64,000 nt of DNA, taken from positions 22,444,001 to 22,508,000 of the forward strand of contig CM060731.1 of the NCBI GenBank assembly GCA_030704615.1, given 5' to 3'. A model generated the notes under the pieces. That model was not told the DNA's origin. It did no database searches and was given only the letters and a program-made list of their open reading frames with translations. Numbering within the stretch: position 1 is the first letter of the stretch; each line of letters starts with the position of its first letter. Below, piece after piece: positions 1 through 64,000 of the stretch. Made by a program: the position numbers and the translations under genes. The DNA is from Takakia lepidozioides (Eukaryota > Plantae > Bryophyta).

Positions 1-3000
1 ATTTACTCGTAAACTTTGGATCGCGGTCCGAGACAATATCCTTTGGGACTCCATGATGCTTTAAGACGTGGGCAAAGTAAAGTCGCTCTGTTTCCTGCGC
101 CATTGCCGTCTCCTTGGTGGGGATGAAATGACCCATTTTACTGAACCTATCCACCACCACCATGATTGCATCGAATCCTTTTGACAGCGGCATAGCAGTC
201 ATGAAATCCATCGAGACGCTTTCCCAAGTCCCCTCTGGAATCGGCAAGGGTTGTAACAGCCCTGCTTGCTTTTTGTACTCGCTCCGGTTTTGTTGGCATG
301 TGGTGCATGTCTTGACATACTCCTCTGCCTCCTCCCTCAGTTTGGGCCAGAAATACTCTTTCTTCAAGAGTGCCGCAATGCGTTTGGCTCCGCCGTGGCC
401 CGCAAGCGGGCTATCATGGCATTCTCTCAAGAGGCTATCTCTGATCCCTCCCTTCGGCACGTAGAGACGTTTTTGCTTATACCGGAGCAGTCCATTTTGC
501 AAGTGGAACTGCGATTTAACCCCCATTCTCAAGTCCTGCATCACGGACTTTGCCAGCTCATCCTTCCGGCAAGCCTTCCGGATCTCCCTTTGGAGCGCTG
601 TCTCGCCCTTGTACACCAACAAGAGCTGCTGCTTTCTACTTAAAGCATCGGCCACCATATTGTCCCGTCCCGGTTTGTACTGGATATCCACGTCGAACAC
701 CGCCAAAGTATCTTGCCCACCTAAGTTGTTTTGGGGACAACTTGGGCTGCGTGGCAAAATACTTCACTGTGACATTGTCCGTGAACACCTTCACTGGGTT
801 GGAACCAACATAGTGGCGCCAAAGCTCAAGGCAATGCACCACCGCCTTCATCTCTTTTTCGTGCGTCGGCCACCGTCGCTCCACTTCATTCAGTTTCTTA
901 CTTTCGTAAGCCACTGGACGTCCATCTTGCATAAGTACTCCCCCAATCGCGAAGTCCGACGCATCTGTATGAATCTCAAATGGACGATCGAACTCCGGGA
1001 TTTTCAAGACTGGAGCTTCCGCCATCCGCTGCTTCAATTCAGCAAAAGCTTGGCCACAAAAGGTGTTCCATGCCCAGACTTTAGATTTACACAGAAGGTC
1101 TGACAGCGGCCCCGCAATCTTGGCGAAATTTCTCACATACTTCCGGTAATAGGAGGCGAGTCCTAGGAAGGATCGCACTCCCGGGACCGAAGTCAGAGGC
1201 TCCCAGTCCAAGATTGCCCTTACCTTTCTGTCATCCATTTTGATCCCATCCTGTGTAATCACATGCCCCAAGAACTCTACTTTCGTGACCCCGAATTCGC
1301 ACTTTGAAGCTTTGGCATACAGCTTTCCTTCTCGCAATTTTCGGAACACCCTTTTGAGGTGCTCCAGGTGCTCCTACTTTGTTTTCGAGTACACCAAGAT
1401 GTCGTCGATGTACACGATCACAAAGTCATCCAACCACTCCTGAAAAAGGCTGTTCATCAGCGTGCTAAATGTCGCTGGTGCATTGGTGAGCCCAAAAGGC
1501 ATCACCAAGAACTCATATGAACCATACCTTGTCCTGCACGCGGTCTTCTCCTCATCTCCTTCCGCCACCCGAATTTGGTGATAGCCGGAGCGCAAGTCGA
1601 TCCGGCTGAAATACTTCGCTCCTGCCAACCGATCGAAGAGGTTGTCGATTCTTGGCAAACGGTACCGGTTTTTGATAGTCACCTTATTCAGAGCCCTGTA
1701 ATCGACACACATCCGCAGCGTCCCATCCTTCTTGTCTGCAAATAGCACCGGGGCTCCGTAAGGTGACTTACTCGGCCGGATGTACCCCTTTGACATTAGA
1801 TCCTTGAGCTGAGTCTTCAGCTCGACCAACTCTCTGTGGCTCAACCGGTAGGGCGCCTTGGCAGGCGGTTCCGATCCCGGTATCACCTCAATCTTGTGGT
1901 CAACTCCTCTTCGCGGTGGCAAGCCGCTTGGTAAATCCTCCGGCATCACATCCTGGTATTTCTCCAAAATCCCCTTGATCCAATCTGGGCTCGGCTCCCC
2001 ATCGCCTTCTCCCTTCACTTCTCTAATGTAAAGCACAAACTGGGGCTCGTGTGCCTGCTCCACGGCCCACTCTTTTGCTGACAGAAGGTTTATTCGCCCT
2101 CCCACGGATTTGGGCGTTTCAGACACTCGTAAAACCTCGCCACCATTCCCACATGGCAGCGTGACTACTCTCTTGCGGCCATCTATGACCGCTCCGGATT
2201 TGCTCAAAAAGGTCATCCCCGAAATGAGATCCACTCCATCGATCTCGCAGATGGTGAAGTTCTCGCGTCCCTCCCAACTCCCCAGTTGAAGAGGAACATC
2301 AATCGCCAACCTTGTCGCCAACTGTGGTTCTCCTTTGGCAGAACGCACCTCAATAGAGGCCCCCACGTCACTTGTCGGGAGTCCCAGCTTTTGTGCCGTT
2401 GCCGGTGTCATGAAGGAGTGCGACGCTCCTGTGTCCACCAACAACGACACATTAGTTCCGGATATTATCCCATCCACGAACAATAACTGACTCCCTTTTC
2501 GTAAGGCGCCAGTTTCCTGATACAACTCACAAGAAAATTTGCCTACCTTGCAAGTCCTGGTGACCACCGCTTCCACCAAGCGACTGATAGTATCTTCTGA
2601 CAGCTCCGTGGTCGCCCGAGTCATGTTCAATTGCCGGGGCTTCGTGCACTTCTTGGCCATGTGCCCGGGCTCCCCGCAATTGAAACACACTCCATCAAAG
2701 GTCGCCTTCTATCCGCCATAAGCCGCTCCACCCGCTTTTCCTTTTGAAGCACCGGGTGCCGCCTTGACGTGTGAAGGCCCTCCCTTCGATTTCCACGTGC
2801 CATTTTCGCCGCGTGGCCTATCCCATTTCTTTTCCGGTCGGAAGGAGTCACCTTCCCGCCGAATCTTCTTGTGGTTCAGCTCCGTACGACCTTGTCTTTC
2901 ACCCCTAGGCACATCTGAGAAACATTCAGCCCTCTCAATAGCCTCGTTCAAAGTCTTGGGTGGTTTCTCCTCCAACTTCCGCCTGGCCCATGGGGCCAGT

Positions 3001-3759
3001 CCCGCCACAAAGTTGAAGACCATTTCTGGTTCTGCCATGTCCGTGACTTCGAGCAACAACACATTGAAAGCCTGGACATACCCCCGAATGTCATCTGTTT
3101 GCTTCAAATTCCTCATCTTGTCCCGGGCAAGCCAGGACGCGTTGAGGGGCACAAACTGTCTCTTCATCAATTCCTTGAACCCACTCCAATTCAAGGTTTC
3201 CGGGCCTGGACCTCGGTCGTGAAGGCGTTTTTGCCACCATTGTTGAGCATAGCCTCTCAAATAGGTGGGAGCCACTTCCACCCGATCCTCGTCACTCAAC
3301 TTGGCCGCCCGGAAGTACTGCTCTAGCTCCAAGAGCCAGGTGTTGAGTGCCTTCCGATTTCGGACGCCCTCGAAGGTGCCAGTTCCTTAGGCTTCACCTT
3401 AAACTTTGCCTTAGTGGAAGTGGCATTAGCCGCCTTCAACACGTCTTTCAACGTCCCGCCAAATTGCGCCAACAACCCTTCCCAAAAGGCTGCCGGCATG
3501 GGAGGCATCTCTTGGCTTGTCGGAGCTCTCAAGGATTCCTTGGGCTCCGACTCCTCGGATTCCTCCCGCTCTTGGGCGGCCTCGTTTCGGAAACATGCAT
3601 CGCTTCCTCAAACGGCCGCCTCAGGGACACGCCGCCCCCATCGGGCTCACCGGGATCATCATCTTTTGGGCCGTTCCGCTTTCGCTTCGGCTTGCCCGAC
3701 CCCATGATGAGGCCAATCCCAAGGACGATTGCGTACTGAACTCTAAGCTCTGATACCAA
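1..3759 (-). pseudogene. gag-pol of element A, frameshifted (gag ~2627-3759; PR-RT 1374-2690; RT-RNaseH 636-1349; integrase 1-~600, runs off the window)
   Basis: ORF track fragments, plus manual translation of 1-360 minus: YVKTCTTCQQNR...SVSMDF...VVVDRFSK...IVSDRDPKFTSK. Confidence 0.9.
3747..3758 (-). promoter_or_regulatory. Primer-binding site, tRNA-iMet (TGGTATCAGAGC)
   Basis: Plus strand gctctgatacca, 2 nt from the LTR end. Confidence 0.95.
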
Positions 3760-3760
3760 G

Positions 3761-4485
3761 TGTCGCGCACCTCACTTCGGTAAGCTCCCCTTCAAGTCAT
3801 AGTTACTCGCTTTGATGCGCGCGCTTGACTCCCAACCTGGACGCCCGGGCCAACTTGGAGCTTCGGCTGCTCACCGGGACATAACGGTCCCCCTTCGCTT
3901 CCCACTAAACCCTCCACCTAATTGGGACTAGGAGAATTCCCTTTGGTAGATGGCAGTCCGGAACAGCTCCCCACTCTTTGGTCGCTTTCCGGCTCGCTCG
4001 CTTACTCACTAGTTTTTGGTCACCAACGGGCTTGCACCGTTCTCGGGGTTACTACTCCCTATATATACTTCTGTAGCTGTCCGCGGGGGTTTCACAACCA
4101 GCCATGCCATTTTATGGCGAACCACCACGAAGACCCTCGATTCCCGGTGGTGAGTCGCGGTGAGTCTTGGCCCACTCACCGCGGCCCCAATGGACCGTGA
4201 TGAGTCCCAAGACTCCCCACGATTCCCACCTCGAGGTCTCCACCCCATGGTGAGTCCTATGCCACCCCCACTAAGTCCCGCTAAGCTACCACCACCCCTT
4301 GTGGAGCCACCCCCACCGCAACCCGGTGTGCGGGGCTCCACCTAGTGAGCGCCTCCGCCTCCTTGAGTGCCTTGGGCACTCAAGGGTGCTTCAGCCCTCG
4401 TACCTATCGCTGCTACTGCCCCCACCACAGGGGCAGCCCCTCTTGTGTCCCGACCTCCCTGCCCTCAAGGCAAAGGGCTGCGACA
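3761..4485 (-). repeat. 5' LTR of element A (725 bp)
   Basis: TG...CA ends with 6-bp inverted termini; closely similar to 12717-13444. Confidence 0.95.
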
Positions 4486-5380
4486 AACCTGAAGAAGTTT
4501 GACAATGATAGAGCTCAAGTTTTTTTTCACCTCTTCTTCACAAACAATCCCTAATTTATTCATGATGACCTCACCTCTTTTTCATCAACATAAACCTGAA
4601 CAAGATTGACAATGATAGAGCTCAATTTTTTTCACCTCTTCTTCACAAACAAACCCTAAATAAGCATTCATGATGACCATCTGGTTTTTTTTCACCTCTT
4701 CTTCAATAACAGAAACCTGAACAAGTTTGACAATGATAGAGCTTAACTTTTTTTTTCACCTCTTCTTCACAAACAAACCCTATATAAGCATTCATGATGA
4801 CCATCTGATTTTTTTTTCACCGCTTCTTCAATAACAGAATCCTAAGCAAGTTTCACAAGGATAGCTCAATGTTTTTTTTACTTCTTCTTCACAAAGACAC
4901 CCTAAATAAGGAATCACAATGACCATGTTTTTTTTTTCACCTCATCTTCAATAACACAAACCTGAACAAAGTTCCACAATAAACCGCTCATTTTGTTACA
5001 CATCTTCTTCACAAACAAAGCCTAAATAAGCTTGAAGATGGTCATCTGTCAAATTTTCACCTCATCTACATTAATAAAAACCATTGCCTGTTTCACAATG
5101 AGTGGTCATATTTTGGGGCCTGTTCTTGCCCATCCTCATTATTTTAATCCTCTCCTTCAATATTTCATCCATCCATCATTCACCACCATGGATGAAATAC
5201 TGGAAACGTCAGATAGCTTGACAATGACCATCCAAACTTTTCTTGCCTCTTGTTCATGCAAGAATCCCTAAGTAAGATTCATGATGACTCACCCAGCCTT
5301 TTTTTTCACCTCTTCTTCAATAAGAAAACCTCAGTAAGTTTCACAATGACCATTCCATTTTTTCTATACCTCTTTTTTTA
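4486..5380. repeat. Degenerate AT-rich tandem repeat (~60-bp monomers in ~120-bp dimers)
   Basis: Recurring 'tttcacctcttcttcacaaacaaaccctaaataag' and 'aaacctgaacaagtttgacaatgatagagctc'. Confidence 0.8.
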
Positions 5381-5502
5381 AGCGCTATAACTGCTTCTAC
5401 GACAATAGGACCCTCTCTAAATAGAGGACTCGAGTATGGGGCCTGCTTCTTCCTCCACTAAACCCCTGGGCTCACGCGGCTAGGCTCACGCCGTAGCTGC
5501 AC

Positions 5503-5975
5503 TCTAAGATGGAGTATTCCACCTGTTGCAGATGCTCTTCTGTTCGTAGGCTGGATGAAAAGCAAGGCGGTTGGTATGGCTAATTAAATGTGCCTAATGT
5601 TAGCCAAAGGCCCTTGTCTCATTCCAACAGTAGCCTAATCTGACAGGGTGGCTGCTGATGTGTGGGAGAAACTTAAAGAAATCCTGACAGCCAATAAGAG
5701 GCCACCATTTGCCATTCCAGATTAGCCCTTTCCTTAATATAAAAAGCAGCTGGCTTATGCCAAACGCAGGATGTTTTGTGTGATGATAATAGTGTACGTG
5801 GATGAGCCTGGTGTTTGGATGTGTTGCACTTGATGCCCCTGCATGTGATTTGATTGCGAGGCTCCTCTAGCAAGAGATCCTTCCTATTTAGCTTGGCGTG
5901 CTTTACTGGCTAACTTCCCCGCTTCAGTGCCCGAACTCGTAGAGGATAAGGGAATATCCCCCGGGTAGAGAAATT
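5503..5975 (+). repeat. 5' terminal repeat (A1) of element B
   Basis: t(c/g)taagatggagtattcc...gggtagagaaatt, repeated at 12327-12716 plus 13450-13542. Confidence 0.9.
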
Positions 5976-5991
5976 TGGTGGAGATGGGGGG
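5976..5991 (+). promoter_or_regulatory. Primer-binding site, probably tRNA-Ala
   Basis: TGGTGGAGATGGGGGG directly after the repeat; matches the complement of the plant tRNA-Ala 3' end as I recall it (TGGTGGAGATGCGGGG) at 15/16. Confidence 0.75.
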
Positions 5992-6177
5992 CACTTTTGC
6001 ATTGTAATCTGATGGCTCGGGTGTTCTAGTGATGATAACCTAGGGTCGGTGTGGCTATGGTGCAACGACGGCAGTATGGGATATCTAGGAAAATGGCGGC
6101 TCAATCCACCCTGCGCAATCATTTATTCCACCCTGTGTATGTTGTTGCTGCTAGTTTTGTGTCTTCCTACCTTGTGA

Positions 6178-8359
6178 GTGAACACTGTGTACGCAGCGGC
6201 CATGGCATCCAGTTCGAGTAATGCTGCTTCCTTTGAGGTTGAAGACGATTCGTTTGAAGCTGTTTTTCTGGTTATTATACGTGATCTAGCGTCGCCTGAT
6301 GTGCTTAAGCCATACGAAGGAGAACCACCTGTGAGAGGGGATGCAGAGATCCCGCTTGATGTTCCCTCTGATTACTGGATAGAAAAATTTGAGCAGACTG
6401 CTATAGATGAAGGTCGCAAATACGTGCATTCTGAAGGCGAGAAGCGCGAACAGCGTCGCAACATCACTAAAGCCAAGCAGGGTGCTTTTGCTGGCAGATT
6501 ATTGCATGGCATTTACAGGGAGAGGCAGTCTATCTCAATCACAACCACCGCTTCATTTCTTCCTACATTTTAGAGAATCAAACCAGTAAGATGGGAGAGG
6601 TAAAGGATGCTTCTGAACGAATTTTTGAAGCCAGTGAGCCTAGTACTGAGTTCACTGCGGGTGGGACGAGATTGCCGGGTCCTGAAACTCAGCTGAGTGT
6701 GGCCACATCTCATGTTGAGCAACAAACAAGTGAACCAGAGCTTGATGATTTGTGCCATGCGATGCGTCTTATTTCTGACTGTCCTGCTTTGTTGGAATTA
6801 CTCCTTGCTAAACGTACTCAGAATGTAGTTGTGCTTGCAAGATCCCATGAGACCCGCATGACGAAGCAACCTTATCCGGAATACAAGGTGGGGCAAAACT
6901 TTGATAATTTTCTCACCTTTTTTGAGATGAGTGTGAAGATGAATGCAGTCCCACCTACTTTTGTCACAAATGCATTTCGTTTTTGTCTCAAGGGAGAGGC
7001 CCAAGAACTCTTTGAGCCACTATCAAAGATCTGGGGGATGTGCCATGGTCTGAAGCTAAAGGTTTGGCTGAACAATTATTTCACGAAGAAAAGTTGCCTG
7101 ATTACTGTGTACCTAAGAGACGATATAAGGAAGGGGAAATTATACATAAGTACTATACTGATATACGTACGGTTGTGTGTAAGACTGTTCCTGTTCTCTC
7201 GGAAAGGCCATTGGCCATTAAACTAGGCTTCATCCGAGGACTGCCTCCTGCAGAGCAAGTATATCTGCAACGAAACAAGTACTCCACCGAAAAAGAAATG
7301 GTTCAATAAATTGAAGAACGCTTGCGCACTAAAGCAGCTAAACGGGGAGTTGTACCCAAAATTCAACCTACTCACATGATGAGTGATGCTTCAGAACTGG
7401 TTATGAGCACTAACTAGGGAGAAGCCCTAGAGCTTCTTCTTGCAGTGGTACGAGATGTGCAGGAAACGGTCATACTTGAATTACAAGCCTTTAAGGCTGA
7501 TGCTCGTTGGCAAGCCCCATCAAATTCCAACCAGAGTGGTGGCAACAGGGGACGTACTAATACTGGTGCTGGTTATCAAAGTCATGCAACATGTTATATT
7601 TGCAAAGGCAAGAATCATGTCACCAGATTTTGTCCTTACCAGGCTGATTTTCCAGGTATGATTGAAAACTTTGAGAGGGAAAAAGAAAAGAAGGGTAAGG
7701 CTCGTTTAAAAGAATAGGGTCACCTGCGAATGAAGGGACAAGTGGTCGTGGAGTTAAACCTTCTGAACCCCTAACTACTATTCTTGTTTCTGACACTTTC
7801 AAATTGCTACATACTGAAGTGCTTAAACCCAGGAAGAAGCTGCGTATACACCCAATACTTACTCAATGTCATGTAGGCCATTTGTCTTTTTCCTGCATAG
7901 TTGACACTGGATGCACGGTTTCTGCTATTCCATTACATGTAGTTCAGGTGTTGGTTTTGAAACTAGTACCTGCCAAAGGGCTGGAAGTTACTATAGCTGA
8001 TGGCACCAAGTATGAGCCTTTAGGGCTTGTAACCTTTCCCATTGGAATAGCTGGACAGGTGGTCACGGTGACTGGTATTGTCACTATGGGAGAGCAATTT
8101 CTAATTGGCTTGGATTGGATGAGGGAAGCCAGGGCAGAAATCAACTTACACACTAATGTCATGACCTTGAGCAATGGCAATGGTACCAGGCATACTGTCA
8201 ATCTGAACTCTGTCCCTATCATGGTTGGGAGTTCCACTCGACATCTTATTCAGATGAAGGTTGTTGCTCAAGAGGTTCGCCAAAGAGCTGGTAATTCATA
8301 CAACTGGACCAGATTCTTTAATTTTAATAGTGAATCAACCACTACCCTCCTCCAATGGC
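6178..8359 (+). pseudogene. Element B gag (frameshifted) and aspartic protease
   Basis: CYICKGKNHVTRFC zinc knuckle (~7592-7633); IVDTGCTVS...FLIGLDWM protease in ORF 7804-8445. Confidence 0.8.
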
Positions 8360-8685
8360 ATTTGCCTGAACCAGGTAAGAAGACTGGAGCCCCTCTTCCT
8401 GTTTCCAGCAATTCAGTACTTTTGAGGGCTCCTCACGATATTTGATTTGCCTGCAATGTCCCAAATCTTGGCCCCCACTGGCCTGGCTTTTATTTGTCCT
8501 AAGGACATGTATATGGAAATCGAAGGCTGGAAGAAGTTGTCTTTGCAGAAATACTGTTTGGTGGCGTCTGGGGTTTTGGACAGAGGGTACCGAGGAGAAA
8601 TCAAATTACTCCTTGCTAATCCTGAGCGTATGATGGTCAAAATCAAGAAAGGTCAGGTTATGGCTCGACTCACTGCCTTGCCCTT
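8360..8685 (+). pseudogene. dUTPase-like domain of element B, between protease and RT
   Basis: APTGLAF...GVLDRGYRGEIKLLLAN...IKKGQVMARL resembles dUTPase motifs 3 and 4; motif 2 (RSG) is degenerate. Confidence 0.75.
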
Positions 8686-10219
8686 GACTACGATTCAATC
8701 TGTAGAGGCTGCTCTCAATTTTCATGACATTGGTCTTATAGATAGCCCTATGGACAGACTTGTTGCCATGACCAACATTGTTGCAGTCAGTGATGACACT
8801 ATTCTCACCTCAGAACAAGAGGAGCACTTTGCCCAAGTGCTGGCAGAAATCCAGGTGGGTGATATAACCAAGGTTCAACTGGCTAAATTGCATGCTTTGA
8901 TCCGTAGGAACTTGTCTGTGTTCAGTCAAGGGTCTCATGATCTTGGTAGAACCAATGTTTTGAATAACGAGATTATCACTGATGGGCATCCAGTCAAGCA
9001 ATATGCCTATCGTGATTCTGTCCGTGAGAGGGCAGTGGTTCAGGATGAGATTAAGAAAATGTTGAATGCTGGTGTCATCCGCCCCTCTGTGTCACCTTGG
9101 GCCAGCCCGATTGTGTTGGTAGCCAAAAAAGATGGTTCCACTAGGTTTTGTGTCGACTTCAGACGGCTCAATTCCATGACTAAGAAAGATGTGTACCCTT
9201 TACCAAGAATTAATGAGACCCTGGATCAGCTTAGTGGTGCCACCATTTTCTCTTCACTTGACCTAGCTTCTGGCTTTTGGCAAGTCCCTCTAACAGAAGC
9301 ATCTAAAGAGAAAATTGCTGCTTTTACATACAGATATGGCATGTATCAATACGAGACCTTGCCATTCGGACTCTGCAATGCCACGGCAACGTTCCAAAGA
9401 CTTATGGATGTAGTCCTTGGCAATCTGAGATGGGAATGTGCATTAGTCTACATCGACGACATTAATGTTTATTTTGCTACTTTCGATTCTCACCTCATTG
9501 ACCTGCAGCGTGTGTTATGTCGTCTCAAAGCTGCAGGTCTCAAGGTTAAAGCCAAAAAATGCGATTTTTGCATGGCAGAGCTCAAATTTCTTGGCCACAT
9601 CCTTTGTGGGGAAGGCATCAAACTTGATGTTAGCAAAATCCAGGCAGTATGGGACTTCCCTGTTCCCCGTGACAAGCATTGTGTCCGTGCCTTCCTTGGC
9701 CTTGCCTCCTATTATAGATGTTTTATCCTCCATTTTGCTAACATGGCTGGTCCCTTGTTCAGGCTTCTATGCAAGGATGTTCGCTTTCACTGGGGCATAC
9801 CTGAGACCAAGGCCTTTGAACAACTGAAAATAGCCCTCACAACTGCTCAAGTGCTGGTTTTTCCAGACTTCTCTCTCCCCTTTCTTTTGCAAACAGATGC
9901 CAGTGACATGGCTGTTTTTGCAATTCTCAGCCAAGTGCGAGATGGTAGAGAACATGTTGTTGCTTACGCATCTAGGCGGCTTGATAAACATGAAAAAAAT
10001 TATAGTATTACTGACAAGGAGGGGTTGGCCGTCATTTTTGGTGTAAAACACTTCAGACAGTACCTGCATGGTTGTTATTTCACCGTGGAGACAGATCACC
10101 TACCTCTCAAAGCCCTTAAAACTCCTCGTGAATTGTCCGGCAGACTTGCTATATGGTCTTTACTTCTACAGGGCTTTGAATTTGACATTGTTTACAAGTT
10201 CATCCCAGGCATGATGTAA
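8686..10219 (+). pseudogene. Element B RT-RNaseH
   Basis: SPWASPIVLV, RFCVDFRRLN, YIDD, LQTDASD, ETDHLPL. Confidence 0.95.
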
Positions 10220-10689
10220 CCGGTAGTCTCTTTGCAATCTTTAGCTGACCACATGAAGCAAAACTTTACTCGGGGAGAAACCAAAATCCATGTTCCTTAT
10301 ACGACCCTAGATGACTTGGTTCGCATGCAAAATCCTGATCGTTTGCTGCCTGATTCACATCCACGTGCATCCTTTTTGAGCTTGATGGATGAGTTCTCCT
10401 ATGCCCTTACACCTGTTGGGGATCTCATCACTTTTGATGTTCATTAAGATGGTCACTTTGGTACTTGCATGTCTGGACTGGTCCACGTTTGCTTGATCAA
10501 TGCTGCCTGTTTACTACAGCAGTACCTTCTTCTTCTTCATGGCCATGTGTTTCTTATTGTTACTTCCCTTAGGACCTGTACTTCATGCCCAGTCTACCAT
10601 CATAGGTAAGCCTGATTCAGATGCGATGCAGGGTTCGAAGACCACAGGGGCAGACACTTCTGATTACAAGCTATTAACCCACTGTTTCT

Positions 10690-11962
10690 TTGGCTCTGTG
10701 CATGATAGGCATGGATGACTCCCTGTTCGCAGCCCTTCTCCACAAGTGCAAGGCCGACACACAACTCCCAGGTATTTCCAAGACACTTCAAAGGCAAGTT
10801 AACTATCACCTTCCCTGTCATGTGGAACGTGAAGGTAAATTGTTGAAGAACATTGTCTTGGATGGCCTTATCAAAACCGTGGAGGTTCCTAATAGGAGCT
10901 CAATTCCAGAGTTGCTTGAATTATATCATGCCTCCCCTTTTGCTGGTCACCTTGGTGTGACAAAAACTGTTAAGCGTTTGCAAGAACTGTATACCTAGAA
11001 GGGTATGCATCAGGACGTTGCCTCATTTGTTTCTAAGTGCGTTGAATGTCATGCCAAGACATTGCTTCCTCGGGCTCGCGCTTCATTACCCATGCAGCCT
11101 ATACCTGTCACTGGCCTCTTTGACAGGGTGGGCTTAGATCTTGTGGGACCTCTTAAACTCACCGAGAAGGGTCACTCCTACATAGCCGTGGCCACTGACT
11201 ACTTCTCTAAATGGGTTGAGTTCCAACTTTTGGTCGCGAAAGATGCAGATTCAGTCGCACAGTTTTTCTTTGATGAAATCATTCTAAGGCACACATGTCC
11301 TCTTGAGATACTTACAGATCAGGGTACCGAGTTCTGCAATCATCTGATGCAGATGATATGCTTCAATCTTGGGGTAAAACACCGCACCACGACGCCTTAT
11401 CATCCCCAGTGCAACGGTCTGACTGAGCGATTCAATAAGACCATGTGTTCCATGTTGGAGAAGAATGGTTCTCTGTTGGGTGATTGGGATGTAGCTCTTC
11501 TAGTTTTGATTTTTGCTTATAGGACATCCTTTCATGCAAGTACCGGGTATACACCCTTTGAGCTAGTATATGGCAGACTTGCTCGCAGCCTTTTACATGA
11601 CACTCCGCTGATTCCAGTCACTAGTACTGACCCCATTGATTGGGATTTATTCTTGGTTGAGATGACTGCTAAAGCAAAAGCTCCAATCTTCTGCCAAAAC
11701 TAACATAGCCAAGGCCCAGACAATTCAGGCTCGCAATTATAACCGGCGTGTGTGCTATTCTAAAGAATTTCTGCAGGGTCAATTTGTGTGTGTGCGGCTC
11801 CAGCAAGGGAAAATCATTTCCAAGAATTCCAAGCGTATCGAGGGCCCCTATCTTATTGCGGAAGTCTTGCGGGGCAGACAATTTAAGCTGCTCCCTCAAC
11901 ATCCCTCTGTCCTCCTCTTTCCCACACTGTCCATCTTGATTATCTTGTGCATTGCAAATTAG
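10690..11962 (+). pseudogene. Element B integrase (stops and frameshifts)
   Basis: H..GHLG..CVEC zinc finger, GLDLVGP, LTDQGTEF, NGLTERFN, GPY motif. Confidence 0.9.
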
Positions 11963-12315
11963 TTTTTGATCTCACTTGTATTATTGTAGAGGGCTGTCGT
12001 GTTGTTCTTACCCCTGGCCGTGCTGCATGAGTGCAGATCATAAGTTCCTATTTTTTGCTTTTAAAACTTGGCTATGTGCAGTGGTGGAGCTGCATCAGTT
12101 TGTTGTGGCTTGGCTTGACTTCACCAGCTAGCTTTAGTGTTTTTTTTTACATCTGATTGTGAGAGACGATGAGAGCTAAGGAACTGCTCTTATGAGCTTG
12201 CATCAATTGTATGGTTTGGGGTTTTTCCTGTTGGGGGTTTTGTCCTTCACCGCTCGCGCCTTGCATTGGTAAAATTTCCGAAGCTCGCTGGAGCTCACTC
12301 CTCCTGGCATGGGCG

Positions 12316-13551
12316 GGTCTTACATATGTAAGATGGAGTATTCCACCTGTTGCAGATGCTCTTCTGTTCGTAGGTTGGATGAAAAGCAAGGCGGTTGGTA
12401 TGGCTAATTAAATGTGCCTAATGTTAGCCAAAGGCCCTTGTCTCATTCCAACAGTAACCTCATCTGACGAGGTGGCTGCTGATGTGTGGGAGAAACTTAA
12501 AGAAATCCTAACAGCCAACAAGAGGCCACCATTTGCCATTCCAGATTAGCCCTTTCCTTTAATATAAAAAGTGGCTGGCTTATGCCAAACGCAAGATGTT
12601 TTGTGTGATGATAACAATGTACCTGGATGAGCCTGGTGTTTGGATGTGTTGCACTTGATGCCCCTGAATGTGATTTGATTGGCCCAGCTGTGAGGCTCCT
12701 CTAGCAAGAGATCCTTTGTCGCGCACCTCACTTCGGTAAGCTCCCCCCTCAAGTCATAGTTACTTGCTTTGATGCGCGCGCCTGACTCCCAACCTGGCCG
12801 CCGGGCCAACTTGGAGCTTCGGCTGCTCACCGGGACATAACGGTCCCCCTTTGTTCTCCCAAAGAACCCTCCACCGATTTGGAACTAGCGGGAATTCCCT
12901 TTGGTAGTTGGCAGTCCGGAACAACTCCCCACTCTTTGGTCGCTTTCCGGCTCGCTCGCTTACTCACTAGTTTTTGGTCACCAACGGGCTTGCACCGTTC
13001 TCGGGGATACTACTCCCTATATATACTTCTGTAGCTGTCCGCGGGGGTTTCACAACCAGCCATGCCATTTTATGACGAACCACCACGAAAACCCTCGACT
13101 CCCGGTGATGAGTCGCGGTGAGTCTTGGCCCACTCACCACGGCCCCTATGGACCGTGATGAGTCCCAAGACTCCCCACGATTCCCACCACGAGGTCTCCG
13201 CCCCCATGGTGAGTCCTATGCCACCCCCACTAAGTCCCGCTAAGCTACCACCACCCCTTGTGGAGCCACCCCCACCGCAACCCGGTGTGCGGGGCTCCAC
13301 CTAGTGAGCGCCTCCGCCTCCTTGAGTGCCTTGGGCACTCAAGGGTGCTTCAGCTCCCCATACCTATCGCTGCTGCTGCCCCCACCACAGGGGCAGCCCC
13401 TCATGTGTCCCGACCCCCTGCCCTCAAGGCAAAGGGCCGCGACATCCTTCCTATTTAGCTTGGCGTGCTTTACTGGCTAACTTCCGCGCTTCAGCGCCCG
13501 AACTCGTAGAAGATAAGGGAATATCCCCCGGGTAGAGAAATTGGTCTTACA
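12316..13551 (+). repeat. 3' repeat block of element B: b1 (ggtcttaca) - ta - A2 - b2 (ggtcttaca), with a nested solo LTR
   Basis: 12316-12324 is identical to 13543-13551; palindrome tcttacatatgtaaga at 12318-12333. Confidence 0.8.
12717..13444 (-). mobile_element. Solo LTR of the element A family, nested in the 3' repeat of B
   Basis: TGTCGC...GCGACA, 728 bp, flanked by 5-bp TSD TCCTT (12712-12716 and 13445-13449). Confidence 0.95.
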
Positions 13552-15482
13552 GGCTGACCCAGCAAGACACTGCTTTAATTTTTTTTTTTTAATATTGAGG
13601 TGAAAGGGGAGGAAGCCCATGTTATTTTCTTTTTCTTTTTTTAGAGAACAGTGGACAGAGGCCCTGAGAATTTATTAATAATTATTGAAGGGAGAAAATT
13701 AAACCCTTACATGCCCGAAGGCTGCCATGAGGCCTAGACACACGATGGTCGTGCACGACATACCTCTGAGTAGTAAACAAGAGACCAAGAACCCTCAACT
13801 ACTATCGAGTATTGAAAGTTAATATTATTAGTGGAAAATTGGGAGAGTGCTCGCAAATGACATTCCTTACAGAGGAGGGGAGTAAATTAATCTCCTTTCA
13901 GAGTTTTTTTTAAAATAAAATAAAAATAAAAAATTATTTCTTATTTTCTTTACGTTTAAAGAAAGGGAGTGGACACCCTTTCAGAGTTGTATTGTATACA
14001 TGAGTCATGATGGAATATAATACTGTACATTATTTTTAACTTTTACGTATTTTATGTTGAGACATGTATTGGCTAGATTCCCTCTACCTACCTTTTCGAC
14101 ATTTGGATGGACAGACGCTGGATGATGACAGTTGGAAAAGGGCTTGGATGAAACCAGCTAGAAACAATCTATTTTTAAACTAAGGATTGTCTTATATTAA
14201 CAGCTAGTTTATCTCTAAAATAGAATGAGGCGACGTCCTATCTGGACAGACACCCGGATGGAATCCAAATAACCAATCAGAGCTTGCCACTTGGTTAGAT
14301 GAGATTGTGGGCCTTCGTTTATAAAAGAGATCAACACGACGCTTAAGGCGGCGGTGTACTTTTGGTGTGGAAACCCTAGTGTACCTGTGTGAGAGTTTTG
14401 GATGAAGAAGGTGTGAGTGAGGATGTGCTGTTAACCCATGTGAATGATTATGACTCCTCTCCGTTGGATCCCCTATCTCGCTAGACCGAGCACACATCCC
14501 CATGATAGCTCAATACCCGTAGAGGAAGAGGAATAAGGGGGTGGGCGAGAATCTGGCTTTACAGAGAAACATAAAATATATCTATCTTTTTCTCTTTAAA
14601 GAACATAACCGTTTTGGATCTGCTAGATCCAATGGAGAATTAATGCCTATCCGAAGGTCGGAAGCTAGTTTAGCGTAGAGCAGGAATAGGGTGTCATAGT
14701 GACACGTCATCATCACCACGTCATCGTCGCTCAGAACCATCTATCAAGGTTATTTTCTCCTCTCGCTGTCGCCTAGGTGTTGCCCTTTTAGAAATTTAAG
14801 AGCAAAAAAAAAAACGGATGATGGTGGGTTCAAATCCCTCTACAGCGTGAGATGAGAGTCAGCAATTGCGCATGGAAAGCAGAAAATGTTTTGTGGTCTT
14901 CCTAGATTGTATGATGGGTTGAGGTGCGTAGCCACTCGTTTTTTCGAAAGTACGGCGGCCGATGTGAGCGAGATGGCATTGGAAAATCGTGTCTGCAGTG
15001 GTGTCGAGCGGAGGAGTGAATATGTGAAAGCGTTGTGGAGGTAGACACCAATTGGTGTGGGTAGGTTTCTGTTGCCTTCTCAAGATTTCAGGTTGCATGC
15101 CCATGCTTTCTTGATTGCTAGTAGGTTCTTGGGCTTGATGTGTAGTAGCAGAGAGCGTCAATACTTACCCCCAGCAACCGCCTTAGGCCTAGACGGCTTT
15201 GAGATGGATGAAATTAAAGAATACCAAAGCTGGTCTACTTACAAGCACTTTGCATTCCGGAACTTTGCTCTTGTGATCGACAGTTCTGAAGTAAGCTTGG
15301 GATTGTTGATTTAGTTCGACGAAAAGGCTGCACACACATTGATTCTTTGTTGGTGTGGGTTGCTATTGCAAATTGGATGTATTGAGGTGGAATTTGATAG
15401 TCCTTGTAATCAATCTGCCGTAACTTCCCTCACATTATCTGGCACGTTTTTGCGGATTCAATATGTTTTCCCTTGTGCAAAC

Positions 15483-16001
15483 TGTCGGCGCATACATATC
15501 GCTACACAACTACATCGCTGTCCAAACCACACCACATATATATGCACAATAAAGTAGTCTGCCACAATGATAAACAAGCTAAAAAGGACACACACTCCCA
15601 ACACAAGAAATATGAAATCCATCGCTATCACTCATTGAAACAGAAGTCGAGCCAGGGGCACCCCAAGCTATGGGGACTCCACCCCACAACAACTTGTACC
15701 CCTACATAAGCACACTCAAACCTAAACACATGCAGGAGCTCAGTCGCGCAGGCTCAACTCGAGAGAGATGAGCTACGTGACTGCCGCTCTCGTGAAGATA
15801 AGGCCGTTCAGGTGTCAAACTAAACTTGACACCTGATGTAACACTTGACCTAAATCCAAGTGTTAAATACAAATAACTAGCTTTATTCTAGTTCTTTTCA
15901 CACTGTGCTTATTTAACTTGACAGCTGTCGTGCGCATACATATCGCTACACAACTACATCGCTGTCCAAACCACACCACATATATATGCACAATAAAGTA
16001 G
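15483..16001 (-). repeat. 3' split-repeat block of C: B1 (15926-16001) - gc - A2 (15568-15923) - 10-nt spacer - B2 (15483-15557)
   Basis: Direct sequence comparison; junction palindrome gacagctgtc; G-tract (minus) at 16002-16007 abuts B1. Confidence 0.92.
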
Positions 16002-16257
16002 CCCCCCTAGCTGGTGGGTAGGTCCCTCTACCTCCAGATAGCTACAAGATGTAATAGCCATAGCCGTACTAAGTCCTCTATCACTGCCCCTATTGCACTC
16101 AAACTCTATAGACCAAGAGGCCGGGTACAAGAGTAGCCCCATTGTTAGTCGCTATCTTGCAATCTGTGAACTTGAGCCAGGACCTCGTGTGTTCAAGGTC
16201 TCCTAGTAGTTGGGCCTTGCGTTTCTTGTTAGCCTTCCATGGTTGTATCCACTCCCA

Positions 16258-17781
16258 CTATCCAATGCAATGTGGACATAACCAATCCCCATCCGGAACC
16301 ATCTCAAGAGGTGGAGTCAAGCATCCCATATGCCAACCTCTAGAGCATCGATCACACACCAGCATGGTGGCTGCCCCTTTAGCAGACCCACACAACATGC
16401 ACCTCAAACCTGCAGATACCACTGCCAGGTTTGGGTCAATCCTGCCATCGACATTCGGAAGGTGACATGGCGCACAATTACGCACATGGTCCTTCCAAGT
16501 TATGCCATCCCGACCCTCCAAGACCAAGACGCCTGAAGGCAAGACCTCTCGAACCCTCAAAATAACACGTCCTGCAGTCACATCCAGGGTCGTAGGAGCA
16601 GTCTGCTGCAGATAGACATAGTCACCAGGGTTGAATCTCCGAACCCCAGGACGATAGCCCCCACCACGTATGGTAGCATACCTCAACGTATCACGGTGTT
16701 GTGCAATGGCAAGGTTCTCGAAAGCCATGGGCATGACTCTCTTGAACAACTATGCACGCTGCTCACATGCACGTGCCCACACGTCCAGATCGTCAAGGTT
16801 AAGAACTGTAGCAGCTTCTCTGCGAATGGATGTAGGCAAATCCGGCTCTCGGCCAAAGAGAAGAAAGTATGGTGAGAAGGAGACAAGTGATGCTTGCTTG
16901 CTGAACCTGTAGCCCATGGCTAACTAGGGTAACTGAAGGTCCCAATCTCCTAGGTGTCCCTTCTGCAAACCATACTTGCGCAAACCCCTCTTTACTGTCT
17001 GAACAACTCTCTCTGCCAAGCCATCGGCCTCAGGATGATCCCGAGAAGTGGTGCGGTGGTCTATCAAGGCCTTGTCACACAAAGCCTGAAACTCCCCCAA
17101 GAACTCTCTCCCTTGGTCCGTGAGTACCTCAGCTGGAGCACCGAATCGGCTAAGCATACAATCCAAGAATGCATACGCAGCTCCCTCACTAGCCTTATCA
17201 GGCAATGGAACCAATTCAATCCACTTGGAGAAGTGCTCCACCATCACCAACACGTACTTGTTGTGGCGCATGGTCAGTGGCAACGGCCCTGCGAAGTCAA
17301 GACTCCACCTGTAGCCCAATCCCATGATCGGAAGAGGGTGCAATTGTGGAGTAGGGGCGTTGAATGAAGCACGCACCCTGTCACACACCATGCACCTAGC
17401 CACAAATTGTTGCACCTCTGTGTGCATACCACGCCACCAATACTGCCCCTGCAGTAGACTATGAGTGCGTCGCTCCTCATGGGCATGGCGCACTAACCGT
17501 GCCCGATGTGTTGGGTGAGGCACAATCCTCACTCGACCATCCTCCCACACTCGGAGCAGGTGTGTCCCCTCCCACTTGAACCTCTTGGCTCGTTGTAGGA
17601 TCCGATCCCTCTCCTTGGCAGTCACAGTGGCTGCCGTGTCTCCAGTGCGGAGGTAGTCCAACACAACTGAATCCTCATGTATATCTTTGGCGCCACCTTG
17701 CTCATTGCTGGCCTCAGGGTCCTCAGACACTTGATCTACAGTCATCCCTGTTGCAGGTCCAACCTGGCCTTCCGCTGCCAA
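16258..17781 (-). pseudogene. Element C integrase with C-terminal PHD finger (~16261-16404)
   Basis: CMVC zinc-finger half, LDFAGP, LTDQGREF, DGLAERVV; C-terminal CMLC-x11-CDRC-x4-H-x2-C-x14-CPHC = C4HC3 PHD. Confidence 0.9.
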
Positions 17782-19372
17782 GATACACAGAAATGCAGAT
17801 GCATGCCATCCGGCACCATCTCCTCGTCCGTCTCACCATGCCACCGAGCTCCAGTGTCATCTTGCTGGCTCGTGCATGGATTGCGACTCAACCCATCTGC
17901 ATTACGATTGACCAAACCCGGTCGATGCACCACCTGAAAGTCATACTCTTGAAGGATGAGTGCCCACCGTGCAAGCTTCCCCGTAAGCTTGTCTGACTCC
18001 ATCAACCACTTGAGTGGTTGGTGATCCGTGACAAGGGTGAAGAGATTGCCGTATAGATAGCACCTGAAGTGTGCCACGGCCCACACTGCAGCTAAGCATT
18101 CTCCCTCATATGAGCTATACTTAGACTCTGCAGCATTGTTCGAGCGGCTAGCATAAGCCACTACGAACTCTCTTCCCTCATCATCCACCTGTGTGAGCAC
18201 CGCTCCAAGCCCCAGCATGCTCCAATCTGTATGCAGCTGAAAAGGACGCCCCCTGATAGGTCGTCTCAAGATGGGCGCCGAGGTCAACCTCGCCTTGAGC
18301 TCTTGAAAAGCTTGTTCTTGCTCATCTTCCCACTGCCACTCCTGGTCCACCTTGGTCAGCTTGGTTAGAGCCTTTGCAATGGCACTAAATCCCTTAACAA
18401 ACCGTCTGTAATAGTTTGCTAACCCCATGAAAGCTCGAACTCGGCTCACATCCGTGGGGCGTGGAACCTGTGCAATGGACTCTACCTTAGTCTGCTGTAC
18501 CCCCAATCCTCCAGGATATATCATGTGACCCAGATACTCAATCTGGTTGTGGAAAAACTTGCACTTTCCCGGATGTAACTTCAATCCGTGCGTCCTCAAG
18601 CGCTCAAATACCCCCTGAAGGTGTCTCTCATGCTCCTCCACCGTAGCACTAAAGATGATGATGTCATCTATGTAGCACCGAGCAAACTCCACCCCTGCTA
18701 GAATCCTGTCCATGACTCTTTGAAACTCAGCGGGAGCGTTTTTAAGCCCAAATGGTAAGAACCGCCACTGGTATAGGCAATCCTTCCCGTGCTCATTGAT
18801 CCCCCAGAATGCCGTCTTTTGCTTATCCGCCTCCTTGATCGGCAACTGGTGATATCCGGATCGTAAATCCAACGTGCTAAAGACCTTGGAATGCCCAATG
18901 GCATCAAAGATCTCCTCTGGTGTCGGCATGGCATACCTATCGGACTTGGTCTGACGATTTACAGGCCGGTAATCACCGCACATACGTCTCTCCGTCCAAT
19001 TGCCATAGACATCCTTCTTAGCTGGCATCACTGTGGCTGAAGCATACTCTCCACCAGAGAGCTCCACCAAACCTGCCTCCCAGAGATCTTGAGTCCTCAT
19101 CTGAATCAAAGACCTCTCCATGTCACTGTATCTATAGGGTCTCCGAAAGATTGGCGTGTCAGTGGCCAACTCAATACGGATCTCTTGACCCTTCAGTGCT
19201 CCCAAGTCCTTCAAACTGAAGGCAAAGCAATTCTGTAAGCCCTCAGGAACCGCCGTATACGTCGTCTCTCTCCTCCGGTGACAATGGGTCCAATGTCAGG
19301 CTCCCAATTGTCCTCCGTAACTGCAACCTTAAGTCCAGTGGGCTTAGAGGTAGAGGACGCGTCCCGTGGTTG
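17742..19372 (-). CDS. Element C RT-RNaseH
   Basis: RMCGDYRPVN, LPFGLKNAPAEFQ, YIDD, LHTDWS, VTDHQPL. Confidence 0.93.
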
Positions 19373-19659
19373 CTATGCTGCAACCTCTTGAGCAGTACTC
19401 CCTTCCTGCTCAGTCAATGACAAGGCCTCATCCTGCCCCATCATCTCATCATTGAGAACCTCCTCATCCCGAGAAGAATCCCCAACCTCATCCATCACAG
19501 CTGCCTTGGCTGCCAACTCCCTCTGAACCTCGAGCACCTCCCACGTGTGCCATGGATGTCTACACCCCGTGGTCCTCACCGGCTCGCCCCCACTCGCTGC
19601 CTGTACCGTCTCGGTAGGCAGAGAGACCTGTCAAGGGAAGTGCACTCCGCACTCTACGT

Positions 19660-20640
19660 TGCTCAGCCATAGCCAAGCTGACAATCCAGGTCAAGCAATT
19701 GAGATCCATTGCTTGCCCCAACACCTGACGACGTGATGCCTCAGAAAGAGAAGGCACCGCCGTGGTCCCAGTGGAAAACCCCATAGCCCGCTCTCGCTCG
19801 TCGGCATTAGGCTCCACTAACTGCTGCAACTGAGCATCCCACAGGAGGCCAGGTCCACCATCCCGAAAAGCATGGGATCCTGGGAAGCTGAGCAGTGTAG
19901 GTAATGCTGCTCGTGGTTGACCCACCCTGTTGACCACTGCCAAAGGCGAACGGTCATCGTGTCTCACACGTTGAGACTGCTTCCTGTGTCCAAAATGCCA
20001 TCCACGGTGAGGTGTGCTGGCCGCTGCACCCCATCAAATGCACGCTTGAGCAGTGCGGGTGGCATCAAGTTAGTCCACCAAAGCCGTGGACGATGAGCCC
20101 GTGACCCCACTGCAGCTGCATCCAGCAACACTGCTGACCCAAGCCACGACCGGACTTGATGCACACTGGCCATCACCCTGGCCCGAGAATCACCCATCAG
20201 TGGTACATTCTCCAAGATGTATGCTGGAGATACAGCTTGATGAAGCTGCAAGCAGCGCAAAATCCGCACCATCTCCCAAAACAGACCCGTCCTCGAGTCT
20301 CGCAATCCATTGCCATGCCCGGCTGATGAATGCCCTTGGCAGGGCCAACCTGCCACTACCAGATCAATGGAGCCAACCTGCTCCAAATCCTGCGCCCCCA
20401 GCAAAGAAATGGCTGCTGGCCAGGAGAGGCTTGTGGAATCACGAACTGAGACACTGGCAACAAGTCAGGGTATTGCTGTACCAACTGAGCCAACATGGCG
20501 CGAGTGTGAGACGTCGTGCAGTCTCATCCCTCTCCACATACATGAACGTGGCGAACTAGTTGACACCTGCCTGTAGCACAACAGCCAATCGCGGTGCTGA
20601 ATCCCGCCCAACAAGTCCAGAAGGCAAATGCCTTCATCCG
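19660..20640 (-). pseudogene. C5 cytosine DNA methyltransferase domain of element C (frameshifted)
   Basis: ICLLDLLGGI, IDLVVAGWPCQGHS, YILENV, AHRPRLWW, ERERAMGF...VLGQAMDL. Confidence 0.9.
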
Positions 20641-20743
20641 CGATACTTCCACACAATAGGTGGTGTGGTATCCAATGGTGACAACTGAGGTGGTCCTGGT
20701 GCAATACCGCACTCTCCTCCTCTCCTGACGGTACAAAAGCTTC

Positions 20744-23579
20744 TTACCCAGGCTTGGTACACCCGTCGATCAGCAACCTGCTGCAAATCCTTGCTCGTAC
20801 CCCAAATGGGTGTGAGCACCATGGCAGGCAACTCCGCCATACCATGCATGTCATCCTCTGCTCTGCTGGAGGTGGCACATCCTCTGCATGGGCATTGCCT
20901 TCCAGCAACTCTCCAGGCCAAATAACTGCAGCTGTAAAGGCGGCTAGTGTTGGCATCTTGCCCCGTTGGGCAGCCGCTATACCCCCAATGAATGTCACAG
21001 GGAGCTGTGCACGGCAACCATCGCCTGACTGCCATCCAGCCTGTAGGATGCTGACTCCTCCCAAAAGTCCAGGGTGAAGCCCATGGGTATAACACTGCCC
21101 TACCAACGAGGACATCGTAAGAGACCGCGTCTGTCACAATGGCCTTGGCTCGCATTACTGAGCCATCGATATAGGATGATCCGGCTGCAGTCTAATGGCC
21201 AACTGATGCCGTGTCATGCCCCGAGCCTGCTCTGATCCTCCCAGAGATGTCTGTATCTGGAAAGGACAGGCTCCATATCCGCCTCCATGAGGCCCAAACC
21301 TGCAATAGCAGCTCTGCCCAACATCAGTGGCTGAGCTCCCGAGTCCAACAAGACCCGCAGTGGCCGGTACTTCTTACCTGCCGGTCCACTCAAGTGAAAA
21401 TGCATCCCTGGTTGTCTAACAAGACAACTCCAGGTGTCACCATGGCGCGCTCAAAGGCTGGCCTAGCTGGCAGCTTCGTCAACCTGACAGCTGCAGCTTG
21501 CCAGGGCGCAGCCGTGGCAGTCTTGACCCTAAAAGAGGATCCCTCTGCCACTACACCTTCCACTAACTCCGCAGAAGATGAAGTGACCTCCCCACTCTCA
21601 CAGAGTGTTGCTGCTAGTCGGAACACTGCAGCTGGTCTCACCCCGGCGTCGCAATCATGTTGCCGAGAACAGTGGGGCCGACACACAGAGGTGGCTGCCC
21701 CCAATAACACACCGGCCGCACTAGCCTTGGCAGCAGGTGTCAGTGCTGCACGTGTAGCTCTCCCCAATGGCATAGAAACCTCCGCCTCGGTAACAGTCGG
21801 GCGAGAACTAGGTGCCATGGATGGCGTCGATACACTCTCCGCCAATGTGAATGACTGAGGAAGCCTCGCCTGACGGCTTGCCTCCCCACGCTGTGGATCC
21901 AATTCCACCTCTGCACCTCGTGGCTCAGGAACTCGTGCTGCTCCTCGAGTCACGGCTGCAGCAGACTCCACCTGCTCTAGTGGTAGTGCTGCTCCGCACA
22001 TAAATCCCATGCCTCCTATATCTCTCCCTCAGGAGCAGGAGGAGGTGGACCATCCGCCTGGGAGCCGGTACGCCTGAGCTATAGCCATGGCAGCGAGCCT
22101 CTGCTCTAGCTGCTGAAGCCGATTGGCCATGCCTTGGTCAACACCCTGACCTCCGCGTCCTTGGCCATGTTGAGCTTGCCCTTGGCCTGCACCTCGTGCC
22201 CGACCACCTCGTCCTCTCTGGGCTGGTCCACCTCGCCCCCGGCCACCATTGTTCCCTTGGAACTGGCCTGGGCGCAACTCAGGATGCAAGTCATAACACT
22301 GGGCATCTCCATGCCCATACTTGCCACAATGCCCACACTGCAACTGTGCAGGCTGTGCTTGTGCCGGCCTTCTGCCACTCTCTGGGCAATCTCTCTTGAC
22401 ATAGGGTCCTCCACATGTCCAACATATCACCCCTGGTTGCTGTTGGCCTGCAAAAGATGCCACGGGCCTCTGCACCTGAGGTCCCCTGTAAGCTCCATGG
22501 AACTTGGGTTGGGAAACTTGCCCCCCTGACCACGCTGCTGGGCAGTACCTGTGCCTTGGGCTGGCAGCTGGCTGCGCCTCGTGCAAGCATGTCCTTGCCA
22601 AATCCAATGGTGACAACTCGCTCCTCCACCATGTTGAGCTCAATCCGCTCAGCCAGCAGAAACACATCTGCTAATGTGGGTTGGGCTGCTTGTAACAAGG
22701 TTGCATCTCGCACCCTTCTCTTGAGCTCCTTGTCCAGAATTCCATACCAAAACTGGATTGCCTGAGCTTCAGTAACCCCTTGGGTCACACTTATCAAGCG
22801 CCTCATACGAGTGTACGCCTCTCGCAGGCTCTCACTGGGTTTGCGCTGGAAGTCTTGCAAACTTCGCAGCTTCTCTGTCCGTACACCTTGGTAGTTCCTC
22901 CGCAACTCCTGAAGAACTCCACCACCGGGTTGAATCTAGGCACATGTGTTGTAGTCATGGCAGGAGGAGTAGTAGCACCTTTTGAACTGGTACCACCTAC
23001 AGAAGTACCAGCACTACTTGCTCCACTACTAGTGCTGGCAGTGGGAGCTATTGGTACTGATGCAGCTACTGGTCGCGTCGTGCCTCGAGTAATGGAGACG
23101 TAGTCAGGTGACCAATACATCCTCCACTCCTCAATATCTGCTTCATGTCCTCGCCTGAACTCGTGGTAATCGTCCATAGGCGGGCCTTCCAAATGCTGGA
23201 ACAGTCCCTTCCACGCCATGAATGGAGTGAATAGCTGTGGATTGCGCATCTGCTGCAAATCACACCAGCTATCGAACTCCTGGATAAAATCATCCAACTC
23301 GATTGTGCCCACAGCTCCAGAGTACCTACGAGGCCCCTTGGTAGCTCCATACATCTCCTCCATGTCGTCCCACAACAATGGCGAATGAAACTGCACACCT
23401 GTTGATGAAGCCTCCGAGTCTGTGTCTGACTCTACACTAGTTGAGGGTGGAGGTGAAGGTGGTCTGAAACGAACACCTCGTCTGGTGAACCTACTCTCAC
23501 TACTACTGCATGTAGCCGTACTCCCCTCAGAACTTCTGGGTAATTCCGTGATGACACTCACAATGTGCACCTCCCCCAC
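20744..23579 (-). pseudogene. Element C gag and protease (frameshifted)
   Basis: Homologous to D ORF 59182-61455; CGHCGKYGHGDAQC knuckle; VLLDSGAQ. Confidence 0.88.
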
Positions 23580-25220
23580 GTGACACTATAAGGCTCTATT
23601 ACTAATTCTAATAGTGACATGGGTAGGCACCTGTTGCAGTTTAAGGGTCATATTCCAATGGCTCAGGACACCTTGCACCTGCATCCACCGCAAGAACTCC
23701 TATGGTTGGCTGGTCATCAACCCAGCCTCACCATAGAAGAAACACTGGTGGTCTTGCTGGTCATCACTCCAGCCTCACCACCGACAGCATACTCTAGGAT
23801 TGACCGGTGATCAAATCCGGCCTAATCCCTATGAAAGCAAGCGCCCACACAAAACCAACATGGCGCACAGTCAAGCATGCAGGTGTTGGGGGGGATCCAA
23901 ACACAAGAAATCAAAACATCAACACCCCCACACCAAAATCCAGCAGCAACGCTGTGATCCTGCAGAATATCCCAGCCCAAAACCCCGGACTGACTGGCCT
24001 CCACCAAGAGAGGCTTTGGCAACTACAAGTATAAGGTAATGAAAATAGTACAGAGATGGAGGGGAAGAATAGAAGCCCGACCCAGCAAGATCTAATCCTG
24101 ATCTATGCTATCAACTGCCAGACTTCTCTCAAAGTGCCTCGCTCTGCATGATGGTAAGGTGTAGGAGGTATATCTATGTCCAGAAACCTGCCACTAACCT
24201 TGTCCCAAGCTACAGTAGCTCGCTCTAACCAACCCTCCTCCTCTTTGCCAAGTAGAGACAAAGCAACACTCTGCTATCTCCCGCTCACTGAACACTAAAG
24301 AAAACAAAGGTAGGGTCTGATAGTCTCTCAACTCGAAAGCTTTGAGACGGTTGCGGGTGTCCTCATTGCGAATGACTGCATCTCCTTCAAACAGAACAAA
24401 CTTGTCCTCGCTAATGACCCCCGCTCGTGGTTGCCTGTGCAGAGCGTGTCCTGCTGCAACGCTGTCTGATTGCACAAACTTGTGTAGCTCCTGCTCCTCT
24501 GCTCCAGTACACCACAGCCTTGTGGCTGAACACCTTGGTCCCCGGGGCTGTCTTTGGCTGTGTTCCAAGCCTAGCTTTCACCCACTTTGGTATTTCACTT
24601 ACAGCTGCAGAACTGCTGGCTCCAACAGAGTTCTGACTGTCCAAAGCGATATTGAGGCCCTCAACGCCAACTACAGCAGTCTGTTGTCTACTGCTAATGC
24701 CTGACTCCCAGTATGCAATCAACTCGTCCAACTGTTCTCCACTCAAATCAGTCTGAGTTCCTTGGGAAACATAAATCCTGTCCCTTGTGTGCACAGGCTA
24801 AGAGAAGAGACCTGCCCTTCAATTACGTCCTCATTTCCCCCAGCCATACAAGGAGTACATCCACAGATTTGTCTCTCATATAGACCAGCACAGGTTCTAG
24901 AAACAGAATTGTGGATCTTTCATGGCACACTCACACTCTAAAAATTCCATAGATTTTTAGCAGAGTCCTAAAAACAAAAACCAGTTCTAGATTGGTAGAT
25001 TTCCCCTTTCTGCAGCTATCCCCTCAAAAACTGGGTCAAACAGAGTCCATTTGACAAAAATATGACCAATTTGGCTTTAAATCATTTAAATTAGATCAAA
25101 ATGTCCTTTTTTATTTTTTATTTTTAAGGTTTTCAAATTTAAAAATTTAAAGTTACACCCAAACTATCTGGTAACTGGTTCCCGGTTCCCTACGTTCTAT
25201 ATGGTTTCCTAGGTTCCCTG

Positions 25221-25240
25221 GCCACGTGCCCTATAATTCA
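25221..25240 (+). promoter_or_regulatory. Possible G-box plus TATA upstream of the captured SHC fragment
   Basis: gcCACGTGcccTATAATtca, followed by a GA-rich 5'UTR-like stretch. Confidence 0.4.
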
Positions 25241-25653
25241 CACCTTGCTCCAGTCTTCTGCATACCGAGAGTGAGAGAGAGAGAGAGGGAGGGAACTGTG
25301 GCACTCAGTAGTGTCTTGTTGTGAAAGAGAGTGGATTCCGTGATTGCTTGCAGGCTTGCGCACCAAGAGAGGGGGAGGAAAGACATGTTTATGGACATGT
25401 TTATGGACGCCATGTACAGGCAAGGGGTCACTCACAGTCTGTTCGAGGCCTTGGTGGCTAACGATAAATCACTGAGGAGGATTACCAGCGGGAAGCACTG
25501 GACTTTGTGCGGGAGCTTGCGGGTCCCCGGCCCATTCCAGTTACGGGGGAGAAAGCCCTGGCTCCTGAATCGCCCGTCTATCCCCAGCGTAGCTCGGCTC
25601 CGCCGTTCCCAAACCCGTCGTCTCCATCCTGCAGCTGAAACTCTAGCACTTTT

Positions 25654-26601
25654 GTGAATGTGAACTGCTTACTGCAGGGAAGTGGGTGTATGGGAGCATT
25701 CGAGTCCATGGATGCAACACCGCTTGATCAGGTCATCAACGATGCAATTGACTGGAGTTTCCGTAAGCAGAATCCAGAGGGCTATTGGGCGGGCCAGGTC
25801 AAATCAGGCTGTACAATGGAAGCGGAGTGGATTCTGGCTATGCATGTCCTGGGCGTTACAGATGACCCAAAGAGAGAAAAAGTCGTGCGTTGCATTCGGA
25901 GCCTGCAAAGAACTGACGGATCCTGGGACACTTATCATGAAGCTCCTGCAGGTGACCTTAGCACCACCGTCGAGTGTTATGTGGCCTTAAAAGCGTCGGG
26001 ATCCCAACCCAATGAAGCATCCATGGTAGCGGCTCGAAAATGGATTTCTGAACATGGTGGACTTCCAGCGACCCGCGTGTTCACTAAAATTTGGTTAGCT
26101 CTGGTGGGAGAATGGTCATGGGATGATGTCCCTTGCGTGCCCCCAGCAATTATCTTCCTGCCACAATACTTCCCGTTCAATCTTTACGACTTTAGCTGCT
26201 GGGCAAGGGAAACAGTCGTCCCCCTGACCATCCTTTCTGCTCGGCGCCCAGTACGTCCGCTGCCGCTCGACTTTTGTTGTCATGAGCTCCATGAACCAGA
26301 GGACATGAAACAACGTCAAAGCAAGAAAACTACTCTTTCAAATCTCGCCAGACATGTCTGTGAAAGTTTATTCCTCTACTTCGACAAGTTCCTCATATGG
26401 TATGGTAAGAGCCGTTCCAAGCCTGGCCGTGAGGTGGCCATCGTATGCTGCTTGGCCTGGATCCTCCGGCGACAAGATTCTGACGGCACTTGCTGTGGTG
26501 TACAACCTCCTTGGGTGTACTCGTTGATGGCGTTGAGCTATATATCTCCTGCTTACTGTAGGGAATCAGGCCAGAGTATGTTCGTCGTTCGTTTCTGCTG
26601 A
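25654..26601 (+). pseudogene. SHC: Squalene-hopene cyclase, N-terminal portion, truncated before the DXDD catalytic motif; inside element C, antisense
   Basis: QNPEGYW...TMEAEWIL, QRTDGSW, DLSTTVECYVALK, RVFTKIWLALVGEW, FSCWARET.VPL, QDSDG..GVQPPWVYSLMAL; homology ends ~26540. Confidence 0.9.
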
Positions 26602-27210
26602 ATTGGTCAGAAGACAATTCCAAGCCCGGATCCTAGGGCGCATACAATGCAGCAACCCCAAGAACGGAAAGCGCAAAGTTCTGCTGTTGGCGAGGCTCCA
26701 TAGCAACCATATACACGGAACTCCGTCCTCTGCGCATTGCGAAGGGGATGCCGCTTTTCTGCTCCATAGCCCTGCCCCTTAACCCGCTGCATGACGCTCT
26801 CGCATGATCAAAGCAAATGATTGACAAAGAAGCTGAAGCTAAATTTTGGTCCAAGACCGACCCCGATACAAGAAACAATTGCAACAGCAGGCTCCTCTAT
26901 AAGCTTACTGGTGAAACGATCATCCAGCTTCAAGGATCACGCATAGGTGCCAACTAGCATTTGCTGCTGCATTTTTAAGTATCTCCTTGTGTACTCCAAA
27001 GCCTCTAGTGACTTGATAGCTTCAGCGACTGCAATAACAGTGGCGGCTCCGGCATCGTCATCCTCCAGGCGTTTCAGGCACGCTGAATCTTGTGGTCACA
27101 TTCAATGATATGCTTCTCAAACTAAGCACTACTTATACACAAGTTATCTTGCAAGTGCTAACCCTCAACTCCTACCTTGCACTCACAGGTAAGAGAGCAT
27201 CTCTCTCGAG

Positions 27211-27566
27211 TGATAAACAAGCTAAAAAGAACACACACTCCCAACACAAGAAATATGAAATCCATCGCTATCACTCATTGAAACAGAAGTCGAGCCAGGG
27301 GCACCCCAAGCTATGGGGACTCCACCCCACAACAACTTGTACCCCTACATAAGCACACTCAAACCTAAACACATGCAGGAGCTCAGTCGCGCAGGCTCAA
27401 CTCGAGAGAGATGAGCTACGCGACTGCCGCTCTCGTGAAGATAAGGCCGTTCAGGTGTCAAACTAAACTTGACACCTGATGTAACACTTGACCTAAATCC
27501 AAGTGTTAAATACAAATAACTAGCTTTATTCTAGTTCTTTTCACACTGTGCTTATTTAACTTGACA
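27211..27566 (-). repeat. 5' terminal repeat A1 of element C
   Basis: Minus strand TGTCAAGTT...TTTATCA; 354/356 identical to 15568-15923. Confidence 0.95.
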
Positions 27567-28563
27567 AAACTGTTGTAAGTGTTTTTGGATTAAACCATAT
27601 TAAACACACCTGAAAACAGTTGGGTTTCAGTGACATGTGTGACCTCCAACTGCTGATCAAGACAAATGAAGGTTCATGTTGTTTGACCAAGAGCGTGCTT
27701 GCATTGTGATGAGTCTGGTTGTTATATATTGGTTATGTATCCACCTGGGCTAGAAAACACACTGGTAGTGGCTCTAGGTCTTGCTGTGGGCTTCAACTGC
27801 CCAAAATCCAAGACTGGTGTTGGAACCAGTCGAAGTTCCCTGTGGACTACCAAGACATTTGAGGTTGTTGTGTGACGGACAAAGTGGTGGTTAGGCCTAA
27901 TTGAGTTTTCCAGATGAAACTAATAAGCCCTCCTCTGTGCCAGATCTGTGGTGGACATAGCTGGCTCGTGCGAGCCCAACGGGCAGTTATATCGTCGTTA
28001 TGTACATTTCCTCTCTTCATGGGCATCCTCCAGCCACTGATGTGCCACCTATGAGATATGAGTGGTTAGCAGCCTGTTTGGCAGTCAATTGCCGATTTAG
28101 GGCACTGATTATCCCAACACCTATGAAAGCGGTGGGGTCTTGCATGGGCTTCGTATCTTAGCAGGAATGCGGTGGACAGCAACAGTTTCTGGTCATGTTG
28201 ACCTTGCAGATGCTGGACTGGATTGACGGCTTTGGGTATAGCAAGCTGGCAAGCTGATGAGTATCTGATGCGGCAGTGCAGTGAGCCTTTCGTTCTGGGA
28301 AGTTCAATCTTTCAGGTGCCCTAATGCAGAGAGGGCCTTGCCAGGTTACCGGCAGGGGCAGTAGGGGAACAATCCATGGCACTTTAGTGAAGAAGCCTAT
28401 AATATATGCGGTACATCAGTCCACAGTCACAGAAGCATGTGGTCGAATGTGTTGGCAGTCTCGGCCGCGAAATACGTGCAGGCATAATAGTGCTGGAGGA
28501 TTCCAGTCTGGCAGAGGTTCCAGGAGTATCATTCACATCAAGGAACAAGACCTTATAAAGCTC

Positions 28564-29682
28564 ATGGGGTCTGTACGGGAGCATGCTAGACTTCAGGTAG
28601 CCAAAGGTGCGGTTGGAGCAGCTCAAGAGGTAGGTGTGGAGGTTGCAGATGTTGCTAAGATAAAGGTGGCAGAAAAAGAGAGGTTGATAGCCACATCAGA
28701 GGGAGCGGATCTGCAAGTGGGACTAGCTGCAAGCACTTTGGGAGGCGCACAGGGGAGTCATCAGCCACTCTTTTCGTTTGGAGTGATTACAGACGTGCAA
28801 TATGCTGATATTGACAACAGGTGTTCCTTTCAGGGCGTTCCTCGGTACTATCGGCATAGCCTTGAATCCCTCCACAGGTCTGTGGATGCTTGGAATCATA
28901 AGGGCTGCCTTTCTTTTGCCATTCATTTTGGGGACATTGTTGACGGTTACTGCCCCAGGGAGAACTCCCGGGTAGCATTTAACAGGGTATTGAGTGAGTT
29001 CAATGGCTTTCAGGGGGGTCCTATCTATCACATGCTAGGGAATCACTGTCTATATAACCTGCCACGTGCTGAACTGAACCATTTGCTAGGTATTCCGCCT
29101 TCTTTGGATGGTCACTCCTACTACTCTTTCTGTCCCTACCCTGGGTTTCGATTTGTTGTCTTGGATGGCTATGATGTGAGTGCCCTGGGGCCTGCGGGAC
29201 ACCTGCACACTGAAGCCGGCGTCAGATTACTTGAAACCAAGAACCCAAATGTTGAGAAGAATAGCCCAGAGGGGCTTGATGGAGTTGAGAAAAGGTTTGT
29301 GATGTTCAATGGGGGCATTGGACAGGAGCAGTTAGCCTGGTTTGACAAGATGCTTGAGGAAGCCACTGATTGCCAAGAGAAAGTTTTTGTTTGTTGCCAT
29401 TTGCCACTGAATGCTGAGGCAGCGTCCCCTTCAACACTACTCTGGAACTTTGACGAGGTGATGGAGACAGTCCACAAGCATAAGTGTGTTATTGCCTGCT
29501 TGTCAGGTCATGCTCATAAGGGTGGGCATGCTGTGGACTCACATGGTGTTCACCATAGAGTGCTAGAAGCTGTGCTGGAGTGCCCACCAGGCACTGATGC
29601 ATATGGGCACATAGATGTGTTCCCTGATCATCTCTTGCTTGTTGGAACTGGCCGGATGGCATCTACAGTAATGCATTTTTAG
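28564..29682 (+). CDS. Manganese-dependent ADP-ribose/CDP-alcohol diphosphatase (ADPRibase-Mn), single coding exon
   Basis: QPLFSFGVITDVQYAD, HFGDIVDG, LGNHCLYN, CHLP, SGHAH, LEAVLECPPG metallophosphoesterase motifs; the ORF is open from 28324, and the start MGSV at 28564 is chosen by similarity to plant homologues. Confidence 0.92.
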   Translation: MGSVREHARLQVAKGAVGAAQEVGVEVADVAKIKVAEKERLIATSEGADLQVGLAASTLGGAQGSHQPLFSFGVITDVQYADIDNRCSFQGVPRYYRHSLESLHRSVDAWNHKGCLSFAIHFGDIVDGYCPRENSRVAFNRVLSEFNGFQGGPIYHMLGNHCLYNLPRAELNHLLGIPPSLDGHSYYSFCPYPGFRFVVLDGYDVSALGPAGHLHTEAGVRLLETKNPNVEKNSPEGLDGVEKRFVMFNGGIGQEQLAWFDKMLEEATDCQEKVFVCCHLPLNAEAASPSTLLWNFDEVMETVHKHKCVIACLSGHAHKGGHAVDSHGVHHRVLEAVLECPPGTDAYGHIDVFPDHLLLVGTGRMASTVMHF

Positions 29683-30362
29683 TCAATCATCCAGTGTAAG
29701 AGGGTCGCAGATTATTCTTAATTCTGGACTTTCTGGTCTGGTCTAGTGTTGTTCCAGTAGCACATTGTTCGCGTACCAGCCGTGCCAAAATTCCTATTGT
29801 ATTTTCTTCACATACAGTCCATGAATCAGCAAGTAGCCCAGGACCCTAGGCCTTAAACCCTGGCCATGGAATCTTCACCCCATGCCATTGAATCTTTTAA
29901 GAATGTATCTCGGGATACTGAAATCTGGGGTATTGGGGTATTGGGGCCTTGGGTTATCTGAGAAGCCTAGCAGTTTTTGGTATTCTGGACTTGGTCGATG
30001 GCCTAGATCCCAAAGCTTGGTCTTGGGGCAGCCAGAGCCCAAAACTGCCATTTTTATGGCGTCCTAAGACAGTCAAGGTCAGTGAGGCGTTTTCATAGCA
30101 TCCTACAACAGTATCTTTGCTATTCATTACTTGGTTAGGCAGGAAACAGCCAAAAAGTGACAAGCAGGATATGTCATCCAATGCGGAGCATAGCTGCATA
30201 TTTTACGTATTCCCAGAATAATCAAACGCGAGAGTATGTGAGAGAGAGGGAGAGAGAGCGTGTGCGATCCAAAGTGTGTGCAAGAAAGTGTGCTTTTGGA
30301 GTCCGTGCTTCTCGCAGTATGCTTGTTCGAGATCATTGACATGAGTGGGGTGCGAATTGGGT

Positions 30363-30667
30363 TCTTTCAAACCATTCTACCCGACAGTGAACACCAACAA
30401 GTAGCTGTTGTTAAATTTTAAAATCAGCCACTGATGGCTCAGCAGTCAGGTCTTTAATAAATCTCATGTCTTTGAAAAAATCCTGTTGCCTTGTGAGCAC
30501 GGTCTGTTGGTGGGGACCGGTTGCAGTGGGCCCAAGCATCGTTGCCCCATCGTTCATCTCTTCCAAATTGAGCGTCTGATTTTGAAATTTAACGACAACC
30601 ACTTGTTGGTGTTCACTGTCGGGAAGAATGGATTGAAGAGATCAAAAACCTGACTGCTGAGCAGTGG
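30363..30667. repeat. Imperfect compound inverted repeat
   Basis: 30363-30427 is the reverse complement of 30576-30640; 30428-30460 is the reverse complement of 30641-30667. Confidence 0.8.
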
Positions 30668-32119
30668 AGGCATGGTAAGTCAATCAAAGCCATGGAACAA
30701 TGAGACTCAGGGAAGTTTTGAAGACCACGAGAGCAATCGTCGCTCAGATCGTGGGCAAACGCTTCAGGTACTCAATTCCCAGTACAAGCTGGAAAGGAGT
30801 CACGTAGAAAATCTAGGCAAATGAGGAGTTGAAGGCTATGGTGGATGCTGTGTACTCAATGACAGACCAGATGTGGGAGATTATCGCCATGGACAGGCAT
30901 GATACAATGAGTTCAGCACCGGAGTGCATACGAGAGGAACTCCGACTTACTTAAAGAGGCCTAGGCCTACGAGGGTCAAGAAGAGCCAGCATGGCTACAA
31001 CTCCTAGAATTTGTTAAAGTAGCTAAACCTTTCGGTAAGGGAAACACTGCACTGGCAACCTATCCTGTTATTTAAGGGGGGTTGTGTAGATAGGACTCAT
31101 TCACCACAATTCCAGCTTCAATATGTCCTCGTCAACTTTTGCACTTATGATGCTACCCTTTCCACATGTCTAGCCATTGCATAAATTTTGAGAACTCAAA
31201 TGAGATGTGAACGTGTTGGTGTTATTGATGGCTCATGCATCTTGAAAGCCTCCTTACTGCAGCTATGCTTTGCATATGCTGGTATCATTAGAATCCAATA
31301 TTGTGGTAAAATTTGCTCCTACGCCAGGCATATGCACTGATATGGGTGTGAAATAATACATGCTTGGCAAGATCCACTTATAACTATGTGGGTGTACACT
31401 TATTGTTACCTCTGCAGGTTCTGTATAGGTATTGGAGTATGGTCAATGCCCTTGTTGGTTCAAAGTTGCAGCATCCTTTGAGTTGTCCTACCTTACATGG
31501 TCCTGCATCCAAGAATTCTAAGAACACGAGAATGATGCCTTGCCTCAGTAGAGGGAGTACAACTTTGGCCTTGGAGTACACTCCCATAAGTCACTCTAAC
31601 TTAGTTTATTTCTTTGTGGCTGTATTGATTTTCATTTATTTATTTTCCCCTAAGGGTTCTACCAACAACCATTCCAAAGGACCTTAGTGATGTTGCATCT
31701 GAAGCATGGCGATACTCGATGTATATTTGAAAAAATCTTCAACTACAGCTTCATGTGCTACATCGTTGTCTTGTTCTCTTGACTTTCTAAAATGACATGC
31801 ATGATGGAGACTCTGTTGCTTCAACGTGGGGGTGAAAAGTTCATATACTTTTTGTTATTAAAGTAAGCAGATCGGCTGCTCAGCGCCTTCCTCCCTGGTC
31901 GTTTTCAGAGACCACTCTACAATCTCCAGACTGCAAACATAAGCTGGGTTAGCATCTGTGTAAGTCTGGACATGTTCGTTGTTCCTCATCGTGTAGAGCC
32001 CAATGGAGCCCACAACAACTTGCATGAATGTTGTTACTAGCACCCCTCAGTAAAGGATCTTGTCAAAATGTTGATGCTGTCGGATTTTCGAGCACAAACC
32101 TCTACCTTGGAGCACGTAG

Positions 32120-35100
32120 CAGAGCTGGCATGAGTTTTTTAAAGATCCTTCACGACGGTGGGACAACCACAATCGCAAGGTGTGGCTTTTTCTTAATGTA
32201 CGAGTGAAGAAGTTTGTCCATCCTGCAAATGTGGGCTCTTGGCTCCTGTTAGTACCATGATTTGGTATTCTTCCTGATGTTTACAAGGTTCTTGGGAGAG
32301 TCAGCTTGGTCATAGCAAGCCGTGTTTCAATCTCTGCCTGCTCAGCTGCACCGTGGTGGTTCTCACAGACCAATCTGACATTACCTGACTACAGACACAG
32401 AGAGAAGCAGATGCAATTCAGAATTGGAACTACTGTAATAAGTAGGGTTGGGGTGTTTGCTGGAAGAACTTCACGCCGTCAGTGTCAGCTGCTAGCAGCA
32501 AGGCTGAGGATGTATTCGTGATTTGTACACAGGCAGGGATAGCTGAAGGACCAGGGATAGAGGTCCAGATTCATCCAAGAGGGCCGGATTTCAAACACAA
32601 GATTACTTCTGATTCCCTGTGGATCAATAGCTACAAGAAATCTGCGTGGGTAGATGGTCAACTAGAAACAGCAGCGGCAGCAGCACAATTGATAGAACAA
32701 GGCACTTCTAAATGAAGGCACCTTCTTCAACACCTTTCAGCCTGTTTTTCCTTATCAGAGTCGTCCCTAAATTTTCATGTTGAATTCTGCAAGATAGCTC
32801 ATTGGTGGATCTATGGTGGTTTTGGAGTGATTTTGACATGTTACTGCCAATGTGGCAACAGGAAAGTATCGAAAAACAGATAACAGAGAAGAGGAGAAGC
32901 TCTGGAATGAATACGTTTCCGATCCCAGTCAATGGTGGAACAATAGGGGCAAAAAGGTGAATGCCTGTTGGAAGCAGACGCAAGTCAGCATAGGAAGTAG
33001 TGTGATAAGTAGGGTTGGGGTGTTTGCTGGAACAATTCTAGGCTGTCATTGTCAGCTGCTAGCAGCAAGGCAAGGATGTATGCATGATTTGTGCAGAGGC
33101 ATGAATAGCTGAAGGAGCAGGGATAGACCGTGGGTCCAGATTCATCCAAGAGGGCCGGACTTCAAGCTCCAGCTTACCTATGATTCCCTGTGGAAGGATA
33201 ACTACAAGAAACCTACATGGGTAGATGGTCAACTGGAAGCCGCAGCAGCAGCGGCTTGATAAAATCAGGCACTGCTAATCAAGGCACCTTCTAACACATT
33301 TCACCCTGTTTTTCCCTCTTATCAGAATCGGCCCTAAATTTCCATGTTGAATTCTGCAAGTTAGCTGGTTGAGTGAACCTTTGATAGTTTGGAGTGACTT
33401 TGACTGATACTGCCAATGTGACAACAGGAAAGTATCCAGAAACAGGTAACAGAGACGAGGAGAAGCTGTGGAATGAATACTTTTCTGACCCCAGTCAATG
33501 GTGGGACAATCGAGGCAAAAAGGTGAATGCCTGTTGGATTACAGAGAGTAGCGGATGCAATTGAGCATAGGAACTAGTGTGATAAGTTGAGTTGGGTGTT
33601 TCCTAGAACAAATATAGGCTGTCATTGTCAGCTGCTAGCAGCAAGGCAAGGATGTATGCATGATTCTTGCTGAGGCATGGATAGCTGAAGGAGCAGGGAT
33701 AGACTGTGGGTCCAGATTCATCCAAGAGGGCCAGATTTCAAGCACAAGATTACCTATGATTCCCTGTGGATCAATAGCTACAAGAAACCTGCATGGGTAG
33801 ATGGTCAACTGGAAGCTGCAGCAGCAGCAGCACAATTGATAAAATCAGGCACTGCTAATCAAGGCACCTTCTTCAACACATTTCACCCTGTTTTTCCCTC
33901 CTATCAGAATCGGCCCTAAATTTCCATGTTGAATTCTGCACCCAACAGGTTGCTGAAGCCAGGCATCATCTCAAGCTTGAGAGGTGTATGCAAATCAAGT
34001 GGGGATTTATACTCACGGTCTCTGGTTTTCACAGCTGTATCAGGGGGGCTGGACATAGGATCCCAAAATTCTCAGAATCTGGGGCAAACTCCTGAATAAG
34101 AGGGACACTGTATAACAATTCAAGGCATGTGAGCGAAGGAATTATTTTGCTTACAAGTGATATCTGGTAGGTGGATGCCACTGTTCTTTGCAGGGATTTA
34201 GTTGAATAGTGTTACCTCTCACAGTCCACTGCGTGCCTAATAATGACAATGCCTTACATGGAGGATGTTGAAAGTGATCATGTCACTAGGTTTTCTTAAG
34301 CTGCCACCCAACTTGATAGGGGTCAGGGAGGCAGAAGAAAGATAAGTTATGATATAAGTAAACCATGTTCTGTTGTCTTGCAAAATTCTTGAGTTCAAGG
34401 TTGTGATGGGAGGATTTTCACAGATCATGTGATGAAACTACTTTCATAAACGGGTGTGAATCTAGTTTGGAGTGACTTTGACATGATACTGCCAATGTGA
34501 CAACAGGAAAGTATCCAAAAACAGGTAACAGATTGTACTCATAAGACGTTGTTTGCCGTAGCCTTGTGGCCATTGACCCCGCGCCCAGTTTGAGCGGGAA
34601 CAAAAGGGACAGAACCTACCTCTGTCAGGGGCTGACGTTGGTAGTAAGACTTACCTCCATATAAAGAATTAATCCGGGTTTTCCAGATATCCTCTAGAAA
34701 TCCCTTCACACAAGCATCAATCTGCTGTGTGTGATTTGCCCAAAAACTAGGCCTCAGGAGGGCCTGGGCTTTTGGCTCAGCCTCGAGACTTTCAAAGTTG
34801 GTAAACAGGGGTACAGGCACAATTCCCTTAATAGATTTGAAGAGAGCGTCTCTTTGGTGAGAGAACCCCGGACAGTGTATCAGAAAATGAATACTGTCTT
34901 CAGATTGCCCACACAACGGGCAATTGCACTCTCCCTTTCCTCTCTGCTTCTGTTTGCTGTTCAAAGGTAGGCTTCCTGCCCTGAGTTTAAATTTCAGTCT
35001 AGTGCCGAGAGTGGGTAGACCCTTGAGGTCATCCAAGATGTCCTCCCCCATGTCACAGACTGGAAACAAGTTCAGGGAAGTTTTCTGCCTAACTTCATTT

Positions 35101-38100
35101 TCATCAGACAATCTCATGGCAACAGACATGGCTGAGGACACTACAGCCTCTAAGTCAGATTTATCCAGCAGGGTCAAGACTTGCGGATCCAGGTCCAGGT
35201 CCTTGAGGATCTCTTCTACTCTCTTCTGCCAGGACTTAGCCTGTTTGACAGGGCGGTCCTGTTTCCAAGATATAGAGTTGATTAACTTAGGATATCTGGT
35301 GTTGGGCATATGTTGCAGCTGACCCCACCATCTGACCTTGAATTCATCTCGTCGGGAGCTTAAGGACGGAATGCCAAACTCACCCCGAACAGCCACATTG
35401 GCTGTTTTGGAGCATGCTGACATACACTCCTTAAGCACCCCCACTTGAATGGATTCTAGAGACTTAGCCTGGTTGGAGTTATCAACCCATATAGCAGATC
35501 CGTACTCCAAGGCAGGTCTAATAACGTGACAAAGCATGGTTTTCTTAACCTCAGAGTTGACCCCTCTGCAGTGGAAAAATTTAGTGAGCCCCAGAGCTTT
35601 GCCCTTGCCAGTTTGAACAACTTTCCGGATATGTGCATCCCAATTACAATTGGAGGAGAACTCAATGCCCAGGTAAGTGTAGGAAGGGAGGACCGGGATC
35701 TCTTGGCTACCCCACTGCCACTTAAGATCACTTCCTCCCTCTCCTCTGTCGTTGAATGCTACCACTGCACATTTGCTGACATTAGCCTCTAGCCCCCAAA
35801 GATCAAAGTATCTCTTCGCGCAATCAATCAACTCCTGGAGATTGGTTGGAGTCTCCCCTATGCCTGCGAAGTCATCCGCAAACATAAGGGCTGGTATGGT
35901 GGTATCACCCACCCTTAACCCAAATCCCTCACTTTCCACATCCTCGAGGAGTTGATTGATGAAAACATTGAAGAGCAGAGGGGAGAGAGTACATCCTTGA
36001 GCTACACCTTGGTCTATGTCAAAGAAGTTGGACTTCTGTCCGTTAACAGTGACACAGCTTTTGGTGTGAGCATACAAGTTGTGGACAACTCTCCACATCT
36101 TTCCCTTGATCCCACAAGACCAGAGGTGGAACCATAGGCCATCCCTGTGTCATAAGCCTTTTTGACATCCAGGAAAAAGACATAAGTGGGTTTCCCTTCT
36201 TTTTTCCTTCCCTGGATAATCTGGCTTAGAGTGAAGATATGATCCACACAGCCCCTGTTTCGCCGAAAGCCAGCTTGGCCTTCGTGGAAACAACCTCTAG
36301 ACTCCAGATCAACCTCGAGACGAGTACTTATAACTCTGCAGAATGTCTTGCCAACAGCATTGAGGAGCGTGATGCCACGGTAGTTCCCCGGTTCTTCTCT
36401 GTCACCCTTCTTGTATAGATTGACAATGACCCCCTGTCGCCAGCGAAAGGGGATCATTTCAGTCTTCCAGATAAGGTTAAAGAGGAGAACTAGGGCCTCT
36501 ATCATGGGATCGCCACCGTGCTTGATAAGCTCGTTGACAATACCATCAGGTCCACTAGCTTTATATCCATTTAAATGTTCAATTGCTTCCACAATCTCAG
36601 AAGAACTAATGGGAGCATTATAAGCCATTGAAATATACTCCAGTTCATCAGGGCTGTTTTGAATCATAGGAACAGTTTTTCCAACTGTGTCCCTCCATTC
36701 AGCAGAAGACCCCTCACTGTTAGACCTAGAAGTTCTGCCAAGGATACTGTAGTGAGTTTCAAAGGTTTTGACAATGTCAACCGATGAAGTCACCACTGCA
36801 CCTTTAGTAGTCTTCAGCGCTTGTACTTGCTGACCGTTTTTCGGTTTGTACAAACGTTGAAGGGCCAACCAGAATTTCTTGTCATTACCACCATGGTGGT
36901 TTGAGTTTATTTCACTGTATAACTTGTCCCAGTATAATTTCTTCTGAGACCTAACAAGCTGATTGATATCTTTACGGAGCTGGTAGTACCTCGCCCACAA
37001 TTCTCTGTTGGTTTCCAAATTGCAGCACTCTTTATAGAGGGCTCGTCTCTCAGCTATCTTGAGTTTAATCTCATTAGTCCACCAATTAACTGCTCTACCG
37101 CAGACAATTAGTTTCCTCCCAATGATCTTGTCAGCCACGGAGGAAACGAAACTCTCCCAAGAGTCCACTGCTCTTTCGACTTCATTTCTTGCGTTAACAG
37201 AGCGTGACTGAAGTTCTTGGAGGGATTGGACAAAATGAGGGAGAGCCTCTTGCAAGGCCTGGACGTACTCAGCCTTGACCTCCTCATTGTGGAATTTTTC
37301 TATGCGCCACTTCCGAATCGAACGTTTCACAGATCTCTTGGTGGTGGGAAAACACCTTTTGATCTCAGTCCAAACCAGGAAGTGGTCAGAGGTACCAATA
37401 TCAGTTCTGTCGATCAACACATTGGCACACTGGGGTAACAAAATTTTGTCCATTATGATATAGTCCACAATGGAACGTTCCCCAGTTTGGGGTTTCTCAC
37501 GAGTCCACTGCACTTGGTCACCTCTTGTCCTGTTATTCAAGGTCAAAAGCTGAAGCTCTTCTAGACAGTTAATTAACCGTCTGCCATTAGAATTCAGCTC
37601 GTCCTCACCAAAAGGTCCAATGATATCGTCTTGATGGATCCCTTTGCCCACCCGGGCATTGAAGTCCCCCAATAGTACCACCTGACCTTTGGCAAGGAAC
37701 GAAGCACAGTCCAGCTTTACATCTTCGAAGGCCTTGTCTGCGTCAGCAACTAAGGGTCCCCTCTGTGGGCATGTAAACACAACCAACAAAGAGGTCCTTT
37801 GTACTCATGCCGTCCTTCAAATTCAGTTTTAGCCAGATACTATGCTCGTACCTCAAACCCTTGTTGATAATTTCACAATTGTCAAACAAGAAATCACGGA
37901 CAAAGAATCCAACCCCTTTTTGACCGCGTTTGGCAGAGGCTGCCTTGAGAGTACACATCTTACCTGCCCATTTATAACCAATGACATCTCCAACCAGTTT
38001 ATCCGACGTTTCCCATGTTTCTTGCCCAGCACAGATATGAATATCATTAGTCCGAAGAACTTGTCCCACTTCAAGTTGTTTCCTTTGGTTGGTCAACCCT

Positions 38101-39280
38101 GAGAAGTTGTTGAAAGTGGCCAGCCGCAAGCCAGCCCTTTGCGTGTGAATTGTTTGTCGTCTAGGTAGCTTGTGATTGCTCCTGGACGGCCAACCGTTCT
38201 GCAAAGGGGGGACAGTTACCCCATGTATAGATTTTGCTCGTCTTGTGTAAACTTTGAGAATTGGTAAGCCATTCAGGGTACCAAATCTTTCAGTTACACG
38301 ACAGAGGTAACAGAGATGAGGAGAAGCTGTGGAATGAATACTTTTCTGGCCCCAGTCAATGGTGGGACAACCGAGGCAAAAAGGTGAATGCCTGTTAGAT
38401 TACAGAGAGTAGCAGTCAGCATAGGAACTAGTGTGATAAGCTGAGTTGGGTGTTTCCTAGAACAAATGTAGGCTGTCATTGTCAGCTGCTAGCAGCAAGG
38501 CAAGGATGAATGCATGATTTGTGCAGAGGCATGGATAGCTGAAGGAGCAGGGATAGAGTGTGGGTCCAGATTCATCCAAGAGGGCCAGATTCCAAGCACA
38601 AGATTACCTATGATTCCCTGTGGATCAATAGCTACAAGAATCTTGCATGGGTAGATGGTCAACTGGAAGCCGCAGCAGCAGCGGCACAATTGATAAAATC
38701 AGGCACTGCTAATCAAGGCACCTTCTTCAACACATTTCACCCTGTTTTTCCCTCTTATCAGAATTGGCCCTAAATTTCCATGTTGAATTCTGCAAGTTAG
38801 CTGGTTGAGTGAATCTAGTTTGGAGTGACTTTGACACGATACTGCCAATGTGACAACAGGAAAGTATCCAAAAACAGGTAACAGAGATGAGGAGAAGCTG
38901 CGGAACAAATACTTTTCTGACCCCAGTCAATGGTGGGACAACCGAGGCAAAAAGGTGAATGCCTGTTAGATTACAGTGAGTAGCGGACGAATTCAGCATA
39001 GGAACTAGTGTGATAAGCTGAGTTGGGTGTTTCCTGGAACAAATGTAGGCTGTCATTGTCAGCTGCTAGCAACAAGGCAAGGATGAATGCATGACTTGTG
39101 CAGAGGCATAGATAGCTGAAGGAGCAGGGATAGAGTGTGGGTCCAGATTCATCCAAGAGGACCAGATTTCAAGCACAAGATTACCTATGATTCCCTGTGG
39201 ATCATTAGCTACAAGAAACCTGCATGGGTAGATGGTCAACTAAAGGCAGCAGCTGCAGCGGCACAGTTGATAAAATCAGG
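32120..39280 (+). repeat. Five tandem two-exon modules (~570 bp) encoding OSB-type PDF motifs
   Basis: A exons 32120-32179, 32862-32956, 33428-33522, 34507-34532+38315-38383 and 38860-38954 end AAG|GT (e.g. LWNEYFSDPSQWWDNRGKK). B exons start CAG|ATT at 32569, 33140, 33716, 38570 and 39147 (e.g. IHPRGPDFKHKITYDSLWINSYKKPAWVDGQL). Confidence 0.88.
34533..38304 (-). mobile_element. Non-LTR retrotransposon (APE-RT LINE, RTEX/L2-like), frameshifted
   Basis: APE (GQETW, LLGDFNARVG, IVDY, SDH), RT (QGCTLSP, FADD), C-terminal CPLC...HFLIHC; 10-bp TSD aggtaacaga (34523-34532 and 38305-38314). Confidence 0.93.
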
Positions 39281-41768
39281 CACCTCAACCATGACCACAG
39301 CTTCTGAAAGAGGATCAAGAGAGGGAGTCCATAATGTCTCTTCTGGTTCTTCTGGGCATGTGAAGGTGCTTTGTGAGGCAGGCAGACTGAAAGAGGCTCT
39401 ACAGACTTTAACCCAAGGAGGCATTTCAGCAGATTCAGATACATATGTCTGTCTCTTGCTTACGTGCATCAAGATGAAAGGTCTGGAAGCTGGAAAGCAG
39501 GTGCACACTCACATTATCCAAAGTGGATTCACGCCAAGTGTTTTTCTCCTCAACACCCTCGTCAACATGTATGTTAAGTGCGGGAGCATCATGAATGCTC
39601 ACCAAGTGTTCAACGGAATGCCTCAACGATCTTTGATCACGTGGAATATAATGTTGGCAGGATTTACCAAGCATGGGTGTGGTAGGAATGCTTTGGAGAC
39701 CTATGAGCAAATGCTGCGCGAAGGGGTGAAGCCCAACCACGTCACATTTGTGTGCATTTGCAATGCATGTGCAAGCCTGGCAGCTCTGGAAAAGGGCAAA
39801 GAGGTCCATGGCGACATTGTCAGAGCTGGAATTGTACCAACTGTCATTCTGAACAATACTCTCGTGGACATGTATGCAAAATGTGGGTGCATCGAGGATG
39901 CAAAGGGAGTGTTCGACAGTATGGCTGAACGAAATGTGGTGTCGTGGAGTGCGATGATTGCAGGATATGCACAGCAAGGCCGCGGGATGGAGGCTTTGGA
40001 GACCTATGAGCAAATGATGTGCGAAGGGGTGAAGCCCAACCACATAACGTTTGTTTGCATTTGCAATGCGTGTGCAAGCCTGGCAGCCCTGGAAAAGAGC
40101 AAAGAGGTGCATGCTGACATCATCAAAGCTGGAATTGTACCAAATGTCACTCTGAACACTGCCCTGGTGGACATGTATGCCAAATGTGGGAGCATTGAGG
40201 ATGCAAAGGGAGTGTTCAACAATATGGCTGAACGAGATGTGGTGTCGTGGAGTGCAATGATTGCAGGATATGCACAGCAAGGGCGCGGGATGGAGGCTTT
40301 GGAGACCTACGAGCAAATGATGTGCAAAGGGGTGAAGCCCAACCACATCACGTTTGTTTGTGTTTGCAATGCGTATGCAAGCCTGGGATCCCTGGAAAAG
40401 GGGAAAGAGGTCCATGGTGACATCGTCAAAGCTGGAATTGTACCAAATGTCATTCTGAACACTGCCCTGGTGGACATGTATGCCAAATGTGGGAGCATTA
40501 AGGATGCAAAGGCAGTTTTCAACAATATGGCTGAACGAAATGTGGTGTCGTGGAGCGCGATGATTGCAGGGTATGCACAGCAGGGACGTGGGGTGGAGGC
40601 TTTGGAGACCTATGAGCAAATGATGGGGGAAGGGGTGAAGCCCAACCACATCACGTTTGTGTGTGTTTGCAATGCGTGTGCAAGCCTGGCAGCTCTGGAA
40701 AAGGGCAAAGAGGTCCATGGCGACATTGTCAGAGCTGGAATTGGACCCGATGTCATTCTGAACAATGCCCTCGTGGACATGTATGCCAAATGTGGGTGCA
40801 TTGAGCATGCGAAGGGAGTGTTCGACAATATGGCTGAACGAAATGTGGTGTCGTGGAACGCGATGATCGCAGGATATGCCCAGCATGGTTGTCATAGGGA
40901 GGTCCTGCAACTATTTGAAGGAATGCAAAAGAACGGCTTGAAGCCGGACAGTGTCACCTTTATATGTCTTCTCTCTGCATGCAGCCACACTGGCTTACTG
41001 AATGAAGGAAGACGCTACTTTGATTTCCTGAGTCAAGATCATGGTGTCACTCCGACAGTAAAGCACTTTGGCTGTATGGTGGACCTTCTTGGACGTGCGG
41101 GACAACTGGATGAGGCAGTGGAACTGATTAATAAGATGCCAATCAATCCAGATGTTGTGGTGTGGAAGGCCTTGCTTGGTGCCTGCAGAATCCATGGCAA
41201 TGTGGAGATGGCTGAACGTGCGGCAACATCTATCCTCAAGTGGGATGAACATGATGCCGAGACTTATGTGTTGCTATCAAACATCTATGCTGCAGCTGGC
41301 AGGTGGGATGATACTGCAAAGGTGAGAAGAATGATGAAGGTCAGAGGGGTTACAAAGGAGCCAGGTCGCTGCTGCATTGAGGTTGGTAACAGGGTGCACA
41401 CCTTCGTTGCAGATGACAAGTTGCATCCCAGAATTAAGGAAATCCATGCTGAGCTGAGAAGATTGTCTGGGCTGATGAAGGAGGCGGGGTATGTGCCTGA
41501 CACGCGCTTTGTATTGCATGATGTGGGGGAGGAGGAAAAGAAATTTTCTCTTTGCCACCACAGTGAGAAGCTGGCCATTGGTTTTGGGCTGATCAGCACG
41601 ACCCCTAGGACGCCTCTCCGTCTCATTAAGAATCTTCGAGTGTGCGGTGACTGCCACACCTCCACCAAATTCATCTCAAAGATTGTTGGCCGAGCAATTG
41701 TTGTACGGGACGCCAACCGCTTTCACCACTTTGAAGATGGGATTTGTTCTTGTGGGGATTACTGGTGA
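39147..41768 (+). CDS. PLS-E1-E2-DYW pentatricopeptide RNA-editing factor; terminal exon begins with the second half of a PDF motif
   Basis: 17 P/L/S motifs, PG box (KEPGRCCIEV), HSEKLA, CGDCH, C-terminal DYW; splices in frame from exon 38860-38954. Confidence 0.95.
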   Translation: MHPRGPDFKHKITYDSLWIISYKKPAWVDGQLKAAAAAAQLIKSGTSTMTTASERGSREGVHNVSSGSSGHVKVLCEAGRLKEALQTLTQGGISADSDTYVCLLLTCIKMKGLEAGKQVHTHIIQSGFTPSVFLLNTLVNMYVKCGSIMNAHQVFNGMPQRSLITWNIMLAGFTKHGCGRNALETYEQMLREGVKPNHVTFVCICNACASLAALEKGKEVHGDIVRAGIVPTVILNNTLVDMYAKCGCIEDAKGVFDSMAERNVVSWSAMIAGYAQQGRGMEALETYEQMMCEGVKPNHITFVCICNACASLAALEKSKEVHADIIKAGIVPNVTLNTALVDMYAKCGSIEDAKGVFNNMAERDVVSWSAMIAGYAQQGRGMEALETYEQMMCKGVKPNHITFVCVCNAYASLGSLEKGKEVHGDIVKAGIVPNVILNTALVDMYAKCGSIKDAKAVFNNMAERNVVSWSAMIAGYAQQGRGVEALETYEQMMGEGVKPNHITFVCVCNACASLAALEKGKEVHGDIVRAGIGPDVILNNALVDMYAKCGCIEHAKGVFDNMAERNVVSWNAMIAGYAQHGCHREVLQLFEGMQKNGLKPDSVTFICLLSACSHTGLLNEGRRYFDFLSQDHGVTPTVKHFGCMVDLLGRAGQLDEAVELINKMPINPDVVVWKALLGACRIHGNVEMAERAATSILKWDEHDAETYVLLSNIYAAAGRWDDTAKVRRMMKVRGVTKEPGRCCIEVGNRVHTFVADDKLHPRIKEIHAELRRLSGLMKEAGYVPDTRFVLHDVGEEEKKFSLCHHSEKLAIGFGLISTTPRTPLRLIKNLRVCGDCHTSTKFISKIVGRAIVVRDANRFHHFEDGICSCGDYW

Positions 41769-44700
41769 AAGGATGTTTTCTTGGAAAGATGCGAGTTTCT
41801 TGCTTCATTCATTGATCTGTGTAGCTACTCGGATCATCCACCATTTCCTGAGAGTATTGACCATGATGTACTGTTGAGTGAATTTCCTGTGGCATATCCA
41901 CGGGAAATGATAGTGGGGTCTACCCGGCATAGGTGGGAAGTAAGCCCATAATTGCACTTGACTGAAGGGGTGATATTTGACTGATTCTGGTGAGAAATCA
42001 GAGTGCTGTCCTAATTCTGGATTTGGGTGGTGGAGCTGCTCCTAAGCTTGAAGATGGAAGTGAATACGAATTTTAATGAGCTTGATAAGAGGGGCTGCCC
42101 TGTGCACAAGTTTGTTCAGCATCTTACATTTGGAGATGTTTGTTTGTTTCTTGTGGTGCGGCTTTGGATGGAGCCCTTGACGAACTTGCATGAATATTGT
42201 CAAAAGCTAGCCTTAACCCACCAAGATCCAATCCCATGGTGGCTGCTTGAAAGTTCATATAGTGATTGTAAGGGTATTTGGGTATGTTGTTATTGCTTGA
42301 TGCAGCTTGACTCCCTCACACTATAACATCGGTTTGTGCTGCATGTTGGAGTTCAAGGTTGGGGGACAGAGGCCACCCACTTCAGAACACAATCGCTACA
42401 GTTGGAGACCAGATTTGGGAGCATGTATGAAACAACTGTGCATAGTTTCATGCAACAATAAGCGATACTGCTAGTGTCCACCGAAGCAGGTCCCATATCG
42501 CTGGTGTGACTCCCAGTGTTCTCAGTAACTACTTGAGCTGCCAATCTCAAACACGCCGAAAAACTCTCCTGAAATCCCTTTCAAGAAAAGTGAGGTCTTT
42601 TTCTCTTGCTTCTAGTAACCGTCCAACATCCCAAAAACGAAGCTTTTGGTCCGTCATGTTGGTTCAATTAATATCAATAAAGTTACACCCAACTAAGGGA
42701 TAACTTATGTGAATAATGAGAGGAAGATATATGTATTGCTCCTCCTTTAGTTGTGAGGGCACAGTCGAGCCGTGGTGCGATGCTCAATTGTTGCGCAAAG
42801 GGTTGGGATTCTAGTTTCCTTGATGCAAGTTTTGGGATAAAGTAAGCATATATGAATAATGCCCCCCAAGTTTGCGTGGGCTCTATCCATTAGAGGATGG
42901 TCCAGGAATTAAAAAGGGGGGATATATAGTAAGCTACACAAGGATTTGAAGACATAACCGTTGTGTAAGGGGGTAAGAAAAAAGACAGTAGGAAGGCGAT
43001 AGCCATTAAACGGGGAATGGTCAGGTGCCAAATTGGGGTAAGCAGAGTACATGTGCCACGTTGCTAGGGGTGACATGTGGGGGCAACCTCTAGAAGGTCC
43101 CCCACCGCTTGAGGGGGTCGCGTCGCCCTGAGAGGGTATATAAAGGAAAAGCGCGCTCTCTCTTACTACTTACTAAGTTAGTACCTACTTTAGTTGGCTT
43201 TGCACACGTAGGGCCCCAAAAAACCCGCAAACATGAACGGGGAATGCTAGATTGTGAGCCTGCTCACGCGAGCCCAGGCTCACGTGAGACAGCAAGGCTC
43301 ACGCCACGTCACGTTTTAAAAAAAAACATACTACACCTATTTCCGCGGAATGTGCCTATTTCCGCATTTCGAATCTCCAAAGTCCACCCATCCAGGACTC
43401 CACCTTTATCATCCGTCGCTCATATACCATCCAGCGGAATTATATCATCCATCGCTCATCTATCATCCATCGCACCACTCCCTAGTGCGAAAGAGAATGG
43501 AGAGAAATATAAGTGGACATCATGCAATGGCTGCAGACATTCTATCCCAGGAGAACTTGCTCGCTCATAGAACTTTGGCGCTCACTCACTCAGGGAAGAC
43601 GACTAGCATCTATGTAAATACGGACTTCATTTCGCTTCACATCCCTCAAGGAAGTCCACGCTCAAGGAAGTTCGTATGTACACACGCGTGCCATGTTCCG
43701 GCACCGATGCCAGTTGTCGAAGACACCGTTTGGTCCTTGCCAAACTCCACGCAAAGAAGCAGAAAAGCTTCACGAGGAACAAGATGCTCTGAAATGCTGC
43801 AAGTTGCGACAGTAACAATACAATGTTTAGCCTACACCAGGAGGACTCCTTTCTTATGAACCAGGAGTGTGTTGTGGTGTGCATCAACGCACACCACTTC
43901 CAATTGCAGAAACCAGATGCCATGAAAAGACATAGGGTTTAGGGGGTTGGAAGGGGAAGATCACCAACTGGCATCGCCTGGAATGGATGAGAGACGGGGC
44001 TCTAGACGGCGTGCGCCAACACACATCACTTCTTCCTTGGCTTCATTGTTGATATGCATCTGCAACCGCTGCTAGGTGTTGAAGACCAACGTCCGTTCCT
44101 TGCCAAATGCACACGAATGGAAGCAAAAAGGCTTCACGAGGCAACAAGATACTCTGACATGTTGGTCACATGTGCTGGAGGAGGGGGTGGTGGAGCTGAT
44201 GGGCATAGAGGAGGAGGAAGTTGCCTTGACTGCATGTGGTCCAGAAAACTTAAGAAACAGTCGAGGTTATCATTGAGATATGATGTGTGAATTTCTGAAT
44301 GTGTGTAAGTGGAAGCATGGGTGTAAACAAGGAAATACATCCTGAAATTCACACATTCATATAGGCTTGGGCTTGGTGCCACAACGTGTCCTATCCTTAG
44401 AAAAACGTTTGAGGTTACTGCAGCCCCAGTCCAAATCAGAAAAGAAGGATTTTTTTTTTTTTTTATTTTTTTGGTGGGTTGACGGGCCTGTAAAACACGC
44501 ACACCAAACCCCCCCCCCCCCCCCCCCCCGAAATAAATAAATTAAAAAACAAATCTTTTTTTTTTCTTTTTTTTTCTGATTTTGAAGTCATGGGAGTCTT
44601 CTTTCATCACGGGGTCTTCTTTCTTCGTACTGTTTCTTCACGGTTATAGGTCCCTCGGGAATATGCACCCTTTTTCCCCCACCCCCACCTGTCCTTTGAC

Positions 44701-46537
44701 ATCTGCTGACGTGGTGGACGCTCACGTTTACGTGGCGTGAACGTGGGCTCATGCCACGTCACGGTGCTTGAGCCTGGGCTCACACAACGTCAGCCAAGCG
44801 TGAGCCTACTCACGCGCTAACTTCTCTCAACATGAACCATACATAGATATATTAATTAACCCCTAAGCGCCCGCGCGGCCCGAAACGGGCCCCCAGCCAA
44901 CTTCGGCATATGTGATTTTGCGAGATCTGTTTCAATTTCAAAAACAAAATTTGCCTAAGAAGACGTCACATGTGAGGAACAGGTGTGCAAAGCGGATTGG
45001 GTAGTTGTTAGGTTTAGGGATCCTTCGATCGAAGCAGCAGGGGGTCGGCGGTTGCTGCTTTCCGCGGTACAAGGCTTATCTCACACCAGTGTGAGAATGA
45101 GCCATATAGTGTACCATCCACACAATGGGGGTCAACTATATGATGTGGCATGCTGATTAGACATGGTGTGAGAAATGTTACTGGGCTTCTTTTACACTAG
45201 TGCGGATTATGCCACATTGGTAGGACACGTGGATAAAGGGACTCAGATCAACTGTATGACTATGCGTGTTGACCAAGGTTTGTCTCATAGCAGTGTAGTT
45301 TGTCTTACAGCAGTGTGGAGTAAGTCACTTTGTCAGTACACGTAGATGTGTGAGAATGACAGGTGACAAGTATGGATGATTTAGCTCATATGAGCAAGTA
45401 TGGATGATGGATGATGGATGATTTAGCTCATATTTGTGTTGGGCAAGAGACATGGAAGAGATGGGGCAAGAGACATGCATAGTCTAGGATATTTCGGACA
45501 ATATTATAGAGAGGTCCTGGGCCTCGTGAAGTATCTCGAATGTGTGAGAAATCATGTTGCATGACTGTGACGGTATATATAACTATGACTAGACGTGTCA
45601 CACTCTTTATATTTCAAAGTTTGTTATGTTTATATATGTATGCATGTTGTGCATGTATGTGTAATAGACTGTGTATTGGTTAGTGTATAGTGACTTAGTC
45701 ATGTTATAATGAGGAGGTCTTAGGTTCTTGAGTGTATTGTTTAGTAATGTGTGGGATGGTGTGCGGTCAACCATTGACCTGGGATGGGGGGGATCAGCGG
45801 TCAATGCATATTTCAAATTTTGAATTTTTGAACCGCCAAAATTTAAAATTTAAAATTTGAGTTTGAATTTTGAATCTGAATTTTGGATTTTGAATTTCGC
45901 CACATTATCAAGCAGGGTGTAAGATAAGCCGCCAAAAAATCCAGTTGAAACGGATGTAAAAAAAATCAGTCAAAACGGGTGTAAAAGAAAACCATGTCAA
46001 AAAAGCCAGACAGGCCGGGCGCCATGGAGGGCAGCATAGGCGTGAGCAGAACCCCGTGAGTAGATTCCTTTATGCGTGAGCAGATTCCCCGAAGCGTGAG
46101 CAGATTGAAAGTGTGAGCAGATTACAGATGCGGACCCTAGAACCGGGGGAACAAGTGGGCCTATTGCCGTGGACGCAAACTCCACTACAACGACGCAATT
46201 TCTTCTCTATCGGACCGGAGACAGACAGGCTCCATGACGACAATGTGGCACGAATGTGCAATGAAAATTTTACGGATGAATGTATTTGGGATGGACGTAA
46301 AAGGGAATGGATGAACGTTGGATGAGTGGCGGATGAAAAACTGCCCAGATGATTAAACCATGGATGACTGTAACAACATCTATCTTCAGGGATGAGCATG
46401 CGCAGGGAAACAGGCATTAAGCTGTCGTTACTTAAATCGCAGCCTCATGACAAATGAACCCATGAATATCTCCCCAGAACAAATATGTCCCCTGGAAAAA
46501 ACCATAGGGGGGACCTTTTTTGTGCAGAGAAGCAGGC

Positions 46538-47220
46538 ATTGAGGTGTCGTCAACGACATCTTAATTCCCAACCCTGTTGGGACACGACAACGAATCATAA
46601 GTTATGTAGTCCGAGCAATTTGTAGATGTCATTCACCCCAAATAGCACACCAGAAGAGCAGCCAAATTAAGGTGTCGTCAACGACACCTTGGGGGGTGGA
46701 GAGGAGGAAAATAAAATAAAATAAAATAAAATCCTTGGAAAACTTGCAAATGAACCCAACCCTTGCTTTGCGAGTAAAAGACCTGGCGTTTACCCAGCAT
46801 GGATTTCTGGTCACCAGGAAGAAGGACATGACAACGAATCATAAGTTATGTAGTCCGAGCAATTTGTGGATGTCATTCACCCCAAATAGCACACCAGAAG
46901 AGCAGCCGGATTAAGGTGCCGTTGACAATACCATAATCTGGCACCTTGGGGGGGGGGGGGGGGGGGGGGAATAAAAAATAAAAAATTGGAAAACTTGCAA
47001 ATGAACCCAACCCCTGCTTTGCAAGCAAAAGATTTGGCGTTTACCCAGCATGGAGGACATGACAACGAATCATAAGTTATGTAGTCCGAACAATTTGTAG
47101 ATGTCATACACCCCAAATAGCACACCAGAAGAGCAGCCAGATTAAGGTGTCGTCAACGACACCTTAATCTAGCACATTTGGGGGAAAAAAAAACAAAAAC
47201 GGATTAAGGTGTCAGATTAA
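46538..47220. repeat. About three tandem copies of a ~235-245-bp unit with a palindromic core
   Basis: gacaacgaatcataagttatgtagtccga at ~46586, ~46830 and ~47061; palindrome attaaggtgtcgt-ca-acgacaccttaat. Confidence 0.8.
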
Positions 47221-49272
47221 GATGGACCATTCGGGGAATAAATAAATAAATCGGACTTTTTTTTGTTTTGGTTTTTTTTTTGGAAAACTTGCAAACAGAT
47301 TTTGAGTTGTCATGTTATATGGAGGCTGCAGCGTGCGATTTAGTCTCATCTCATCTCCCCATCGTGTGCTTTACGACAGAGATGGTTTTCTGCAGAGCAG
47401 GGCTAGTGTCTTCATAGACAGTTGTGCCTTCGTTTTGGACACTGCCTCCAGTAGCAGTGGATATTCTTTGTCGGAATGAATCGACTGTTTTCAAACAATT
47501 TTTATTAAAGCACCAAATGGCCTCTCCACCTTCTTTGCAATTGGGTGTGAGCATCTCTCTCGACTTAGAATACCTGGTAAAAGGACACCCACAACCCTCC
47601 TCAGTTGGCACAGGTTCACTCTGGAGCTCGGGGGATTTGCCACTACTGAAAAATGCTTTTAAATTTTCCATTCATCCACAAACTACATTCATCCAGTGTC
47701 ATTCATCCAACAGACATTCATCGGCCATTCATCCATCATTCATCCGTCATTCATCCATAACGATGAATTGGTATGCATGTTATATTGGACACTACCTGCA
47801 GTAATAGGTCCTCTAAGCCGAATAAGTGAGCAGATCCTGAAGCATGAGCAGAAATCTGCTCACGAAATTTTCTGCTCACGCTTTAGCAATCCCCGGCGCC
47901 ACGTCAGGAGGGTGTAGATGGGTGTAAGCTGGCTTTTTCGACACCACTGGTTTTTTCGACATGGTGGCGGAATCGACACGGTTTACCTGACACCCAGGGT
48001 GGTGTGAGCAGGTGGCTTTTCTGACACCAGCAGGTGTAAGAAAGGGTGTTTTTCAAAAAGCCAGTTTCTCTTGTAGTGCAGCTAGCCGTTTCTGTTTTGC
48101 ATAGGTTGCCCATTGCATTCTAGTATTTCGTGGAGCTGGTTCCATAGCTTGTGAGTGGAGGCATTAAGGGAGAAAAAAACTTGTAAGACTAAGTGGGAAG
48201 CTTTGAAGTTCTGCTTGACGGCTGTCAGAGATCAGAAACTATGGTGCTTGTCAATGCGCCTTCTCCTACACTGGCACATCTTGCCAAAGAGGCTGCTATC
48301 ATCGCATCTTGGTCTTGGGCGAGGGAGATTGGTGTCGCAGATGAACAGATCGTTGTGTTGGTTGGGACCCTGTACGATGACTACTTGGTAAGCCTCAAAC
48401 GCCCTAAGCGCGTTGATTGGCCTTCTTTTCCACAACCTACGGATTTTAGGTACCTCTGGCGGAGGCACGCTGCGGATTTGCTAGGTTGGGTGGAGCGAAA
48501 GGTTGAGGGTGAACCGACCACTGGCTTCTTCAATGCTGTCAATTCAGTGTTGAGGGACAGTGTTTGGCCCGATTTCAATTCATCCTCCGGTACTTCTAGC
48601 CTCATGATGGGTAAAGTGCCTAATCCACCTGATTTTGATTTTGGGCATGATCTTCCTTCTCATGTGCCTAATTCGTACTCTCTGCGATCTTCCCAAATGG
48701 AATATCGCGATGTGCATGGGCATACCCATACTTGAAGAATTGGGTGTCTTGAGCCAAACTGTGAGAATCCTATGTGCAAATCCGTCATTGTCCGAAGGTG
48801 CCTCATCATCAACGTCTCCTCTGTGGATGTATGGGACTGTGATTGAACGTACCTGGGACATCTGGATTTTACCTCGTATCCTTTTTTGGAAGTGGTTACG
48901 TTCAATTTGTCTCTTCTGGATTATGTGAGTTCATAGACATAGAAAGGACATAGATGGTGAGGGGCCCGACCTATTTCCACGGAGAAAGAAAAATGTTCTT
49001 AACGAAGCCGACCCTAACTGCAGTGGGGCGCGGGCCTTACCATTTCATAAGGGTGAAGTCACCAACTCTGAATCCAAGTGAAATAATTCAATTATACCCA
49101 CCACATGTGTGCTTCAGCACCAATAGGTGATTTAAACAGAAAACATGGGAAGGTTCCTGGAATGGGGAGTTGTGAGTTGTGACAGGCCTTCCCACATTTT
49201 AAATCTTGAGAACCCCCCAGTTGCTCACAATGGTGCAGATTCCAGGGTTCGCAATGAATAGAGATGATGGAA

Positions 49273-52200
49273 TTACCTACATAACAAGGGCTCCTCAATT
49301 GGTTTTATCGTGACTTGGCCATCAAGGATTGGCTGAATCTTAAGGGACTGTGATTTCAATCGACGGTCCTCACTTTGACCCCAGGTAACAAGATAAAGGC
49401 CTGCAAGAACCAGAATGCCTCCAAGCAAACTGTGCACCCACCCAGCCCATCCTCCCTTTCAGCACAGACATAACATTGATCAAATCGGAGTATGTGGAAG
49501 CAATGTTACAATCAACACAAGGGAAAAAAAGTGAGAATGATACAGCAAATGATCTGCATAACTTATAGCATGTCCTTGACCCAACATAAGCTTCTGCCCC
49601 GTGGACTTTGTCATTGCTGTTCCCATTCGAAGTTGGGAATTTTTGTGGCGTACTTACCCAAGAAACTGGTAGCCAGTTTGGTGAAGAATACATTTTCTGG
49701 CTACGTCAAGTTTCGGATAACTGAAGAACGAGACTTGCATTTATAGCACTTATGTGGCAAAGATATTTTGAAATCAACGGTGAAACTACTGCTTGCAGAC
49801 TCTGGCCAAAGTTGCACATTATAGCTCATCTAGAAAGGACAGTTTAAAAAAAGGAAATAAATCTTGCCTGCCCAAGTAATAGTTGTCTCGAAGAAAGATG
49901 AGTGAGAGAATTGTTGCAAAGAAAGTCTGCAGAGGAGCATACAGTGTCACCAGGATGGGTCCAACCCTTTGGACAGACCATACCACAAGTGACAGATTGA
50001 GTGCTGAATTAATAAACCCCTGCAGCGGCAACAGACAATCCATCAAATGTATGCAAATGGAATACTAGCTTCAATACACAAACAACCACTACAAAAGTTC
50101 GACCAACAGAACAACAGCAGCAAACAAACAAGAACAGGCAGACCATACAGCTACTGGCCAGGACTACTGTCAACAGAGCCCTGAGGTCGAAGGGCCTCAT
50201 GCAGGTAGATGCGGTAGAGTGCATCAGAGCATATTTGTTAGCCACATCAGACATATGCGACCTATCAATTTTTTTTTCACAGCTGGGCTAACTCACTGTA
50301 GAGAAGCAGGTTACTTTGAACTTCAGCCCAGTGCCCAACATGGGAGGATCGGCATGGAAGCTGGACGTTCATCAAATGCTGTGAAGACGCTCCAGCTGCC
50401 TCTCTCTCTTTCCCAGCTCAAACTTGGCAAGCCCAAAAATGCCGGTCCGCCCTCTCTCTCTCCCCCCTCTCTCTCTGCCCCCTCTCTCATTCTCCTTCGG
50501 CTACGCAAATATCGTGTTATGACTAGATTCTACTTAGGCTACGGAAAACAACATTGTTATGACTACATTGTTTCATTCTCCTTGGGTTTTCATGGATGTC
50601 CTGAAGTCCTCTCTTCTCCTTCTCACTCAATCTGTAGTTTAGGTCCATTTAGCCCTTGGATGTTCTACACTTTAATTGTTTCTCCTATTCCCTCTGTCTG
50701 CATCACCATCAACATATGAAGGTCTGTAACCTGCAGCGCATACAAAGAACAAGAAGTGCTCATTGAAAGGTACATTCTTAAGTAGGGGAATAGGCGTACC
50801 GCATATGTAACTGCAATGAGGCTAGATCTTTGGGTAATTGCCCAATCTTGCGGGTTCTTCACCACAAAGAGCCCGGTGACAAGCAGTAGAGTGCCAGCAA
50901 TAAGATAGGCCAATGCTGTCACAGAGACTGGTGCCGGATATATCTTGAGTATTGGCGGCTGAAGATTGCAATGATGACATCATATTTGTTAGTAAAAGAT
51001 TGCTCAATTGCTGGAGACACCTGGAGGCTCATAGAGACAGAAAAGTATCGACTGGACTGTTGCTATAGCCTCGACAACAGAGTCACCTCCCTCAGAGGGT
51101 GCAGAAGAAAGCGGGGGAAGATGATAGCATTGTAAATGGATGTGCATCATGCTTCCAGTGGAGCCCAGTTGGGGGAAGTACGGCAGGGGGTGAGGAGAGA
51201 GCCAAATCTGGGATACTCTCATTGATTTTGCATCCCCTCCATTGTGGAACTTACTGATGGAAGAGAGGGGAATGTGGCCTTACAGATCTAAATCAGAAAG
51301 CAGCACTTTGCCACAACTTAATTTCATTCCAAATTGAGTCAGAGTATTTAGTTTGCAAGGGAGAACGTGAAGGGCAAACCTGAAGGTTAATGTAGACAGC
51401 ACAGGAGAAACAGTTGAGAATTAAACAGAGTGACCCAAATCTCCATGAATCTAGTTGAAAGCCCAATATAGATGACTTCATCACTTCAGTTGTTGCTGTT
51501 CCCCACATTTGTTGGCTAAAGAGTAAAGACCCAGGCATAGCTGTTGATAGCCCACGGCTTACAAGAGCTGGTCCCTTGTAGAGAGACATCAGCAATGCCC
51601 CAGCCAGACATGTCACAATTCCTAGAACTTGAGCTTGACCGTCACACCTTGTAAAGTGGATTATCTCGACTCTGCAAAACTCTTACATGTATGATGAGTG
51701 TACGTAACCAAGTCCATCCTATCCCTTCCCTTCTTCAAGCCCTATACAAGTTTCAAAACCATCTTGACTCCTTACGTATCACACATCTGAATACCATGTG
51801 AGCAACCCAGGGAAAAGAAAGAAAGAACTTTCATAGCATCCTCTAAAGTGAGAGAAGGAAAGAAAACAACTTTACAATGTCCAAGGGAAGCTTAAAGAGA
51901 CAGGCCCCAGGAAAACAGAAAATGAGATAGAAAAGAAAGATGGGGCCTCCGGCCACCACAACCTATCTTGTCTAGCACAAGCAGGACAACCACACTAAGT
52001 TTATCCCATCTTTCAGTCTCAATCCTCAGGCTATATGAACTCACCCTGAATCGTCCCAATGCCCCAAGAAGAGAGGGAGAGCAAAGTAAAAAACAAGATT
52101 CTGTCCTGCTTAGGACAAGGATGGCATCACAATAGAACTGTGACTTAATTGTGAGGGGTGTCACTGCTTTCCAGGTCTGCTTGACGTGGACTTCCTTCAG

Positions 52201-53883
52201 CACTTGCCTGACAGGTCTGTTCCTCTCATGCACTGGAAAAACAATTCCTCGCGTCCTGCGTTTTAGGCAGCAGGGATGCTGCAGACAGGCTTGTGTTGTT
52301 CGAAGAAAGTGGAAATGCCGGAATACCAACATGTGTGCTTGAGCCAGCTGCTTTGAATCTCATAGAAGTTGTGAGGGCATGGACTGGTAACCACTGGTGT
52401 GGGAGAGATGGCAATCTTGTCAAGAAGATTGTGAGGTGCACAAGAGACAGAGGCGGAGGAAAACTCTCTGACATTGACAGAGGCCCACAAGGGCCCATTG
52501 TAGCACAAACCAAGAACTACTTCAGGCTACATCAGGCGTCACTCCAAGCCAAAGTGTCTCGGGCAGTAGATTGTATGCCTCAAATGTGAGAGAGAAAGAG
52601 GGAGAGATGTTTGTTTTGTCCAGGGGAAAGAGGGAGAGCAAACTGGTTTGACTGTTCGGGCTATGCCATACAAGTAATATATGTGGGTTATCCACCCTTC
52701 TCGAATTGCAACCAGGAGGTTTACCAGCACTCTCACCAGACTGAATTTCCCTTCTATACTTCCGGGTCACAAACCTGTATCCAAAGTACAGGGCCATACA
52801 AGCTGAAGGTGCATAAACCCTGAGGTGTTGAAATTCTTTGACAGATTTGAAAGACTCGCTAGACTCTGGACTGACCACAATAGTTCGAATATCTGGGTTA
52901 TAAAACCTGAAAGTTACCTGAAGAGGACACCAATTAGAAAAGTAAAAACCGGTGTGGAGTTTATAATCGCTGAGGCGAACACAGGGGATGTGCGGGACAA
53001 GCCTTCAAGAGATAACACTTGGAATGCATATATCCTGAACCCTCCATGATGGACCGTTTCTCTCAGATCATACATTAAAGTGTACATAAAAGAATGATTC
53101 AGAAGGAGAGGTTGTCTCGAGAAGGCATAGAAGGACACTTCTGTGTGATAGGTCTGAAAGGCTTGAGACAGAGGGTATTTATGGCCACAAGGCTATGGAA
53201 AGCACTTAAGTTTCAGTGTGACTATACAATCCCTCGCTCTCTTCCTCACTAAATGTGTGCCCACAAGGCCATATTGTCGAGTGTCAACATGTCCATAGTA
53301 ATAGATGAGGTGTTGAGTATGTATTTCGGAACAGTATCTCTTTCTTCACTAGTTCCCCTTACGTCGCGCAAACTCTAGAACTAATGTGCCCGTCAAATGC
53401 CAGAAAACATTTCAAATGCGACTGACCCGGTGCCGCTCACTAAAAGCTGAAGGAACAGGGTGGGAGTAATTGATGTGCGTTGCCCTCTGCACATGTGAAA
53501 AACCAAATTCCTCAAATTCAGCTGCCAATGAGGAGGCAAAAGATGAATTACTTGCGAAGCTGTGTAGCATGAACATCTTTCGTCTTTCAATCTGACTTAA
53601 GTGTAGATCTGAAAACAGTTCAACTTGACTTGATTGAACGTACACACCTTTCAGAAAAGAAAGCAATGGGACCCAGAATCGCCACCGCAATAACATCGCG
53701 ATAGGTTGCAAATACGAAGGTGTTGACTCCGGTGCTGAGAGCAATCTTGGTGAGCACACAGTATCCAGCACAGAACAGCTGCACAATCACCAATATAATA
53801 GCCACCTTCCCTCGTCCTCCGTCCACCAATACCCTTCCGTTGCTGCTGCCTGCTGCCATCCTCAAGCTTGCAGCTGCCCTCAT
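49273..53883 (-). CDS. WAT1-related / UMAMIT (nodulin MtN21, EamA) transporter, 7 exons, ~390 aa
   Basis: Exons 53648-53883, 53427-53486, 52918-53034, 51380-51671, 50800-50958, 49868-50019 and 49273-49429 total 1173 nt in frame; motifs VFATYRDVIA, SPVFASAIINSTPVFTF, GPILVTLYAPLQT, GLYLVTWGQ; intron 6 has a GC donor (CAG|GCAAG). Confidence 0.9.
51900..52880 (-). mobile_element. Degenerate LINE 3' fragment in intron 3 of the WAT1-like gene
   Basis: ALGRFRVSSYSLRIETERW resembles the C-terminal region of L2/RTEX-type ORF2. Confidence 0.55.
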
Positions 53884-54894
53884 CACACTTCAAGAGAACA
53901 TCTCAAAATTGCACATACTTAAAGCCCACACTCATGCTTGCTCACCGTCACGCCCCACTCACTTCCACCCTCCTTGACTGTGACTCCTGTTAGCTTGAGC
54001 CCCAAGAGATTCCCTGGCCAGGGCTGGTCCCTGCCCTCTACTCCTGGCGTGTACTGCAGCCAAGGCTGCCTAAGGTCTACTGTTGGTACATTAAGGTCTA
54101 TTTGTGTACATTAGCACAATGCCATATGTACGCTCCCAAAACGTACATATATGTTCCCCAAATAACCTTCATGCCCAAAACTCCAGCAGCAGCGATACTT
54201 TGACAAGTTCCAGGATGGAGGAGTGCTAGTGTGGGTTCAACATTATTCATGCAAGTGATAGTGGGCTCCATTGGACTCTACACATCCTTGCCTCTGAAAA
54301 TAGTATACAGGTACATCCCTGTGCATAAGACTCAAAAGCAAGGTTAAGGAATGACTTCAATTTTCAGGGACTACTATGGGTTCGATTGCTATTTTGCTGT
54401 TCTATGAGCAAAGGGGGGAGGGAGGGGGGGAGGGTGGGGGGGGGGGGGGTTTTGACTAGGGTTTGCCGACTTTATTCACTTTATTCAAACGGAAGTGGCC
54501 TCACTGATTCTATGTGCAATTGGTGCTCATGGATTTCAAGACCATTTTTGTGCATCATGCAATCCAAGCAAGTTCCGCGTTGTTTCTTTTGGGAAAGTAT
54601 GGGGGTTTTGGCTTGGGAGGTAGCATATGCTTCAAATTTGCTTTTGAAGCCTATTGCTATTGAAAGAGGTGGCTCCAGCATTAATTTCAATATTATGGAA
54701 GCTTGAGCTTTTTTATTTTAGGGAAAGGTGTGCTTCCAAGCATAGGCTAAAAGCATATACTCGTGTAAGAGTAGTTCCCAACTAGATATTGAACTTCCCA
54801 GGAGTTTCAAACCACTAAAGTATAGAAAAGTAGCACGCATTATCTCACATATGTCTCTCACCCTTTGCAATAATCGACCGTTCTTCGTGTCCCT

Positions 54895-55330
54895 CATGCA
54901 ATGATTCACCAAGAAGGTCCAAAAGACATATTTATCTCACACCCAAAAACAAAATACCAAACAAATACGAAGAGGGCACAGAAGAGGGAGTCCAAGGCCA
55001 AAAGGCTTTGGCAGCTACGTCAATCAAATCAACAAGCACATCTCTCTGTCTCCTTCACAAGGACACACACAATCAGGAAAGAGCAAGAGCACGCCTTGTA
55101 CGATAGCACTTGCTTTCATGCAATGATTCACCGCCAAAAGACATATTTATCTCACACCCAAAAACAAAATAGCAAACAAATACAAAGAGGGCACAGAAGA
55201 GGGAGTCCAAGGCCAAAAGGCTTTGGCAGCTACGTCAATCAAATCAACAAGCACATCTCTCTGTCTCCTTCACAGGGACACACACAATCAGGAAAGAGCA
55301 AGAGCACGTCTTGTACAATAGCACTTGCTT
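54895..55330. repeat. Tandem duplication of a ~220-bp unit
   Basis: catgcaatgattcacc...gagcaagagcacg occurs twice. Confidence 0.85.
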
Positions 55331-57519
55331 GACACATCTTGGCTTGCATGAGTCCTCAACATCAAGTTTCAGATCAATTGACTGTTCTTCCACTACCTCT
55401 TCTGCTAATTCACATTTTTTCTTTCCTCAGCTGAATCCTCTGCAGGAGTTTCTTTTGCCTCCACCACCTCGCCACTTTCCACGGGAGAATCATTTACATG
55501 AGATCCCTAAGCGGTTCTTGTGCGTCGTTGGACCTGCCATCAGCGTGCGAACACGAATCCAGTTGAAATTCAAGATGAAAACTAAGGAGGAGCGTGGGAG
55601 AACATTCCGAGCATCTCGGTTTGGATTTATGGTAGTACACAAAGGTTTTTGGTATATGGTAGTAATGGTTTAGGGTACTAAGGGTCTGGCTTAAGCCTAT
55701 GGAAGGGTTCAGGGAAGGGTAAAGCGAAGGGTAAGGGTTTAGGGGTGATGGTAAAGGTATTGTCAAGTTATTTTACCACTAGTGTGAAACTAGCTAGGAA
55801 ATAGCTAGCTTTTACATATTGACATTTGGGATTGGCCCAAGTGTCAATCCAGGGGTCAAGGCAGATTTAGGCCCTGGAGTGGTTATCTTCACGGCAAGCG
55901 CATGAGGCTCATCTTTCTCGAGTTGAGCCTCACCGCGCCTAGCTATGGCGCCGTAGTGTGGATTCCCCATGGCGTGGGGTGCACTTGGCTTGACTTGTAT
56001 TTGAGTGATGAGGTTATATATGCATGAGTTTATGCTTCAGCTTTGTGAGCTCGCATGAGCTTGTGCTTGTATCCTTCATCTTTATCACTCGAGAAAGATC
56101 AGCTCGTATCTATGAGTGCTAGATACGAGTTAGTTGTAGCACTTGTGGTTTTTGCTTGAGATTGAGAGAAACCAAGTTGTTATGCAAGGAGCACCATGGA
56201 GCTCTTGGTTGTTAGAAGCGGAGGCGATGTGGGTTACGAGGTGGTAGACCTTGGCATTCGATCTTCAGCTTCAGAGATGAAAGCACCATGCTGCAGGTAA
56301 TTCCAGAGCACCTTGATGGTTTCAGATTGTGTACATGCATGAGCAAGCACGATTGGGAAGAGGACCAGTCAAGAGCAAGTTATAGTGGCTTTGGTGGCAA
56401 AGCTGAGAACTGGACTTGGGAATGCGAGCTTTCATTGTGTGAAGGATTGCAAGACCAAGCGAAAGGGCTGATTTGACTTGGGGCAAATCAATGCACTTTG
56501 TGGAGTATGGTGAGATTGGGTTTCAATCTCGAGCTTCAGCATTGAGAGGGCTCTTGTCATGGCAAGAGCAGGGCTGGAACAGGAGCTAAGAGGTGCGGCA
56601 AGGCCATGGAATGTGCACCTAGGGTTTCAGAGCTCGGAAGAAGAGCTCTTGCACCACAAGAGAAGTGTCTTGTGGCTGGAAATGTAAGCCTTAGGGTTTC
56701 AGGAGCTTGGCAAAGGCTGTGGAGTGCTTAGTCTTGTCTTAGAGAGCATCAAGGAGCCAAAGAGCCAAGATAGGGGGCTGATATCTCTTGTGTGAAGAGG
56801 TTGCATGTGTGGAGCATGTATTCAGCTCATTGAAGCTTCCATCTTCAAGCTTGGAGGGCAAGCAAGGAAGAGGGAAGGGGCTGGTTTCCCTGTAGGGCAT
56901 GTAGAGCATGCTTTCAGCCTGCTGAAGCTTGTATTTTCAGGTTTGTGGGTGCAAGAAATGAAGCAAATGAGCTGATTCTCTTATGGTGAGAGTGGGGCAT
57001 GTGTGGAGCATGCCTTCAGCCCATTGAGGCTCTTGTTTTCAAGCCTTAGAGAGCTAGAACGGAAGGTCTAGGGCTGGTTTCCACTTGGAGTGAAAGAAAA
57101 GCACGTGTAGGGCCTATGTGAGTTGGGGTTTCAACTTCAAGCTTGAAGGGAGCGCAACTCTTGAAGCAACAGGTGTAGAGGGCTGGAATAGGCTCCAAGA
57201 CAGATGCTATGGCCAATGAGAGTGCTTGAATGAATGCTCACAAGGGCTGGGAACCAGCAGGGCTTGGTTGTTTGCCATTGAGTTTAGTGGCGTGTTTGGG
57301 GAGGCTAAGTGAGAAAGAAGGCTTGGTTTGTGGCAACCACCTCATGGCTTAGGGCTACTATGGTGGTGTGTGGGAGCCGAAAGAGCAAGGATACCTTGCT
57401 GATTTCCTCACAGCCACCATAGCTCGGTGGAAAGAAGCCTAGAGTCCAAGAGACACAAACCCTAGCTTGGCGTGGCTAAACCCCTTGGAGAAATGGCTAA
57501 ACTGCCAGAGCGGCCATGT

Positions 57520-58445
57520 GATGGGCTGTGACAGGCTGTGCCCTGTGCCCTGTGGAGCTGTGACGGGCTGTGATGGGCTGTGACGGGCTGTGACAGGCTG
57601 TGATGGGCTGTGATGGGCTGTGATGGGCTGTGCCCTGTGCCCTTTGGGGCTGTGACGGGCTGTGTCAGGCTGTGACAGGTTGTGCCCAGTGGCCTTTGGG
57701 GCTGTGACGGGCTGTGCGGGGCTGTGACAGGCTGTGCCCTGAGGCCTGTGGGGCTGTGACGGGCTGTGACAGGCTGTGCCCATGGCCTTTGGGGCTGTGA
57801 CGGGTTGTGACAGGCTGTGATGGGCTGTGACAGGCTGTGCCCTGTGCCCTGTGGGGCTGTGACGGGCTGTGTCAGGCTGTGACAGGCTGTGCCCAGTGGC
57901 CTTTGGGGCTGTGACGGGCTGTGCGGGCTGTGACAGGCTGTGCCCATGGCCTTTGGGGCTGTGACGGGCTGTGAGGGGCTGTGACATGCCGTGCCCATGG
58001 CCTTTGGGGCTGTGACGGGCTGTGACGGGCTGTGACGGGCTGTGACATGCCGTGCCCATGGCCTTTGGGGCTGTGACGGGCTGTGAGGGGCTGTGACAGG
58101 CCGTGCCTGAGGCCTTTGAGGCTGTGACGGGCTGTGAGGGGCTGTGACATGCCGTGCCTGAGGCCTTTGGGGCTGTGACGGGCTATGAGGGGCTGTGACA
58201 GGCCGTGCCTGAGGCCTTTGAGGCTGTGAGGGGCTGTGAGGGGCTGTGACAGGCCGTGCCTGAGGCCTTTGAGGCTGTGACGGGCTGTGAGGGGCTGTGA
58301 CAGGCCGTGCCTGAGGCCTTTGGGGCTGTGACAGGCTGTGAGGGGCTGTGACAGGCCGTGCCTGAGGCCTTTGAGGCTGTGACAGGCTGTTAGGGGCTGC
58401 GACAGGCTGTGCCCAGTGGCCTGTGGGACTGTGACGGCTGTGACC
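57520..58445. repeat. GC-rich 10-mer (GGGCTGTGAC-like) tandem array with higher-order units, in the leader of D
   Basis: Visible tandem gggctgtgac/aggctgtgac, interspersed with gcccatggcctttg and gcctgaggcctttg. Confidence 0.95.
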
Positions 58446-59181
58446 AGTGAGCTGTGTGGGCCTGTGCTGGTCTGTGGTGGCCCGTATTGACCTGTGGACG
58501 GCCTGTGCTGACTCGTGGAGGCACTGGTGGACTGCCTAAGGACTGGCATGTGGTCTGGAAGGTCAAATTTTGAAGCTCGTGGAGGGCGGTTTGAGGAGTA
58601 TCTTCATGATATTCCCATGGTCATGCAAGTGAGGGTAGAGAGGAGAGGCAGAGTGTTGGGATGAGAGCATGCTGGGGTTAGGCATTGCTTTAGCTTCTCT
58701 TCCTCGTAGTTTCCACCCTCTCATTAGGCCAAGACCTTTCCGTAGGTGGAGGCAAGAGTCAGTCCGGGTTTGGGCTGGGGTGTCCTTGCAGGAGCAACAC
58801 CGTGGAGTTGTTTTTGGTGTGGGGGAGTTGTCGATCTGATTTCTTGTGTTTGGATCCCCTCCATACCTGCATGCTTGACTGTGCGCCATGCTAGTTTTGT
58901 GTGGGCGCTTGTTTTTATAGGTGATTGGTCCGGATTTGATCACCGGCTAGTCCTAGAGCATGCTGTCGATGGTGAGACTGGGGTGATGACCAGCCAGACC
59001 ATCATTGTTTCTCCTGTGGTGAGGTTGGAGGTGATGACCAACCAACCATAGGAGTGTTTGCGGTGGATGCAGGTACAGGTGTAGGCTATGTTAGGAACTT
59101 AGTATTCCAAACCATAAGCCGCAACAGGTTCTCTACCCGGTTACCTTGTGGAGAGGGGGTTAGGGACATGTTCATGACCGG

Positions 59182-61848
59182 TTGAGTGTCAACACGGAGG
59201 TGCCACTAGTTGCTGGGGACAGTGCCGGTTCGAGCACTAGCGATACTAGTGGGTACACGAGACGAGGTGTGCGGTTTAGGCCACCTTCACCTCCTGTGTC
59301 TTCCACGGAAGGTTCTGATTCGGATTGTGAATCAGGAGGACTCATACCGGCGGTGCAAGTTGTTTCTTTGCCATTGTTGTGGGACACAATGGAGGAGATG
59401 TATGGAGCTACCAAGGGGCCACGAAGGTACTCTGGGGCGGTGGGCACCATCGAGTTGGATGATTTTATCCAAGAGTTTGATAGTTGGTGTGATTTGCAGC
59501 AAATGCGCAATCCACAACTATTTACGCCTTTCATGGCATGGAAGGGGCTGTTTCAGCACCTTGAGGGGCCGCCTATGGATGATTACCATGAGTTCAGGCG
59601 GGGGCATGAGGTTGAGATCGAGGAGTGGAGGATGTACTGGTCACCCGACTATGTCTCCATCACTAGGGGCACTAGAGCCACGAGGGCAGTGGCTACACCT
59701 GCCGCTGCACCGGCAGCTTCAGCAAGCAGCAGTGGGACTGGTGGTACAGTAGCTACGACGTCCACCCAAGCCACTACCGCACCAGCACTAGCACCCGTGC
59801 CTGCCTTCAACCCTGTTGTGGAGTTCTTCGAAGAGTTGAGAGGGAACTACCAAGGGGTGAGGACAGAGAAGTTGCGGAGCTTGCAAGAGTTCCAACGGAA
59901 GCCGACCGAGAGCTTGAGGGAGGCTTTCACTCGCATGAGGCGCTTGATAAATGTAACCCAAGGGGTTACGGAAGCTCAGGCAGTCCAATTCTGGTATGGG
60001 ATATTGGACAAGGAGCTGAGGAGAAGGGTGCGGGATGCAACTCTCCTACAAGCGGCCCAACCCACCTTAGCAAATGTGTTTTTGCTGGCAGAGCGGATAG
60101 AGCTCAACATGGTGGAGGAACGAGTGGTCATGGTGGGATTTGCTAAGGAGACACCACGGGGTAGTGGTGCTCCTAGCCAACCACTACCTCAACGTGCTCA
60201 AGGCAACAAGGGGGCTCAGGTGAAGCTCAGGGAAGGGCAGAGAGGACCTCAGATGCAGGGGTCTCTCCCTTCATTTGCTGGCCAACAACGGGCGGATGTG
60301 GTGTGCTGGACATGTGGAGGACCCCATGTCAAGAAGGATTGTCCAGAGGGAGGCAAAGGGCCGGCACATGCACAGCCTGCACAGTTACAGTGTGGGCATT
60401 GTGGCAAACACGGGCATGGAGAGGCTCAGTGTTATGGTTTGCATCCTGAGTTGCGCCCAGGCCAGTTCCAAGGGAACAATGGTGGCCGGGGGCGAGGTGG
60501 AGCAGCCCAGAGAGGACGAGGTGGCCAGCCACGAGGCCAAGGGCAAGCTCAACGTGGCCAAGGACGCGGAGGTCAGGGTGTTGACCAAGGCATGGCCAAC
60601 CGGCTTCAGCAGCTAGAGCAGAGGCTCGCTGCCATGGCTACAGCTCAGGTGGTACCGGCTCTAAGGCCGGATGGTCCACCTCCTGCTCCTGAGGGAGGAG
60701 ATATGGGAGGCATGGGATTCATGTGTGGAGCAGCACTACCACTAGTGCAGGTGGAGTCTGCTGCAGCCGTGACTCGAGGAGCAGCACGAGTTCCTGAGCC
60801 ACGAGGTGCAGAGGTGGAGTTGGATCCACAGCGTGGGGAGGCAAGCCGTCAGGCTAGGCTTCCTCAGTCATTCACATTGGCGGAGACAGTGTCGACGCCA
60901 TCCATGGCACCTAGTTCTCGCCCGACTGTTACCGAGGCGGAGGTTACTATGCCATTGGGGAGAGCTACACGGGTAGCACCACTACCTAGTGTTGCCAAGG
61001 CTACGGCAGCTAGTGTGCTGCTAGGAGCGGCCACATCTGTGTGCCAGGCTCCATTGTTCTCGGCTACCATGATTGCGACGCCGGGGGTAAGACCAGCTGA
61101 GGTGTTCAGGCTGGCAGCTACACTCTGTGAGAGTGGGGAGGTTACTTCATCTTCTGCGGAGATAGTGGGAGGTGTAGTGCCGGAGGGATCCTCGGATTTG
61201 AGGGTCAAGACTGCCACGGCGGCGCCATGGCAAGCTGCAGCTGCCAGGTTGATGGAGCTGCCAGCTAGGCCAGCCATTGAGCGCGCCATGGTGACACCTG
61301 GAGTTGTCATGTTAGACAACCAGGATGGCATTTTCTGTTTGAGTGGACCGGCAGGCAAGAGGTACCGGCCACTGCGGGTCTTGTTGGACTCGGGAGCTCA
61401 GCCATTGATGCTGGGCAGAGCTGCTATTGCAGGCTTGGGCCTCACGGAGGCGTAAATGGAGCCTTGTCCTTTCCAGATACAGACGTCTCTGGGAGGATCG
61501 GAGCAGGCTCGGGGCATGACACGGCGTGAGTTGGCTATCAGACTACGGCCGGATCACCCTACAGATGGCTCAGTGATGCGAGCCAAGGCCATTGTGACAG
61601 ACGCAGTCTCATACGATGTCCTGGTTGGTGGGGCAGTGTTGTACCCCATGGGCTTCACCCTGGATTTTTGGGAGGAGTCAGCTTCCTATAGGCCTGCATG
61701 GCAGTCAGGGGAGGGCCGGCGTGTGCAGCTCCCTGTGACGTTCATAGGAGGAGTTGCGGTTGCCCAGCGAGGCAAGATGCCGACACTAGCAGCATTCACA
61801 GCGGCAGTGAGTTGGCCTAGAGAGTTGCTTGAGGGCAATGCTCATTAG
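59182..61848 (+). CDS. Element D Gag (two Zn knuckles, RGG-rich tract) and protease
   Basis: CWTCGGPHVKKDC, CGHCGKHGHGEAQC, GGRGRGG, VLLDSGAQ; stop at 61453-61455 where C has Asp. Confidence 0.9.
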
Positions 61849-62090
61849 AGGATGTACCACCTCCGGGAGAGCAGGATGACATGTATGGTATGGCGGAGTT
61901 GCCTACCATGGTTGCTCAGACTCCATTGTGGGGCACGAGCAAGGATTTGCAGCGGGATGCTGATCGACGGGTGCAACAAGCCTGGGTGGAGGCTTTTGTA
62001 CCGTCAGGAGAGGAGGAGAGTGTGGGGATTGCACCAGGACCACCTCAATTGTCTCCATTGGACACCACACCTATTGTGTGGCAGTATCCG

Positions 62091-63060
62091 GATGAAGGCA
62101 TTTGTCTTCTGGACTTGTTTGGCGGGATCAGCACCGGATTGGCTGCTGTGTTACAAGCAGGTGTACGAGTTTGGCGTTACCTGTATGTGGAGAGGGATGA
62201 GACTGCACGACGCGTTTCACTTCGCCATGTTGCTCAGTTGGTGCAGCGGTACCCTGAGTTGTTGTCGGTGTCTGCAATTCGTGGATATCAGCAGGCCTTG
62301 CCACAGACATTTCGTTGCTGGGGGCGCAGGATTTGGAGCGGGTTGGCTCCATTGATCTGGTAGTGGCAGGTTGGCCCTGCCAAGGGCATTCATCATCCGG
62401 GCATGGCAATGGATTGCGAGACTCGAGGTCGGGTCTGTTTTGGGAGATGGTGCGGGTTTTGCGCCACTTGCAGCTTCATCAAGCTGTATCTCCAGCATAC
62501 ATCTTGGAGAATGTGCCACTGATGGGCGATTCTCGGGCCAGGGTGATGGCCAGTGTGCATCAAGTCCGGTCGTGGCTTGGGTCAGCAGTGTTGCTAGATG
62601 CAGCTACAGTGGGGTCACGGGCTCATCGTCCACGGCTATGGTGGACTAACTTGATGCCACCCGCACTGCTCAAGCGTGCATTTGATGGGGTGCAGCGGCC
62701 AGCACATCTCACAGTGGATAACATTCTGGACACAGGGAGGCAGTCTCAGCGTGTGAGACACGATGACCGTTCGCCTTTGGCAGTGGTCAACAAGGTGGGT
62801 CAACCACGAGCAGCATTACCTACACTGCTCAGCTTCCCAGGATCGCATGCTTTCCGGGATAGTGGACCTGGCCTCCTGTGGGATGCTCAGTTGCAGCAGT
62901 TAGTGGAGCCTAATGCTGACGAGCGTGAGCGGGCAATGGGTTTTACCACTGGTACCACGGCGGTGTCGTCTCTTTCTGAGGCATCACGTCGTCAAGTGTT
63001 GGGGCAAGCAATGGATCTCAATTGCTTGACCTGGATTATCAGCTTGGCTCTGGCTGAGCA
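62091..63060 (+). CDS. C5 cytosine DNA methyltransferase domain of element D (one frameshift near 62310)
   Basis: Motif I LDLFGGISTG, II YVERD, IV AGWPCQ (PC at 62375-62380), VI LENV, VIII HRPR, IX/X ERERAMGF...LGQAM. Confidence 0.92.
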
Positions 63061-63342
63061 ACGCAGAGTGCGGAGTACACTTCCCTCAATGGTCTCTCTG
63101 CCTACCGAGACGGTACAAGCAGTGAGTGGGGGCGAGCATGTGAGGACCACGGGTGCATGCATCCATGGCACACGTGGGAGGTGCTCGAGGTTCAGAGGGA
63201 GTTGGCAGCCAAGGCGGCTGTGATAGATGAGGTTGGGGATTCTTCTCGGGTTGAGGAGGTCCTCAATGATGAGATGATGGGGCAGGATGAGGTCTTGTCA
63301 TTGACTGAGCAGGCATGGAGTACTGCTCAAGAGGTTGCAGCA

Positions 63343-63351
63343 TAGCAACCA
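63343..63351 (+). promoter_or_regulatory. Putative stop-codon readthrough signal UAG-CAA-CCA
   Basis: Matches the UAG-CAR-YYA consensus; identical in C (19375-19367, minus); the downstream frame runs straight into RT. Confidence 0.7.
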
Positions 63352-64000
63352 CGGGACGCGTCCTCTACCTCTAAGCCCACTGGACTTAAGGTTGTAGTTA
63401 CGGAGGACAATTGGGAGCCTGACATTGGACCCATTGTCACCGGAGGAGAGAGACGACGTATACGGCGGTTCCTGAGGGCTTACAGGAATTGCTTTGCCTT
63501 CAGTCTGAAGGACTTGGGAGCACTGAAGGGTCAAGAGATCCGTATTGAGTTGGCCACTGACACGCCAATCTTTCGGAGACCCTATAGATACAGTGACATG
63601 GAGAGGTCTTTGATTCAGATGAGGACTCAAGATCTCTGGGAGGCAGGTTTGGTGGAGCTCTCTGGTGGAGAGTATGCTTCAGCCACAGTGATGCCAGCCA
63701 AGAAGGATGTCTATGGCAATTGGACGGAGAGACGTATGTGCGGTGATTACCGGCCTGTAAATCGTCAGACCAAGTCCGATAAGTATGCCATGCCAACACC
63801 AGAGGAGATCTTTGATGCCATCGGGCATGCTAAGGCCTTTAGCACTTTGGATTTACGATCCGGATATCACCAGTTGCCAATCAAGGAGGCGGACAAGCAG
63901 AAGACCGCATTCTGGGGGATCAATGAGCACGGCAAGGATTGCCTATACCAGTGGCGGTTCTTACCATTTGGGCTTAAGAATGCTCCTGCAGAGTTTCAGA
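63346..64000 (+). CDS. Element D RT (N-terminal part, runs off the window)
   Basis: Open frame ...RMCGDYRPVN...[12 protein letters not shown]...LPFGLKNAPAEFQ. Confidence 0.92.

Follow-up and report, generated by a model that had tools for sequence, protein, structure and literature searches.

The window analysed here, 64,000 nucleotides of Takakia lepidozioides contig CM060731.1, carries two elements of Gypsy type, C and D: they combine Gag, protease (PR), a cytosine methyltransferase, reverse transcriptase (RT), RNase H, a DDE integrase and a PHD finger with repeats laid out as A1-internal-B1-A2-B2. C spans 15483-27566 on the minus strand, is flanked by 4-bp duplications AAAC and reads, in order, A1, primer-binding site (PBS), long leader, Gag, protease-like region, C5 cytosine methyltransferase, RT, RNase H, DDE integrase, PHD finger, polypurine tract (PPT), B1, A2 and B2. 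D has only its A1 repeat inside the window; B1/A2 junctions are present in D-family contigs. The features that make up the two elements are:

27211-27566, minus strand: repeat A1 of C, 356 bp, starting TGTC, with the promoter and the predicted R and U5; 99.4% identical to 15568-15923 (2 mismatches in 356)
25639-26601, plus strand: squalene-hopene cyclase N-terminal fragment in the 5' leader of C, antisense to C (PF13249, E 1.9e-90)
22029-23585, minus strand: Gag of C, in pieces, with zinc knuckles visible (D counterpart at 59164-61455)
19560-20464, minus strand: C5 cytosine methyltransferase domain of C, in two frames (PF00145, E 4.5e-13)
17742-19295, minus strand: RT and RNase H of C (PF00078, PF17917, PF17919)
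16924-17832, minus strand: DDE integrase of C (PF00665, E 1.2e-14; PF17921)
16258-16749, minus strand: integrase C-terminus of C with the PHD finger (PF00628, E 2.4e-11)
16001-16009, minus strand: PPT of C, directly before B1 and at the same position in related loci
15926-16001, minus strand: repeat B1 of C, without the ~13 nt at its start that B2 and other copies have
15920-15929, no strand: palindrome GACAGCTGTC at the B1/A2 junction of C (CA-GC-TG), a predicted integrase attachment site
15568-15923, minus strand: repeat A2 of C, from comparison with A1
15483-15567, minus strand: repeat B2, the 3' end of C, ending GACA; contig depth goes up ~1000-fold at its edge
15479-15482, no strand: target-site duplication AAAC, copy 1, 4 bp, flanking C
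27567-27570, no strand: target-site duplication AAAC, copy 2, 4 bp, flanking C
55761-56087, plus strand: repeat A1 of D, 327 bp; contig depth rises at 55761 and halves after 56090
59164-64000, plus strand: Gag-PR-methyltransferase-RT of D, cut off by the window edge; 86% identity with C over 5.4 kb

Since A1 and A2 differ at only 2 of 356 bases, C is a young insertion, though its reading frames are broken. The squalene-hopene cyclase fragment in its leader is likely captured host sequence. At the integrase C-terminus of C, no match to a chromodomain or to a Tf2-type SH3 domain was found at E up to 0.1; the Retrotrans_gag match in D is weak (E 0.0046). Contigs of the C/D family have their edges at the B2 end and at the A start, D-family contigs carry B-type sequence before A, and other copies in the contigs have the B1 start that C lacks; contig depth served here as a locator of ends only, not as a measure of copy number. 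Contigs of one run, guessed to be RNA, end near 55945-55985 inside A, which would fit a poly(A) site; a single guessed-RNA study is no evidence.

The D leader holds tandem arrays of 51-nt and 10-nt units (57517-58466), where C has unrelated sequence, and D is inserted beside degenerate TTAGGG-like repeats (55650-55760) that are themselves moderately repeated in the contigs. Tandem repeats of ~570 nt (32397-39286) lie on both sides of a LINE (34539-38399, minus strand), apparently inserted into the array, and an 882-aa PPR-DYW open frame with a 303-nt repeat unit (39120-41768, plus strand) is a likely organellar RNA-editing factor.

Complementarity at the end of A1

Where would reverse transcription of such elements begin? 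A sequence-only reading of this DNA had placed, right at the end of A1 in both C and D, a stretch complementary to one inside the repeat, and the complementary stretches proved exact at all four coordinates. The features concerned are:

27198-27210, minus strand: predicted PBS of C, directly after A1, without TGG
27401-27412, minus strand: predicted self-primer of C, about the first 12 nt of the transcript if it starts where predicted; 12/12 pairs with the PBS, fold z -6.7
27438-27444, minus strand: TTATCTT box at the TATA position, non-canonical, 32 nt before the predicted primer and common to D
55911-55922, plus strand: predicted self-primer of D; 12/12 pairs, fold z -7.4
56088-56099, plus strand: predicted PBS of D, with no variant inside it among the contig variants listed

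Read directly from the window, 27198-27211 is CATCTCTCTCGAGT and 27400-27413 is ACTCGAGAGAGATG; the corresponding stretches of D are ATCTTTCTCGAGT (55911-55923) and ACTCGAGAAAGAT (56087-56099). On the sense (minus) strand of C, the 27198-27211 stretch adjoins the A1 end (27211), and its partner occupies A1 positions 154-167 of 356: A1 positions 154-166 pair without a mismatch with the 13 bases 3' of A1, and the pairing takes in the final A of A1 as well. In D, the bases after A1 form a 12-base perfect pairing with its own A1. Measured by the self-priming criterion (the bases immediately 3' of the 5' repeat complement the repeat over 10 bp or more), C has 13 bp and D has 12. Neither element has a TGG start within 0-5 nt after A1, in agreement with the claim that a TGG-type PBS is absent. 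Chance was gauged by shuffling the LTR 5000 times and counting runs of at least 12 pairs anchored 0-5 nt after A1: such a run arose once for C (maximum 12; observed, 13) and zero times for D (maximum 11; observed, 12), which argues against a fortuitous match. The ordinary Gypsy element at 1-4485 has no self-complement. Its PBS is presumably of the tRNA-Met type.

The claim that both partners change together between C and D is correct as far as it goes: the joint change is real, but it amounts to one pair, at PBS position 8 (G:C vs A:U). With the A repeats identical in 218 of 373 columns globally and 69% identical over the best local match, this single compensatory pair is by itself weak evidence, and a covariation test needs other families. 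These came from a metagenome, of which 11 of 64 parts yielded the sample, 80 of at least 569 loci covering two RT subclades; three distant loci in viral contigs were left out. Most of the 80 loci have methyltransferase, integrase or PHD matches in the same order as C, and many metagenome loci show the A1-internal-B1-A2-B2 layout. After duplicates had been dropped (L004 of L002, L037 of L036, L069 of L067), 27 distinct A1 ends were scored, two of which, L036 and L050, were set by hand and are ~1 base off; the 27 are not independent but represent three families.

The comparison across copies, which the sequence-only reading had named as a check, came out in its favour. Three unrelated primer words, those of C/D, of the L002 family and of the L021 family, each pair with their own repeats: pairing is 12/12 within a family and 3-6/12 (Watson-Crick pairs) between families. 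The best 12-mer pairing after A1 reaches at least 11/12 at 17 of the 27 ends; among the control words, 1080 of each kind, 1 internal and 5 shuffled ones score as high. At a threshold of at least 10/12, the counts are 20 of 27 vs 14 and 64 of 1080, respectively. At A2 ends, which are followed by B, pairing runs are 6 or shorter in 18 of 18 cases. With duplicates included, 13 of 30 A1 matches qualify under the Neumann 2019 self-priming criterion. Every family has its PBS immediately after the last base of A1/A2 homology and its B repeat starting from the PPT; the opening six bases of the PBS are palindromic in C/D and the L021 family.

Within families, two-sided changes occur in L006 (+13, +14), L009 (+1, +4), L033 (+2), L061 (+5) and C/D (+8); several of these are C>T/G>A and could be separate deamination events. 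One-sided changes are seen in L021, L059, L075 and L078, several G:U pairs occur too, and 7 of the 27 ends score below 10/12. The one-sided changes and low-scoring ends are read as decay after insertion, which is expected of repeats diverged by 8-20%, though this is not proof. L013 represents a further family (PPT-B1-A2-B2, with a decayed palindrome and no A1 in the contig), and a search for usable repeat ends in L017, L076, L018 and L019 found none. In L002 (1830-1865) and related A repeats, the partner region is itself a near-perfect hairpin.

Predicted transcript start and self-primer

L021-family elements carry a TATA-type box 32-35 nt before the first base of the partner, a distance at which a transcript start is expected. 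Mean pairing in this family is 1.0 at PBS position 12 and drops to 0.2 at position 13, as would be expected if a primer of 12 nt started with the first base of the transcript. At the TATA position, C and D read TTATCTT and have no canonical TATA. In the fold of RNA from their predicted start, primer and PBS form a helix that is connected to an R stem and a U5 stem (z -6.7 in C, -7.4 in D); the fold is weak in L064 (z -2.6) and L002 (z -1.4), so the three-stem structure is put forward for C/D only. Complementarity passes the TATA-predicted start, reaching ~23 nt in the L002 family and, in D-family contigs, taking in a few additional bases: either the starts differ, or another process extends the match. 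Primer length appears to be family-specific, at 12 nt in the L021 family, 12-17 in C/D and up to ~23 in the L002 family.

Taken together, these patterns make it likely that C, D and their relatives self-prime in the manner of Tf1, with their own RNA in place of a tRNA. Transcription would start at the partner inside A1; the 5' end of the RNA would fold onto the PBS; RNase H, whose domain is found and whose activity is presumed, would free the first ~12 bases as a primer; and ordinary LTR-type copying would then yield a linear cDNA, [B A]-internal-[B A]. The primer could also be supplied in trans by a second RNA, including short RNAs started in A2. By its landmarks, B+A behaves as one LTR: the PBS abuts the A end, and B starts at the polypurine tract. 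Tf1 itself primes with its first 11 bases, RNase H cutting between bases 11 and 12 (PMC7175516; PMC4600332), and is reported to need flanking RNA structure around the primer (PMC7175516).

Could the pairing serve another end? It might be a conserved long-range RNA stem, acting in packaging, dimerisation or translation control, with priming left to, for example, a tRNA fragment. The whole leaders of C and D do fold strongly, the PBS words of two families open with palindromic hexamers, like dimer signals, and complementarity in the L002 family exceeds 12 nt. However, one arm begins precisely at the A end, which sets the terminus of the cDNA, and the second arm at the start predicted from the TATA box, and minus-strand DNA must begin where A1/A2 homology ends, so that a PBS at that very point fits a primer role. 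Against a tRNA fragment, at least half of the positions in the PBS word change from one family to another, more than a fixed host tRNA could keep pace with, the TGG is missing, and 26900-27700 has no Rfam match at E up to 1. Because the pairing is kept with different letters, starts at the end of A1/A2 homology and has a TATA-spaced partner, priming is favoured over a generic stem; the stem, which the sequence-only reading had kept as its alternative, is much less supported and we consider it improbable. That the words are GA- or A-rich and that some copies pair poorly would suit a chance or low-complexity by-product, an idea contradicted by the shuffle and position controls and by the recurrence of three different words; it can practically be dismissed.

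Split repeats and integration

If self-priming yields a linear [B A]-internal-[B A] molecule, how does a chromosomal A1-internal-B1-A2-B2 arise? The elements end in TG/CA, and the palindrome at B1/A2, GACA-GC-TGTC, matches both element ends. Palindromic B/A junctions are found at 15920-15929 of the window and in L002, L015, L023, L027, L068 and others; among 23 such junctions, the palindrome is exact in 6, altered only by C>T/G>A changes in 13 and otherwise changed in 4. The 4-bp target duplications are exact in 7 of 14 copies with both ends, have one mismatch in 5 and two in 2, a count that leaves out L009, whose B2 is truncated, and L031, whose A1 start was misplaced. The predicted linear cDNA of the L021 family does not end in TG/CA; the integrated ends correspond instead to the two halves of the B/A junction. 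At the A2/B2 junction, the end set by the PBS and the end set by the PPT meet flush; 5 of 13 L021-family junctions deviate slightly. The view of B as a long target duplication or chance flank was rejected, because other families have the same layout and, apart from it, a 4-bp duplication.

A route that would connect these landmarks has two steps: the two cDNA ends are joined, which would create the A2/B2 junction, and the DDE integrase then cuts the CA-GC-TG palindrome of the upstream repeat, which would give the chromosomal A1-internal-B1-A2-B2. Whether end-joining and a cut at the upstream palindrome do generate this layout we rate as an even bet. Precedent exists for the enzymology: foamy virus integrase cleaves palindromic LTR-LTR junctions to processed ends (PMC1180852). 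The foamy virus palindrome, however, arises from end-joining, whereas in the clade of C the predicted site is permanent and lies inside the repeat, away from the cDNA ends. Tf1 cDNA often retains PBS and PPT tails (PMC11042837) and, as a speculation by analogy, an internal attachment site would sidestep such tails. One observation counts against the model: B is found upstream of A1 in 0 of 27 A1s, although the joined circle has two B/A palindromes; the downstream palindrome should serve equally, and the model gives no reason for the one-sided choice of the upstream one. Copies with A1-internal-B1 and target duplications but without A2-B2 (L006, L044, L059, L061) are predicted alike by B1/B2 recombination and by cutting both palindromes.

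The same A-ORF-B-A-B layout is known from elements that work quite differently. Ngaro, PAT, VIPER and TATE likewise have A1 at the 5' end and B1-A2-B2 at the 3' end (PMC6681497) but integrate by a tyrosine recombinase, whereas the clade of C has a DDE integrase and 4-bp duplications. Could C nevertheless be rebuilt as Ngaro, PAT and VIPER are, a full-length RNA ending in B2 being copied from its 3' end, with B1/A2 as the bridge between the ends and the self-complementary site being vestigial or of secondary importance? The identical layout (PMC6681497; PMC5890265) would be accounted for, and so would the use of the upstream B/A junction alone to form element ends. Yet the ends are TG/CA with 4-bp duplications, and the ORFs scanned contain an rve integrase and no match to a tyrosine recombinase. 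In every family, the position of the A end follows the PBS and that of the B start follows the PPT, and the A2/B2 deviations of a few bases in the L021 family look like those of newly joined ends. Such rebuilding is therefore very improbable.

Relatives and known systems

In a quick RT tree of 50 rows, C falls into a clade of 36 rows with a support of 100, which excludes the sampled plant chromoviruses; no named Tf1 or Tcn1 is among the rows. C and the L002 family on the one hand, and the L021 family on the other, lie in two different deep, well-supported subclades of this clade. The closest named RTs come from Calypogeia (81%), Marchantia and Riccia, followed by Klebsormidium, Closterium, Volvox and Haematococcus. 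Judged by sequence alone, these relatives, the squalene-hopene cyclase fragment and the PPR-DYW frame would make a liverwort-like host likely. The Klebsormidium RTs fall inside the 100%-supported clade of C and may or may not be KnitGypsy-Dnmt3 itself. This Klebsormidium nitens element shares with C and D the Gypsy domains, a cytosine methyltransferase in Pol and DIRS-like repeats (de Mendoza et al. 2018, PMC5890265), and C has the corresponding traits: Gypsy RT-RH-IN plus methyltransferase in Pol and complete A-ORF-B-A-B repeats. The passages of that paper that describe KnitGypsy-Dnmt3 give no priming or integration mechanism and do not mention a PHD finger (PMC5890265). PHD-bearing Gypsy elements are known in Chlamydomonas (10.1101/2022.06.16.496473; PMC8557442), REM1 among them (via PMC2774666); another of them, Gypsy-7a_cRei, is naturally active in a laboratory strain.

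The closest mechanistic parallels lie in fungi. Tf1/Tf2 of Schizosaccharomyces pombe and Tj1 of S. japonicus likewise have a PBS directly after the 5' repeat, complementary to a stretch within the repeat; Tf1 has been demonstrated to self-prime, and the same has been proposed of Tj1 and the Tf1/sushi group (PMC4600332), whereas for the clade of C/D we infer it. Tf1/Tf2 and Tj1 are ordinary two-LTR elements; the C/D clade differs in its split repeats, in encoding a methyltransferase and a PHD finger, and in a predicted primer of ~12 nt or longer. The Tf1/sushi-like self-priming put forward by the sequence-only reading is therefore supported as a mechanism, by pairing in three families, by its position at the A end and by TATA spacing, but not as a group assignment: with a PHD finger, no chromodomain match, 4-bp duplications, no paired terminal LTRs and an RT clade apart from the sampled plant chromoviruses, these are not typical Tf1/sushi or Tcn1 elements.

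Among plant elements, the survey in PMC6317226 predicts self-priming for Tcn1 (83%) and TAR (89%) only. Tcn1 chromoviruses and TAR are, like C/D, plant LTR elements in which self-priming is predicted by a sequence criterion. In REXdb, Tcn1 has a chromodomain (100%), 5-bp duplications (100%) and ordinary LTRs (PMC6317226), whereas C has a PHD finger, 4-bp duplications and split repeats; TAR is a copia element, C/D are Gypsy. Phygy and Selgy, the REXdb Gypsy elements of non-seed plants, have 4-bp duplications as C does but tRNA-Trp and tRNA-Ala sites, respectively (PMC6317226), in contrast to C/D, which lack a TGG-type site.

The broadest reading is that a green-lineage Gypsy clade, reaching by RT from liverworts to algae, self-primes, has moved its attachment sites to an LTR-internal palindrome and integrates routinely from end-joined cDNA, a proposal that could prove wrong as readily as right. 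If it is true, the DIRS-like A-B-A-B layout is that of an ordinary LTR element circularly permuted by a DDE integrase, and the clade becomes a model for the origin of split direct repeats. The landmarks would explain the structure given in the 2018 figure legend, with the PBS setting the A end, the PPT the B start and the palindrome the element ends, and they yield a testable replication cycle, with integration normally proceeding through joined cDNA ends. Self-priming in Gypsy has been treated as a mark of Tf1/sushi-Tcn1 and used to support horizontal transfer of Tcn1 into plants (PMC6317226); a second self-priming plant Gypsy clade, without chromodomains, would weaken that argument and add another or older origin. 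LTR finders that require two terminal LTRs would miss these abundant elements. The literature searched holds no report of self-priming or of an integration model for the C/D clade; Repbase, theses and subscription papers lie outside that search, and prior art there is possible.

The window holds a further Gypsy element at 5505-13542, with a dUTPase before the RT (PF00692, E 1.9e-9); its 3' LTR is split by a solo LTR (12717-13444) that belongs to the 1-4485 element. In the RT tree, the 5505-13542 element lies outside both the PHD clade and the chromoviruses.

Follow-up and report, generated by a model that had tools for sequence, protein, structure and literature searches.

The window, i.e., the whole stretch of 64 kb of DNA that was analysed, contains two copies of a Gypsy retrotransposon, here referred to as C and D, in which the open reading frame (ORF) for Gag and protease also encodes, as its C-terminal domain, a cytosine-C5 DNA methyltransferase (MTase) and ends at a conserved stop codon, so that the enzyme lies outside pol proper. 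With a DNMT3-like enzyme and split terminal repeats, the family extends the plan known from KnitGypsy-Dnmt3 of Klebsormidium nitens to a land plant. An earlier note, made from the letters of the DNA alone, had described a Gypsy family of a land plant, and this is supported by an adjoining PPR-DYW gene and by liverwort and moss proteins, which are the closest named homologues of the MTase.

The MTase domain of D extends over 62091-63085 on the plus strand and is interrupted by one frame break at about 62303; that of C extends over 19635-20640 on the minus strand and carries a cluster of indels in its N-terminal third. Both were delimited by translation and Pfam, and the search with PF00145 proposed in the earlier note matched both copies in the 64-kb window, D in the ORF 62258-63220 (plus strand, E 1e-12) and C at 19967-20464 (minus strand, E 4.5e-13). 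The catalytic motifs I to X follow each other in canonical order, as the note had read them. In D, motif I (LDLFGGISTG) is found at about 62109-62138, motif IV (GWPCQ) with PCQ at 62375, motif VI (ENV) at 62507, motif VIII (HRPR) at 62627 and motifs IX/X (ERERAMGF...GQAMD) at 63002; the corresponding positions on the minus strand in C are 20344 (PCQ), 20212 (ENV), 20092 (RPR) and 19718 (GQAM). Six-frame translation and Pfam also confirmed the location between protease and reverse transcriptase (RT) in both copies: the aspartic-protease motif VLLDSGA lies 5' of the MTase (D 61384, C 21348) and RT lies 3' of it, followed in C by RNase H, integrase and a PHD finger, while D leaves the window. The statement that the enzyme is situated inside the polyprotein holds in part, as it shares its ORF with Gag and protease but is separated from RT by an in-frame TAG in both copies.

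C and D are 86% identical over 5.3 kb and approximately 95-96% identical over the MTase core and RT. The frame breaks of C and D are not the same, in agreement with the earlier reading of their lesions, and in C 14 indels of 1-4 nt are packed into approximately 270 nt (20665-20416). Since the two A repeats of C differ at 2 of 356 positions and contigs from three DNA runs contain alternative alleles at several of the C indels, many of the frame breaks probably stem from errors in the assembly of long reads or are confined to this copy.

Regarding the type of enzyme, a search of solved structures with a 54-sequence profile placed DNMT3A/B/C at the top (E 2e-22), followed by DRM (8e-10) and bacterial enzymes (3e-7), and a single homologue used as query gave the same ranking. 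An AlphaFold2 model of the homologue P0001, which is 72% identical to D (pLDDT 89.9), was best matched by DNMT3A in Foldseek (E 2e-19, TM 0.63/0.81). By profile and modelled fold the enzyme is classified as DNMT3-like with DNMT3A/B as closest solved relatives, as the earlier note had suspected. An origin from DRM, which the note had already dismissed, is excluded because the motif order is unpermuted, and the profile ranking of DNMT3 above DRM agrees with this. An origin from phages was also considered and appears less likely: phage MTases share 24-31% identity, and they fit the fold less well than DNMT3, the best viral match to the P0001 model having E 1e-16 and an rmsd of 13.6. The catalytic Cys, the absence of which from the family had been considered in the earlier note, is kept in 173 of the 180 homologues that cover the site; the Glu of ENV is retained by 203 of 217 homologues, and 224 of 244 have the second Arg of RxR (258 aligned homologues).

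Upstream of the MTase, D encodes Gag with CCHC-like knuckles and an RGG region as well as the start of the protease (DSG at 61384) in 59164-61455 (plus strand; stop at 61453), with 67% identity of the translation to the N-terminus of a Marchantia Gag. The translated counterpart in C, with DSG at 21348, covers 21170-23585 on the minus strand and contains many frame breaks. Downstream of the MTase both copies contain an amber stop in the readthrough-type context TAG CAA CCA, in D at 63343-63351 (plus strand; TAG 63343-63345) and in C at 19367-19375 (minus strand; TAG 19375-19373). A stop of the form TAG/TAA-CAR-YYN was found between MTase and RT in 62 of 72 loci, repeated insertions included (48 TAG, 14 TAA), compared to 15 of 152 control windows. 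The strict form CAR-YYA follows 7 of these 62 stops; distant families have TAG CAG TTA and TAG CAA TCA, and in a moss-type family the stop is followed by CAA-CCC-ATG, where reinitiation at the ATG may be possible. MTase and RT are in the same frame with the stop in between in 39 of 58 metagenome loci, and natural Gag-PR-DNMT ORFs terminate 98-149 aa past motif X. No conserved structure 3' of the stop was evident in three folds. CAR-YYA is the readthrough signal of TMV, for which 6-10% readthrough was reported in transgenic plants (PMC2754532). The synthesis of RT, RNase H, integrase and PHD finger would likely need readthrough, and the enzyme would thereby be made at the level of Gag.

The RT of D (63346-64000, plus strand; PF00078) is cut by the end of the window. 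In C, all on the minus strand, RT and RNase H (17745-19372; PF00078, PF17917) are followed by a DDE integrase with H2C2 zinc finger and core (16924-17832; PF17921, PF00665) and by an integrase C-terminus containing the PHD finger (16258-16749; PF00628); a Pfam match to a chromodomain was not found in the element, which has the PHD finger instead. Closest solved relatives of this finger are those of CHD4, PHF12, KDM5A/B and ATXR5. The PHD fingers of CHD4, PHF12, KDM5 and ATXR5 prefer unmethylated H3K4.

The termini of the element are split. Copy C, read on the minus strand, has the layout GTTT, A1, PBS, coding region, PPT, B1, GC, A2, B2, GTTT, and the same plan (A-PBS-coding-PPT-B-gc-A-B) also occurs in a metagenome family. 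The target-site duplication GTTT (27567-27570 and 15479-15482) flanks A and B2 rather than A1 and A2. The left terminal repeat A1 comprises 356 nt (27211-27566; 354/356 identical to A2) and is followed by the primer binding site (27198-27210), for which an exact 13-nt complement, the predicted self-primer, lies inside A1 itself (27401-27413; 0 of 5000 shuffles). At the other end follow the polypurine tract (16002-16012), the motif of which is shared with related loci, and B1 (15926-16001), which is without the first bases present in other copies; the joint 15568-16001 was recovered in 3 of 4 runs, twice. The palindrome GACA-GC-TGTC (15920-15929; 11 related loci), a putative integrase cut site, spans the join of B1 and A2. 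A2 (15568-15923) is joined bluntly to B2 (15483-15567), which ends in GACA and at which the family depth ends. In D, the left repeat A (55761-56087, plus strand; 327 nt, TGTCA...TATCA) is approximately 70% like that of C, the predicted self-primer (55911-55922) is an exact 12-nt complement (0 of 5000 shuffles) of the primer binding site (56088-56099), and tandem repeats with periods of 10 and 51 nt occupy 57493-58464 in the 5' non-coding region. Directly 3' of the primer binding site both copies have a hairpin (C 27152-27197, minus strand; D 56100-56145, plus strand) with differing letters in the stem, possibly a packaging or priming element.

The self-primer pairing of C (13 nt) and D (12 nt) is related by compensatory change. 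Self-pairing of at least 9 nt was found in 9 of 16 metagenome left ends, in 7 of them at a site approximately 31 nt past the TATA box; two other families have different paired primer and PBS sequences, and in L052 a different self-pairing 13-mer was read by eye. The 64-kb window contains no tRNA genes. Duplications of 4 bp flank 7 of 7 distinct insertions for which both ends are available, and the palindrome, with at most 2 changes, is present in 11 loci of at least 3 families, the MTases of which are about 50% identical; a CG lies directly 5' of it in most copies of three families. Inserted copies begin with TGTCA and end with GACA, the central 2 nt being missing. Such ends are the footprint of retroviral-type 3' processing. 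Of 8 distinct junctions between A2 and B2, 6 are blunt and 2 contain an insert; the insert of L061/L067 begins with 9 nt of the primer binding site, as expected if this junction was newly made. From the positions of PPT and primer binding site it follows that the LTR of the cDNA would be B+gc+A, and the inserted form, a permutation of this cDNA, fits one that was joined end to end and opened at the palindrome within the LTR. In L059 (14406-16991), a second, more distant RH-IN-PHD element with the same B-palindrome-A-B end was observed directly after the first.

Two protein searches resulted in 258 and 96 homologues. Among the matches listed (120 of the 258 and 96 of the 96), those with names are from Marchantia, Calypogeia, Riccia and Sphagnum (52-75% identity), and a Closterium homologue with 41% identity is also among the matches listed. 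Several of the homologues in liverworts and mosses are intact ORFs. In Marchantia, several Gag-PR-DNMT ORFs of 1278-1281 aa with intact catalytic motifs are annotated as hypothetical proteins. Mp4g09160 is a natural intact ORF of Marchantia with the MTase domain at residues about 880-1200. Of the 15 members listed for the Marchantia cluster, 4 are located on the V sex chromosome (Mp_Vg00370, Mp_Vg00540, Mp_Vg00690 and Mp_Vg00480). A metagenome scan resulted in 177 relatives, of which 80 were kept, most of them like the Sphagnum protein P0162, and no relative was found in the viral contigs and prokaryote genomes searched. In contigs of the source organism the depth over the MTase core equals the depth over RT, and the family depth stops at B2. 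Contigs of run X12, possibly an RNA run, also cover parts of the family, which is not counted here as a sign of expression. The contig depth of the element in run X2 is about 1e6 compared to about 60 on the unique flank, suggesting hundreds of copies or more, the summed contig depth being no copy number.

Comparison of dN/dS gave values between families, with unsaturated dS, of 0.07-0.21 for the MTase and of 0.03-0.12 for RT, indicating that the MTase is under purifying selection between families. Constraint is weaker between C and D, where the MTase has 18 synonymous and 16 non-synonymous codon differences among 259 codons and RT has 8 versus 1 among 130 codons, i.e., the MTase is less constrained than RT. 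In the moss-type family, omega for shared variants is 0.56 (MTase) versus 0.37 (RT), and private changes have an omega of 1.1. A domain restricted to the two copies of the window and evolving neutrally, as the earlier note had envisaged as the contrary outcome, is at odds with the liverwort and moss homologues and with this selection. Compared with elements of other hosts (L008 and Marchantia P0127), identity reaches 81% in the RT-RNaseH region (17745-19295 of the window) and 67% at the Gag N-terminus. With synonymous sites at saturation in the comparison with every other family, the data give no sign of recent horizontal transfer; the likeness across hosts, at saturated synonymous sites, may reflect strong constraint or old horizontal transfer.

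Quick IQ-TREE trees (SH-aLRT only, element sequences only) of the MTase (47 rows) and of RT (37 rows) show the same main clades. One of these unites the elements of the window with liverwort and moss-type elements (SH-aLRT 98 for MTase, 97 for RT), and a separate clade is formed by elements of the order RT-RH-DNMT-IN-PHD (99 and 100, respectively). In this second clade (P0165-P0215 and cluster members) the DNMT is placed between RNase H and integrase, and 29 proteins show the complete order. P0245, a distant relative, is without the stop and has one ORF; together with these 29 proteins this indicates that dosage at the level of Gag is not needed in every lineage.

Several further features were observed in the window. 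Within the 5' region of C, in antisense, lies an N-terminal fragment of a squalene-hopene cyclase (25639-26601, plus strand; PF13249), a low-copy cargo that is not family-wide: its depth is far below that of the element, and its contig depth is several times that of the unique flank. The fragment is intronless, its best listed matches have 45-58% identity, the top named ones are bacterial (50-54%) and 0 of the 120 matches listed is a named plant protein; it may be a gene of bacterial provenance that was later captured by the element, with modest amplification. A separate Gypsy element at 6471-11703 (plus strand) also carries unusual cargo, a dUTPase 5' of RT (PF00692, E 2e-9). The PPR-DYW gene is an intact, intronless PPR-E-DYW RNA-editing gene (39120-41768, plus strand) with a 303-nt internal repeat and best matches in Ginkgo, Diphasiastrum, Sphagnum and Cryptomeria (57-62%). 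Together with the list of MTase homologues, this gene indicates a non-flowering land plant as host. An ORF at 28285-29682 (plus strand) resembles a metallophosphoesterase, with a likeness to Mn-dependent ADP-ribose/CDP-alcohol diphosphatase, and has no Pfam match. Finally, a LINE with endonuclease and RT (34539-38399, minus strand) lies within a tandem repeat array of about 570 nt units (flanks 32404-34532 and 38267-39294).

The reading we put forward, for which we see the chances as evenly balanced, is that the DNMT3-like enzyme, encoded on the Gag-protease ORF, is incorporated into the particle at the level of the capsid protein and methylates the double-stranded cDNA of the element, either ahead of insertion or during it. 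It is based on the conserved catalytic residues, the dosage at Gag level, a likely long-lived extrachromosomal stage and the CG activity of a dinoflagellate retroelement DNMT3. The cycle would start from ORF1 (Gag-PR-DNMT), which stops at the conserved TAG-CAR-YYN with RT-RH-IN-PHD following in the same frame. Leaky readthrough would make pol, with DNMT in perhaps tenfold excess over RT and integrase, and the protease would release the DNMT. As suggested by the pairing, the 5' end of the RNA may pair with the primer binding site and prime its own reverse transcription; the resulting cDNA, with B+gc+A as LTR, would then be joined at its ends. The footprint at the insertions points to integrase cutting between GACA, GC and TGTC with loss of the central 2 nt, giving A...B-gc-A-B and the 4-bp duplication. 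In the weakest step, the DNMT3 would set CG methylation on the waiting cDNA, and the copy would arrive pre-marked in methylated, H3K4-unmethylated chromatin picked by the PHD finger. Against this reading, the element shows no extra CpG depletion of the kind that self-methylation might leave (observed/expected 0.52, window average 0.49), and its codon boundaries are not poorer in CpG than those of other elements or of host genes. The symmetric decay of moss-type copies at CG and CHG also counts against it. A dinoflagellate retroelement DNMT3 methylates CG de novo in yeast, and for the Klebsormidium Gypsy DNMT3 no methylation was seen in yeast, a result called inconclusive by the authors (de Mendoza et al., 2018, PMC5890265).

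It is unlikely, though worth weighing, that the enzyme acts on the host side, methylating the target site or its flanks together with the pre-integration complex or silencing resident copies in the sense of a copy-number control. A PHD finger closest to those of CHD4, KDM5 and ATXR5 would bring the enzyme to chromatin. In animals, the ADD domain brings DNMT3 to chromatin. Moreover, active lineages show no extra CpG loss, as would suit an enzyme that leaves its own heritable template untouched, and both options were raised by de Mendoza et al. (2018, PMC5890265). However, in the clade of the window the DNMT is on ORF1 and not fused to the integrase, and the decay of moss-type copies affects both strands alike at CG (0.19) and CHG (0.23), as from host silencing. 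Less probable still appears a domain that mainly binds DNA or flips bases, holding the cDNA ends for joining or marking the CG next to one palindrome so that integrase cuts only there. Dosage at the level of Gag would suit such a structural function, most copies in three families have the CG next to the palindrome, the one-sided choice of the cut site is unexplained, and the Klebsormidium enzyme was without activity in yeast (PMC5890265); nevertheless, conservation extends to motif I, which binds SAM, and to each of the catalytic residues Cys, Glu and Arg. The view that the MTase was captured from a host and persists without selection in a small number of dead copies is largely refuted and highly improbable. 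Both window copies are broken, the private changes in the moss-type family are at omega 1.1 and C also holds the captured cyclase fragment, but the MTase core matches RT in contig depth, homologues occur across liverworts, mosses and many metagenome elements, and low dN/dS between families, congruent trees and intact natural ORFs all speak against this view.

A further alternative alters the joining of the cDNA ends only and is a serious one, even though it has less than an even chance: the split ends could arise without a closed circle if RT jumps from end to end on linear cDNA and recopies B, and integrase trims at the palindromes. This could account for the missing A-B-A...B form, as an A-B-A left end was found in 0 of approximately 16 distinct left ends, though a two-LTR circle has two equal palindromes. 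On the other side, the PBS remnant and the imprecise A2-B2 inserts (2/8) resemble the junctions of two-LTR circles. Two-LTR circle junctions with such remnants are known from retroviruses. About 10 right ends carry B only, and many A...B copies in which the duplications are correct (L020, L040) could derive from one-LTR circles; assembly collapse or recombination between B1 and B2 also fits, and as L040 and L063 differ at one site, either of these may have made some of the B-only ends.

Returning to the family itself, its closest known counterpart is KnitGypsy-Dnmt3, which carries DNMT3 in the Pol ORF and DIRS-like repeats and was reported to be confined to the lineage of K. nitens (de Mendoza et al., 2018, PMC5890265). 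Both are Gypsy elements of the PR-RT-RH-IN type with DDE integrase, an unpermuted DNMT3-type MTase, purifying selection on the DNMT and A-coding-B-A-B repeats as in DIRS. However, in KnitGypsy-Dnmt3 the DNMT is described as sharing its ORF with RT and RNase H, whereas in the window family it ends the Gag-PR ORF at the conserved stop; the host is Klebsormidium in the one case and a land plant in the other, and the named relatives of the window family are from liverworts and mosses. The available parts of the source (PMC5890265) mention for KnitGypsy-Dnmt3 neither self-priming, 4-bp duplications and palindrome nor readthrough and PHD finger, and no named Klebsormidium protein was found among the homologues listed (120 of 258; 96 of 96). 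SymbioDIRS-Dnmt3, the DNMT3 of which was shown to be CG-active in yeast, is similar in having a retroelement DNMT3, split direct repeats and likely cDNA methylation (PMC5890265), but it uses a tyrosine recombinase, whereas the window family has a DDE integrase and a 4-bp duplication. Membership in DIRS/Ngaro was rejected, as the window family has an rve integrase and 4-bp duplications (7/7) and not a tyrosine recombinase without duplication. The Tf1/Sushi and Tcn1 chromoviruses are Ty3/Gypsy elements with predicted self-priming, as predicted from pairing in the window family, and Tcn1 has been reported from both mosses and club-mosses (Neumann et al., 2019, PMC6317226). In contrast to the PHD finger, DNMT and split ends of the window family, Tf1/Tcn1 have ordinary paired TG...CA LTRs between the target-site duplications and a chromodomain 3' of the integrase. 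REM1 of Chlamydomonas is a Gypsy element with PHD finger, active and with intergenic bias. The same is reported for Chlamydomonas Gypsy-7a_cRei, the section on which mentions neither DNMT nor split repeats, unlike the window family (bioRxiv 2022.06.16.496473). EpiLTRs and DAM-LTRs are, like the window family, LTR elements with DNA methyltransferases and a chromatin reader, but their DNMT is sister to DNMT4 and accompanied by Dam methylase and chromodomain; the same source names the streptophyte Gypsy-DNMT3 as a separate acquisition (bioRxiv 10.64898/2026.05.21.726589), and PMC12344493 likewise speaks of streptophytes. No report of a land-plant Gypsy-DNMT3 was found in the freely accessible full-text literature searched, and the available parts of 10.1101/363937, 10.1101/2021.02.12.428880, PMC9985172 and PMC10952607 do not mention such elements.

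The de novo set of REXdb was built with LTR-FINDER rules, i.e., paired LTRs and target-site duplication (PMC6317226), which the split-end structure likely fails. Such elements are likely overlooked by LTR finders and may inflate the DNMT counts of bryophytes. What retrotransposon DNMTs do has been an unanswered question since 2018, as there is little genetics for their hosts, dinoflagellates and Klebsormidium; with full-length Gag-PR-DNMT ORFs and methylation mutants such as Mpmet, Mpdnmt3b and Mpcmta in Marchantia polymorpha the question becomes directly testable. From the stop codon a dosage of the enzyme is predicted, and from the ends a circular precursor, which would be accessible to sequencing with methylation calls. 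Moreover, a compact, cofactor-free DNMT3 domain would possibly be a useful tool, if active. It is conceivable, although we regard it as improbable in its full extent, that a green-plant Gypsy clade in liverworts, mosses and possibly vascular plants proceeds from self-priming via an end-joined circle and capsid-level DNMT3 methylation to integrase cleavage at a palindrome chosen by the methyl mark. If true, this would be the first LTR element that writes its own epigenetic state prior to insertion and uses circles as normal precursor.
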